A DNA stretch of 40,586 nt from a virus: UHGV virus genome UHGV-0211075, one strand, 5' to 3'. The translations under genes were made by a program, and so were the position numbers. A model generated the notes under the pieces. That model was given only the letters and a program-made list of their open reading frames with translations. It was not told the DNA's origin and ran no database searches. Shown one piece after another: positions 1-40,586 of this stretch (positions within the stretch are counted from its first letter, which is position 1; each line of letters begins with the position of its first letter).

Positions 1-18
1 ATTTACAGAGAGGCAAAC

Positions 19-663
19 ATGACTAGCTGGAATGATCGCCTAAAGCAAGTGATGCAAGAAAAAGGTGTCTTGGCTGCTGATTTAGTCCGAGCTACTGGGC
101 TATCCCCGGCGGGGATAAAGAAATGGTTAGACGGGGCAACGCTGGCGCCCAGATATGATGACGTCATTAAAACGTGCCGCATCCTTAACGTTTCTCCCGA
201 GTGGCTGATGGACGGGGTCGGAGTCGCCGCTATAAAAAATTCCATCAAATTGGACCTGATCGACATAAAAGGCTCATGCGGCACTGGTATAGAGAATTTT
301 GAAGAAATCCCTCAAATCCGCCAGCTTCTTGTTTCTCCCGAGTGGTTCAGCCGGCATTTTTCATACTTTAAACCGGGAAATATAAAAATCATTTCATCAC
401 TGGGCGATTCCATGTCCCCAGACATCGAAGACGGGGACGCCGTATTTTTAGATACCTCCGATACTTCTCTAATCCGTGATGGAATTTATGCGGTTCTCAT
501 TGATTCAGAGCTATTTATAAAGCGAGTGCAACGGGCTCCGGGGAAACTTATTTTCATAAGCTCTAACCCGGTTTATACGCCGTTCGAAGTCCATTCCGGC
601 GATGGCAGAAATGTCCGTTTTCTTGGGCGAGTGGTCAAAAGTATGAGGCTTCTTGACCTTTGA
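19..663 (+). CDS. cI: CI-like repressor (HTH + S24 peptidase)
   Basis: N-terminal HTH; SCG cleavage-type site, GDSMSP serine motif and FIKR lysine motif. Confidence 0.95.
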   Translation: MTSWNDRLKQVMQEKGVLAADLVRATGLSPAGIKKWLDGATLAPRYDDVIKTCRILNVSPEWLMDGVGVAAIKNSIKLDLIDIKGSCGTGIENFEEIPQIRQLLVSPEWFSRHFSYFKPGNIKIISSLGDSMSPDIEDGDAVFLDTSDTSLIRDGIYAVLIDSELFIKRVQRAPGKLIFISSNPVYTPFEVHSGDGRNVRFLGRVVKSMRLLDL

Positions 664-691
664 TGTAAAAAAGATTTTTTACTTTACTCTT

Positions 692-721
692 AACCTCCTC
701 TGCTAAAAGAGGAGGTTTTTT
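692..721 (+). terminator. Intrinsic terminator after cI
   Basis: AACCTCCTCT-gctaaa-AGAGGAGGTT followed by T run. Confidence 0.85.
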
Positions 722-732
722 CGTCTTTGCTA

Positions 733-788
733 TTTACTTTTGGATTAACTTAGGTTAATATATTTATTAGATAAGAACACTTTGGTGA
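733..788 (+). promoter_or_regulatory. PL-like early promoter with operator
   Basis: TTTACT(733-738)-17 nt-TAATAT(756-761); palindrome ATTAAC-N4-GTTAAT at 744-759; CACTTTGGTGA at 778-788. Confidence 0.8.
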
Positions 789-806
789 AGTATTCAAGGA
801 GCCCTC

Positions 807-1049
807 ATGTACACCTACCAAGTCCGTATGTACTCCAGCACTTTTGGAAACCACCAGGAGACTGTCACCCGCAAGAGCCCTATGACCGAAGCGGGACTGA
901 TCCGCTTCGCCCGCGGGTATATGCGCCCAGGGATGCAGGTAGCGGTGAAGCCGGGCTTCGCCGAGGACAGCCAGATGATCCAGCTGATGGTCGAAGACCG
1001 GTACGGCATCGAGAACGTGAAGATCGTGTGCTGCCGGGACACGGAATAA
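807..1049 (+). CDS. Hypothetical early protein
   Basis: AAGGAG RBS, typical codon usage, first gene after PL. Confidence 0.8.
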   Translation: MYTYQVRMYSSTFGNHQETVTRKSPMTEAGLIRFARGYMRPGMQVAVKPGFAEDSQMIQLMVEDRYGIENVKIVCCRDTE

Positions 1050-1059
1050 GGAGGAAATC

Positions 1060-1239
1060 ATGAACCAGTACGAAGCCGCCCGCCGCGAGCGTGAAGCGAC
1101 CGAGAGCCTCATGGAGGAGGACACCGCTAAGGAGATCCTCGGATGGATCTTCGAAGCCGCTGTCACCTTCCTCTCGGTCTTCGTGATCACTGCCGCGCTT
1201 CTCGCCTTCTTCGGGATCCTCGAGTTCTCGATCAATTGA
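1060..1239 (+). CDS. 59-aa protein with C-terminal transmembrane helix (not in ORF track)
   Basis: AAGGAGG RBS; MNQYEAARRE...VTFLSVFVITAALLAFFGILEFSIN. Confidence 0.8.
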   Translation: MNQYEAARREREATESLMEEDTAKEILGWIFEAAVTFLSVFVITAALLAFFGILEFSIN

Positions 1240-1247
1240 GGTCTGCG

Positions 1248-1715
1248 ATGGATAAAAACGAAAAACCGCTCCGCATTACTGAAGAAGCCGCCCGGGATAT
1301 GTGGGCGGCTGCATGTGGAATCGCCAAACAAGAAGTGGACTTTGATGTCGCACCGCAAGTGAACGGCTACCTTCTCAATCGGCTTAAAGAGTTACACGAA
1401 CTCGCTGGTGGCGGCGTCGATGATCCTCTCGGTTTCTTTATCCGTAAGCCCGGTGAGGAGAGCCTCTTTGAGGCAAAGCAAGTAGATGGCGCCCATACGG
1501 GCAAGACCGCCAAGCTGGTAGGCGAGTCGTTTGGAAGTGAACTCCTCGTATTTCTCCTCCAGCGTGCCCCCATTACCGCCCCCCGGATTCTTCAGGTGGT
1601 CGCCAAGTTTCTGATTGAACTTTTCAACGTTGAATTTTCTGCTGAAGGGAAGAACGATCGCCCCAGACTGCAGGCCGGCAACGATGATCTGGGTCACCTC
1701 GGCGGAGGTGAATGA
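1248..1715 (+). CDS. Hypothetical protein; 3' two-thirds overlap an antisense gene
   Basis: GAGG RBS and ATG at 1248, co-oriented with the operon. Confidence 0.5.
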   Translation: MDKNEKPLRITEEAARDMWAAACGIAKQEVDFDVAPQVNGYLLNRLKELHELAGGGVDDPLGFFIRKPGEESLFEAKQVDGAHTGKTAKLVGESFGSELLVFLLQRAPITAPRILQVVAKFLIELFNVEFSAEGKNDRPRLQAGNDDLGHLGGGE

Positions 1716-1730
1716 ATTTTAGTCAGACAT
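1392..1730 (-). pseudogene. Antisense gene with in-frame TAA at codon 4
   Basis: AAGGAG RBS then ATG TCT GAC TAA, in frame with ORF 1392..1697. Confidence 0.6.
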
Positions 1731-2014
1731 AGCTTTTCTCCTTGTGGATGAAAGAAAGAGCGTTTTGGTGGAACCGCTCAATTCAATCTTCCTACAAGGA
1801 GATCCTCAGAACCGAGTTCTTATGCATGGCTCAAAGCCATACACAAGATCTTGCAATGAAGGTAAGTGACAGGGGTGCAATGCCCCGGACAGCATTGATC
1901 CGTAAACGGCATTACGGGGACGCTCGAGCAGACAGCCGTACGACCTGACGCGGCTAACTCCCAGAAGCTCTTCTGAGCCATATGCCAGGGGCAGTTGACC
2001 TGAGCTGGGAGGAA

Positions 2015-2062
2015 AAAGCCTACCGTTGTCGCTTTTCTTAAGGACACAACGGTCGGTTTTTT
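2015..2062 (+). terminator. Terminator-like hairpin in early-left operon
   Basis: ACCGTTGT(2022-2029)/ACAACGGT(2046-2053) stem then T6. Confidence 0.55.
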
Positions 2063-2087
2063 CAAGTTGGATCTTTATGGAGAAGCA

Positions 2088-2768
2088 ATGAGTTACGCAA
2101 CACTAATTCTTGGCGAATCCGGCACCGGCAAAACAGCGAGTCTGAGGAATCTGGATCCGTCCAGAACGCTTCTGATTCAGCCGACTAGGAAACCACTCCC
2201 ATTCAAGCCCACTGGCTGGTTCGAGAGGAAATTCACCAAAAGCGGGAACAATGGCGGGAACATCTACGTCACAGATGATCCCAAGATCATTGTGGCGGCT
2301 ATGAAAAAGTCTCAGGCCGACATCATCGTGGTTGATGACTGGCAGTACATCCTCGCCAACATGTATATGGCTCGGCGGGATGAGAAGTCATTCGACAAGT
2401 TCAACGCGATCGGCGGTGCCGGCTTTGATATCTGCCAGGCCGCCTCTCAGCTCGATGGAGACAAGCGCGTCTACATCCTCGCTCACACCACTACCGACGA
2501 ATTCGGCAACACCAAGATCAAAACACTGGGAAAGCTCCTCGACGACAAGATCGTGGTCGAGGGCATGTTCACAACTGTTCTTCGGACTCACGTTGTGAAC
2601 GGCCAGTACTACTTCAGCACCCAGAACTCAGGTTCAGACACCGTCAAGTCTCCTATGGGGATGTTCGAAACGGCAGAAATCGAGAACGACCTGGCTGCTG
2701 TCGACAAAGCTATCTGCACTTACTACGGAGTCACCAATGGCGACAAAACTAACGCTGTATCAGCTTGA
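2088..2768 (+). CDS. AAA_24-type ATPase (Sak4-like recombination protein)
   Basis: Walker A GESGTGKT, Walker B IIVVDD; next to Gp157 and SSB-like genes. Confidence 0.8.
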   Translation: MSYATLILGESGTGKTASLRNLDPSRTLLIQPTRKPLPFKPTGWFERKFTKSGNNGGNIYVTDDPKIIVAAMKKSQADIIVVDDWQYILANMYMARRDEKSFDKFNAIGGAGFDICQAASQLDGDKRVYILAHTTTDEFGNTKIKTLGKLLDDKIVVEGMFTTVLRTHVVNGQYYFSTQNSGSDTVKSPMGMFETAEIENDLAAVDKAICTYYGVTNGDKTNAVSA

Positions 2769-3243
2769 TGAAAGTATCCGGGAACTCTTCGAAAACCTTC
2801 CGGTTGATGAAGATACCGGTGAAATCCTCCCCGAAGCGGCCGCCCAGATCGACGCTCTTCACGAACAGTTCGAAGAGAAGATCTGCGGTATCGGTCTCTA
2901 CGTCAAGGAACTCAAGGCTAACGCGGAGGCATGCAAGGAAGCGTCTGCTCAGCTTTCCGCCCGAGCCAAATCCCTCAATTCCCGCGCTGATTGGCTGAAG
3001 TCCTATGCCCTTCAGCACATGCAGCAGAACGGACTCGTCAAAGCCGAGAACCCGCTTTGCAAGGTATCGGTTGCCAAGGGTATGCCGACCGTCTCTATCT
3101 ACGACGAGAAGCAGATCCCTGAGAAGTTCTACATCGTCAAGAAAGAACTCAGCAAAGCCGCAATGAAGATTGCGCTGAAGGATGGCGTTGATATCCCGGG
3201 TGCCAAGCTGGTGACCGGTCCGGCGTCTCTTCGAATCAAGTAA
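2737..3243 (+). CDS. Siphovirus Gp157-family protein
   Basis: LYQL start, coiled coil, C-terminal IPGAKLV...SLRIK. Confidence 0.85.
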   Translation: MATKLTLYQLDESIRELFENLPVDEDTGEILPEAAAQIDALHEQFEEKICGIGLYVKELKANAEACKEASAQLSARAKSLNSRADWLKSYALQHMQQNGLVKAENPLCKVSVAKGMPTVSIYDEKQIPEKFYIVKKELSKAAMKIALKDGVDIPGAKLVTGPASLRIK

Positions 3244-3267
3244 TCCCCATTTTTAAAAGGAAAACAA

Positions 3268-3885
3268 ATGGACTTCACTCTTAACGCGGATAGCGCCAAG
3301 GAATCTTGCCGGGCCCCCAGTGCCATCACGGAATCCGGCGCTTATATCGGTCAGTTCCATGACGCGTACTACTACACCACGAGGTCGGGTGCCGGCTTCA
3401 TGGTGTTCAACTTCTTCGCGAACGACGGACGTTCCGCTCGTCTGAATATGTGCATTACGAAGCGGGATGGATCTGACTCTTTCGCTCGAGGGATTGTGGA
3501 CGCGGTGATGACGGTTCTTCGTAAGCGTTCGATCTCTTCCACGCTGGGCGTCATTAAGTACTCGAACGGTAACTCTCAGGACGTTGAGCGCTTCCATGAT
3601 CTCGAAGGAAAGAAGATCGGCGTGATCCTTCAGCGAGTGAATGATCCGTCTGATGAGAAGTACCCGTTCCACATGGAGCTCCTCACGCCGTTCGACGCCG
3701 ACACCCGCATGAACGCCCGGGAAATTCTCGAGAAGGCTCCGGAAGCAAAGGCAGTGGACGCCCGGCTGAAGACTCTGTCGGACCGCACGCTTAAGAAGAA
3801 GTCCGCAGCCGAATCGTTCGAGTCTCCCAAGCGAGATGAAGCGCCGGCACACGATACGTTCGTGAACGAAGACATCCCCTTCTAA
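3268..3885 (+). CDS. Phage single-stranded DNA-binding-like protein
   Basis: Acidic tail ending EDIPF; recombination module context. Confidence 0.65.
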   Translation: MDFTLNADSAKESCRAPSAITESGAYIGQFHDAYYYTTRSGAGFMVFNFFANDGRSARLNMCITKRDGSDSFARGIVDAVMTVLRKRSISSTLGVIKYSNGNSQDVERFHDLEGKKIGVILQRVNDPSDEKYPFHMELLTPFDADTRMNAREILEKAPEAKAVDARLKTLSDRTLKKKSAAESFESPKRDEAPAHDTFVNEDIPF

Positions 3886-3899
3886 GAAAAGATTCACCC

Positions 3900-4277
3900 A
3901 TGACTGAAGAAAAAATCAATCACCCGGCGCACTATAACCAGCTGCCGCACGAAGTCATCGAGATCGTTGCTGATCGGGATTTCTGTTCTGGGAACGTTGT
4001 GAAGTACCTGATGCGCGCCCCATATAAGGGAAATGCAGTTGATGACCTGAAAAAGGCGCGCTGGTATCTGATATGGCTCCTGGAGCATAACTACCCGATA
4101 GGCTCGCGCGATCTTTACCATAAGGAATACAGAATGACTTGTGAAAACGCTAATGCGATCAGCGGTCCTGGAGCCGGAGAAATCTCAAAAGCAATCAAGC
4201 TTTTTGTGTCCGGATACGGGGAGGAAGCTTTGGCCGCTATAGATAAAGCAATAGATGAACAGGAGAGCGAGAAATGA
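3900..4277 (+). CDS. DUF3310 (SaV-like) protein
   Basis: INHPAHY...GNVVKYLMRA..K...DLKKARWY. Confidence 0.85.
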   Translation: MTEEKINHPAHYNQLPHEVIEIVADRDFCSGNVVKYLMRAPYKGNAVDDLKKARWYLIWLLEHNYPIGSRDLYHKEYRMTCENANAISGPGAGEISKAIKLFVSGYGEEALAAIDKAIDEQESEK

Positions 4278-4495
4278 GGAAGCGTGACAGAACAATCCCC
4301 CCGCTGGGGCTACTGATGGTGGATGTGAAAGAAGCCGCGGCCATGCTCTCGATTGGGGAAAGCACCGTGTGGAAAAAGGTGAAGGAAGATCCCTCGTTCC
4401 CTCGGCCCGTGCGCCTCAGCCCAAAGTGCACGAGGTTCAAGGTAGACGATATCAGGAAGTGGGTGAAATCCGTCGGTACGGGAGTCTCAGCGTGA
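4274..4495 (+). CDS. AlpA-family excisionase/regulator
   Basis: HTH followed by FPRPVRLSPKCTRF. Confidence 0.85.
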   Translation: MRKRDRTIPPLGLLMVDVKEAAAMLSIGESTVWKKVKEDPSFPRPVRLSPKCTRFKVDDIRKWVKSVGTGVSA

Positions 4496-4553
4496 GTTTG
4501 GGGGAGCCGCGTAAAGCTCAACAGCAATATCTTCAATATGGTATATTTTCCCT

Positions 4554-4636
4554 GTCCGGATTCCGGACGCGGGATTGGCGTCCCGAGCTATACGGCGAGC
4601 AATAGCAAGCCGCCGACTGTTGAAAGCGGCTTTTTT
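4554..4636 (+). ncRNA. C4-like antisense RNA
   Basis: Extended -10 TGgTATATT at 4539-4547; hairpins GTCCGGA/TCCGGAC, CGGGA-TTGGCG-TCCCG and AAGCCGC/GCGGCTT-T run; lies upstream of an antirepressor remnant. Confidence 0.6.
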
Positions 4637-4671
4637 GTTGTCTCGTGCATGGGGTCGTGAAACTCGACCCC

Positions 4672-5116
4672 ATCCGCAAGACCGGGAGCTACTCAGCAGC
4701 CACCCTCGCCCCCGCGGAGCAACTGCAGATCCGCAAGGCCATCTCGGCGCGCGCCCTACGCCCGCTTTCAGGTCGCAAAGTATGACCAGATCCGAAGCGA
4801 GGATCTTCAGACCGCTCTCGACTTCATCGCAACCTGCGAGGTAAAGCTCCCCGCGCTCGTAGATAAAAACTGCATCACGCTCTCAAGAGACGAGATGGAA
4901 CGTATCAGAACCCTCGTCTACTACAAAAAATATCTCTTCCGCAGGCAGCTTGACCTTGTCTATCAGATCCTCGTTGCTGTCCAGTCTCCAGAGGCGCCGC
5001 GCTTCTACGAAATGATGAACGAGGCAAACATGAATGAGGTCGAAAAGATCCTCGACCACCACGACATGGCCGTAAAGGATTTGCCGTGCTATAGGTACCT
5101 GGTGGCGCAACACTAA
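4672..5116 (+). pseudogene. Deleted, frameshifted Bro-N/ORF6C-type antirepressor
   Basis: IRKTGSY (end of Bro-N) at 4672; frame changes at about 4757 into YARFQVAKYDQI, which continues into ORF 4895..5116. Confidence 0.7.
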
Positions 5117-5166
5117 GCGCATCAAAACCACAGCCCTCTTACCCGCCAGAAGAGGGCCTACGGGCT

Positions 5167-5670
5167 TCAAGGATAAGGTGATGAGAGTGTGAAAATCGGT
5201 TTTGGGGTTGAATTGGCAAAAAGATAAAGCAGCCCCTTCCATTTAACCCCAAACTGATTGCATACATCAGGAATCTTAGGATGCTTCTTAGAATCGGGCC
5301 TAGGGAGTTCGTGCGTTATGACCATATCCCCGCTGGTCATTGCATAAGCAATTAAGCTCCCATCTGCCTTCTGTAAAAAATCATTCATATGTGTGAACCC
5401 TTTGCCATTAAGAAAGTTCACGATCTTCTTATGGTTTATCATGTAATTTTTTGCCTTTTCTTCTTTAATTACATATTGCTTTCTGCTCTTTATCCAATCC
5501 GATACCTCATCGTCTCCTCCAGATACCTCTTTATAGACCGACGAAAGAAGAAGAAACTGCCTCGTTTTAAATCCAGAATCAAGCCATTCCCAAAACCCGG
5601 GGAAATAAGTAAATGGGTAGTCTTTATTCTTGGCTTGGAGGAAAATGTTGGTGTCAAGGATAAAAGCCAT
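5167..5670 (-). CDS. DUF4411 PIN-like nuclease
   Basis: LDTNIF...FPGFWEWL...ADGSLIAYA...VITHE...KIPDVC. Confidence 0.88.
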   Translation of the reverse strand: MAFILDTNIFLQAKNKDYPFTYFPGFWEWLDSGFKTRQFLLLSSVYKEVSGGDDEVSDWIKSRKQYVIKEEKAKNYMINHKKIVNFLNGKGFTHMNDFLQKADGSLIAYAMTSGDMVITHELPRPDSKKHPKIPDVCNQFGVKWKGLLYLFANSTPKPIFTLSSPYP

Positions 5671-5672
5671 TT

Positions 5673-6839
5673 TTATGCTCCAGTAAAGGCAATTTCTTTT
5701 GCATATTTATCGATGGATTTTGGCTTTATCCCCGATAATTGCCACATATCGCGATAAAGAAGAGCCCCAGACTTAACAGAACTTATCAGGGCTCGAGAAA
5801 AATTCCGCCCCAATGCCGCACCTCTGGACTTGTAATAGTCAGCGGATCCACTTGCTTTCGGCTGCATCCGCCCCTGCTCCTTTATCTGGCTTAACGCCGT
5901 CCGATACTGTGCCTCAGAAATTCTCCTCAGCACCCTCGCCCTAGTCAGCACTGCCCACGAGCTGACTTTTAACTTCCGAGACAACTGATCAATCTTTCTA
6001 ATCAGATCATCTTCCTGAATCTTTTTAAACTCATTTTCATCAGGGAGTTCAGACTTGGGAATTAAGACAGCGCCAGCAACATGGTTGGCAAAACTCTCTT
6101 TACCTGTAACGAAACGGTCACCTCCAGACACCCCGGAGTCATTCTTGCCTATATGGACAAGTTCATGCACCAAAGAAAAGGCCTGTCCCGCGAGAGCGTC
6201 TTTGCTATTTATGAAAATAAAGGGCGCGTAATCGTCAGACAAAGCGAATCCACGAAACTCATTAGGATCAAGCGGTCTTCTTGTATTTACACGAACAATC
6301 CCGCTACGCATTACACATATACCCAGCGCTTCTATTTTTCTAGTAAGCGCCGAAATAAACGCGCCACGACTATTCGCTTCTTTTCTCAGATCAGCAATAG
6401 AAAGTGTCTCAGAGATAAACTTGGCAGCTTCCTCCGGGTCGTCATAATTGAGAAGGCTCCCAACAAAACCATTGGGTTCACTGAAACCGTTTTTTAGATA
6501 GTCCCGGTACCAGTCCTGGCATTCTGTAACGTAATCAATAGTGTCCCTTAGATTGGGACTTTCTTCCACCAAACGCTTCCCTTCAACCGTTCTAAAGTCC
6601 GGGATTTGTATGGTGTCTGCTGGGGGGGTATCCAAAAGCAACATCGGGAAAGCAATAAAGGCCCTTTCTGCAAGCCTTTTTGCCTGCGAGATGCTGGGGG
6701 CAACCTCCCCGCTCTTCCATTTCCCTATCGTCCCCTCTTTAACCTTGATTTTCTTCTCAAGGTCTTTTTCACCTAGCTTTGTACGAGAAATCGCCCAAGA
6801 TAGGGTCTGAGGGGAAAAGATTTTTTCAACATTTTCCAT
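5673..6839 (-). CDS. HTH + ImmA/IrrE (M78) metallopeptidase
   Basis: N-terminal HTH, PDFRT, FRGFAL, HELVH zinc motif; GGAGG RBS before ATG 6839. Confidence 0.9.
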   Translation of the reverse strand: MENVEKIFSPQTLSWAISRTKLGEKDLEKKIKVKEGTIGKWKSGEVAPSISQAKRLAERAFIAFPMLLLDTPPADTIQIPDFRTVEGKRLVEESPNLRDTIDYVTECQDWYRDYLKNGFSEPNGFVGSLLNYDDPEEAAKFISETLSIADLRKEANSRGAFISALTRKIEALGICVMRSGIVRVNTRRPLDPNEFRGFALSDDYAPFIFINSKDALAGQAFSLVHELVHIGKNDSGVSGGDRFVTGKESFANHVAGAVLIPKSELPDENEFKKIQEDDLIRKIDQLSRKLKVSSWAVLTRARVLRRISEAQYRTALSQIKEQGRMQPKASGSADYYKSRGAALGRNFSRALISSVKSGALLYRDMWQLSGIKPKSIDKYAKEIAFTGA

Positions 6840-6980
6840 ATCAGGCCTCCATACCCGATTATGCTCTTGCTTGCCCCGCTCCGCCAAAGCCCCTCTGCTA
6901 GACCTGTTTTTAATCCAATCGTTTAGCTAAATCTCCGGCACTTGGTCGGTAATACCGCTGGAGCTTAAAGCGCTGCCAGT

Positions 6981-8342
6981 TTATCCGACATGAACCAATG
7001 ACATGCAGAATTTTCCCCAAGCATCGTAGACCTCACGCATATCACCCAGAGCCTGCTCCCGATCGTACGCGCACTGGTAGGACTCGTTGCGGTGATCCAA
7101 GCAGCTTTCTCTCAGATCGCGCGAGAACGGCTTGTGGGAGTATCCCTTGGCATCCTTGGCCCAGGTATTGAAAGTTGCCCGCGCGAGCCCGTGGAGGGTC
7201 ACTATACGGGGTTTGCCAGTCTTCGCATGGAACTGGTCGGGGTCTACCCAGCCAATCCCGTCAATTCTTTTCTGTTTGTCGTGCATGCGCTTAATCAGCG
7301 CCCGGACAGAATCACGGGAAAAAGGAGAATTTCTCCCCTTGTTCACATTGGGGAAAATATAGGAATCTGGAGACCTCCCTACCCGTGGGGCTGATTCCAG
7401 CAGCTGAACGGCTTCTGGGCAAAGCGGTGTTTTGCGGTCAAAGGGAATCTTTTCGCTCTTCACCTTCATGCGGGCACGAGGAATAACGTGCAGCCACCTC
7501 CCATCATCATCCTGCTGGATTTCCCCCCATGTTGCTTCACGCGCTGTTGTGTTGCGCGCTGAAGTAAGGATCGCGAATGCAAGACAGCGGGCCGTCTGAC
7601 TAACCGGGACAAGCTGCATAAGTGCCTTAAAGAAAGCCGGCATACGTTTCGGCGGCAGTGCCGGCTCGTGCCCGCCTTCCGGTCGATTTAGTGGCAGCAA
7701 ATCCCCTAAACGCCCGTCCACCACCTGGCACGGGTTAACCATCGGCGGGATCATCTCCGAGCGTATTGCCCAATCAATCGCTCTTTTAGCGTCGCTAAGG
7801 ATCCTTTCTGGCGTGTCAATCATGGTTCCCCACTTTTCCCCCAGGGCATCACAGAACATCTGAGGTTTCAGGTCTACAACCGGGCAGTCTCTGATTTCTT
7901 TAGGGATGTGATTCCTGAAAAAGCCATCCCAAACCAGATCGCGGGATTTTTCAGCGTTTTTCCACCTCCCCCTCTTTGTGTTGAACTCAATCCACTTCCA
8001 GATAAGTTTTTCAAAGGTTAGTGCGTCCTCCTCTTTTTGAGGTGCCGGGGATGGGCGTAGCGCGTCTCTGGCCGCTTTCTCCTGCTCAGATGGGTCAATC
8101 CCTTCCGCTATCAGTTTCCTCCATCTGAGCCCCTTCTCGAAGGCCTCAGCGAGTGACATTTCGGGATACTTCCCGAGAGTAAAGACCCGCTTCAAACCAC
8201 GATCCCGAAGCAGGAAATAACGGGCATATGTCCCGTCCTTGAGCTTCCGGACTCCAACATAAAGCCCGGGGACAATCCCGCATGAAGCGTCAGCCGTCAG
8301 GGCTTTCAAACGCTTGTCCGTCATCCTGTTTGCCACGCGCAT
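6981..8342 (-). CDS. int: Tyrosine integrase with arm-binding domain
   Basis: TLGKYPEMSLAEA arm domain; catalytic R (LTSAR), HGLAR, LDH, Y (CAYDR). Confidence 0.93.
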   Translation of the reverse strand: MRVANRMTDKRLKALTADASCGIVPGLYVGVRKLKDGTYARYFLLRDRGLKRVFTLGKYPEMSLAEAFEKGLRWRKLIAEGIDPSEQEKAARDALRPSPAPQKEEDALTFEKLIWKWIEFNTKRGRWKNAEKSRDLVWDGFFRNHIPKEIRDCPVVDLKPQMFCDALGEKWGTMIDTPERILSDAKRAIDWAIRSEMIPPMVNPCQVVDGRLGDLLPLNRPEGGHEPALPPKRMPAFFKALMQLVPVSQTARCLAFAILTSARNTTAREATWGEIQQDDDGRWLHVIPRARMKVKSEKIPFDRKTPLCPEAVQLLESAPRVGRSPDSYIFPNVNKGRNSPFSRDSVRALIKRMHDKQKRIDGIGWVDPDQFHAKTGKPRIVTLHGLARATFNTWAKDAKGYSHKPFSRDLRESCLDHRNESYQCAYDREQALGDMREVYDAWGKFCMSLVHVG

Positions 8343-8389
8343 AACGCTCAATCTCCGTAATCAAATGTTTTTAAATAAAAAATACGGTT

Positions 8390-8700
8390 ATTACCACAAA
8401 AAATTCCGTTATGTTTGGGGAGAAATTGAGGTTTCCCCGCTCATTTGTGGTAATGATTGTGGCATAGATTCTTAGATAATGACACGCCTTACGGAGAGGA
8501 TTAGAGACAAAGACAACACGCGTATTGTGTCTTAAGCTCTTGTTTTTATTGAGTTGTCGTAGACGAATACAAAGAAAAAGGAGGCAACTTTCGTTGTCTC
8601 CTTTCCTGGAATTGGTCGGGGTGGTGGGACTCGGATATCCCTATTACCAAAGGGTTTTAAATGGATGTTGTTGCCTGTTTGTGGCTTAGTTTGTGGTAAT
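8390..8700. other. attP: tRNA-Pro 3'-end core flanked by integrase arm-type repeats
   Basis: 8613-8633 reads CGAGTCCCACCACCCCGACCA on minus strand; TTTGTGGTAAT at 8444, 8690 and inverted at 8390, variants at 8456 and 8678. Confidence 0.8.
8576..8603 (-). terminator. Terminator following the tRNA 3' fragment
   Basis: AGGAGACAAC-gaaa-GTTGCCTCCT then T run on minus strand. Confidence 0.75.
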
Positions 8701-8804
8701 AAGTCCCTATGTTCCCCAATAATTAGGGGTAAACCCCATAATTGTGAGGGGGGAGAAATGATTTATCGTATATCCATACATTTCCTTACTATTAGGAGAA
8801 AAAC

Positions 8805-11800
8805 ATGCGCACACAGAAAAAATGCACAAGGTCTTCACACTTCAGGATAACCACTATAGCTATCGCTGTTGCTTCGTCTTTTGCCATGACGCCGGCTTGG
8901 GCGGCCCCTGCTACCAACCCCCCTGGGAACGGTGTAGGAATTGCTATAGGCTCAGGAAGCACAACCGATACTTACGCCAAAAAACAAATAGCTATTGGGG
9001 TTAATTCCAAAACGATTTCTGATGGCTCTGCCCCAAATGATAGTGCCATTGCTATTGGCGCAGGGGCTCATACCTATAACGAATTGGGACGACGCGTTGC
9101 TGCCGTTTCTTTTGGAAAACAGCATGCAGATTACACTGGGGGAATTGCAATCGGTGCTAATACCTATGCGATTACAACAGGAACCAGCATTGGCCAGCGT
9201 GACTACGTAGGAGCCATGGGGGATATAACCGTTTCTAACTCGAATCGCGACATTCTCCAGTACGCTCCTGGTGCAACATCATTGGGAAGTAATGCCTATG
9301 CAGGAGGTACCCTTTCAACAGTTCTTGGCGCTTATAACATTGCGACCAGTGGATACAATGGCACAGGGGGGGGTAACTCTCTTTCCTATGCGGCACAAAA
9401 TTTTGGGTCCACTATTGTCGGTACATTGAATACCAACGAATCCGCCACAGTTCGTGCACCCTTTATGAGTACCAGTTATTCCGGCATTGCAAATAGCACT
9501 GTAGGTATCGCTAATCGAACGTACAATGCAAACGGCGCCTTGATTTTCGGTGCAGGCAACGAAATTACCAATTCAGTCGTAAAGATCTCCTCCGTTAGTT
9601 CTAGCACTCAAACGGCCTCTGCCTCTGTTAATGAGCTTGCAGGGAACTTGCGCACCGCAATTCACAATGACGAAGGCGGCTCAACTCTTGCTATCGGCGG
9701 CGGCAACATTGCCGATTACACCCAGGCCTCTCAGCTGATCGGCGTTAACAATACGCTCAAAGGCTCGTCCAGCTCCGTAAGCCATTACAACGCGCTGAAT
9801 GGCTACAAGAACACGGCGACCAACGTTCAGCATGTGACTGTTATTGGCTCTTCCAACACTGTTACAGACGGTGAAAGCAATATCGTTGCTGGTGACAATC
9901 ATAAGCTCACAGGAGCAAGCAAATCAGTCATCATAGGCTCTTCAACCGAGAACAAAGAAGTTACAAAGAGCAATGTCGTTGTAATTGGCCAAGATGCCGA
10001 TATCTTCCAGGAGGGTGATGTCGCACTTGGTAGCGGCTCTACTGCAGCACAAGTGGAGACAACCACCAATATAACCATTAGAGGCACTTCGTACAATTTC
10101 GCTGGCACTTCTCCGACTAGTACAGTTAGCGTTGGTTCTGCAGGCAAAGAACGCACAATTACAAACGTTGCCGCGGGGCGTATTAGTGCCGCTTCAACTG
10201 ACGCCATCAATGGCAGCCAATTGTTTGCCGTCACTTCTGCGTTGGATACTCTCTCTACATCTGCTGGTGCCCATTACTACTCTGTAAAGAGCTCAAACAC
10301 TGGAGCAGATTCTAACTATGATAATGATGGCGCCACTGGCACTGATAGTATTGTTCTGGGTATCGCCTCAAAAAATTCCGGTAACAACAGTACCGTTATC
10401 GGCAATATGAACTCTCTGACTGGAATAAAAAACGGTGTCAATAACAGCATTGTCGTTGGCCAACGCTTAGAGGTTGACGGCACACACAACGCTGTCTTTG
10501 GCACAGATTACGCAAATTATGATAATAAGCTGACCAAGGTCGTGGGCAATCAAAACACCGTTATCGGCGTTGGTAATCTTGTTGGCTATACAGCCGTTCA
10601 AAACGGAACGCAATGGACTTATACAAAGTGGGGAGATAGCGGTTCAGACCAAAACGTAGCTGTTGGATTGAACAATACCGCTAATGGTGGAAGTATCGCT
10701 GTAGGTACTTCGTCCGTAGTTGATTCTCTGGGAGTTTCCTTGGGGCACGGAAATACCGTTATCGGTCCTGACGACAATGGCGGACAATGGGGAGTTGCCA
10801 TAGGCAATAAGCTCACTGTTTCTGGTGAAAACGCAGTTGCTGTAGGGACGGAGTCCACCGCCAAGGGAGATTGGACTGTTGCCGTGGGTTCTAACGCTTC
10901 AGCAGAGAAGACTTACGATATTGCTATTGGCAAAAAGGCTTCTGCCACGGGAGGGTGGTCTACTGCATTAGGGGCATCTGCTAGAGCCAGTGCCCAAACC
11001 TCTACAGCGCTTGGGTACAGAGCTGAAGCACCCGTTAATAACGGTGTTGCTTTAGGCTCCTTCAGTGTCGCCAACACTGAAGCTGGTGTTGCTGGCTACG
11101 ACCTTTCGACCGGCGCGGCATCTACAGAAACTTCAGTTGCTTGGAAATCAACAGCAGCAGCCGTCTCAGTCGGTGAGGTTGATAATGGTATAACTCGGCA
11201 GATTACGGGGGTGGCGGCGGGCTTGAACGACACCGATGCTGTCAATGTGGCACAGCTTAAGAAAGCGGCATCCGCGGCAACCACCAATGTCAACACAACC
11301 GATCCGAACATGACAGTGACGGAACAGCCGGCTGATTCCCACAATTACACGATTGGGCTGAATAAGAACCTCACCGGCATGGAAAGCGCGGAGTTTGGGG
11401 CTGACGCCGCAAAGACGACTATCTCTGCTGGTGGCGTAACCATCGTCAAGGACAGCACAACGGTAAGCCTTAAATCCAATGGACTAGATAATGGCGGGCA
11501 AACCATCAAGAATATAGCTGCTGGCGAAAACGACACTGATGCGGTTAACCTCTCGCAGCTGAAGAATTCCGTTACGAAGGTGGAATCTACCAGCCAGGGC
11601 TATATCGATATCACAACACGGAAGGAAAATGCCTCAACCAATACCGGGGCAACCATCTACTCCGTGGGACTGTCTGCTGATGCCAAAACCGCGATCACGA
11701 ATGCCAATCATTATCTGACGGCTGATGGGATCAATGCCCAGAACCAAAAGATAAAGAATGTTGCCCCCGGGACGATTTCCGCGGCGTCTACTGATGCTGT

Positions 11801-12311
11801 GAATGGCAGCCAGTTGTATCAGACAAATCAGGCGGTTCAGCACAACTCTGATGATATTTCCAAACTGTATAACCGCAGCGCGGAACTTAATCGCAAGATC
11901 TATCGTGCTGGCGCGCATGCGGCTGCTCTTGCCGCACTGCATCCGCTTGACTTCGATGAAAATCATCTGGTATCCGCCTCTCTTGGCCTTGGTCAATACC
12001 ACAGCCACGGAGCGGTCGCTCTCGGTATTTTCGCCCGCCCGACGGAGAACTTTATGGTCAGCCTGGGAGGATCAATCTCCTCTGGCAGTGATGTGATGGG
12101 GAATCTCGGCGTGCATTATCGCTTTGGAGGCGACAGCGTGCGGGTGAACAAAGCGGAACTTACTCAGCAGGTAAGCACTCTCAAAGCTGAAAACCGGGAT
12201 CTGTCAGCAAAATTGGCTTCTTCCAACTCAAAGCTGGAAGCCGCTACGTCAAAGATTGACTCTCTGATGGCAAGGATCCACGCTATCGAAGCCAAACTTA
12301 ATATGAAGTAA
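8805..12311 (+). CDS. YadA-like trimeric autotransporter adhesin
   Basis: Signal peptide (AWA/A), IAIG/VAVG head repeats, DAVNxxQL necks, anchor AAALAALHPLDFD...GVHYRF, then coiled coil. Confidence 0.93.
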   Translation: MRTQKKCTRSSHFRITTIAIAVASSFAMTPAWAAPATNPPGNGVGIAIGSGSTTDTYAKKQIAIGVNSKTISDGSAPNDSAIAIGAGAHTYNELGRRVAAVSFGKQHADYTGGIAIGANTYAITTGTSIGQRDYVGAMGDITVSNSNRDILQYAPGATSLGSNAYAGGTLSTVLGAYNIATSGYNGTGGGNSLSYAAQNFGSTIVGTLNTNESATVRAPFMSTSYSGIANSTVGIANRTYNANGALIFGAGNEITNSVVKISSVSSSTQTASASVNELAGNLRTAIHNDEGGSTLAIGGGNIADYTQASQLIGVNNTLKGSSSSVSHYNALNGYKNTATNVQHVTVIGSSNTVTDGESNIVAGDNHKLTGASKSVIIGSSTENKEVTKSNVVVIGQDADIFQEGDVALGSGSTAAQVETTTNITIRGTSYNFAGTSPTSTVSVGSAGKERTITNVAAGRISAASTDAINGSQLFAVTSALDTLSTSAGAHYYSVKSSNTGADSNYDNDGATGTDSIVLGIASKNSGNNSTVIGNMNSLTGIKNGVNNSIVVGQRLEVDGTHNAVFGTDYANYDNKLTKVVGNQNTVIGVGNLVGYTAVQNGTQWTYTKWGDSGSDQNVAVGLNNTANGGSIAVGTSSVVDSLGVSLGHGNTVIGPDDNGGQWGVAIGNKLTVSGENAVAVGTESTAKGDWTVAVGSNASAEKTYDIAIGKKASATGGWSTALGASARASAQTSTALGYRAEAPVNNGVALGSFSVANTEAGVAGYDLSTGAASTETSVAWKSTAAAVSVGEVDNGITRQITGVAAGLNDTDAVNVAQLKKAASAATTNVNTTDPNMTVTEQPADSHNYTIGLNKNLTGMESAEFGADAAKTTISAGGVTIVKDSTTVSLKSNGLDNGGQTIKNIAAGENDTDAVNLSQLKNSVTKVESTSQGYIDITTRKENASTNTGATIYSVGLSADAKTAITNANHYLTADGINAQNQKIKNVAPGTISAASTDAVNGSQLYQTNQAVQHNSDDISKLYNRSAELNRKIYRAGAHAAALAALHPLDFDENHLVSASLGLGQYHSHGAVALGIFARPTENFMVSLGGSISSGSDVMGNLGVHYRFGGDSVRVNKAELTQQVSTLKAENRDLSAKLASSNSKLEAATSKIDSLMARIHAIEAKLNMK

Positions 12312-12364
12312 GCAAAGCTCAAGGAGAGGGGGCTTGCCCCTTCTCCAACATATATAATGTATAT

Positions 12365-12497
12365 GGTCTTGTGAAGGTCTCTGTGGTTCGCATGTGGGCA
12401 CCAGCTCTCCCCTTGTAAGACTGGCACGGCCTAATAAGAGGCCAAGATGCAAGAGAACCGCGCGCGCCCCTTGAGGAAACTCAGGGGCGCCTTTTTT
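12365..12497 (+). ncRNA. Candidate structured small RNA
   Basis: TATAAT at 12353; nested stems 12383-12461; terminator GCGCCCCT/AGGGGCGC + T6; no ORF. Confidence 0.4.
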
Positions 12498-12562
12498 ATT
12501 CCCGCTAATACTTATCTTTATACCCCTGCTGAGATAACGGATTAGCCGCTCAGGCTACATCC

Positions 12563-12590
12563 TTTACAATGTGTATTTGATGTGTATAAT
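12563..12590 (+). promoter_or_regulatory. hicAB promoter with repeated operator-like motif
   Basis: TTTACA-16 nt-TATAAT; ATGTGTAT at 12569 and 12580. Confidence 0.7.
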
Positions 12591-12619
12591 AGATCTTGTT
12601 GATTAACAAGGGGTAAACC

Positions 12620-12806
12620 ATGGATAGCTCCACGGTAATCAGCAGGATTAAAGCGGATGGCTGGAGGCTCCAGAGCGTGAAAGGTGATCATCACAATTTC
12701 AAAAAAAGCCGGTTTTCAGTTCATCGTGACGATCACTCACCCGCGCAAGGATGTGCCAATCGGGCAACTGAAAGACATATCCAAGAAGTCAGGCATAAAA
12801 TTTTAA
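12620..12806 (+). pseudogene. hicA: HicA toxin frameshifted in an A7 run
   Basis: Removing one A at 12701-12707 gives a 61-aa HicA: ...DGW...KGDHHNFKKAGFQFIVTITHPRKDVPIGQLKDISKKSGIKF. Confidence 0.88.
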
Positions 12807-12872
12807 GCCAGTTGGTCGGGCGAGGGGTCTTCCCTCGTCCGTTTTCTCGCACAAGAACAACGGAGGCAGTAA

Positions 12873-13259
12873 ATGCGTTACCCGTGCGCGATCGAAACAG
12901 GAAACGGCGTTTATGGTGTAATCTTTCCCGACCTTCCCGGATGCTACCCCTCTGGAGAAACCCTAGAGGACGCGTTCAAGGATGCTAAAGAGGCTGCCGA
13001 GTCGTGGATGGACGCCATGGCTGATGAAGGTCTTGAAATTCCAGCTCCATCTGCCATGGATGATGTCGTGAAGAATCCTGATTACAAGGGCTGGGTCTTC
13101 GGCTCGGTTGACATTGATATGTCCAAAATCTCAGACAAGGCCGAGAGAGTGAACATCACCCTCCCGAAACGCGTTCTGAGGCGGCTGGACAACCTCGCCA
13201 AGGAGTCCGGGGATTCCCGTTCTGGGTATATTGCTCACCTTGTCCTTTCGGCCTCATAA
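12873..13259 (+). CDS. hicB: HicB antitoxin
   Basis: YGVIFPDLPGC.. GETLEDA; C-terminal RHH (RVNITLP...SRSGYIA). Confidence 0.93.
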   Translation: MRYPCAIETGNGVYGVIFPDLPGCYPSGETLEDAFKDAKEAAESWMDAMADEGLEIPAPSAMDDVVKNPDYKGWVFGSVDIDMSKISDKAERVNITLPKRVLRRLDNLAKESGDSRSGYIAHLVLSAS

Positions 13260-13294
13260 CCTCAAAAGCCCGGGGCGTTGCTCCGAGCTCTTTG

Positions 13295-13753
13295 CTACTG
13301 ATGAGAAACAGCATCCTTATCCGCGGCTACTCTTGTAAGAAGCTCTGCACCCTCCCCAGCCAGTTCTGCGCCTTCTCCGAGTAGGCTTTCGCATCGGGCG
13401 AGGCGCTCTTGAGTACGGTCTCCGGTATCTCGGGCGATTTGCAGATCACTCTTGGCTCTGGTGTCTGCGGCGTCGCGCACCCGGACAGCAGTAACCCGCA
13501 CAGCGCGAGCGTCAGATAAAGCCTTGTCTCGCGCGGCAAGCGCATCAGCCAATTGTCTTGATTGTTTCTCATAGCGTTCCTGCGCCTCCTTTTCTACCGC
13601 CCTGGTCTGCTTCTGCCAATCAGATTTAAGCTCGCTGATCTGAGCTTCATACTTCTCCGCCGTCGAGGATCTCCCCCTGGAGTACCCCCAGAACGCAGAC
13701 GCTATCAAAGCGCCAATGATGACGCCGGTAATGACTAGCCCCCTTTTCCCCAT
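13295..13753 (-). CDS. Inner-membrane spanin (Rz-like)
   Basis: N-terminal TM plus long coiled coil, downstream of endolysin. Confidence 0.8.
   Translation of the reverse strand: MGKRGLVITGVIIGALIASAFWGYSRGRSSTAEKYEAQISELKSDWQKQTRAVEKEAQERYEKQSRQLADALAARDKALSDARAVRVTAVRVRDAADTRAKSDLQIARDTGDRTQERLARCESLLGEGAELAGEGAELLTRVAADKDAVSHQ
13327..13545 (-). CDS. Outer-membrane lipoprotein spanin (Rz1-like), embedded in Rz
   Basis: Lipobox LLLSGC, Pro-rich, alternative frame inside Rz; start codon uncertain. Confidence 0.78.
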   Translation of the reverse strand: MRLPRETRLYLTLALCGLLLSGCATPQTPEPRVICKSPEIPETVLKSASPDAKAYSEKAQNWLGRVQSFLQE

Positions 13754-13839
13754 ACTTGCCTCTATAAAAACTCAATCAGCTTCTTGAAGAGCTACCCAAA
13801 AGGGAGCCCCTGCCCTCTGCAACCTTGCTATAATGCTTC

Positions 13840-13925
13840 GCGTGAGGTTTATTTCCTTACCGTGGTTTTATCAAATCAGTCGATTGGCCTCCCCGGAAGA
13901 GCACACGCTTTCCCGGGGCTTTTTT
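13840..13925 (+). ncRNA. Candidate orphan small RNA 1
   Basis: TGcTATAAT at 13826-13834; anti-SD TTTCCTTA; hairpin CCCCGGAAGAG..CCGGGG + T run. Confidence 0.55.
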
Positions 13926-13970
13926 ATATCATCAGGCAAACCTGGGCCATTAATATAGCTATAATGGCTG

Positions 13971-14041
13971 GGACGAGAACTTTCTCCTTTTTGCCCTACG
14001 TCCTCGCTTCTCGTCATCCCCCGGCTTTTGCCGGGGGTTTC
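13971..14041 (+). ncRNA. Candidate orphan small RNA 2
   Basis: TATAAT at 13960-13965; GACGAGAA/TTCTCGTC stem enclosing TTTCTCCTTTTT; hairpin CCCCCGGC-tttt-GCCGGGGG. Confidence 0.5.
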
Positions 14042-14050
14042 TGTTTTCGG

Positions 14051-14224
14051 TTATTTCAAAGCAAGCACGATTTGAACAATCGTATAGACAAGCCCTGTAG
14101 CACCAGCAAACGCAAGAGCTGAATACTTAACCCCAGTGGCTACGCCTCTGAAAAATGCCTCTTTAAGTTCCATATCTCTCATACGCTGCCCCAAATTTTC
14201 ATTGCGCTTGATATAATTTTTCAT
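14051..14224 (-). CDS. 57-aa small protein with C-terminal TM (cassette A)
   Basis: MKNYIK...GVKYSALAFAGATGLVYTIVQIVLALK; AAGG upstream. Confidence 0.7.
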   Translation of the reverse strand: MKNYIKRNENLGQRMRDMELKEAFFRGVATGVKYSALAFAGATGLVYTIVQIVLALK

Positions 14225-14254
14225 GTACAAACCTTGTGCGTACAAATTGCCATT

Positions 14255-14287
14255 CCCCGGAAGAGTTCCCGCTCTTGCCGGGGATTT
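14255..14287. repeat. 33-bp hairpin repeat, copy 1
   Basis: CCCCGGAAGAGTTCCCGCTCTTGCCGGGGATTT, identical to 14517-14549. Confidence 0.95.
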
Positions 14288-14482
14288 TTACAGAGATCGG
14301 ATAAAACCGATGACGCCCAGCACGCCCCCAATAACGGCGCAGGCGACCAGCACGAGTTCTTTCCAGAAGTGGAAACGCTCCTTTTTGTATTCGCTGATAG
14401 CCGCTTGCTGAGCCTGTTTCAACTTCTGTTCATCCATAAAAGCCTCTAGCTTATCTATTCTTTCTTTGGTATCATCTCTCAT
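14288..14482 (-). CDS. 64-aa small protein with C-terminal TM (cassette B)
   Basis: MRDDTKERIDKLEAF...LVLVACAVIGGVLGVIGFIRSL; an upstream ATG at 14497 is possible. Confidence 0.72.
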   Translation of the reverse strand: MRDDTKERIDKLEAFMDEQKLKQAQQAAISEYKKERFHFWKELVLVACAVIGGVLGVIGFIRSL

Positions 14483-14516
14483 GTAGATGTGGTCCATCTA
14501 TGTGTGTCGATTAATG

Positions 14517-14549
14517 CCCCGGAAGAGTTCCCGCTCTTGCCGGGGATTT
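14517..14549. repeat. 33-bp hairpin repeat, copy 2
   Basis: Identical to 14255-14287, 262 bp away. Confidence 0.95.
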
Positions 14550-14552
14550 CTT

Positions 14553-15017
14553 TTAACTGAGGAAGAGCTCCTTCTCTGCCTCTCGTCTCCTTACCAACCC
14601 CGGAAGCTCCCTCCCTCCCGCTCGCGCCCAACGCTTGAATTCATACCCCGCATTAATTACCTTGCCGGCATTAAAAAGTTTGAGGAGAGTAGATCTGCGG
14701 AGTGCCCCAGCACCACAGTTGTATGCAAAATCCAACAAAGCGATGAACTGCCCTTGCGTTACCGCGACCCTGACAGATCGGGACAGCACATCACGAAGAC
14801 GGTAAAGCTCAGACTCCAGAAGCTCGTCTGCCTCCTCTTGAGTAATCTTTATGTTCCTGATGACAGGGTTCCCAGATGCCAGGCGTGTAGAGCCATAACC
14901 CACAGTCCATACCCCCGCAGGATCCCGGTAGGAAGCCAGCCGACACCCCTCGTTCGACTTAATGAAGGGGACCGCAATTGCCGGGTCCCACACCGAAAAT
15001 TCTTTCTTTTCAGCCAT
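14553..15017 (-). CDS. Endolysin, GH24 lysozyme
   Basis: EGCRLASYRDPAGVWTVGYG, FAYNCG, LPGLVRRREAE. Confidence 0.95.
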   Translation of the reverse strand: MAEKKEFSVWDPAIAVPFIKSNEGCRLASYRDPAGVWTVGYGSTRLASGNPVIRNIKITQEEADELLESELYRLRDVLSRSVRVAVTQGQFIALLDFAYNCGAGALRRSTLLKLFNAGKVINAGYEFKRWARAGGRELPGLVRRREAEKELFLS

Positions 15018-15156
15018 GATCTCTCCTTATTTTGTCAGCCAAAGGACAAGATTCGGCCCGCACACGCCTTTCAATTTCCTGCTCTTTCTGCATATCCATA
15101 AGCACACCAACCTCTTGCTTTAGTTTTTGAATTTCAGCTATACTGGCGTTGTGCAT
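15010..15156 (-). pseudogene. Truncated cassette ORF (48 aa, TM segment apparently deleted)
   Basis: AGGA RBS; MHNASIAEIQKLKQEVGVLMDMQKEQEIERRVRAE; an out-of-frame LVLWLTK-stop remains. Confidence 0.5.
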
Positions 15157-15218
15157 AAGTTCCTGTGTGTAAAGTGGAATAAAAAAGCCCTCGGGAGTTC
15201 GCTTCTCTCGAGGGTTTT
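15115..15218 (+). ncRNA. Antisense promoter plus small RNA over the leader of ORF 15156
   Basis: TTGCTT-18 nt-TATACT (15115-15144); hairpin GCCCTCG..CGAGGGT with A6 and T4 flanks at 15181-15218. Confidence 0.55.
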
Positions 15219-15246
15219 CGTTTGATGGGGAGGATTCCCTATCCTT

Positions 15247-15726
15247 CTATTCGTCTCTGTGCTGCTGGTGAATCTCTCCCCCGCTCACCACATCTGACGC
15301 CATCACCTCTGACCGCTCTTCCATCGCTTTCAGCATCTTGCGGACCGGCGCCGGGATGATTGATCCATACCCCATGCGCTCAATGTTCTCGAGAATCGAC
15401 CCGAAGTCGTTCAGGCAGAAAGCAAAGACCGCCGCATCCCTGACACTGACGAAAGGTATAACCGAAGTGATATCCAGCCCATGGCAAAGTGCCACGAGGA
15501 TCAGCATGACGATCTTTTTGGTGATGCCAAGGAACCCCGTACGGGAATTCCACTGCCCGGTCTTCATCGCGGCATAAGTACCGCTCAAATAATCGACGAC
15601 GATAAAAACAAACAGCCATTCAATCGCGTCATCGATCGGGCCAAAAAGAAAGGAGCACAAGGCTCCCAGAATCCCGCCAACCGCCAGAAAAACGCGGGAT
15701 GAAAAATCAGGAATCAGATCCACCAT
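15247..15726 (-). CDS. Holin (phage holin 4_1 family)
   Basis: VDYLSG...SRTGFLGITKK...NDFGSILEN...IP; TM segments. Confidence 0.9.
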   Translation of the reverse strand: MVDLIPDFSSRVFLAVGGILGALCSFLFGPIDDAIEWLFVFIVVDYLSGTYAAMKTGQWNSRTGFLGITKKIVMLILVALCHGLDITSVIPFVSVRDAAVFAFCLNDFGSILENIERMGYGSIIPAPVRKMLKAMEERSEVMASDVVSGGEIHQQHRDE

Positions 15727-15752
15727 AAGCGCAATAGTCTCTGCTTATTGTC

Positions 15753-15781
15753 TTGACACGCTGTAACTTATAAGTTACGCT
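15753..15781 (+). promoter_or_regulatory. Promoter with perfect palindromic operator
   Basis: TTGACA-17 nt-TACGCT; GTAACTTATAAGTTAC at 15763-15778. Confidence 0.8.
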
Positions 15782-15809
15782 GCCCAGCCATGATAATTAA
15801 GGGGTTGCC

Positions 15810-16139
15810 ATGATAAATACGGAAGGCCTTAAAGATTTTGACCCTGCTGAATATCTGGATGATGCCCCTTCAATTGCCGCCTATCTGGATGAGGCGTTCA
15901 AAACAGAAAATCCTGAGTACATTTCCCACGCTTTGGGTGTGGCCGCCAAAGCCAAAGGGATGACGGATATCGCTCAAAAGAGCGGTATCCGCCGTGAACA
16001 GCTGTATCGGTCTCTTAACTCGAAAGGGAACCCGACGCTTCAAACCCTTCTCCCTGTTATGAAAGCATTAGGCGTAACGATTGGGGTATCGGTAAAAGGT
16101 ACTCAAAAAGCCCCTGCCTACCCGGGGAGACCGGCATAA
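15810..16139 (+). CDS. Addiction-module antidote (HI1420-type HTH antitoxin), orphan
   Basis: FDPAEYL...IAAYL...ALGVAAKAKGMTDIA...REQLYRSL...GNPTL. Confidence 0.9.
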   Translation: MINTEGLKDFDPAEYLDDAPSIAAYLDEAFKTENPEYISHALGVAAKAKGMTDIAQKSGIRREQLYRSLNSKGNPTLQTLLPVMKALGVTIGVSVKGTQKAPAYPGRPA

Positions 16140-16197
16140 GTACCGATCTCCTCCTCTGTCCCCTTCATCTGCGCTGTGATTTCAGTGTGGACATGAC

Positions 16198-16929
16198 TTA
16201 CGCGCCAAAGTCCGCAATGAAGAGGCTTTTTTTAATGCGCATCCCCTCTTCCTCAGAGGTTGCAAATAAGACCACCTCGCCGCTAGCGGGGGCTGCGAAG
16301 CTGATGGTGGCCCCCTCAAAAGTCACTTCAATGGGGGAGCCGATACCACTACTACTAAGTACTACGGTATAGGCCAAGCTCCGCATAATAGCCGCGTCTG
16401 CTTCCGATAAAGTAGCCTTACATGTACCTGAGTCTTGGGATAAAGTGTAGTTGGTATAGTTGTCTCTACCAATAGCCGCACCGGTAAAAACTTGTAGAGT
16501 TGAATCACTCGCTATAGCGTAACTATCCGCTTTTTGGATAGCCTCAGTTGCCGAGACCACATAATCCTTATCAAGGACCACCGTTGCAGCAATACCTGCT
16601 TGTTCTTCCCCGTTAATAACCAAGTTCCCAGGCCAATACCCCGCAAGGCCATCCACGTAAAGTCGCACATCCAGGATATCTGGATCAAATACCACGTCGG
16701 CTTTATCAGAGCTATAGAGGGATTTAGCCAAGGAAGAAACGTTTGCGGCAATTGATTGATGCTCCGTTTGCTTAAGCGTGATGGTGTGCCCCGCGGTGCT
16801 CGAAGCCGTCAGAGCAGTGATAGCGTCAGCCATATCAGAGGGCTTATAAGTTGTCGTACCCCCATTCTTACCGCGAATAGCGTTTGCGATCGCTGTGTAA
16901 TACGTCGGATCTGTCAGAACTTTCGTCAT
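16198..16929 (-). CDS. Putative tail-fibre-associated protein
   Basis: AIANAIRGKNGGTTTYKPSDMADAI motif; position in fibre cluster. Confidence 0.6.
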   Translation of the reverse strand: MTKVLTDPTYYTAIANAIRGKNGGTTTYKPSDMADAITALTASSTAGHTITLKQTEHQSIAANVSSLAKSLYSSDKADVVFDPDILDVRLYVDGLAGYWPGNLVINGEEQAGIAATVVLDKDYVVSATEAIQKADSYAIASDSTLQVFTGAAIGRDNYTNYTLSQDSGTCKATLSEADAAIMRSLAYTVVLSSSGIGSPIEVTFEGATISFAAPASGEVVLFATSEEEGMRIKKSLFIADFGA

Positions 16930-16932
16930 GAT

Positions 16933-17244
16933 TTAGTACCCCGTGGAATCGCCGTCAGTGATTGCGGAAATCGCTGTAGTAATCGCCGCGTCCGCTTCAG
17001 ACTTAGTGTAGTAGTTAGAGAGATCTACCGACGCACCAGAAACCGCGGAGGCTACTTTGCTGTCAACCTCAGCCTTGGTGTAGGCGTCCGTGATGCCGTA
17101 GCCCGCGAGCGTTGTGGCTTTCTTCGCGTACTCCGCGAGTGCTGAAGAGAGAGCATAGTTATCGAGCTCCGCCTCAATCGTTGACTTGCACGCATTAAGC
17201 GCTTCTTTGACCTTTGCTTTGAGGTCTATAAAAGTTACCGTCAT
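16933..17244 (-). CDS. Tail-fibre repeat protein
   Basis: TTLAGYGITDAYTK and DLSNYYTKSE repeats. Confidence 0.7.
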   Translation of the reverse strand: MTVTFIDLKAKVKEALNACKSTIEAELDNYALSSALAEYAKKATTLAGYGITDAYTKAEVDSKVASAVSGASVDLSNYYTKSEADAAITTAISAITDGDSTGY

Positions 17245-17246
17245 AG

Positions 17247-18350
17247 TTACACTCCTTTGATGAATTCATCGCATGCCTCGTAAATCGAGGTCATGAATGA
17301 GTTGAAAACTTCGACTGTGGTATAGGATTCGGGGGCTATTGATGCGGCTTTCTCTGCACTCGCCTTGGCTTGCGTTGCGAAGCCTTCCGCCGCCGATGCC
17401 TGGGTGGTAGCTGTTGCCGCAGAGGCGCTTGCCGCGGTTTTGGACGCCGCCGCCGATACTGAAGAAGACTGTGCCGCGTTCGCTGAATCAGACGCCGATT
17501 CTGCCGATGCCGCCGCATTCGATTCACTTGAAGCCGCGGCAGTCTGGGACGCTTTCGCCGCGGTTGCAGATTTGCTGGCCGCAGTTGCGCTAGCAGAAGC
17601 CGCGCTCACAGAGGCATCAACGGCATCCGTTGCCGTCTTCTGAGCCGCTTGAACCGCAGAAACGGACGTCTTCTGAGCATTGCCAACAGCCTCAACCGCC
17701 GCGTCTTTGGCATCAGAAATGGCCTGCTTGCCATCGCTGATGGTCGAGGAAGCCGAAGCCGCGCTTGCCGCCGCATTGTCAGCATATGTCTTGGCGTTCT
17801 TTTCGCTCGTCTTGATTGCGTCAAGGATATCCTGAGCCTGAGCCTTGACGTAATTCGCTTGCTCGCCGCCAGTGGCATCGAGCTGAGCAATCAACTCTTC
17901 GAGCTTCGTTTGAAGAGATGCCTTGCCCGCCTCAATGTCGCTGTTGACAGCTTCGCCCTTGGCGGTGATGGAGGAAACCTGCTTGCTCCCCTCATCCTGA
18001 ATCTGCTTGATCTTCTCAGCAGTTTCAGAAACAACGCCATTTGCCGCAGCTTCCGCGCGATCAGCCGCAGCCTCAGCCTGATTCTTGAAGGCCTCGGCTC
18101 TAGAAGCCCGTTCCTTGAAATCCGCGAAGACATCAGCGAGCTGATGTAGATTTGTGATGGACGGCTCAAGGCCAGCCTGCTCGATCACGGCCATGAATTC
18201 TTCCGTGATCATGTGATACCAGTAGGCGCCGATCACAGTAGGCATCTTCTTCGTTGCCTTGTTGCCGTCCTGAGGGTATTGCGTAGTGATCGGATTTTTG
18301 GGCGGAGAAGGCGGCGTGTCAGATGCGTCTGAGTAATAAAGTCTCTTCAT
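17247..18350 (-). CDS. Ala/Ser-rich tail-fibre-like protein
   Basis: N-terminus resembles that of 18610..19362; Stf-like AAAS repeats; GAGG RBS at ATG 18350. Confidence 0.75.
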   Translation of the reverse strand: MKRLYYSDASDTPPSPPKNPITTQYPQDGNKATKKMPTVIGAYWYHMITEEFMAVIEQAGLEPSITNLHQLADVFADFKERASRAEAFKNQAEAAADRAEAAANGVVSETAEKIKQIQDEGSKQVSSITAKGEAVNSDIEAGKASLQTKLEELIAQLDATGGEQANYVKAQAQDILDAIKTSEKNAKTYADNAAASAASASSTISDGKQAISDAKDAAVEAVGNAQKTSVSAVQAAQKTATDAVDASVSAASASATAASKSATAAKASQTAAASSESNAAASAESASDSANAAQSSSVSAAASKTAASASAATATTQASAAEGFATQAKASAEKAASIAPESYTTVEVFNSFMTSIYEACDEFIKGV

Positions 18351-18358
18351 CTTTACCT

Positions 18359-18481
18359 CTAAAAGAAAATGCTTTTCATCTTCTCGGCAATAAGCAGGAT
18401 CCCGTAAGCGAGAACAAAGATCGTCACTCCCCACCGCAGCACTCGCAGATAAGCAGGAAGTTCCTTGTCTGGCTTCATCAT
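18359..18481 (-). CDS. 40-aa membrane protein (not in ORF track)
   Basis: GAGG RBS; MMKPDKELPAYLRVLRWGVTIFVLAYGILLIAEKMKSIFF; an in-frame ATG also at 18532. Confidence 0.65.
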   Translation of the reverse strand: MMKPDKELPAYLRVLRWGVTIFVLAYGILLIAEKMKSIFF

Positions 18482-18556
18482 GGCCTCTCTCAGCGGCAGA
18501 AGTGCCGCCAGCACGGGTATAATTTCATTCATCGGGAACCGTTTCTTCTCGATAAC

Positions 18557-18592
18557 AAAAACCCCGCTCAGATGGCCGTCTGGGCGGGGCTT
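18557..18592. terminator. Hairpin with CAGATG-G-CCGTCTG core
   Basis: AAAAACCCCGCTCAGATGGCCGTCTGGGCGGGGCTT; related to 21591-21627. Confidence 0.75.
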
Positions 18593-18609
18593 GTCTTTCT
18601 ACTAAAAGC

Positions 18610-19362
18610 TTAAATATGAATGCACGGGAGCAAAACAAGAGCCGGAGGCTGCACTGTGCCTGACCGTCCATAAATCCCGTTGGAGCGAGAGGCGTCGAAG
18701 TGATACCGCCCCTCATCACCGCCGGATCCGCCCTTCAGACCACGGCTTGTGACATCTGACACGTAGAAAGAACCGTCTGCCGAGGCGTTCCCACGAGTCC
18801 AGTTCAGGAAGGTGCCGGTAATGTTCGGAAGGCCGGCGCTTCTCTGCTCGCCAACGTTGCTCTGCCCGCCCCACACCGTCTTGTCGATCAGATATGGCAG
18901 ATTGAATGTCGTGCTCCCGTTACCCGAGCCATATTTGGTCCCGATCACAGAGAACAGGTTCGCGTAGGCCGAACGGCTCACCGCCTGGCCGTTGCATATC
19001 AACCAGTTTGCGTTCGGAGAAGAAGAAGTAGGAAAGAACATGATGGCGCCGGAGGGAACCACTTCAACTTGAGCAACTTTTGCCTGGATCTGGGCAACAG
19101 CGTCTGTCAGAGCCTGATTCACAGTCTTGATTTGGGCTTTGATAGCTGCGTCAAGCTGAGCATTGTCGTGCCGGTCCGGCGTGATGCCGCCGCCCTTGAT
19201 CGCATTGATCAGCTCCATCATGACCGCGTTGTACCAGATCGCACCTGGGATGGTCGACGCTATACCGCCACCGGACGATCCGTCTGTCGGATATCCCGGG
19301 TCAACGTCATCGGGCACGTTGGGCGCGTTCTGCACGGCGCCGGAAAGGAAAATCCTGTCCAT
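18610..19362 (-). CDS. Tail fibre protein with collar domain
   Basis: GYPTDG..PGAIWYN N-terminus; WLICNGQAVSRSAYANLF..GNGSTTFNLP. Confidence 0.88.
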   Translation of the reverse strand: MDRIFLSGAVQNAPNVPDDVDPGYPTDGSSGGGIASTIPGAIWYNAVMMELINAIKGGGITPDRHDNAQLDAAIKAQIKTVNQALTDAVAQIQAKVAQVEVVPSGAIMFFPTSSSPNANWLICNGQAVSRSAYANLFSVIGTKYGSGNGSTTFNLPYLIDKTVWGGQSNVGEQRSAGLPNITGTFLNWTRGNASADGSFYVSDVTSRGLKGGSGGDEGRYHFDASRSNGIYGRSGTVQPPALVLLPCIHI

Positions 19363-19985
19363 TACGCATTGTCTCCTTCAAAACTGTAGTATCCGAAGTA
19401 CAACTCGGTGTGGGCCGGCTTGTAGCGCTGAATCAGGCACTCAATAAGCCTGTCTCCCCACCACGCGAGCGCCTCGTTTACCGGGCCAAGCGTGGTGTGA
19501 TACCCCATGACGGACCCGGCTCCGGTCATCACGTCTACTCGCCAGACGTGCCTCCAGTTCTCGCCGCAGACCGCATCCATTGAGGTGGACTGAACGGAGT
19601 GCTGGCGGAACTCATCAATGACGATTCGATACCCAAACATTTCGGCCAGCTCAAAGAAGTAGGACCGATCCTGTCTGCCAATGTTCTTGATCTTGTACAT
19701 GAGCAATGTGCGCAGCGTCGTCTGATTGGCACTGGACCAGGCTCGAATGCAGTCGTCAGGCAATCCCCAGTCGTCCAGCCAGTTCTCAAACGTCTCCACC
19801 GCGAAGCGAGGATCAGCTTCCCGCATCAGCGCCCGCACCCGGGAATCAACGCGGCTGAACTCCTCGGCCCAAACCTCGATCATCATTCCCATGAGGGATG
19901 TAGCATCACCCCTCGGCCACGCTGGGCCCGGAGGAAGAAGCTGCTTTAGCATCCGGGAATACTCTTTCTGCGTCGTCAGTTCCAT
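19362..19985 (-). CDS. Baseplate protein, YmfQ/DUF2313 (Mu gp48-like)
   Basis: LLPPGPAW...WGLPD...ECLIQRYKPAHT. Confidence 0.88.
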   Translation of the reverse strand: MELTTQKEYSRMLKQLLPPGPAWPRGDATSLMGMMIEVWAEEFSRVDSRVRALMREADPRFAVETFENWLDDWGLPDDCIRAWSSANQTTLRTLLMYKIKNIGRQDRSYFFELAEMFGYRIVIDEFRQHSVQSTSMDAVCGENWRHVWRVDVMTGAGSVMGYHTTLGPVNEALAWWGDRLIECLIQRYKPAHTELYFGYYSFEGDNA

Positions 19986-21013
19986 GTGATCGTCCCCAGC
20001 GTGAGAAGCTCATTTGTTCCCGCTGTCGGGTTGGCAGTCGGAGACACGAGGACATGGTCAACCTCTCCCGCCGCGGCTGAAATGGCCGCTCTTATGTGCG
20101 AAAGATAGATGCTCCTCGAGGGTTCGCTCTCCTTCATGAACAGGTCCTTAAGCTCGGCTTCAACCGCCGCCCTGACGTCAGACGTGTCCGGGGTGAGCGT
20201 GCTGATTTCGATATTGACCGCCTTGAGCGTCGGACCCATGACGGTTACGTCAGCCGTCACCGGGCGTTTTGAATCGATATAGGACTGAACCTGCTTCACC
20301 ATTTCTGACGTCGGGGAAATGTCTGCCAAATCGTCGCAGACAAACCTCACAACTACTGTTCCGTCCCCATTTTCAAGCGGATAGCACCAGGCTCTTGTCA
20401 CTCCCGGTACAGCCAGGGCCCACTGGACATAGTCAGACGAAGTACCTCCATGCGGCGTTTCCCGCTGCCGTGCAAGAACACGGGCTCGCAGGTTTTCGTC
20501 GTCCTCCGCATCAGCGCCCCCCGCAATACCTTGGGACTCAGCCTCGGAAATAACGCCTTCGATTGGCGAGATCAGCGTGAGCGTATCGCCGGATTCGATG
20601 TTGCCCGCTTCTCCCGCCACCAGGGCCTCAACGGAGGCAACACCCTCCGCATTCGGAGCGACCGTCACCTGGAACTGCTGCTCGTCTCCGCCCTGCAGAA
20701 TTGTCCCTACGGGTATGTTCACAACGCCGTCCTGAAAGCTGAATTTCACCGTTCCAGAGGCTTTTGAAGCGGCCTTTCTTGTGATCCCGAAGATTGAAGC
20801 ATGGCGGTCGAGATGCTCGGAGTCCGCCGTGTCGACGAAAATCTGTTTGGAGACGTACTCAATGAAGCCGTGCAGCTCATGGCTCGCTCCTGCCAGCACC
20901 CGGCTGTAAACGGTCGCATTGCTTCTGCGCACCTGCGGAACGCTCAGGCGCGACTGGATTCCCGAGCTTATGCGGGAAATCAGCTCCCGCAGTGTTGGTC
21001 TAACAAATGCCAT
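19976..21013 (-). CDS. Baseplate J-like protein (Mu gp47)
   Basis: FVDTAD.EHLDRHA, GGADAE, GGTSSDYVQWA..VPGVTRAW. Confidence 0.92.
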   Translation of the reverse strand: MAFVRPTLRELISRISSGIQSRLSVPQVRRSNATVYSRVLAGASHELHGFIEYVSKQIFVDTADSEHLDRHASIFGITRKAASKASGTVKFSFQDGVVNIPVGTILQGGDEQQFQVTVAPNAEGVASVEALVAGEAGNIESGDTLTLISPIEGVISEAESQGIAGGADAEDDENLRARVLARQRETPHGGTSSDYVQWALAVPGVTRAWCYPLENGDGTVVVRFVCDDLADISPTSEMVKQVQSYIDSKRPVTADVTVMGPTLKAVNIEISTLTPDTSDVRAAVEAELKDLFMKESEPSRSIYLSHIRAAISAAAGEVDHVLVSPTANPTAGTNELLTLGTITWN

Positions 21014-21429
21014 CATTCGCTCCAAATGTCTTGAAACCTCATGCCGATCAGGTCTGCGCCGCTCGGTTTCTGAATCGTAACCGTTAGATTCAGCTGGTCG
21101 GCACCTCCCCGTTCTGCGGAAACGTCTACGCTTTTGGCAATGCCGTCATCGATCATCCACTGCAGCGCCGCCGCGGCGTAGTCTTGAGCTTTAAGCAGCG
21201 TCTCCTGTGTCACCTTCGCTCGAGACAGCAGCCAAAGCTTCGATCCGAAATGGTCGCCCGTGTCATCCGCATAGGTGTCGCCCCACCAGCCCTGCTTCGA
21301 GTCCCCTGGGAGCTCGTCTGAATCCGAAGCCCGCGCCCATGAAAAAAGGCTGTTGTACACAGCCCTTCGCAAATCGTCATCGCAGAAATCTGAGAGCGTT
21401 GATTCAACGCCGTTGAGCATCAGAATCAT
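21013..21429 (-). CDS. Mu gp46-like baseplate protein
   Basis: SLFSWARA...GWWGD...GSKLWLLSRAK...ALQWMIDDG. Confidence 0.88.
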   Translation of the reverse strand: MILMLNGVESTLSDFCDDDLRRAVYNSLFSWARASDSDELPGDSKQGWWGDTYADDTGDHFGSKLWLLSRAKVTQETLLKAQDYAAAALQWMIDDGIAKSVDVSAERGGADQLNLTVTIQKPSGADLIGMRFQDIWSE

Positions 21430-21590
21430 TTGACCAAGCTCCACGAAAAGGACGCGGCGACCATCACCAGACAGACGATAAAGACCCACGGAAGGACTCT
21501 TCCCCACAGCCGAAGCTTTTGATCCGGGTCCAGAAGTTTCATGATCACCATTGCTATAATTTCCAGCGCCCTCAATACGATTGAGGTCAT
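21426..21590 (-). CDS. Small membrane protein, 38-54 aa (not in ORF track)
   Basis: MKLLDPDQKLRLWGRVLPWVFIVCLVMVAASFSWSLVK from 21542 (upstream ATGs at 21551 and 21590); stop overlaps gp46 start as ATGA. Confidence 0.62.
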   Translation of the reverse strand: MTSIVLRALEIIAMVIMKLLDPDQKLRLWGRVLPWVFIVCLVMVAASFSWSLVK

Positions 21591-21627
21591 AAAAAAGCCC
21601 AGCCAGATGCCCGTCTGACTGGGTTTT
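21591..21627. terminator. Bidirectional hairpin with CAGATG-C-CCGTCTG core
   Basis: A6-GCCCAGCCAGATGCCCGTCTGACTGGG-T4. Confidence 0.75.
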
Positions 21628-21656
21628 ACTTTTCCTCGGCGGTAAAGAGCGCAGAT

Positions 21657-21809
21657 TTACCGCATGAAATAAGAAACGCAAAAAATCACGCCTACAAGCA
21701 GAACAACAAAGATAAATACCGTCACGCCACCAGCCACAAAGCCTTTGGCAAAAATCTTCATAAAAAGTCTTTGCGCTTCATCTTCTGCCAGTTTGTCGTA
21801 ATCAATCAT
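21657..21809 (-). CDS. 50-aa small protein with C-terminal TM
   Basis: GAGGTG RBS; MIDYDKLAEDEAQRLFMKIFAKGFVAGGVTVFIFVVLLVGVIFCVSYFMR. Confidence 0.72.
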   Translation of the reverse strand: MIDYDKLAEDEAQRLFMKIFAKGFVAGGVTVFIFVVLLVGVIFCVSYFMR

Positions 21810-21816
21810 CTTCACC

Positions 21817-22350
21817 TCACATCTTTTGATCCGGGCTAACGCCGCCGTTATGCGTATGTCCGTTGTAGGTGTCCCTGATACTCTGCATCCGGCCCTTCGA
21901 GTCGTAAATCTGGGCCTTGCCATGAATGTCCCCATTCACGATCAGCTTTCCCGTGACTGTGGTCTCAGGAGCGTCAATCGTCACAGAACCAGAACTCTTT
22001 ACTGTCACCGGCGAATCCTTGCCCTCGACAACGATCCCGGATCGGGAGAAGTAAACCTTTCGCCCCAGATCATCGAAAACGCAAACTTCGCCGTCCTTGA
22101 GCCCCGTGGGGCGGTAGCGTCGGTCGGTGATGCAGAATGCGATCGTGTGCTCTCTGTCTCCGGCAAGGGATGCGGCAAGCACCTCGGCTCCTGTCTTGGC
22201 CTCAGAGGTGAATCCATACGGTTCAAAATGCTCGACATCGTCCCTCAGGTCATCGGCGAAGAGCTGAACCTGCACCGTCCGCATCTTTCGGGCGGCGTTC
22301 TTCGCCATCAGAACACCCCTTGTAATCAGATCAATCAAACCGCTGCTCAT
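21817..22350 (-). CDS. Baseplate spike (Mu gp45/gpV-like)
   Basis: EHFEPYGFTS, DRRYRP.GL..GEV, C-terminal YNGHTH. Confidence 0.92.
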   Translation of the reverse strand: MSSGLIDLITRGVLMAKNAARKMRTVQVQLFADDLRDDVEHFEPYGFTSEAKTGAEVLAASLAGDREHTIAFCITDRRYRPTGLKDGEVCVFDDLGRKVYFSRSGIVVEGKDSPVTVKSSGSVTIDAPETTVTGKLIVNGDIHGKAQIYDSKGRMQSIRDTYNGHTHNGGVSPDQKM

Positions 22351-23477
22351 AATCGTCCGGACCCCGCTTTGGCTAAGAATGTCGTTCCCTTTGGCGCCTT
22401 CTTCGCTGCGTTCTTCGCTACGTTCTTCTTGCTCTTCTCTATTTCAGGAAGGTCCGTGATCAAAAACGCGTTCTTGTCTTTGAGAGTGAGTTCCGTGGTA
22501 GACCCGCCGGAATTGCTGAGACGAAACGAAATTTTGGCTATCAGCAAATCCTGCTCGACATCGAGCATCGGATCGACAACGCGCACGAGACTGTTTATTT
22601 TCCACAGGTCACCGTTGCTCTGCCTCCAGCCCTGAACGCTGTAAGTGAGAACATCCGCATTGCCTACAGAGTTCGTTGCCAAAAGACCGGCACGGGCCTG
22701 CAGTTCCGCGGCGGTACGGTTTCCAGACTGCTCCGTTACGCTCCATCGTTCTCTCGGGAAATAATCGTTATCTGAGTAGCCATTAACGGCGTTTCCTGGT
22801 TTTGTTTTTTCGCTTTTCGGATCCGTGCTTTGCCCAATTACGACATAATGCTTAAATACGTTAGAAACATCGTGATTTCTTTTACCAGACAAAACATTAA
22901 CGCCAAATTTCAAATCATCTGTTGCATGGCCGTTTGATCCCGAGGCGCAAACAACAAGGTTCCCGTTTTCATCATCACAAATTAAAAGCGAATGGTTTCT
23001 TAAAATTTTTAACAACCCTTCACTTATTGTTTCATGCGTTGAAAAATCAACAGTTGTTGCCGTATCTGTTTCTGCATGCTGAGTAAAAGCTGAAATCCCA
23101 TAATAGCCAGCGATTGTTTTAATTATTATAAATATATTTGTATTTACCCATTTGTGTGGTTTTCCAAATGGGATACAGCATTCTTCCAAATCAATAGTTT
23201 TGCTTTTAATGCATATAGATATATTTACAGTTTTATCTGTGTAAGAAACCTCTTTTGAAATTATATAGCCTGTTAAAACAGTATTATCGCCAATTTTCAC
23301 AACTGCAGACAGTCCGTTTTCAATTCCCTTACATAAACTTGCGGACCTTGATTGCCTTGTAGCGGTTAACTGGCACCCACGGGCAAAAGAATTAAAACTA
23401 ATATCTATTTGAACGAAATCCCATCCCGTATATTTTTTACCGCTAACGAAAAGGGTAACGATATTGGTTTTATCCAT
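22347..23477 (-). CDS. Baseplate hub (Mu gpP/gp44-like)
   Basis: YTGW, SKTIDL, DDENGNLV, VQGWRQSNGDLWKIN; position. Confidence 0.85.
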   Translation of the reverse strand: MDKTNIVTLFVSGKKYTGWDFVQIDISFNSFARGCQLTATRQSRSASLCKGIENGLSAVVKIGDNTVLTGYIISKEVSYTDKTVNISICIKSKTIDLEECCIPFGKPHKWVNTNIFIIIKTIAGYYGISAFTQHAETDTATTVDFSTHETISEGLLKILRNHSLLICDDENGNLVVCASGSNGHATDDLKFGVNVLSGKRNHDVSNVFKHYVVIGQSTDPKSEKTKPGNAVNGYSDNDYFPRERWSVTEQSGNRTAAELQARAGLLATNSVGNADVLTYSVQGWRQSNGDLWKINSLVRVVDPMLDVEQDLLIAKISFRLSNSGGSTTELTLKDKNAFLITDLPEIEKSKKNVAKNAAKKAPKGTTFLAKAGSGRL

Positions 23478-23505
23478 AAAAAAAACGCACCATTTCTGGT
23501 GCGCC
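23478..23505 (-). terminator. Terminator directly before the hub start codon
   Basis: GCGCACCAGAAATGGTGCG followed by T8 and ATG on minus strand. Confidence 0.65.
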
Positions 23506-23527
23506 CTTAAAGCCAAAGGAAACTATT

Positions 23528-23851
23528 TCACTTGTGGATCAAAACCGTATCTCCAGTTTGATCATCTCGCAACTCTATTTGGTCGTTAATGTTTTTACCA
23601 AGATAGGTGTATGTTTTTGGCCTATTCGTAACCGCAGATTCTACTTTTTGAGTGGAACTGTTTGAGTTTGATTCCTTCGTGCCATTGTATACATACTTTG
23701 GACAAACCTTTAAAGGAACGCGTTCCATACCAACAATGACCTTTTCCCCAGCAGAATTTATTTTATAAATCCCTCTATAAGTGGAACAGGCAAACGCATT
23801 CGCGCTTAAGAGTACCCCCAGCACAGCAGCAACAGCAAGGATCTTTTTCAT
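23528..23851 (-). CDS. Secreted moron protein
   Basis: Signal peptide MKKILAVAAVLGVLLSANAFA; AT-rich. Confidence 0.78.
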   Translation of the reverse strand: MKKILAVAAVLGVLLSANAFACSTYRGIYKINSAGEKVIVGMERVPLKVCPKYVYNGTKESNSNSSTQKVESAVTNRPKTYTYLGKNINDQIELRDDQTGDTVLIHK

Positions 23852-23856
23852 GGCAG

Positions 23857-25074
23857 TCACCTGCTCAAAAGCTTCAGCTCCCTGGCGGGGACGAACCCGC
23901 CATGCCGGATGCCGTTGCGGTCGATAATCTCTTTCTCCCTGGCGGCATCCTCATAAAAATTATAGGCAACCACGAGGGCCGGCTGCACTTCCGGAGGTGT
24001 AACAGTTATTAACCGAGCCGAGTCCTGGGCCCGGGTCGTCATATCATCCGATACTGCCGCGCGAGCATTTTCGAGCGCAAGATAAACATCGTCGCTTTCT
24101 GTCTCCAGCATCTCGGCATCAAGAGCGGCAAGAACCTGATCGCGAATAGCGATCATGTCCTCGTAGGCTATGCCGCCTTCTGCCGTGTCTTCGTCACCGC
24201 CAACCTTAGCCGATGCCGAAACGGCCTCAGCAAGCAGCGTCTGACGAGCAAGCGACTGGAGGGTTGAAGACTGGGCCGTCGTTCTCGCTTCTTCATCTGA
24301 AACCTGCCCCGTCTGATAATCGTTGTTCATGCCGTCCGATCTAACCAGACGACTCAAAAGCCTCGTCACCCGCCTCCAGTTGTTGACGCTGTAAGCCAGT
24401 CTCGAATATCCGAAAGCATCCGCCACCGTCTTGGCAAACACCTCAACATCGCTGCTCACAAGGGAAATCGCCTTGGCTGACAGCTCCGACATTTCATCAG
24501 ACACGGAAAACAGCCGGCAGAGCTCCTTGTAGTCGCTGAGCTCGAAGAACTTCGAAAGGTTCCCTGTGACAGCCGCCTTCACGAAGTCCTGAGCGCCGGA
24601 AAGATCAAACTTATCTAGAAATGCGTCCAGGGCGCTCTGCTTCAGAGTTTCAGACGCCGAAGCGCTTACCGCAGCTGTGTCGTTCGACGATGTCGGGAAA
24701 ACATAGTCCCCGGACTCGACGAAAACGAGCTCGGCGGACGAAAACCCGAGCTTGGTCGTCGAATACGTGACCTTGGTCGTCGCCTTCGGCGTCACCGTCA
24801 TGCTGCCAAGCATCGGGTGGACGAGGACGCCGGAACCCTCCTGCTCCATCGCCTCAAGCAGGCGGTTCATGCCGGTGATGTACTCAGGTCCGGCGAAAAC
24901 AGCTGTCAGCGTGATTTCGCGAGCGCTTTTGCCAAGGTCTTCGACAAACGGCTTGTCGCGCTGCGGGTATTCAAACACATGCGTCCGGCGGCCAATCGTG
25001 AGCGTGCTCGCCGTTGCGTTGAACGGCACGCCCCGGAAAGATGCCGGCCAAAGCTTTTCTTCAAAAGTAGCCAT
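23857..25074 (-). CDS. DNA circularization protein (Mu gpN-like)
   Basis: ASFRGVPF, GRR..VFEYPQRDKPFVEDLG, LVHP.LG, IRHGGFVP. Confidence 0.92.
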   Translation of the reverse strand: MATFEEKLWPASFRGVPFNATASTLTIGRRTHVFEYPQRDKPFVEDLGKSAREITLTAVFAGPEYITGMNRLLEAMEQEGSGVLVHPMLGSMTVTPKATTKVTYSTTKLGFSSAELVFVESGDYVFPTSSNDTAAVSASASETLKQSALDAFLDKFDLSGAQDFVKAAVTGNLSKFFELSDYKELCRLFSVSDEMSELSAKAISLVSSDVEVFAKTVADAFGYSRLAYSVNNWRRVTRLLSRLVRSDGMNNDYQTGQVSDEEARTTAQSSTLQSLARQTLLAEAVSASAKVGGDEDTAEGGIAYEDMIAIRDQVLAALDAEMLETESDDVYLALENARAAVSDDMTTRAQDSARLITVTPPEVQPALVVAYNFYEDAAREKEIIDRNGIRHGGFVPARELKLLSR

Positions 25075-26525
25075 CAATCAGTCCCCGGAATCGCGTCATA
25101 GCTGTAGTCTGTCGTAAGCGACATCGGGCCGCGCGACGCTACGCCCTCTGTCCTAACCGTTGTTCCCTTGTCCGTCTGGATGCGAAGGCGAACTTCGCTT
25201 TGGGCCGTCACTCTGCCGTTGCCCGCCACCACGCCTTCGTCCACCCCCCTGAACCCCGCCGGAAGCCTGCCGTAGCTGTCGGAGAGCCTGTTCCCACGGC
25301 TCGACAGCTCATCCGTTTCTCCGAAAAGTTTCTTCAGGAACCTGCCGACGGCGGCCAGTTTGTCGAGGAAGCTGTCAAGCACCGGCATCCATGTATCCTT
25401 GAACTTGATGGCCAGTGCGATACCGGCCGCCAGCGACGTAAGGACAAGCCCAACAGGGTTCGCCATGGCCGCGACACCTAGAAGCCTCAGTGCGCCGATC
25501 ACCGTGGCGATTGATTTAACGAAGGCCCCGACCTTGATCACAAGGTCCATGCCGATCAGCACGCCAAAAGCCTTCAGAATCGTCGATACGCCGCCAACGG
25601 ATCGAATGAAGTCCGTGAAAGCGCGGATCGAATAAAACGCGCCCTGGATCATTGACTGCCAGTTGACGTCCTTCAGCTCTTTTGTCAGCTCTTCCACAAA
25701 ATACTGGACATTGGTCGCAATCAGGTCCCGGCACTTGACGATCGTCTGCTCCATAGGCTCGATCAGGCCCTGAAGAACCGGCTGGAGCCTGGATCCGATC
25801 GCGGTAGAGAGCGTTTTTGTGACCGACTGGAGCTCGGAGAGCTGATCGCCCAACTCGTTGGCCGCCTTGACGTCCGCGGCCGACATGACAAGGCCCAGCT
25901 CTTCGGCTCGCTTTCCGAAAGCCTGGAGCCCCTCGGCCCCATCCTTGAGAAGCGGTATCAGCCTCGCTGCCACCTTGTCGCCAAAGGCCGCCGTCAGAAT
26001 CTGCATCCGCGCTGCGGGAGACTCGTTGTTCTTCACCGCCTGGGCGAGATTGTTCATCACATCAGCCGCGCTGCGGATATGCCCGTTGCTGTCTTTAAGC
26101 GCAATGCCAAGGTGGTTGAACATGGCCACAAGGTCTGCGTTCTGGCCAGCGGCCGCCTTGCTCATGTTCGAAGTGAGCCTGGTGAGCGCTCCGTCGAGCT
26201 CATCGGCCGTCATGCCAGAGAGCTGGGCCCCGTAGCGAAGCTTCTGAAGAGCCTCAACCGAAACGCCGGCCCGGATCGAAGCCTTGTCAATGGCATCGGC
26301 CAGCTCGAGGTACGAAGAAACCGCACCTTTAATGGAAAAGCCGCCGGCACCGGCAAGGATGGCGAAGGGCTTGGCGATCACCCCGGCCAGATCCATCGAA
26401 GCCTGATTGAGCTCGCGGATCGATCTCCCGAATGCGTTCATGCGCCTGCGGACATCCTTCAGCGGAGCGGACAAATTGTCCCTCAGCTGAAGAACCGTCT
26501 GCAGCAAATATTCCTGCCCAGCCAT
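25074..26525 (-). CDS. Tape measure protein (short, 483 aa)
   Basis: Ala/Leu-rich helical sequence, ANPVGL motif, follows tail chaperone. Confidence 0.88.
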   Translation of the reverse strand: MAGQEYLLQTVLQLRDNLSAPLKDVRRRMNAFGRSIRELNQASMDLAGVIAKPFAILAGAGGFSIKGAVSSYLELADAIDKASIRAGVSVEALQKLRYGAQLSGMTADELDGALTRLTSNMSKAAAGQNADLVAMFNHLGIALKDSNGHIRSAADVMNNLAQAVKNNESPAARMQILTAAFGDKVAARLIPLLKDGAEGLQAFGKRAEELGLVMSAADVKAANELGDQLSELQSVTKTLSTAIGSRLQPVLQGLIEPMEQTIVKCRDLIATNVQYFVEELTKELKDVNWQSMIQGAFYSIRAFTDFIRSVGGVSTILKAFGVLIGMDLVIKVGAFVKSIATVIGALRLLGVAAMANPVGLVLTSLAAGIALAIKFKDTWMPVLDSFLDKLAAVGRFLKKLFGETDELSSRGNRLSDSYGRLPAGFRGVDEGVVAGNGRVTAQSEVRLRIQTDKGTTVRTEGVASRGPMSLTTDYSYDAIPGTD

Positions 26526-26692
26526 CACTCACACTCCTCGGCATGAATCTTGTTTGTCATTTCCGCGTACTGGCAGATGCGCTCCAGAGTCATGCCGCCG
26601 AATTCCTCCGGCGACATGCACCAGAACCTCGCCATTCGAAAGATCGATTCCTCGACGCCGTCAATCGTTTTCGCCCACCGGCGGCACTCCAA
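26525..26692 (-). CDS. Tail chaperone extension (GT/GpE'-like frame)
   Basis: 55 open codons incl. MARFWCMSPEEFGGMTLERI; stop overlaps tape-measure ATG as TGATG. Confidence 0.62.
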   Translation of the reverse strand: MECRRWAKTIDGVEESIFRMARFWCMSPEEFGGMTLERICQYAEMTNKIHAEECE

Positions 26693-26948
26693 AAAGAGGA
26701 GTGATCGCCTTCGCGATGGCCATGCTGTCTTCGACAGTCACCTGTCCGAAGGCCGCCGGCTCGATGGTTGTGCAAAGACGCTGCGCGTACTGCATGACAT
26801 GATCGAAGGCCTCGGCGTTGGTCTTCTCATCGCCCATCATCTTGAGCGCCTTGACGTCAGCAAGGATCGGCACGCGAAAAGAGAGCTTTTCGAATGTCGT
26901 GCCCTTGTAGGTCACCGGAGTCTTAAGAATCACCTCAACCGGCTTCAT
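26661..26948 (-). CDS. Tail assembly chaperone
   Basis: Between tube and tape measure; LKTPV...LSFRVP. Confidence 0.8.
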   Translation of the reverse strand: MKPVEVILKTPVTYKGTTFEKLSFRVPILADVKALKMMGDEKTNAEAFDHVMQYAQRLCTTIEPAAFGQVTVEDSMAIAKAITPLFGVPPVGEND

Positions 26949-27310
26949 GACCAGTCACCCCGCACGCCGTTGAACGTGAGCTGCACCGTGCCGTCTTCAG
27001 GGGCGAAGTTCGCACTGTCGCCCGCGAGGAAAGCGTCCGAGAGCGTGTAGCGCATGCCGTTTGCAAGCTCCGCCACGATCGTCATGTCGGTCGCAGTTCT
27101 CAGCTTCTCAAGCGGGAAATCAGAATCAACGTAGAAGTTGCCGGTAATGGACGGCACGACCGGCGTTTCCGAGTAGCCGATCACCCGCCCCGAGGCCGTC
27201 ACAGCCTGCCGCGTGTACTTATTGACCGGGATCTGAAGGGATCCGCTCAGGTTGAGCTCTTCCCCATCCACCGTGATGTAGCAGGTTCCTGAAATTCTCT
27301 GGTTAGCCAT
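26945..27310 (-). CDS. Tail tube protein (Mu gpM-like)
   Basis: RISGTCYITVDG...AELANG..YTLSDA...F.G. Confidence 0.9.
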   Translation of the reverse strand: MANQRISGTCYITVDGEELNLSGSLQIPVNKYTRQAVTASGRVIGYSETPVVPSITGNFYVDSDFPLEKLRTATDMTIVAELANGMRYTLSDAFLAGDSANFAPEDGTVQLTFNGVRGDWS

Positions 27311-27320
27311 TTAACACTCC

Positions 27321-28796
27321 TTAATTCAGACGGAACTGAGCAAGAACCGCGAAGATCCTCAGCTGGTTCACAAGGTCTGGCGGCAGCAGCACATCGATCC
27401 GGTTCGGATCGTCTGCATTGCGCTCGACAATGAGTTTCTGCTTGAAAGCGTCCAGGTTCTCGACAAGAGCCTTCTCCTCGAGCTTCTGGTACTCGGCGAT
27501 GAGCTCGGCGCGGATGATCGAAGGCGTGACCACAGCCTGCCCGGAGCCAAAGTGCGTTCCGTCGGAGGCGAGCTTGTGACGCGGGTACTTGCTCGTGATG
27601 ACGGTCTTCAAGTCGCGCAGGATGTAAGCGAGCGTAAAGAGCGCGCAGACGTCCAAGTACGAGTTGTCAGACGACCCGAAGGCGTTCGTCTGATAGGTCG
27701 TAATGGCCCGCTCGATCCTCATGTAGCCGCCCTGGGTGTACTCGGTCGCAATGCCCGAGGTGAGGAGGCTCTGGCGCTCCGAGAGGTTGAACCTCGAGCC
27801 GGCCTGCGCCGCCGCCACGCCAATCAGCTCCAGAGTCTGAAGCGGACGGGCGGGATCGTTGTTGAGAGCGCTCGCGGCCCGGGCGGCATATGCGCCGAGG
27901 ACTTCAGAGCAGGAGGAGGCCACCGCGGACTCGATGCCAAGGACGATTTCGTGCTGGTTGTTGCGGCTCTTTCCAAAGGAAACAAGATCAGAAACAGAGC
28001 CGCGCTTGACCGTGAAAACGTGCCCGTAAAGCTGGCGCATCGGAGACCATCTGCCGGATTTGTCGTTCAGCTCTTCCGCCAATGCGGTCAGGCTCGCCGC
28101 ATCCGCAAACGGGCAGGCAATCACGTCATACTGCTCTTCGCCCATCGCGGCCACCACCCCAGACAGATCCGGCGTTCCGGTTCCGCCCGAGAAGGCCGTC
28201 AGCGCAACGCTCACGCCCTCGGGGAGCTCTTCGCCCGCCGCATAGCCCTGGCGGTTCACTGCGAGCTGGATGTCGTTGCCGACAAGACCCGCGTTCTTCG
28301 CGTTGAAGGTCACCACCCCGGCGGCCGCGGCTGCAGTCACCGGAAGGTCCACATTGGCGGTCACAGCAGAAGCGATGGCAGACGCAATGGCGGTCGCCGT
28401 ATCATCCACCGCAACAGCGACGGACACCCGCACTGCTCCAATATAGAGGTTGATCGTCCCGGCTTCGGTCGGAGTGCCGGAAACGGTAGCCGTAGCGGAA
28501 GCTTTGGTTCCGGTCGGATCGGCAACCGGGATGCACCAGACCTCGCCGAAAGTATCGTTCTTGCGATACATCGCGCTCATCAGCGCGAGCTGGGAGCCGC
28601 GGCCGAAAAGTTCTTCGCCCTGGGCAGAGGAAGACACAAGCTGCGGCTTAAGGGCCGTGGCCTTTCCGCTTGTCATCTGGCCGATCAGCAGCGTTTTCAG
28701 AACGCTCGTCGCCGTATTAGCCTGAGAGTTGTCGAGCTCCGCATAAAAAAGCGGAACGCGAATCCCGGACGGGATGTTGGAGAAGGAAACTGCCAT
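27321..28796 (-). CDS. Tail sheath protein (Mu gpL-like)
   Basis: IRVPLFYAELDNS, FGRGSQL, DPARPLQTL, NQLRIFA. Confidence 0.95.
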   Translation of the reverse strand: MAVSFSNIPSGIRVPLFYAELDNSQANTATSVLKTLLIGQMTSGKATALKPQLVSSSAQGEELFGRGSQLALMSAMYRKNDTFGEVWCIPVADPTGTKASATATVSGTPTEAGTINLYIGAVRVSVAVAVDDTATAIASAIASAVTANVDLPVTAAAAAGVVTFNAKNAGLVGNDIQLAVNRQGYAAGEELPEGVSVALTAFSGGTGTPDLSGVVAAMGEEQYDVIACPFADAASLTALAEELNDKSGRWSPMRQLYGHVFTVKRGSVSDLVSFGKSRNNQHEIVLGIESAVASSCSEVLGAYAARAASALNNDPARPLQTLELIGVAAAQAGSRFNLSERQSLLTSGIATEYTQGGYMRIERAITTYQTNAFGSSDNSYLDVCALFTLAYILRDLKTVITSKYPRHKLASDGTHFGSGQAVVTPSIIRAELIAEYQKLEEKALVENLDAFKQKLIVERNADDPNRIDVLLPPDLVNQLRIFAVLAQFRLN

Positions 28797-28805
28797 AGTT
28801 GCCTC

Positions 28806-29372
28806 TTATTTAGTTAAAAGTTCAGCGGTGACGAGTTTGTCATCCTCGTCCGTAGTGGAAAAATCTTTAGCTTTGAGCCTTACAGACTGCAGAACCGGCA
28901 GGGCGTCAATGATTCGCTGCTGCGCCGTAATACTTCCCACCAAAAGCTCGCCGTAGGCAAAATCGAGCGTCTCAACGAGCCTCGCGCGGTTGCAGGCCGA
29001 CGTATTTACGCTCTGGCTCTCGAAATAAATGATCCGGTTTGTCTGCTCCGGATAGCCAAGCGGAAGCCCCAGCACGGCCTTGAAAACCTCTTCCTTCAGA
29101 TCTTCGAGGTAGTCGTGCCCGGTTTTCCCCAGGGCGTCGTCGCTCGTGAGCGAAACGCATATGTTGATCGAAAAGTGGTTTTCAATCGGCTGACGGTACT
29201 TGGTCGATGTGGTCGCCGTTTCCGCGGTCACGCCGGACGGGAGAACGAACGCACAGGGCATCACCGGACTCACGCTGTCGTCGATGTTGAACCACGCGTA
29301 GGCCCCGAAAACCCGGCGTTCAAAGGACGGGCAGTTCTCGCGAAGGCATTCGATAATCGGTGCAAGCTTCAT
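28806..29372 (-). CDS. Putative tail terminator/completion protein
   Basis: Position before sheath; LRENCPSFERRVFGA..PCAFVLP. Confidence 0.7.
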   Translation of the reverse strand: MKLAPIIECLRENCPSFERRVFGAYAWFNIDDSVSPVMPCAFVLPSGVTAETATTSTKYRQPIENHFSINICVSLTSDDALGKTGHDYLEDLKEEVFKAVLGLPLGYPEQTNRIIYFESQSVNTSACNRARLVETLDFAYGELLVGSITAQQRIIDALPVLQSVRLKAKDFSTTDEDDKLVTAELLTK

Positions 29373-29857
29373 TTAAATGTGATCTCCTTCGCGGCCAGCG
29401 CCTTGTCCATCAGGTGCGCGAGATTCGATTCGATGCGGTCTTCGCCCACCATCTTTGTCGCGTCCACCATGAAGTTCTTGCGGGGCTGGGCCACCTTCTT
29501 CCCGGCAGTCTTCTTCCTTCTCCGGTTGTCAGCCGCGGTCCGCGTTCTGGGACCCCTGTGGCCGTAATAGACATATGCCGGGTAGAAATCCTTCCCCATC
29601 TGGTCCGTCTTCCAGGGCTTGATCACCACCGAAAAACCGGGCCTCGAGGGCTTGGGCTTGATGGACTTCTGCAGCACGCCGGTGTCCCGTCCCGGGTATT
29701 CGTCCGGCTTTGAAACGCCCTTTTGGCGAACAAGGTTCTTTGCGACTCGCGCGATCTCGCGTCCCTCTTTCCGAAGTCCGCTTTTTAGTGTCTTCACATC
29801 GAAGTCGGCGTACTTAAAGCCCTTCGGGAAGCGAACCTCGACATCAAGAAGCGCCAT
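29369..29857 (-). CDS. Neck/tail completion protein (HK97 gp10-like)
   Basis: PGRDTGVLQKSI, FYPAYVYYG, PRKNFM. Confidence 0.72.
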   Translation of the reverse strand: MALLDVEVRFPKGFKYADFDVKTLKSGLRKEGREIARVAKNLVRQKGVSKPDEYPGRDTGVLQKSIKPKPSRPGFSVVIKPWKTDQMGKDFYPAYVYYGHRGPRTRTAADNRRRKKTAGKKVAQPRKNFMVDATKMVGEDRIESNLAHLMDKALAAKEITFK

Positions 29858-30194
29858 ACTGGGCCTCGCATTCCAAAGCCGTGAAGCGGTGGGCATCGTT
29901 CATGTCCGTCAGGCGCTTCACGAGATACCAGACGCCCTCGTAGAGGACCTTTGTCGCATGAGTCAGGTCCTGAGGCCGCGTTCCATCCATGTAGCGGACG
30001 ATGAAGCGGTGAGTCACGTCATATCCCGCCTGCACCGATCCCCAGTAGTTCACCCCGCCGATCACCTCCACCTTCGCCCAGGCGTGCAGCTTCAGCGTCA
30101 GGTTATTCGTACTGTCGGAGGCATCCTTCGGGCTCGTGTCCAGGCTGTAAATGTCGATGGGACGCTTCAATTCGCCTACTTTTGGAAGCTGCAT
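29844..30194 (-). CDS. Head closure protein
   Basis: GELKRPI, WAKVE, THRFIVRY. Confidence 0.85.
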   Translation of the reverse strand: MQLPKVGELKRPIDIYSLDTSPKDASDSTNNLTLKLHAWAKVEVIGGVNYWGSVQAGYDVTHRFIVRYMDGTRPQDLTHATKVLYEGVWYLVKRLTDMNDAHRFTALECEAQYGAS

Positions 30195-30202
30195 ACGGCC
30201 TC

Positions 30203-30523
30203 CTAAAAGATCCGATAGCCGTCGAGCAGGTGGTCATAGAACCGCCTGCCAGTCGCAATAGGGCTCTCTGATGCCCCGCGGTGCTCGTAAAGATCTGTCA
30301 CAGTTAGAAGCACCCATGTCCTGACAGCCTCCGGAACATCGTCAACAGAGTCACAAAGCGCGTTCTCATCTGATCGCTTCACAATTTCACGACCGCAGAT
30401 CTGCTCACACTGAGCGGTCGCTGCCATGATGTAGGTGACTATGAGCTCATCCTCATCGGCGTAATCAACGCGAAGCTGCTTCTTTGCGGCATCAAGCGTC
30501 ACGGCGCCGAAATAGTCACTCAT
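30203..30523 (-). CDS. Head-tail connector (gp6-like)
   Basis: VTLDAAKKQLRVD..DED.LI..YI.AA...LYEHR. Confidence 0.88.
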   Translation of the reverse strand: MSDYFGAVTLDAAKKQLRVDYADEDELIVTYIMAATAQCEQICGREIVKRSDENALCDSVDDVPEAVRTWVLLTVTDLYEHRGASESPIATGRRFYDHLLDGYRIF

Positions 30524-30701
30524 TTTTGTCTTCCTTCGCCGCTTTTCTCGATCGAGCCTTTGACGGCGAAACAACCTTCGCGGCCTGAGCCAGTCCCTGC
30601 TCAATCAGGACAATGGCGTATGGGTCGTAAACCTCTTCGACATCGCCCGCTTTCCGCGTTCCGACCATTGAGAGGCAGTCCTTGAGAAATTCGATTCGCA
30701 T
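30516..30701 (-). CDS. Small hypothetical protein after capsid
   Basis: 61 aa, AGDVEEV..A..LIEQGLA; coupled to next gene. Confidence 0.7.
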   Translation of the reverse strand: MRIEFLKDCLSMVGTRKAGDVEEVYDPYAIVLIEQGLAQAAKVVSPSKARSRKAAKEDKNE

Positions 30702-30756
30702 AGAAGAAAAGCGGGAGAGTTTCCCCTCCCGCCTCGGTCAAGCGTTTATAGGCTCA

Positions 30757-31935
30757 TCAGGCCGTGGGAACGCTGAGCGCGCCGCCAATAACGGCGGTGG
30801 AGTGCTCAACAGCCAGCGCAAGACGACGCTCCGCACGGATCGTGTAGAGGTTCTTGATGAAGTCGTCTTCGTTCTGCGCGGCAATATCAACCACGGTCTG
30901 CATGCGGTCGTACACCGTAGCGGCGCGGGCGAAATCGCCGGCGAGGAACTTGCCCTGGGCCATCGCGGCGGACTCAACAACGCGCACGCCCCAGATCGTG
31001 GAGGCGGAGAAGCTGTTGGCCGGAGATCCGAGCAGATAAGAACCATCGGAGGCCTTGAGGCCCTGCAGCACAGCCCAGTCCATCGGGTTCAGCACAACGG
31101 CGCTGGTGCGGTAACCCGCGGCGTTGACGGTCGCGAAGGAGATGCGCAGCAGATCAAGCATCGTCGCTCCGGAGCCGCCCAGCTGAGCGAGTTTGAACGC
31201 CTGGGCGGTGTAGTTTCCAGTCGCCATAATGCCGGCCAGATTGGGAGAGGTTCCGTTTCCGGAAAGCAGCTGATCCTCGGCCGCAAGATTCACGCCGTAG
31301 ATCATGCGGGCGTTGATGAAAGCCTGAAGAGCCGGGGCGTCGTCAGCGAGCTGGCGGGTAATCTTCGTCCAGTGGGCGATCACCTGCACCGGCGTCTGCT
31401 TGAGTTCGAACTCGAACGCGGACGAGGGCTTGGCTGCGGCTTCAGCAACGGTCGCGGCGCCGTTCGTGAAAGTCTTTTCACGGAGGTACTCAATCGACTG
31501 AGCAGAGGTCGGAAGCTTCGGGAAGAGGGCTTCAATCGAAAGCTCGCGGGTATCGAGCGGAACGATGCCCGGGACGCGGTACGGCGTCAGGTGAGCCTGC
31601 GCGGAAGTAACAGGGTTTTCGGCCGCCTTGTTCGCGACAACAGCGGACGCAGAGCGAACGCCGGTCACGCCCTTGAAGCGCTTGTAGGACTCGGAGTTCA
31701 CAAACTGCGCACCGATAGATTTGTCGGTGACTTCAGCACCATCGGCCTTCTGAGCCTTCTGCTGAATGTCGAGCAGCTGGCGGGAGAAGAGCACCTGCTT
31801 TTCGCCCAGTTCGTCAATTTTCTTCTGAACGTCCGCCTGGGCGGCTTCGCCTTTCTTGACGGATTCCTGCATGGTCGCGATGGAGGCGTCAATCTTGTTC
31901 AGGGCCTCGAGAGCGATTTTGATATCTTCTGCCAT
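30757..31935 (-). CDS. Major capsid protein, HK97 fold
   Basis: Delta-domain coiled coil; IAHW.K, EDQLLSGNG, IRAERRLAL. Confidence 0.95.
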   Translation of the reverse strand: MAEDIKIALEALNKIDASIATMQESVKKGEAAQADVQKKIDELGEKQVLFSRQLLDIQQKAQKADGAEVTDKSIGAQFVNSESYKRFKGVTGVRSASAVVANKAAENPVTSAQAHLTPYRVPGIVPLDTRELSIEALFPKLPTSAQSIEYLREKTFTNGAATVAEAAAKPSSAFEFELKQTPVQVIAHWTKITRQLADDAPALQAFINARMIYGVNLAAEDQLLSGNGTSPNLAGIMATGNYTAQAFKLAQLGGSGATMLDLLRISFATVNAAGYRTSAVVLNPMDWAVLQGLKASDGSYLLGSPANSFSASTIWGVRVVESAAMAQGKFLAGDFARAATVYDRMQTVVDIAAQNEDDFIKNLYTIRAERRLALAVEHSTAVIGGALSVPTA

Positions 31936-31953
31936 TTGTATTTCCTTTAGTGG

Positions 31954-32622
31954 TTAGAACCTTTCGGCGATGGCCTGAATTCGTGCCAGCACCTGTTTTT
32001 CAGCGTCGGACTCAGAATCCCTCTGAACCTTTTCGCTGATGATCAGCTCCTTGGCCTTGGCAATAAAGGCCTGAGCCTGAGCTTTCGACAGGCCGGCATC
32101 CCGCAGGCTCTCTTCCAGCTCTCGAATAGATACAACTTTCTGAATGTCTTCCGACTTCACCAGCCCGATCCGCGCCCGGTCATCGGCCGGGAAAGTGCAG
32201 ACCGAGATTTCGCGGAGGCCGGAAACTGACTTGATGTTCCTTCCGCCAGACTCATTCCATTCGTAGTCTTGCTTTGAAAGCAGAATCCCAACCGACAGGC
32301 CGTCGATCGTCCCCGCCTTCATCGCTTCATAGACGTCCCGGGCCTTCTGGATCGAAAGCGTCAGCTGACCTTCAACGTAAAGCCCCTGGGCGTTCTCTTT
32401 CATCGACGTATAGCGGCCGATAGGCAGGTCCATCGTGTTGTGGTTCAAAAAGATGGGCGGCATCCGGCCCAGCACTTTCTGATACGCCCCCGGGAGAATC
32501 GTGTCCCCATAGCTGTCGATTCCGTTGAACTTCGAGGCGTAGCCGCGGAAAAGCCCGGCCTCGCCTTCAGTTTTTAGCTCCACTTCATTGAGCGAGAGCG
32601 TCTTTTCAATAATCTGAGTCAT
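31954..32622 (-). CDS. Prohead protease, HK97 family
   Basis: GYASKF..IDSYGDTILPGA, NH, GLSVG, EISVCTFPA. Confidence 0.93.
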   Translation of the reverse strand: MTQIIEKTLSLNEVELKTEGEAGLFRGYASKFNGIDSYGDTILPGAYQKVLGRMPPIFLNHNTMDLPIGRYTSMKENAQGLYVEGQLTLSIQKARDVYEAMKAGTIDGLSVGILLSKQDYEWNESGGRNIKSVSGLREISVCTFPADDRARIGLVKSEDIQKVVSIRELEESLRDAGLSKAQAQAFIAKAKELIISEKVQRDSESDAEKQVLARIQAIAERF

Positions 32623-32629
32623 ATGCGCC

Positions 32630-33880
32630 TCATTGCTTAATCGGGTCGCCAAGCGGCGTCTGGTCTGTGTTCGTCTGTTCCCCCAGGCGATCAAGCGGCA
32701 CGAGGTTGTTCTGCGCCGTCAGAGCGTCGGCCCCGTCAACCGTCGGCAGGTTCTCGAGTTTTCTCACCTCGTTTCTCGTCATGAATCCGTTCTGCAGAGC
32801 TTTGCTGTAACTGTCATAGCGGCTGGCGATGTTTGCTCTCTGCAGCGCGCTCATCTTGAATTCACAGTTGAGCGTTTCCTGCTCTTCGATCGTGAGAAGA
32901 GTTTTTGTCAGCGCCTGCTCCAGGCCGGTACAAAGCGGTTGAATCGTCGATCGGTAGAAGCCTTCGATAATCTGCTCGAGACCGCTTGCCGCCGTGCCTC
33001 CGGAGCTGTTCAAAAGTGCGCTCGGCACACCGAACCACCGGCCAATTTCCTCAATCCCAAACTGTCGTGTTTCAAGCAGCTGGGCGTCTGCAGCCGACAT
33101 CGAAATCTGCTGGTACTTCATGTCGCCCGGCAGAACATGCAGCCAGTCTCCGGAACTCCCGGTCACAGGCGTCAGGTTTGCATAGCGCTCCTTCAGCTGG
33201 CGGATCTGAGACGGATTCAGATCCTGATCAATCATGAGAAGGCCGGTCAGCTGATTCCCGTTTCCGTACATCGTCGTGGCGTTCTTCTGAGCGTTCACGA
33301 GCTCGGTTGTAGTCGCCTGCATGTACTCAAGCGTCGACAGCCCTACAATGCCGTTCCCAAGCCCCTTCCAGTGAAGGATCTTGTCGGACTTGAAGTAATA
33401 GATGCTGCCGTCCTTGTAGTACTGGTAGACCACCTCGCCGTCGACCACGCCTACATCCATCTGATCTGCGGCTAGAGGAGTAAGACTTACGAGCTGGCCG
33501 GTTCCGTCTCGAGAAATCAGAGCGTATCCGTTGCCTCTGAGGAAGCGGTTCAGCCCCATGGCCATCCAGAAATCGTGCGGCGTCATGTTGGCATTCGGGG
33601 CGCGAAGCACCTGCCATACGCGGCACCCCCTCTCCTCTGTGCGGTTTCCGTCAGGATCCCGACGGTAAACAACGATGGGGAGAGAGGCAATCGTCTCTGC
33701 GAGCAGGGTAACGCATGACCACACGGCTGAGAGCTGCAGGCCGTGGTCCGGAGGAATCGGCTGGACTCCGCTTACAACAGGACCAGTTGGCTCCCTGCGC
33801 TGGAGACCGGAGACATCACCAATCGGCGAGCCCCATCCGGCCCAGTGGGCGATGGACCCAAAAATAGAGGCTATCTTCAT
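32630..33880 (-). CDS. Portal protein, HK97 family
   Basis: VWSCVTLLAETIASLP, PNANMT, FGVP, TRNEVRKLENLP. Confidence 0.95.
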   Translation of the reverse strand: MKIASIFGSIAHWAGWGSPIGDVSGLQRREPTGPVVSGVQPIPPDHGLQLSAVWSCVTLLAETIASLPIVVYRRDPDGNRTEERGCRVWQVLRAPNANMTPHDFWMAMGLNRFLRGNGYALISRDGTGQLVSLTPLAADQMDVGVVDGEVVYQYYKDGSIYYFKSDKILHWKGLGNGIVGLSTLEYMQATTTELVNAQKNATTMYGNGNQLTGLLMIDQDLNPSQIRQLKERYANLTPVTGSSGDWLHVLPGDMKYQQISMSAADAQLLETRQFGIEEIGRWFGVPSALLNSSGGTAASGLEQIIEGFYRSTIQPLCTGLEQALTKTLLTIEEQETLNCEFKMSALQRANIASRYDSYSKALQNGFMTRNEVRKLENLPTVDGADALTAQNNLVPLDRLGEQTNTDQTPLGDPIKQ

Positions 33881-35559
33881 AGTTCAAGAAACTCATTCAA
33901 ACCCATTGCCTGGTGGTCTTCCTTCAGCAGGGCGCGAGAGAGCGCCATGATTCCGGCCACAACTCCGTCGATCTTGTTCTCCGGCACGTCTTTGCGCGGA
34001 TAGATGTTCTCCTTGGCATCAACATGACAGACCACGTTGCTCACCATCCATGTCAACACAGGATCCCCGTTGAAGTGCAGTCGGTGGTCGAGCACAAGCG
34101 CCTGAAACTGCTTCATGGGATCCGAGAGGTTGGCGACTGTCTGCTTGCAAAGAACCATCGGAACGCCGTCATCCGAGAGTTCTTTCGAGAGCTGTACGGC
34201 TTGAAACGGGTCGTAAGCCACGCACTGCACCTCATAACGGCCGCAGTCCTCAAGAATCGAATCCCTAATCAGCGCGTAGTCCGTCACCGGGCCTTCGTTT
34301 ACGTGCAGGTATCCCAAATACTCCCATCCCTGGTACTGACTGTTCTTCCCGCGCTCGATCGCGGCCCGCGGCAGCCAGTAGTCGCCGAACAGGTAGTAGT
34401 TGTCTTCGCTGTTGACCATGCGGTGAAAGATCTTCACCTTCGCCGTCATGTCGTTTGTTGAAGCAAGATCCAGCCCGATCCAACAGGGTTCGCCGTCAAA
34501 ATCGGTTTCGTCCAGGCTTTCGTCCGCGCAGGCGTCCCACGCCTTCATGTCCATCCAGCCAACATCGGCGTTGCACCACACATCGAGGTGCTTCGTCTTA
34601 AAGTTGTTCTCGGCACTGGGAGTCGCTATGGCTTTAGCCTGGAGGGCCCGGATTACTTCCGGGCGAACGCTCACGCCCCAGTTTGGGTTCGCTTTAGACA
34701 GCGCCGCGTCGCTCTTCCAATCGTCCTCCGGATCAAGTGTGTAAATGATCCCGAAGTAGGACTCATCATTAATCGTGCGCGACAGGATCTTCGTTACAAT
34801 GCTGCGCTGCTCATAGCAGATCCCGGTGCGGTCAACACCCGCCGTTGTGATTGAAACCATCAGCGAATTGCGCCGCTTACCGAGCGAAGTCTCAACAACG
34901 TCAAAAACGTCACGCTTCTTGTGGGCGTGCAGCTCGTCAATGATTGCGAGGTGCGTGTTCAAGCCGTCCAGGGTGCTTCCTTCGGAACTTTTCGCCTGAA
35001 AGTAGCTGTGCGTTCCTTCGACAACGATGGCGTGTGCCGTTACTTCAAGGCCAAAGGCTTCCTGAAGGCTCTTATTCCCGCGAGCCATCGTCTGGGCGTC
35101 CCCAAAGACGATTTTCGCCTGCTCGCGGGTTGTCGCAAAACTGTAGACCTCGGCGCCTGGTTCATGGTCGGCGCAGAGGCAGAACAGCCCTATTCCTGAA
35201 AGCAATGTACTTTTGCCGTTTCCACGCGGCACTTCAACGTAAGCAGATCTGAAACGCCTGTTTCCGGCTTTAGCCTTCCACCCGAAAAGCGTCGTAAGAA
35301 GGAACACCTGCCACGGCTCAAGATGAATAGGCCGACCCGCGAGTTCCCCCTTCGTGTGCGTCAGGTTCTCAATGAACCAGCAGGGGCGCCCGGCCTCCTT
35401 TTCGTCAAAATGGTAATCCCCATCGAGGGATGCCCATCTCTTCAAATCATCAGCCTGCCGCTGCACTGCCTCCTTCACATACCGGCATGCAGGCACAGTA
35501 CCGTCCGCCACGTCGCGCATGTATTTTTTCGCAATGGCAACGTAGTCCGGTTTCTTCAT
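33877..35559 (-). CDS. terL: Terminase large subunit
   Basis: VPRGNGKST, IIDELH, KANP, GLDLA, KIDG. Confidence 0.96.
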   Translation of the reverse strand: MKKPDYVAIAKKYMRDVADGTVPACRYVKEAVQRQADDLKRWASLDGDYHFDEKEAGRPCWFIENLTHTKGELAGRPIHLEPWQVFLLTTLFGWKAKAGNRRFRSAYVEVPRGNGKSTLLSGIGLFCLCADHEPGAEVYSFATTREQAKIVFGDAQTMARGNKSLQEAFGLEVTAHAIVVEGTHSYFQAKSSEGSTLDGLNTHLAIIDELHAHKKRDVFDVVETSLGKRRNSLMVSITTAGVDRTGICYEQRSIVTKILSRTINDESYFGIIYTLDPEDDWKSDAALSKANPNWGVSVRPEVIRALQAKAIATPSAENNFKTKHLDVWCNADVGWMDMKAWDACADESLDETDFDGEPCWIGLDLASTNDMTAKVKIFHRMVNSEDNYYLFGDYWLPRAAIERGKNSQYQGWEYLGYLHVNEGPVTDYALIRDSILEDCGRYEVQCVAYDPFQAVQLSKELSDDGVPMVLCKQTVANLSDPMKQFQALVLDHRLHFNGDPVLTWMVSNVVCHVDAKENIYPRKDVPENKIDGVVAGIMALSRALLKEDHQAMGLNEFLEL

Positions 35560-36017
35560 TCGTTATTCAAATAGGGATTGTTCGATTCCGGTTTCTCTTC
35601 CTCGCGCGCGGGCGCGTGCGTGCGGGCGACCGGCGTGAACCCTAATTCCTTCTCTAGCTTGATCAAAGTGCCTGCCAGCGCTTGCATTGCCATGAATTCC
35701 GGGCTCAGCTTCCTGCTGCCAGACTTCTCGTCGACGTCATAGAGCGCGCCATGCTCAACCGCCTTCGCCATCTTCCGCCATAGAGCGTAAGTGCGGCACC
35801 ACTGCTCTAGCGCAGGCCCGTCAACCACCGCCAGGCGGCCTTCCGGCGCGTTCTTGACCGCGAGCGCCCAAGCTTCTTTTGCATCCCCCGGAACCCCGAC
35901 CGGCGGCTCTTCGCTCAGCCGGTCCTTGGCTACTGGAATCGTCCTGCCGTTCATGCGGCATTTCTGCAGCGTGCCTCTGGCGGCCTTCTCAGCATCGGAT
36001 TTTTTAGGCCTCGGCAT
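35556..36017 (-). CDS. terS: Terminase small subunit (P27 family)
   Basis: MPRPKKS...RGT...ELGFTPVAR. Confidence 0.85.
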   Translation of the reverse strand: MPRPKKSDAEKAARGTLQKCRMNGRTIPVAKDRLSEEPPVGVPGDAKEAWALAVKNAPEGRLAVVDGPALEQWCRTYALWRKMAKAVEHGALYDVDEKSGSRKLSPEFMAMQALAGTLIKLEKELGFTPVARTHAPAREEEKPESNNPYLNNE

Positions 36018-36019
36018 AG

Positions 36020-36105
36020 CTAAAAATTGAAAAGCACGTACAAAAAATTGCTTAAGGGCGCGGTCTTGGGGGCTTTCGATTTCAAAATCTGATCCCCCTA
36101 CCCCC
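36020..36105 (-). other. Probable cos/packaging region
   Basis: Non-coding gap between HNH and terS with GGGGGTAGGGGG and GACCGCGC, the usual cos position in HK97-type phages; cut site not determined. Confidence 0.45.
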
Positions 36106-36492
36106 TCAAACCGGATTTCCAAAGCCGCCGTTTTCCTTAGCAGTCTTCCGTGAATGGCATTCGTGGCATAAAGCCTGCCAGTTGCTCTGATCCCACATTA
36201 GCTTTGGATCGCCATGATGCGGAATAATGTGATCAACATCCGTGGCTTTAGTCAGCCGGCCTTGCCGCTTGCACTCCTCACAAAGAGGATGAGATTTAAG
36301 GAACTGGGCCCGCAGGCGCTGCCACTTCGAACCATAGCCACGCTGCGCAGCCGTTCCCTTGAATCTTTTTCTCCGTGCCTCGCGGTCGGCGGCCAGCGTT
36401 TTTCCCTTCTCCTTGTGCTTCGCGCAGAACTTCTCTTCAACCGGAATCGCCGCCTGGCACCCCGGATAAGCGCAGATATGAAGGAGAGGCAT
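36106..36492 (-). CDS. HNH endonuclease (packaging-associated)
   Basis: CEEC...VDHIIPH..NWQALCHECHSRKT. Confidence 0.92.
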   Translation of the reverse strand: MPLLHICAYPGCQAAIPVEEKFCAKHKEKGKTLAADREARRKRFKGTAAQRGYGSKWQRLRAQFLKSHPLCEECKRQGRLTKATDVDHIIPHHGDPKLMWDQSNWQALCHECHSRKTAKENGGFGNPV

Positions 36493-36519
36493 ACTGTCAC
36501 GAAACAAAGGAGTTCAAGA

Positions 36520-36867
36520 ATGGCAATCACAGAGCACGAGAAAGAACTAATTGACTATGCATCCTCATGCTTATTTCAAACCTTAATCAGAGCAAATCCA
36601 TTTCCAAATGGATTTGTTAGTGACGCCGCGCACCAAATGGCTGCAAGCGTTGATAACAGCGCCTGCTCGTTTGCCCGTGTCCTTGTACAAACACTTGAAA
36701 GAATCAACGCGCAAAACGAAACACTGCAAAGGCAAATCGCATTGGAGTCCAAAGCCGAAGCTGAAAGAAGAGCACAGCAAACAAGGAGAATGAGTCTCAT
36801 CGTTGCTGGGCCTGTAGCCCTTGTTGTGGTCTTGATAAGCGAGGCAATTAAATTCCTGTTTTCTTAG
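36520..36867 (+). CDS. Antisense moron, coiled coil plus C-terminal TM (115 aa)
   Basis: AAGGAG RBS at ATG 36520; LIVAGPVALVVVLISEAIKFLFS. Confidence 0.72.
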   Translation: MAITEHEKELIDYASSCLFQTLIRANPFPNGFVSDAAHQMAASVDNSACSFARVLVQTLERINAQNETLQRQIALESKAEAERRAQQTRRMSLIVAGPVALVVVLISEAIKFLFS

Positions 36868-37078
36868 CCCAGAGAACGATAAGAACAATCGAAAGCGCAA
36901 TAATCGCGCCCCACAGGCCGCCAATGAAACGATTAAAGCGAGCCTCAGATCTAGCCGCACTTTCTGCCCATTTCTTCTGCTCTTTCTGCTCGCCGAGCCG
37001 GACCTTTGCCTCAACCATCATCAGGCGCTGGTCCAAATCACCAATAGCTTTTTCAACATCGGTGTTCATAAAGGACAT
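36848..37078 (-). CDS. 76-aa coiled coil plus C-terminal TM protein
   Basis: FIGGLWGAIIALSIVLIVLW; first ORF of the late transcript. Confidence 0.68.
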   Translation of the reverse strand: MSFMNTDVEKAIGDLDQRLMMVEAKVRLGEQKEQKKWAESAARSEARFNRFIGGLWGAIIALSIVLIVLWAKKTGI

Positions 37079-37275
37079 GGCGATTCCAAATAGAAAGAGC
37101 CGGAGCCTTTCGACCCCGGCGAAAGCACCGCACTTAGGAGAGTCGGCTGCAATAGGGGTGCCGGAGCTTCGCTGCAGGTAACAGCATCGCGTACGTTAAA
37201 AGGAGGGCGAAGCCCCGGCGTAACTGGTGCCGGGTCGGAGACCGACCTTTTGGTCTGGAGAAAACCCCGCCCAGC

Positions 37276-37312
37276 AAAAAAAATAACCCGGTGATCTTGC
37301 AATCATCGGGTT
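37276..37312 (-). terminator. tR'-like terminator
   Basis: AACCCGATGATTGCAAGATCACCGGGTT then A-T8 on minus strand. Confidence 0.72.
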
Positions 37313-37395
37313 TACGTTTCTTATGGGTGCAAAAAGGATGGCCATCGGCCACCCCTAAATATGCAACTGGCGTCTTTCGCTTACTGATATTTCAT

Positions 37396-37424
37396 AGTTT
37401 ACGCCTTATCATCTTTGAAATCAA
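37396..37424 (-). promoter_or_regulatory. pR'-like late promoter
   Basis: TTGATT-17 nt-TAAACT at the end of the Q-like gene, about 85 nt before a terminator. Confidence 0.68.
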
Positions 37425-37800
37425 CAGTTTTATCTCTGGCGTAAAAATCGAGGATGTTCTTGAGCATCACGCTCGCGTGTCGAGTCTCCTCATAAAAACT
37501 ATGTCTGTTTAATCCCAAAGCCCTTCCCAGACGTTTTACACGGATTCCCGGTCTAAGGTAAAGCACGCACATCATGAGGCGGTATTTTTCTGGATAAAGA
37601 GGCGAACAGAGGGCTTTTTCTACCAGTGCAGCGTCGGCAGGGTCTATCGGGTCATAGCTTTTTGAATCATCCTGATAAAAATCCTCCGGTGCTCCTAAGA
37701 GAGCAATCAGTTTCGCCAGCATGGGAACATGGACCTTAGGCCTGTCTCTGTAGTATCTGGCCCAGTTAGTGAGCCGGAAATCGAGTTCCTGATCGATCAC
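37399..37800 (-). CDS. Putative late antiterminator (Q-like)
   Basis: RLTNWAR, DPADA.LVEKA, C-terminal HTH; position before late promoter; GTG start. Confidence 0.65.
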   Translation of the reverse strand: MIDQELDFRLTNWARYYRDRPKVHVPMLAKLIALLGAPEDFYQDDSKSYDPIDPADAALVEKALCSPLYPEKYRLMMCVLYLRPGIRVKRLGRALGLNRHSFYEETRHASVMLKNILDFYARDKTVDFKDDKA

Positions 37801-37810
37801 GCTTGATCTC

Positions 37811-37976
37811 CTACTTTCCCGGATAAGGAATGACATCGAACCCGCCGCCGTTCTTTTTGGCGCGCGGATAGACAACCTTCATCGCGAAAGGGAAGGAAGT
37901 CGCTACCACTTTGACCTTGCACTTCACTTTTGCGTCGTCGGCGAAGACTCGCGTCCAGGTCTCGATCTTCGATCAC
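37811..37976 (-). pseudogene. Gene remnant: Q-like start fused to the C-terminus of a small phage nuclease-like gene
   Basis: Alternative frame ..VFADDAKVKCKV..TSFPFAMKVVYPRAKKNGGGFDV-stop lacks a start. Confidence 0.4.
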
Positions 37977-38416
37977 GCTTCTCTCCTGTCTGTTGGTTCT
38001 GCCTCCACCCATACCCGGATACCCTCATAGGCGTCGCTGTACTGCTTCCTGACGGTCAGGATGGACACTTTGCTGTCATCCACCCATGCGATGTCGTTGA
38101 GGCTGTCTAAGACGATTTTGGCGACATTATCGGCGTCTGGTTTCCCGGGAGAAATCTCTTGCCGGAGCGCCGCTGCTTTCTTTGCTTTCGTCCAGCTTGA
38201 AGGGATCTTAAAGAACACGCCGATATCAACCCGAAAGTTCTGAGCGGTTTCTCCTGAGTATCTCGTTGACCGAATAGCTTTCCGGGCTTTCGCGGTCACC
38301 AGTGCCCGATAGATCTGATCCTCTCGCAAAGTGTATGCATGGCCCTGACGGGTAAAGCGTGGACGCGCTGCTCCTCTCGGTTTCCCGGGAACGTGGAAGC
38401 TAAAGCTGTAAACCAT
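37973..38416 (-). CDS. rusA: RusA-family Holliday junction resolvase
   Basis: PGKPRGAARPRF, KPDADN..K...DSLN..AWVDDS.V. Confidence 0.92.
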   Translation of the reverse strand: MVYSFSFHVPGKPRGAARPRFTRQGHAYTLREDQIYRALVTAKARKAIRSTRYSGETAQNFRVDIGVFFKIPSSWTKAKKAAALRQEISPGKPDADNVAKIVLDSLNDIAWVDDSKVSILTVRKQYSDAYEGIRVWVEAEPTDRREA

Positions 38417-38642
38417 GAATCTCTCCTTTTTCTTTTTCAGTACTGGTAAAGCAATGGCGCGTGTCCGTTTTCTTTCTCAGAACGTTATGCCACTCGGTCT
38501 CTTCTTTCTTTTCACCATCCCGACCCTTGTAGCGGCGGGTAGTGGCAAGCGCGAGGCGGCAGATTGCCAACCCCTGCGCATCGCTCGTCTTGGGGTCTCT
38601 CCCCAGGCGCCCCAGAAGGATCACACGATTTACTGATGCCAT
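38400..38642 (-). pseudogene. ssb: Truncated single-stranded DNA-binding protein
   Basis: MASVNRVILLGRLGRDP...ETEWHNV, then similarity stops at about residue 54. Confidence 0.8.
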
Positions 38643-38863
38643 GCTGTACTCCTATCCTTACCTTTGATACCGTTCCCCGGGGCGAGAAGGCGCCTTCCTT
38701 CCCTCTCTTGCGCAGCTCTCGCCCGGCAGACTCTCTCCCGGTACTTCTTCTGCTTTTCGCGGCGCTTGGCCTTATCTTTGGCCGCCTTCTCCTTGGCGGC
38801 TGCTATCTCTGCCCTGGCGACTGGCTCCGTGAGTGTATGAAGGACAAAACTCGCTGGGATCAT
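38630..38863 (-). CDS. Basic hypothetical protein
   Basis: ATGA coupling to upstream gene, GGAGG RBS. Confidence 0.55.
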   Translation of the reverse strand: MIPASFVLHTLTEPVARAEIAAAKEKAAKDKAKRREKQKKYRERVCRARAAQEREGRRLLAPGNGIKGKDRSTAWHQ

Positions 38864-39456
38864 GCCTGCGCCTCCCACATTTCATCGGGCAGGGCATCGC
38901 TTGGCTTCGGCAGGTGAGCCTCAAGGTAAAGCCTCGACCGGACTTTGCCCGTGATGGATCTGAGGAAGACAGGATCCCCGAGCTTCTCCCCGTACTGAGT
39001 CTCGAGGTAGCGCCGCTTTATCCCAGAAAGCGGACGACCCGCGGCAATCGCGGTGATCCCCTCCCACTCCCAAAAATCTTTCGGACGCGCCCCCAGATCC
39101 CTGATGGCCTTAAGGCTGCGGTCGACAGCCCGGGCAATGGCAGGATCCGCAGGGCGCACTTCAGCGACAGAAATTTCACTGGCACCTTCCTCTTGGGTCT
39201 TTTTCTCCAGAGCGCGTTCTCGGATTTCCCGGGCAGTCTTCACGATGTCGGCCGGTGCCGGCATTTTGCTGTGCCTCTTTGGCCAGTCGGTAAGCGCAGA
39301 GATCGCCGCCCATGCGGGGACTTCATCTTCAAGGCAAGAAAGCCAAAGAAGCAGTGCCTTTTCTGATGGGGGTCTTCCGTCCAGAAGATCGGCCAGCCCC
39401 AAAAGCTGCTCACTGATTTTTTTGACGTCGGAGCCTTCGTACTTGAAGCCTGTCAT
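38860..39456 (-). CDS. Putative replication accessory protein (helicase loader-like)
   Basis: Directly after initiator; KMPAPADI motif. Confidence 0.5.
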   Translation of the reverse strand: MTGFKYEGSDVKKISEQLLGLADLLDGRPPSEKALLLWLSCLEDEVPAWAAISALTDWPKRHSKMPAPADIVKTAREIRERALEKKTQEEGASEISVAEVRPADPAIARAVDRSLKAIRDLGARPKDFWEWEGITAIAAGRPLSGIKRRYLETQYGEKLGDPVFLRSITGKVRSRLYLEAHLPKPSDALPDEMWEAQA

Positions 39457-40280
39457 TTTTCAGTTTCCTCCCTGTTGTCAGTCAGCCCCAGAGCTTTGAT
39501 GACAAAATCGACCTTCCTGTCATTGCTGGAGCGAGAATCGAATTCAGCCTGATAGTCCTTAACCGCTTGCCACTCGGCGTTGATAGAAATCCATCCCTTG
39601 GTCGCACAAAGCTCTACCGCCTGCTGGATACTCAGCTCGGATCTGAGGACCTGCGCTTTAAAGTGCTTCCACGCGGTTTCAGTAAGCGGTGAGTGCTTTG
39701 CCTTGCGTACCGTCATCCAGTCTCTGAAAGCAGACTCGGTGAGCTCGACACCGAGCTCCGGAGGTTTGAATGCCTGCTGTCGGGTAGGCTTCTTTTTCGA
39801 AGCATCCGGTATCTCGGCGAGCGAGAAGAGGTGTGTCTGTGCCTCCCGCTTCGCCGCAGGCGAGGGGGGAGGTAGGGGATTCTCTCCCCTGATTTGTTCA
39901 TTGATATGTTCACTGATCTGTTCGTGTCCCAAATTCGGTACTACTGGTTGTCCCGTTTTCGGTACTACTGCCGTACCGTTTTCGGTAGTACCGTTTTCGG
40001 TAGTACCGTTTTCGGTACGACAGAGGGCGTAATTAAGCTGGTACCGATTCGCGTTTCTCTCACTTTTTTGAGCTGAAACCACCCCGCTTTGGGAAAGAGC
40101 TTTCAGAGCTGAAAAAACTGTCTTGCGATTCAAGTGCGTAATCGCTGTTAGTTTTTCTACAGACGGGAAGCACCGTCCGGCATCGTCCGAAAACTTCGCC
40201 AAGGCAAGAATCACCAGGCGTTCAGACGAAGAGGTCACGGGTGCCTCCCAAGCAAAATCGGTCGCTTTGTAGCCGTGCAT
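39453..40280 (-). CDS. Replication initiator (N-terminal HTH, internal iterons)
   Basis: LVILALAKFSDDAGRCFPSVEKL; TENGT repeats; W...RKAKHSPLT. Confidence 0.88.
   Translation of the reverse strand: MHGYKATDFAWEAPVTSSSERLVILALAKFSDDAGRCFPSVEKLTAITHLNRKTVFSALKALSQSGVVSAQKSERNANRYQLNYALCRTENGTTENGTTENGTAVVPKTGQPVVPNLGHEQISEHINEQIRGENPLPPPSPAAKREAQTHLFSLAEIPDASKKKPTRQQAFKPPELGVELTESAFRDWMTVRKAKHSPLTETAWKHFKAQVLRSELSIQQAVELCATKGWISINAEWQAVKDYQAEFDSRSSNDRKVDFVIKALGLTDNREETEK
39928..40017. repeat. Replication-origin iterons
   Basis: Three tandem 15-bp TACCGTTTTCGGTAG units (39974-40017) plus two TTCGGTACTACTG-containing variants starting at 39928 and 39952. Confidence 0.85.
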
Positions 40281-40490
40281 TTAGAAGCCCCTCGGGAGCC
40301 CTTTCCACGCTTGAAGCTTCGGGTACTTAAGCCGGAAGTACGGAAGCCGGCTCTCTGGGATGCCGAATTTCTTCCACTTCCAGACTGCAGGCAAAGAAAC
40401 CCCGAAAGCGCGGCTCATCTCTGTAAGTGAGTTGAATTCCTCTCTTATTTCCCTAAAAGCGAGTTTTCGCCTTTCGTCTAACTCAGTCAT
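40281..40490 (-). CDS. cro: Cro-like repressor
   Basis: 69-aa HTH (SLTEMSRAFGVSLPAVWKW..GIP), divergent from cI. Confidence 0.88.
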   Translation of the reverse strand: MTELDERRKLAFREIREEFNSLTEMSRAFGVSLPAVWKWKKFGIPESRLPYFRLKYPKLQAWKGLPRGF

Positions 40491-40494
40491 ATTC

Positions 40495-40586
40495 TCACCA
40501 AAGTGAATTTTCTTCTTTAATAATTTAACTCAAGTTAATAATAAAGTAAAGCACAAAGGGAAAGAAATGGCATAACCTAAGTTAAT
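40495..40586 (-). promoter_or_regulatory. PR-like promoter and OR operators
   Basis: TTTACT(40550-40545)-17 nt-TAAATT(40527-40522); operators TTTAAC-TCAA-GTTAAT 40524-40539 and CATAAC-CTAA-GTTAAT 40571-40586. Confidence 0.8.

Follow-up and report, generated by a model that had tools for sequence, protein, structure and literature searches.

Seven predicted antisense units in the late operon

The window, the whole stretch of 40,586 nucleotides of viral DNA analysed here, carries in its late operon a layout that recurs at seven sites. An earlier note had described it as a plus-strand -10 box, a leader and a terminator-like hairpin facing small minus-strand ORFs. All seven boxes lie at the coordinates claimed (Table 1), and a TG stands two bases 5' of exactly the four for which it had been reported, those of units 1, 3, 4 and 7. 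The hairpin also holds up, with a stem 37-56 nt after the box at every site and 5-7 T among the next 9 nt. A 5' hairpin, weak at unit 5, precedes the terminator in each predicted RNA, and the seven predicted RNAs have folding z-scores of -2.8 to -4.8. In 13300-22350 a layout detector (-10 box, then a terminator 55-110 nt further) found seven sites, where 100 block-wise dinucleotide shuffles gave 0.29 on average and never more than 2, a significance that is overstated because the detector was designed after the sites were seen. Across the entire window it returned these seven sites, one duplicate and one stray match on the plus strand, and zero matches on the minus strand.

Table 1. Coordinates of the antisense units, the associated ORFs and the candidate late control elements in the window.
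Feature	Coordinates	Strand	-10 box	Terminator-like stem	Description
Unit 1	13829..13924	+	TATAAT, 13829	13891-13918	Extended -10 box, predicted ~84-nt two-hairpin RNA, plus-strand-only terminator
Unit 2 relic ORF	13924..13974	-			16 codons, hydrophobic, lacks canonical start codon; compared with L014 and L062
Unit 2	13960..14043	+	TATAAT, 13960	14018-14037	Predicted ~72-nt RNA, plus-strand-only terminator
ORF3	14051..14224	-			57 aa, charged N-terminus, C-terminal membrane helix
Unit 3	14212..14289	+	TATAAT, 14212	14255-14283	Extended -10 box in ORF3 codons 3-5, predicted ~66-nt RNA, terminator
ORF4	14288..14482	-			64 aa, coiled-coil-like N-terminus, C-terminal membrane helix
Unit 4	14470..14551	+	TATCAT, 14470	14517-14545	Extended -10 box in ORF4 codons 3-5, predicted ~70-nt RNA, terminator
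ORF5	15010..15156	-			Truncated allele, 48 aa
Unit 5	15139..15220	+	TATACT, 15139	15188-15214	Predicted ~70-nt RNA, bidirectional terminator; in the holin-endolysin gap
ORF6	18359..18532	-			57 aa, family B; between two tail-fibre genes
Unit 6	18518..18595	+	TATAAT, 18518	18562-18589	-10 box in ORF6 codons 4-5, predicted ~66-nt RNA, bidirectional terminator
ORF7	21426..21566	-			46 aa, family-B-like
Unit 7	21555..21629	+	TATAAT, 21555	21598-21623	Extended -10 box in ORF7 codons 3-4, predicted ~63-nt RNA, bidirectional terminator
Eighth small hydrophobic ORF	21657..21809	-			50 aa
pR'-like promoter and first terminator-like hairpin	37327..37424	-			8/12 consensus matches
Q21-like late antiterminator	37399..37800	-			Top Foldseek matches are Q21 structures

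Five sites feed minus-strand ORFs, of 57, 64, 48, 57 and 46 aa, within the 38-64 aa proposed. Four of them are hydrophobic, with Kyte-Doolittle means of 1.85-2.7 over the best 17 residues, and the 48-aa ORF lacks a membrane segment, in line with the four helix-bearing ORFs and one truncated ORF of the earlier note. Its picture of an RNA overlapping the leader stands with a correction: the ORFs begin within the 5' hairpin of the RNA, 9-15 nt beyond the point where the -10 box starts. The predicted RNA would thus cover the ribosome-binding site, and the box itself falls among the first codons of the ORF. Sites 1 and 2 do lack an ORF, as had been noted, but both are decayed units. The start of the unit 1 ORF is ACG in the window and ATG in variant L080, and its predicted RNA has a pyrimidine-rich loop. 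Unit 2, by inspection, matches intact units of L014 and L062 in stem and position, and on that resemblance is a decayed relative of a family-B unit.

At units 1-4 the U-tract is on the antisense strand only, with no plus-strand gene upstream, and the T-tail of the unit 4 terminator meets the endolysin stop codon. Units 5-7 have bidirectional terminators, good in the late direction and directly before the ORF. The predicted unit 3 RNA spans the ribosome-binding site of ORF3, a distant homologue of which, in L165, has the same layout. ORF4 has a second in-frame Met at codon 16, and the conserved core of ORF6 also starts at an internal Met. Compared with the 69-aa allele, which 9 of 33 relatives carry, ORF5 shows an 80-nt deletion that has removed its membrane segment. 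ORF7 starts with CTG in the window and with ATG in 14 of the 17 copies counted, and its stop codon shares bases with the start of the baseplate wedge gene. No antisense RNA unit was detected at the eighth small ORF.

Conservation of the predicted antisense promoter

For an independent test, loci were fetched by the family-B core pattern only, giving 73 loci, 43 distinct family members and 22 upstream lineages, which are related, so that lineage counts are not independent. In a fixed window, 27-57 nt above the internal Met, 18 of the 22 lineages carry an antisense -10 box, against 2.1 or 0.8 expected under synonymous codon resampling; in either of two control windows within the core none of the 22 does. 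All 18 have a terminator, and 17 have an in-frame ATG or GTG start 7-15 nt past the box, which falls in different reading frames among lineages. These counts indicate that the antisense box is under selection. Three of the four lineages without it look deleted and one has a different leader. The layout, whose persistence in relatives had been proposed as a check, is found across five genera and in nine protein clusters, in prophages of gut Sutterella-family bacteria. Antisense-only U-tracts without an upstream plus-strand gene are found in 12 of 17 distant lineages as well.

These observations bear on whether an antisense RNA is made at all. The hairpins could instead be late-mRNA processing or terminator elements and the boxes a by-product of AT-rich N-terminal codons, as might be suggested by the good late-direction terminators of units 5-7, by the five of 33 relatives that keep the terminator alone in the holin-endolysin gap, and by three relatives that keep the unit 6 hairpins with neither ORF nor box. 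We give this account hardly any credence in view of the excess of boxes over the 2.1 expected, their different frames, and the antisense-only U-tracts of units 1-4.

The 5' hairpin has a z-score below -1 in 14 of 17 lineages, with unrelated stem sequences and energies of just -1 to -14 kcal/mol; alignment-based covariation tests, weak or misregistered, gave compensatory pairs at 1/10, 4/18 and 0/22. Terminators and 5' hairpins are unrelated between lineages, so the units are not a single RNA sequence family, and the one covariance model envisaged for them would not catch them all. At the long-form start, 10 of 17 lineages have a Shine-Dalgarno that reaches -4 kcal/mol or better, as do 18% of control positions; in the other 7/17 it is weak. 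Internal Mets with a good Shine-Dalgarno lie outside the cover of the predicted RNA in 5/17, so that a short protein form could escape direct blocking.

Units 1-4 have a 3' terminator family in common and variable 5' parts, as do the EHEC anti-sRNAs in the available text of PMC4104026, and ORF-less units 1 and 2 would expose long pyrimidine loops. The RNAs might thus be trans-acting regulatory sRNAs, morons of the EcOnc or Pas type with host or phage targets, and the ORFs independent late genes. We consider this very unlikely: in 17 of 22 lineages the variable 5' part holds an opposite-strand ORF start and ribosome-binding site, which a trans role does not need, and no seed is conserved across lineages. 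No target stood out among 38 window start regions (scored with accessibility left out), and no exact match above 12 nt occurs elsewhere in the window.

Predicted small membrane proteins in a late operon

In two close pairs, pN/pS is 0.14-0.15 in the cores, against about 0.7-1.8 in the promoter codons (0.14 for the ORF4 core and its G004 homologue), from which the proteins are under purifying selection. A structure model of a family-B member has helices at residues 2-17 and 25-54 (mean pLDDT 86). None of the minus-strand ORFs has a characterised homologue, and searches of Rfam, Pfam, NCBIfam and named PHROG families were all without a match, in keeping with the earlier note, whose author recognised no named family. 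For the Fst and Ldr toxins, none of five unit-bearing genomes scored above cut-off for PF13955 or PF13940, and no weak match was listed at any known unit position in them. For hok/sok there was no Pfam match and no Rfam match at the gathering score. Three near-identical full-length ORF5 alleles weakly matched PADLOC SP_VI (retron type VI; E 2e-4 to 9e-4); the ORF5 homologues L146 and L176 did not, and no reverse transcriptase is present among the window genes scanned. A holin or antiholin identity found no support: 16 unit-type proteins gave no holin match, and the ORFs are not the only holin candidate of the cassette, since the window and many relatives encode another holin besides.

The gene after the family-B ORF is a lysis gene in 12 of 22 lineages (endolysin in 9, holin in 3); in the other ten it is of another kind (portal in 3, baseplate in 2, other in 5). 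In 15 of 22 lineages the stop codon of the ORF shares bases with the ATG that follows, at -4 or -1. Such overlaps are common in phage operons, and the coupling is therefore not special by itself.

The earlier note had proposed that the ORFs are released when antiterminated late transcription reads through the hairpins. Antitermination gains support from a Q21-like fold in the window (TM 0.55-0.60, probability 0.98-1.0, E 0.18-0.28), predicted for a protein with no Pfam, NCBIfam or PHROG family. The adjoining pR'-like element was matched by a detector, with a promoter-scan score below threshold. A sense -10 box (5 of 6 or better) is absent from 16 of 18 lineages, these being the 16 in late operons; the two with a possible box sit beside an integrase and have a downstream hairpin. 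Read-through itself applies only to sites 5-7, since sites 1-4 have no late-direction U-tract and need none.

The units show the type I toxin-antitoxin logic that had been claimed for them, as predicted from sequence: an antisense RNA gene, with promoter and terminator, lies over the translation-initiation region of a small membrane protein. By size and hydrophobicity criteria drawn from the available text of PMC2887945 (about 70 aa or less, a membrane helix, coding selection), the ORFs of 46-64 aa resemble type I proteins, four of the five also in hydropathy. The stand-alone locus with its own toxin promoter, typical but not universal in type I systems, is lacking. This weighs against the idea that these are selfish modules stabilising the prophage by post-segregational killing, with late gaps as safe insertion sites. 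Size, hydrophobicity, tandem arrays, antisense layout, the many decayed copies and the two integrase-adjacent lineages would all suit such modules. We nevertheless think it quite unlikely, as addiction needs a stable toxin mRNA in the lysogen and the late-operon lineages offer no sense -10 box for one, units 5-7 set a late-direction terminator directly before the ORF, and all late-operon units found share one orientation.

Leader exchange, arrays and decay

The claim of a modular family is borne out, in that shared hairpins front variable ORFs and leaders are swapped between ORFs. Two unrelated proteins carry, joined in frame at the internal Met codon, a near-identical leader (98/99 nt); one 5' hairpin is common to three ORFs, and L049 has the ORF and terminator of unit 6 with another 5' hairpin. 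Units may be reshuffled through recombination in shared terminators and at start codons, and no recombinase is tied to them.

Up to seven units occur in one prophage. Among 26 full endolysin-Rz spans there are nine non-empty array types, and three spans have no unit at all and show that units are dispensable there. Unit 1, the last before Rz in the window, is last in 23/23 unit-bearing spans. Disabled alleles are frequent, which gives at most an indirect hint of toxicity: of 33 ORF5 loci, 19 hold a truncated copy and 5 one that begins with CTG, 4 are intact, and the remaining 5 have no ORF5.

The diversity of arrays and the retention of ORF-less RNAs would suit RNA-based superinfection exclusion. 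Lysogen RNAs would then work chiefly in trans: an incoming relative with a matching leader would have its late mRNA targeted, so that its endolysin, holin, portal or baseplate gene is silenced, and leaders would diversify and gather in arrays like plasmid incompatibility groups. Units do precede essential late genes, their leaders vary in sequence with structure kept, and the late-region antisense RNA STnc6030 of BTP1 provides a precedent for phage-specific immunity in the available text of PMC7067206. As the primary role we judge it unlikely, compatible as it is with the antisense lock favoured below. A unit-carrying phage becomes vulnerable itself, and empty sites exist; purifying selection on the membrane proteins is left unexplained; and the Q-driven mRNA of the incoming phage could use up the RNA, as it would upon induction.

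Relation to known systems and proposed role

The available parts of the papers cited here describe several related arrangements. An antitoxin -10 box inside a toxin ORF is already known from Helicobacter pylori aapA/IsoA, where an about 80-nt cis-antisense RNA controls a small membrane peptide and mRNA hairpins sequester the Shine-Dalgarno (PMC6733600). The phage units, as predicted from sequence, share these traits; unlike aapA3, which has its own constitutive 225-nt mRNA and belongs to one chromosomal family of 30-aa peptides, they have no detected sense promoter, encode ORFs of 42-76 aa in nine clusters, lie inside late operons and swap leaders among unrelated ORFs. Rfam, Pfam and NCBIfam gave no match to aapA/IsoA, from libraries that may hold no AapA/IsoA models, and the lengths differ.

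In hokW-sokW of the Stx2 phage Sp5, a prophage membrane peptide that an antisense RNA restrains in the lysogen becomes free on induction, when it helps lysis and phage release (PMC8621323). There the hokW mRNA exists before induction, SokW decays and the locus is a single Hok-family one, whereas here release would come from Q-dependent late mRNA, and a prophage may hold up to seven units with no Hok match. In yonT-yoyJ/SR6 of the Bacillus prophage SPbeta, the antisense RNA SR6, about 100 nt long, lies between small toxin genes that share a polycistronic prophage mRNA; it spans the 5' end of the gene downstream, as the phage RNAs would, and meets the gene upstream at its 3' end (PMC5848175). 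It is a single RNA in a system with its own yonT promoter, and the available text reports no lysis-cassette position or leader swapping.

STnc6030 of the Salmonella prophage BTP1 is likewise antisense to late mRNA and expressed in the lysogen, and confers exclusion without blocking induction; at 500-786 nt, antisense to structural genes, it is described as neither modular nor accompanied by a small membrane ORF (PMC7067206). The EcOnc anti-sRNAs AsxR and AgvB of lambdoid prophages are short RNAs downstream of and convergent to pR', with the same conserved 3' and variable 5' organisation, but act in trans on host sRNAs via Hfq and, as described, cover no cis ORF start (PMC4104026). In Staphylococcus aureus prophage sprG1/SprF1, two in-frame membrane peptides differ by a 13-residue N-terminal extension (PMC10579593, PMC8309996), which resembles the long and internal starts here, where dual initiation would be a prediction; sprG1 has its own promoter and an unrelated sequence.

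On balance we think it probable that the sites are portable antisense locks, whose peptides likely go untranslated in the lysogen until Q-antiterminated late mRNA outnumbers the RNA. From the box within the first codons, host sigma-70 polymerase would constitutively make a 60-100-nt RNA with two hairpins, which would pair with the ribosome-binding site of the membrane-protein gene. Its 5' hairpin loop, usually with an anti-Shine-Dalgarno, would meet the matching mRNA loop, blocking ribosome loading and forming an RNase III substrate, and convergent transcription may add interference. Low-level late read-through in the lysogen would thus be quenched, and where the ORF shares its stop with the next start codon the endolysin or holin that follows may be damped as well, which would explain why unit 1 persists after loss of its ORF. 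On induction, late mRNA would titrate the RNA and the peptides would move into the inner membrane, where their likeliest role is to disturb it and so help lysis, as HokW of Sp5 has been shown to do.

A broader and doubtful proposal is that the leader, some ~130 nt with a terminator, a ribosome-binding hairpin, a start codon and 12-20 codons that conceal an antisense promoter, is a swappable module grafted in frame onto unrelated membrane-protein genes before endolysin, holin, portal or baseplate genes. Arrays of antisense specificities would then lock lysis genes in the lysogen and also silence related superinfecting phages, or turn into a suicide trap for them, so that the units would make up an RNA incompatibility code.

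Layout of the predicted antisense units

The seven plus-strand -10 boxes with terminator-like hairpins described in the earlier note are all where it placed them (13829–21629), with box-to-stem gaps of 37–56 nt, and exactly four of the seven carry the TG extension, as it had counted. At each of these sites, units 1–7, the predicted RNA consists of a 5' hairpin and a terminator (7/7). A detector of this layout, tuned after the sites were known, returns 7 sites versus 0.29 in shuffled sequences. In units 1–4 the U-tract is on the plus strand only and no plus-strand gene lies upstream, so these terminators could act only on transcription that issues from the unit's own -10 box; the terminators of units 5–7 are bidirectional. 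The minus-strand small ORFs whose starts units 3–7 cover (ORF3–ORF7; units 1 and 2 are decayed) begin 9–15 nt beyond the first base of the unit's -10 box, and the box itself lies within codons 3–6. The Shine-Dalgarno, the spacer and some or all of the start codon therefore fall under the 5' end of the predicted RNA. This layout resembles that of the type I toxin-antitoxin locus aapA/IsoA (PMC6733600), and the units would work like such a locus. Their placement is like that of hokW-sokW, which resides in a functional prophage (PMC8621323). The comparison literature also included PMC5848175, PMC10579593, PMC7067206, PMC4104026, PMC8309996, PMC2887945, PMC5415839 and PMC12390103, a preprint on Pas sRNAs and two on retrons.

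Phage setting and late control

The phage in the window is temperate, and its late genes, on the minus strand, encode terminase, portal and HK97-type head, contractile tail and baseplate, tail fibres, holin, endolysin and a likely Rz/Rz1 pair. We use Rz/Rz1, SAR endolysin, pR' and tR' as these names are used for lambdoid phages. The host is probably Mesosutterella, since the nearest named relatives of the baseplate protein (97–98%) are on Mesosutterella porci contigs. A candidate ORF for the late antiterminator Q has no family match; the best match to its predicted model (pLDDT 69) is phage 21 Q (TM 0.55–0.60, E 0.18), and a pR'-like promoter and terminator-like hairpins come after it. Together these features suggest that late control is likely lambdoid antitermination.

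Coordinates of features in the window
Feature	Position	Strand	Remark
Holin	15247-15726	-	Late gene
Endolysin	14553-15017	-	Late gene
Likely Rz/Rz1 pair	13295-13753	-	Assignment rests on location and anatomy; PHROG search without match
Candidate Q ORF	37399-37800		
Hairpin row	37080-37400	-	Candidate late-leader RNA region
76-aa ORF	36848-37078	-	Late leader; no PHROG match
Integrase, HTH/metallopeptidase regulator and early region	4883-8351 and 19-4277	-	Strand is that of integrase and regulator, which lie between prophage tail end and the cI/Sak4/Gam early region at window start
hicAB pair	12620-13259	+	At prophage end; Pfam HicA match confined to 12684-12806
YadA-type trimeric autotransporter adhesin	8805-12311	+	Adjoins prophage end
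Orphan HTH antitoxin-like gene (PF21716)	15810-16139	+	Between holin and tail-fibre genes; palindrome at ~15762-15781

Several other features of the window were observed. The row of hairpins occupies ∼320 nt after the pR'-like promoter, some with plus-strand U-tracts. The 76-aa ORF, behind a late-direction hairpin, has the anatomy of ORF4 and ORF5 (a coiled-coil-like part and a C-terminal membrane helix), and no antisense unit was detected at it. The placement of the integrase and regulator suggests either that two elements adjoin here or that the assembly is permuted. In the hicAB pair hicB is intact and hicA apparently split by a frameshift. The adhesin gene travels with the prophage in several viral contigs, and the PF21716 gene, which opposes the late operon, is missing from many relatives.

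Independent test on a protein family

ORF6 and ORF7 are members of an unnamed family, family B (33 representatives; 76 proteins), whose conserved core begins at an internal Met. Loci were fetched by a DNA pattern for this core alone (7 viral and 66 metagenome); removing 13 chance non-family matches and 17 duplicate upstream sequences from the 73 left 43, which fall into 22 upstream lineages at 80% identity. At an interval fixed relative to the internal Met, an antisense -10 box is present in 18/22 lineages, where synonymous codon resampling predicts 2.1 or 0.8, and in 0/22 at each of two control intervals within the core. That the boxes are incidental by-products from which no RNA is made fails this resampling test, and we consider it extremely improbable. 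All 18 box-bearing lineages have a terminator 47–98 nt past the box, although the terminator sequences are unrelated. In 17 of them there is an in-frame start, ATG or GTG, each with a 5' hairpin over the spacer and start codon; the stems differ, and the anti-Shine-Dalgarno is often in the loop. Of the four box-less lineages, three appear to be deletions and the fourth carries another leader. Small RNAs acting in trans would leave the tie to the start codon unexplained, and are in our judgement very unlikely. One such target for unit 1, the endolysin start, can pair over 8–10 nt, yet no duplex stands out, and we did not see the unit-1 loop covary with the type of endolysin start, of which there are two.

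The cores are under clear coding selection, with pN/pS of 0.14 and 0.15 in two close pairs; selection on codons 6–16 is moderate (0.31–0.57, uncorrected and near saturation) and absent from the promoter codons. Conservation of the layout in relatives, on which the earlier note had staked its proposal, is visible in all five family-B-bearing genera, albeit with one copy frameshifted after the ATG and one beside an assembly gap. Among whole genomes family B occurs in 8/231, and in 5/26 genera of the bacterial family. Across all loci the unit ORFs form nine BLAST clusters, some of which are probably remote kin. In one family-B unit (L123, ∼1500–1720) the upstream start and the core are in different frames. 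From that start a short leader ORF runs across the internal start, and the copy is either mok-like in its arrangement or disabled.

The sense message

No sense -10 box (at least 5/6) was found 40–305 nt upstream in 16/18 lineages, a threshold that a weaker promoter would escape. The two hits are an integrase-adjacent pair outside the late operon (L158:2408-2575 and L224:1408-1578) with a downstream hairpin, and these may be stand-alone type I modules. Classical addiction modules, for which a sense promoter was not found, are thus an improbable description of the units at large. In 15/22 lineages the stop codon of the family-B ORF and the ATG that follows it overlap, at -4 or -1, and over the 22 lineages the next gene is endolysin in 9, holin in 3, portal in 3 (one by identity to a scanned one) and baseplate wedge in 2.

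Variation among close relatives

Of the 46 loci obtained by searching with the endolysin, 33 have 66–100% identity; these are close kin, so the counts that follow describe variation, not independent events. Among 26 endolysin-to-Rz spans, 23 carry 1–5 units in nine arrangements and 3 carry none, and in every unit-bearing span the array closes with an RNA of the unit-1 type, ahead of Rz or of a second endolysin. The variable ORFs behind shared hairpins that the earlier note proposed to look for are present: one 5' hairpin precedes three different ORFs and another two. Conversely, two unrelated 5' hairpins precede the same ORF at unit 6. ORF5 alleles in the 33 loci are truncated (19), full-length with CTG (5), full-length with ATG (4) or absent (5). 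By inspection, unit 2 is a start-codon-less match of an intact unit in L014 and L062, and one unit-1 variant retains its ATG.

In L006-L010, L013, L016, L020-L022, L025, L028 and L033 the interval from unit 1 to Rz also holds another lysozyme, which is SAR-like in that its N-terminus has a hydrophobic segment; those phages therefore have two endolysins with the unit array between them. In L003 and L019 the same interval holds a reversed two-gene insert, by look a HicB/HicA-type pair. In L026, L032 and L118 a different gene, of ∼120 aa, takes the place that the 50-aa ORF (21657–21809) has between unit 7 and the baseplate spike gene, and an end remnant of that gene is visible in other relatives. 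The unit 7 -10 box ends in C, not T, in 8/17 copies (L005, L006, L007, L009, L016, L020, L028 and L033), a lineage whose ORF7 C-terminus is less hydrophobic; promoter and peptide may be decaying together there.

Modularity of the leaders

The leaders (terminator through first codons) of L187 and L220, here reaching 13 codons, are identical at 98/99 nt, and past them the cores are unrelated (10/36 nt); leader and core meet at the internal Met codon. A database protein, P0023, joins the N-terminus of ORF4 to a family-B core, and an ORF5 homologue from another genus, located in the baseplate region, differs in N-terminus, hairpin and terminator. What moves is thus the leader, hidden promoter included; of the gene's two starts the internal Met is probably the older. 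Target-site duplications, first read from short repeats in the window, were dropped for units 6 and 7, where relatives show partial deletions or other cargo and no cleanly empty sites.

Leaders of different lineages do not align, and alignment-based covariation in the 5' hairpins was weak or misregistered. This diversity, and the ORF-less RNAs, would be accounted for if the antisense RNAs served superinfection exclusion, for which STnc6030 of prophage BTP1 is a precedent; such a role leaves the selection on the proteins unexplained, and we think it unlikely. About as unlikely is a broader reading, in which the unit arrays would serve as a phage-versus-phage RNA code.

Database searches

The small proteins match no named Pfam, NCBIfam or PHROG family or PDB sequence, in keeping with the earlier note's failure to recognise a family, and no match was found in annotated phage genomes. 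None of the 8 Rfam matches up to E 5 reaches the gathering score; one of them, His_leader (E 0.05), spans only the unit-5 terminator. The best ESM Atlas matches (0.89 and 0.76) are hypothetical proteins and one row at 0.87 is DUF7201, all leads only. BFVD gave one strong match, to a phage protein with 53% identity. Its label, 'ATP synthase E chain', we take to be automatic and the protein to be a family member. A suspected resemblance of the ORF5 tail to Fst/Ldr was not supported by the search; a retron SP_VI match to ORF5 is absent from its homologues. By the searches run the units are not Fst/Ldr, Hok or a known holin. Searches of the main texts of open-access papers found no description of this system, which is apparently undescribed, though candidates could be listed in the tables of PMC2887945. 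The system is conserved by layout, not sequence, and is therefore invisible to Pfam, Rfam and the named PHROG families.

Proposed role and significance

We consider it very probable that the predicted RNAs exist and that each acts on its own leader; the whole model, a cis-antisense lock on late read-through, we favour by a little. In this model constitutive RNA would block and destabilise rare late transcripts in the lysogen; on induction Q-driven mRNA would titrate it, and the freed peptides would perturb the inner membrane, aiding lysis. We infer each of these steps, from RNA synthesis and pairing through RNase III action and titration to toxicity.

If confirmed, the units would add a type I toxin-antitoxin-like system, and up to ∼8 unannotated small membrane-protein families, to common gut phages of the Sutterella family. 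The joining in frame of new genes to a portable antisense leader (98/99 nt, before unrelated ORFs) would give a direct view of how such systems can originate, and the lock would offer a testable explanation of how the lysis genes of a prophage are spared late-promoter leak.
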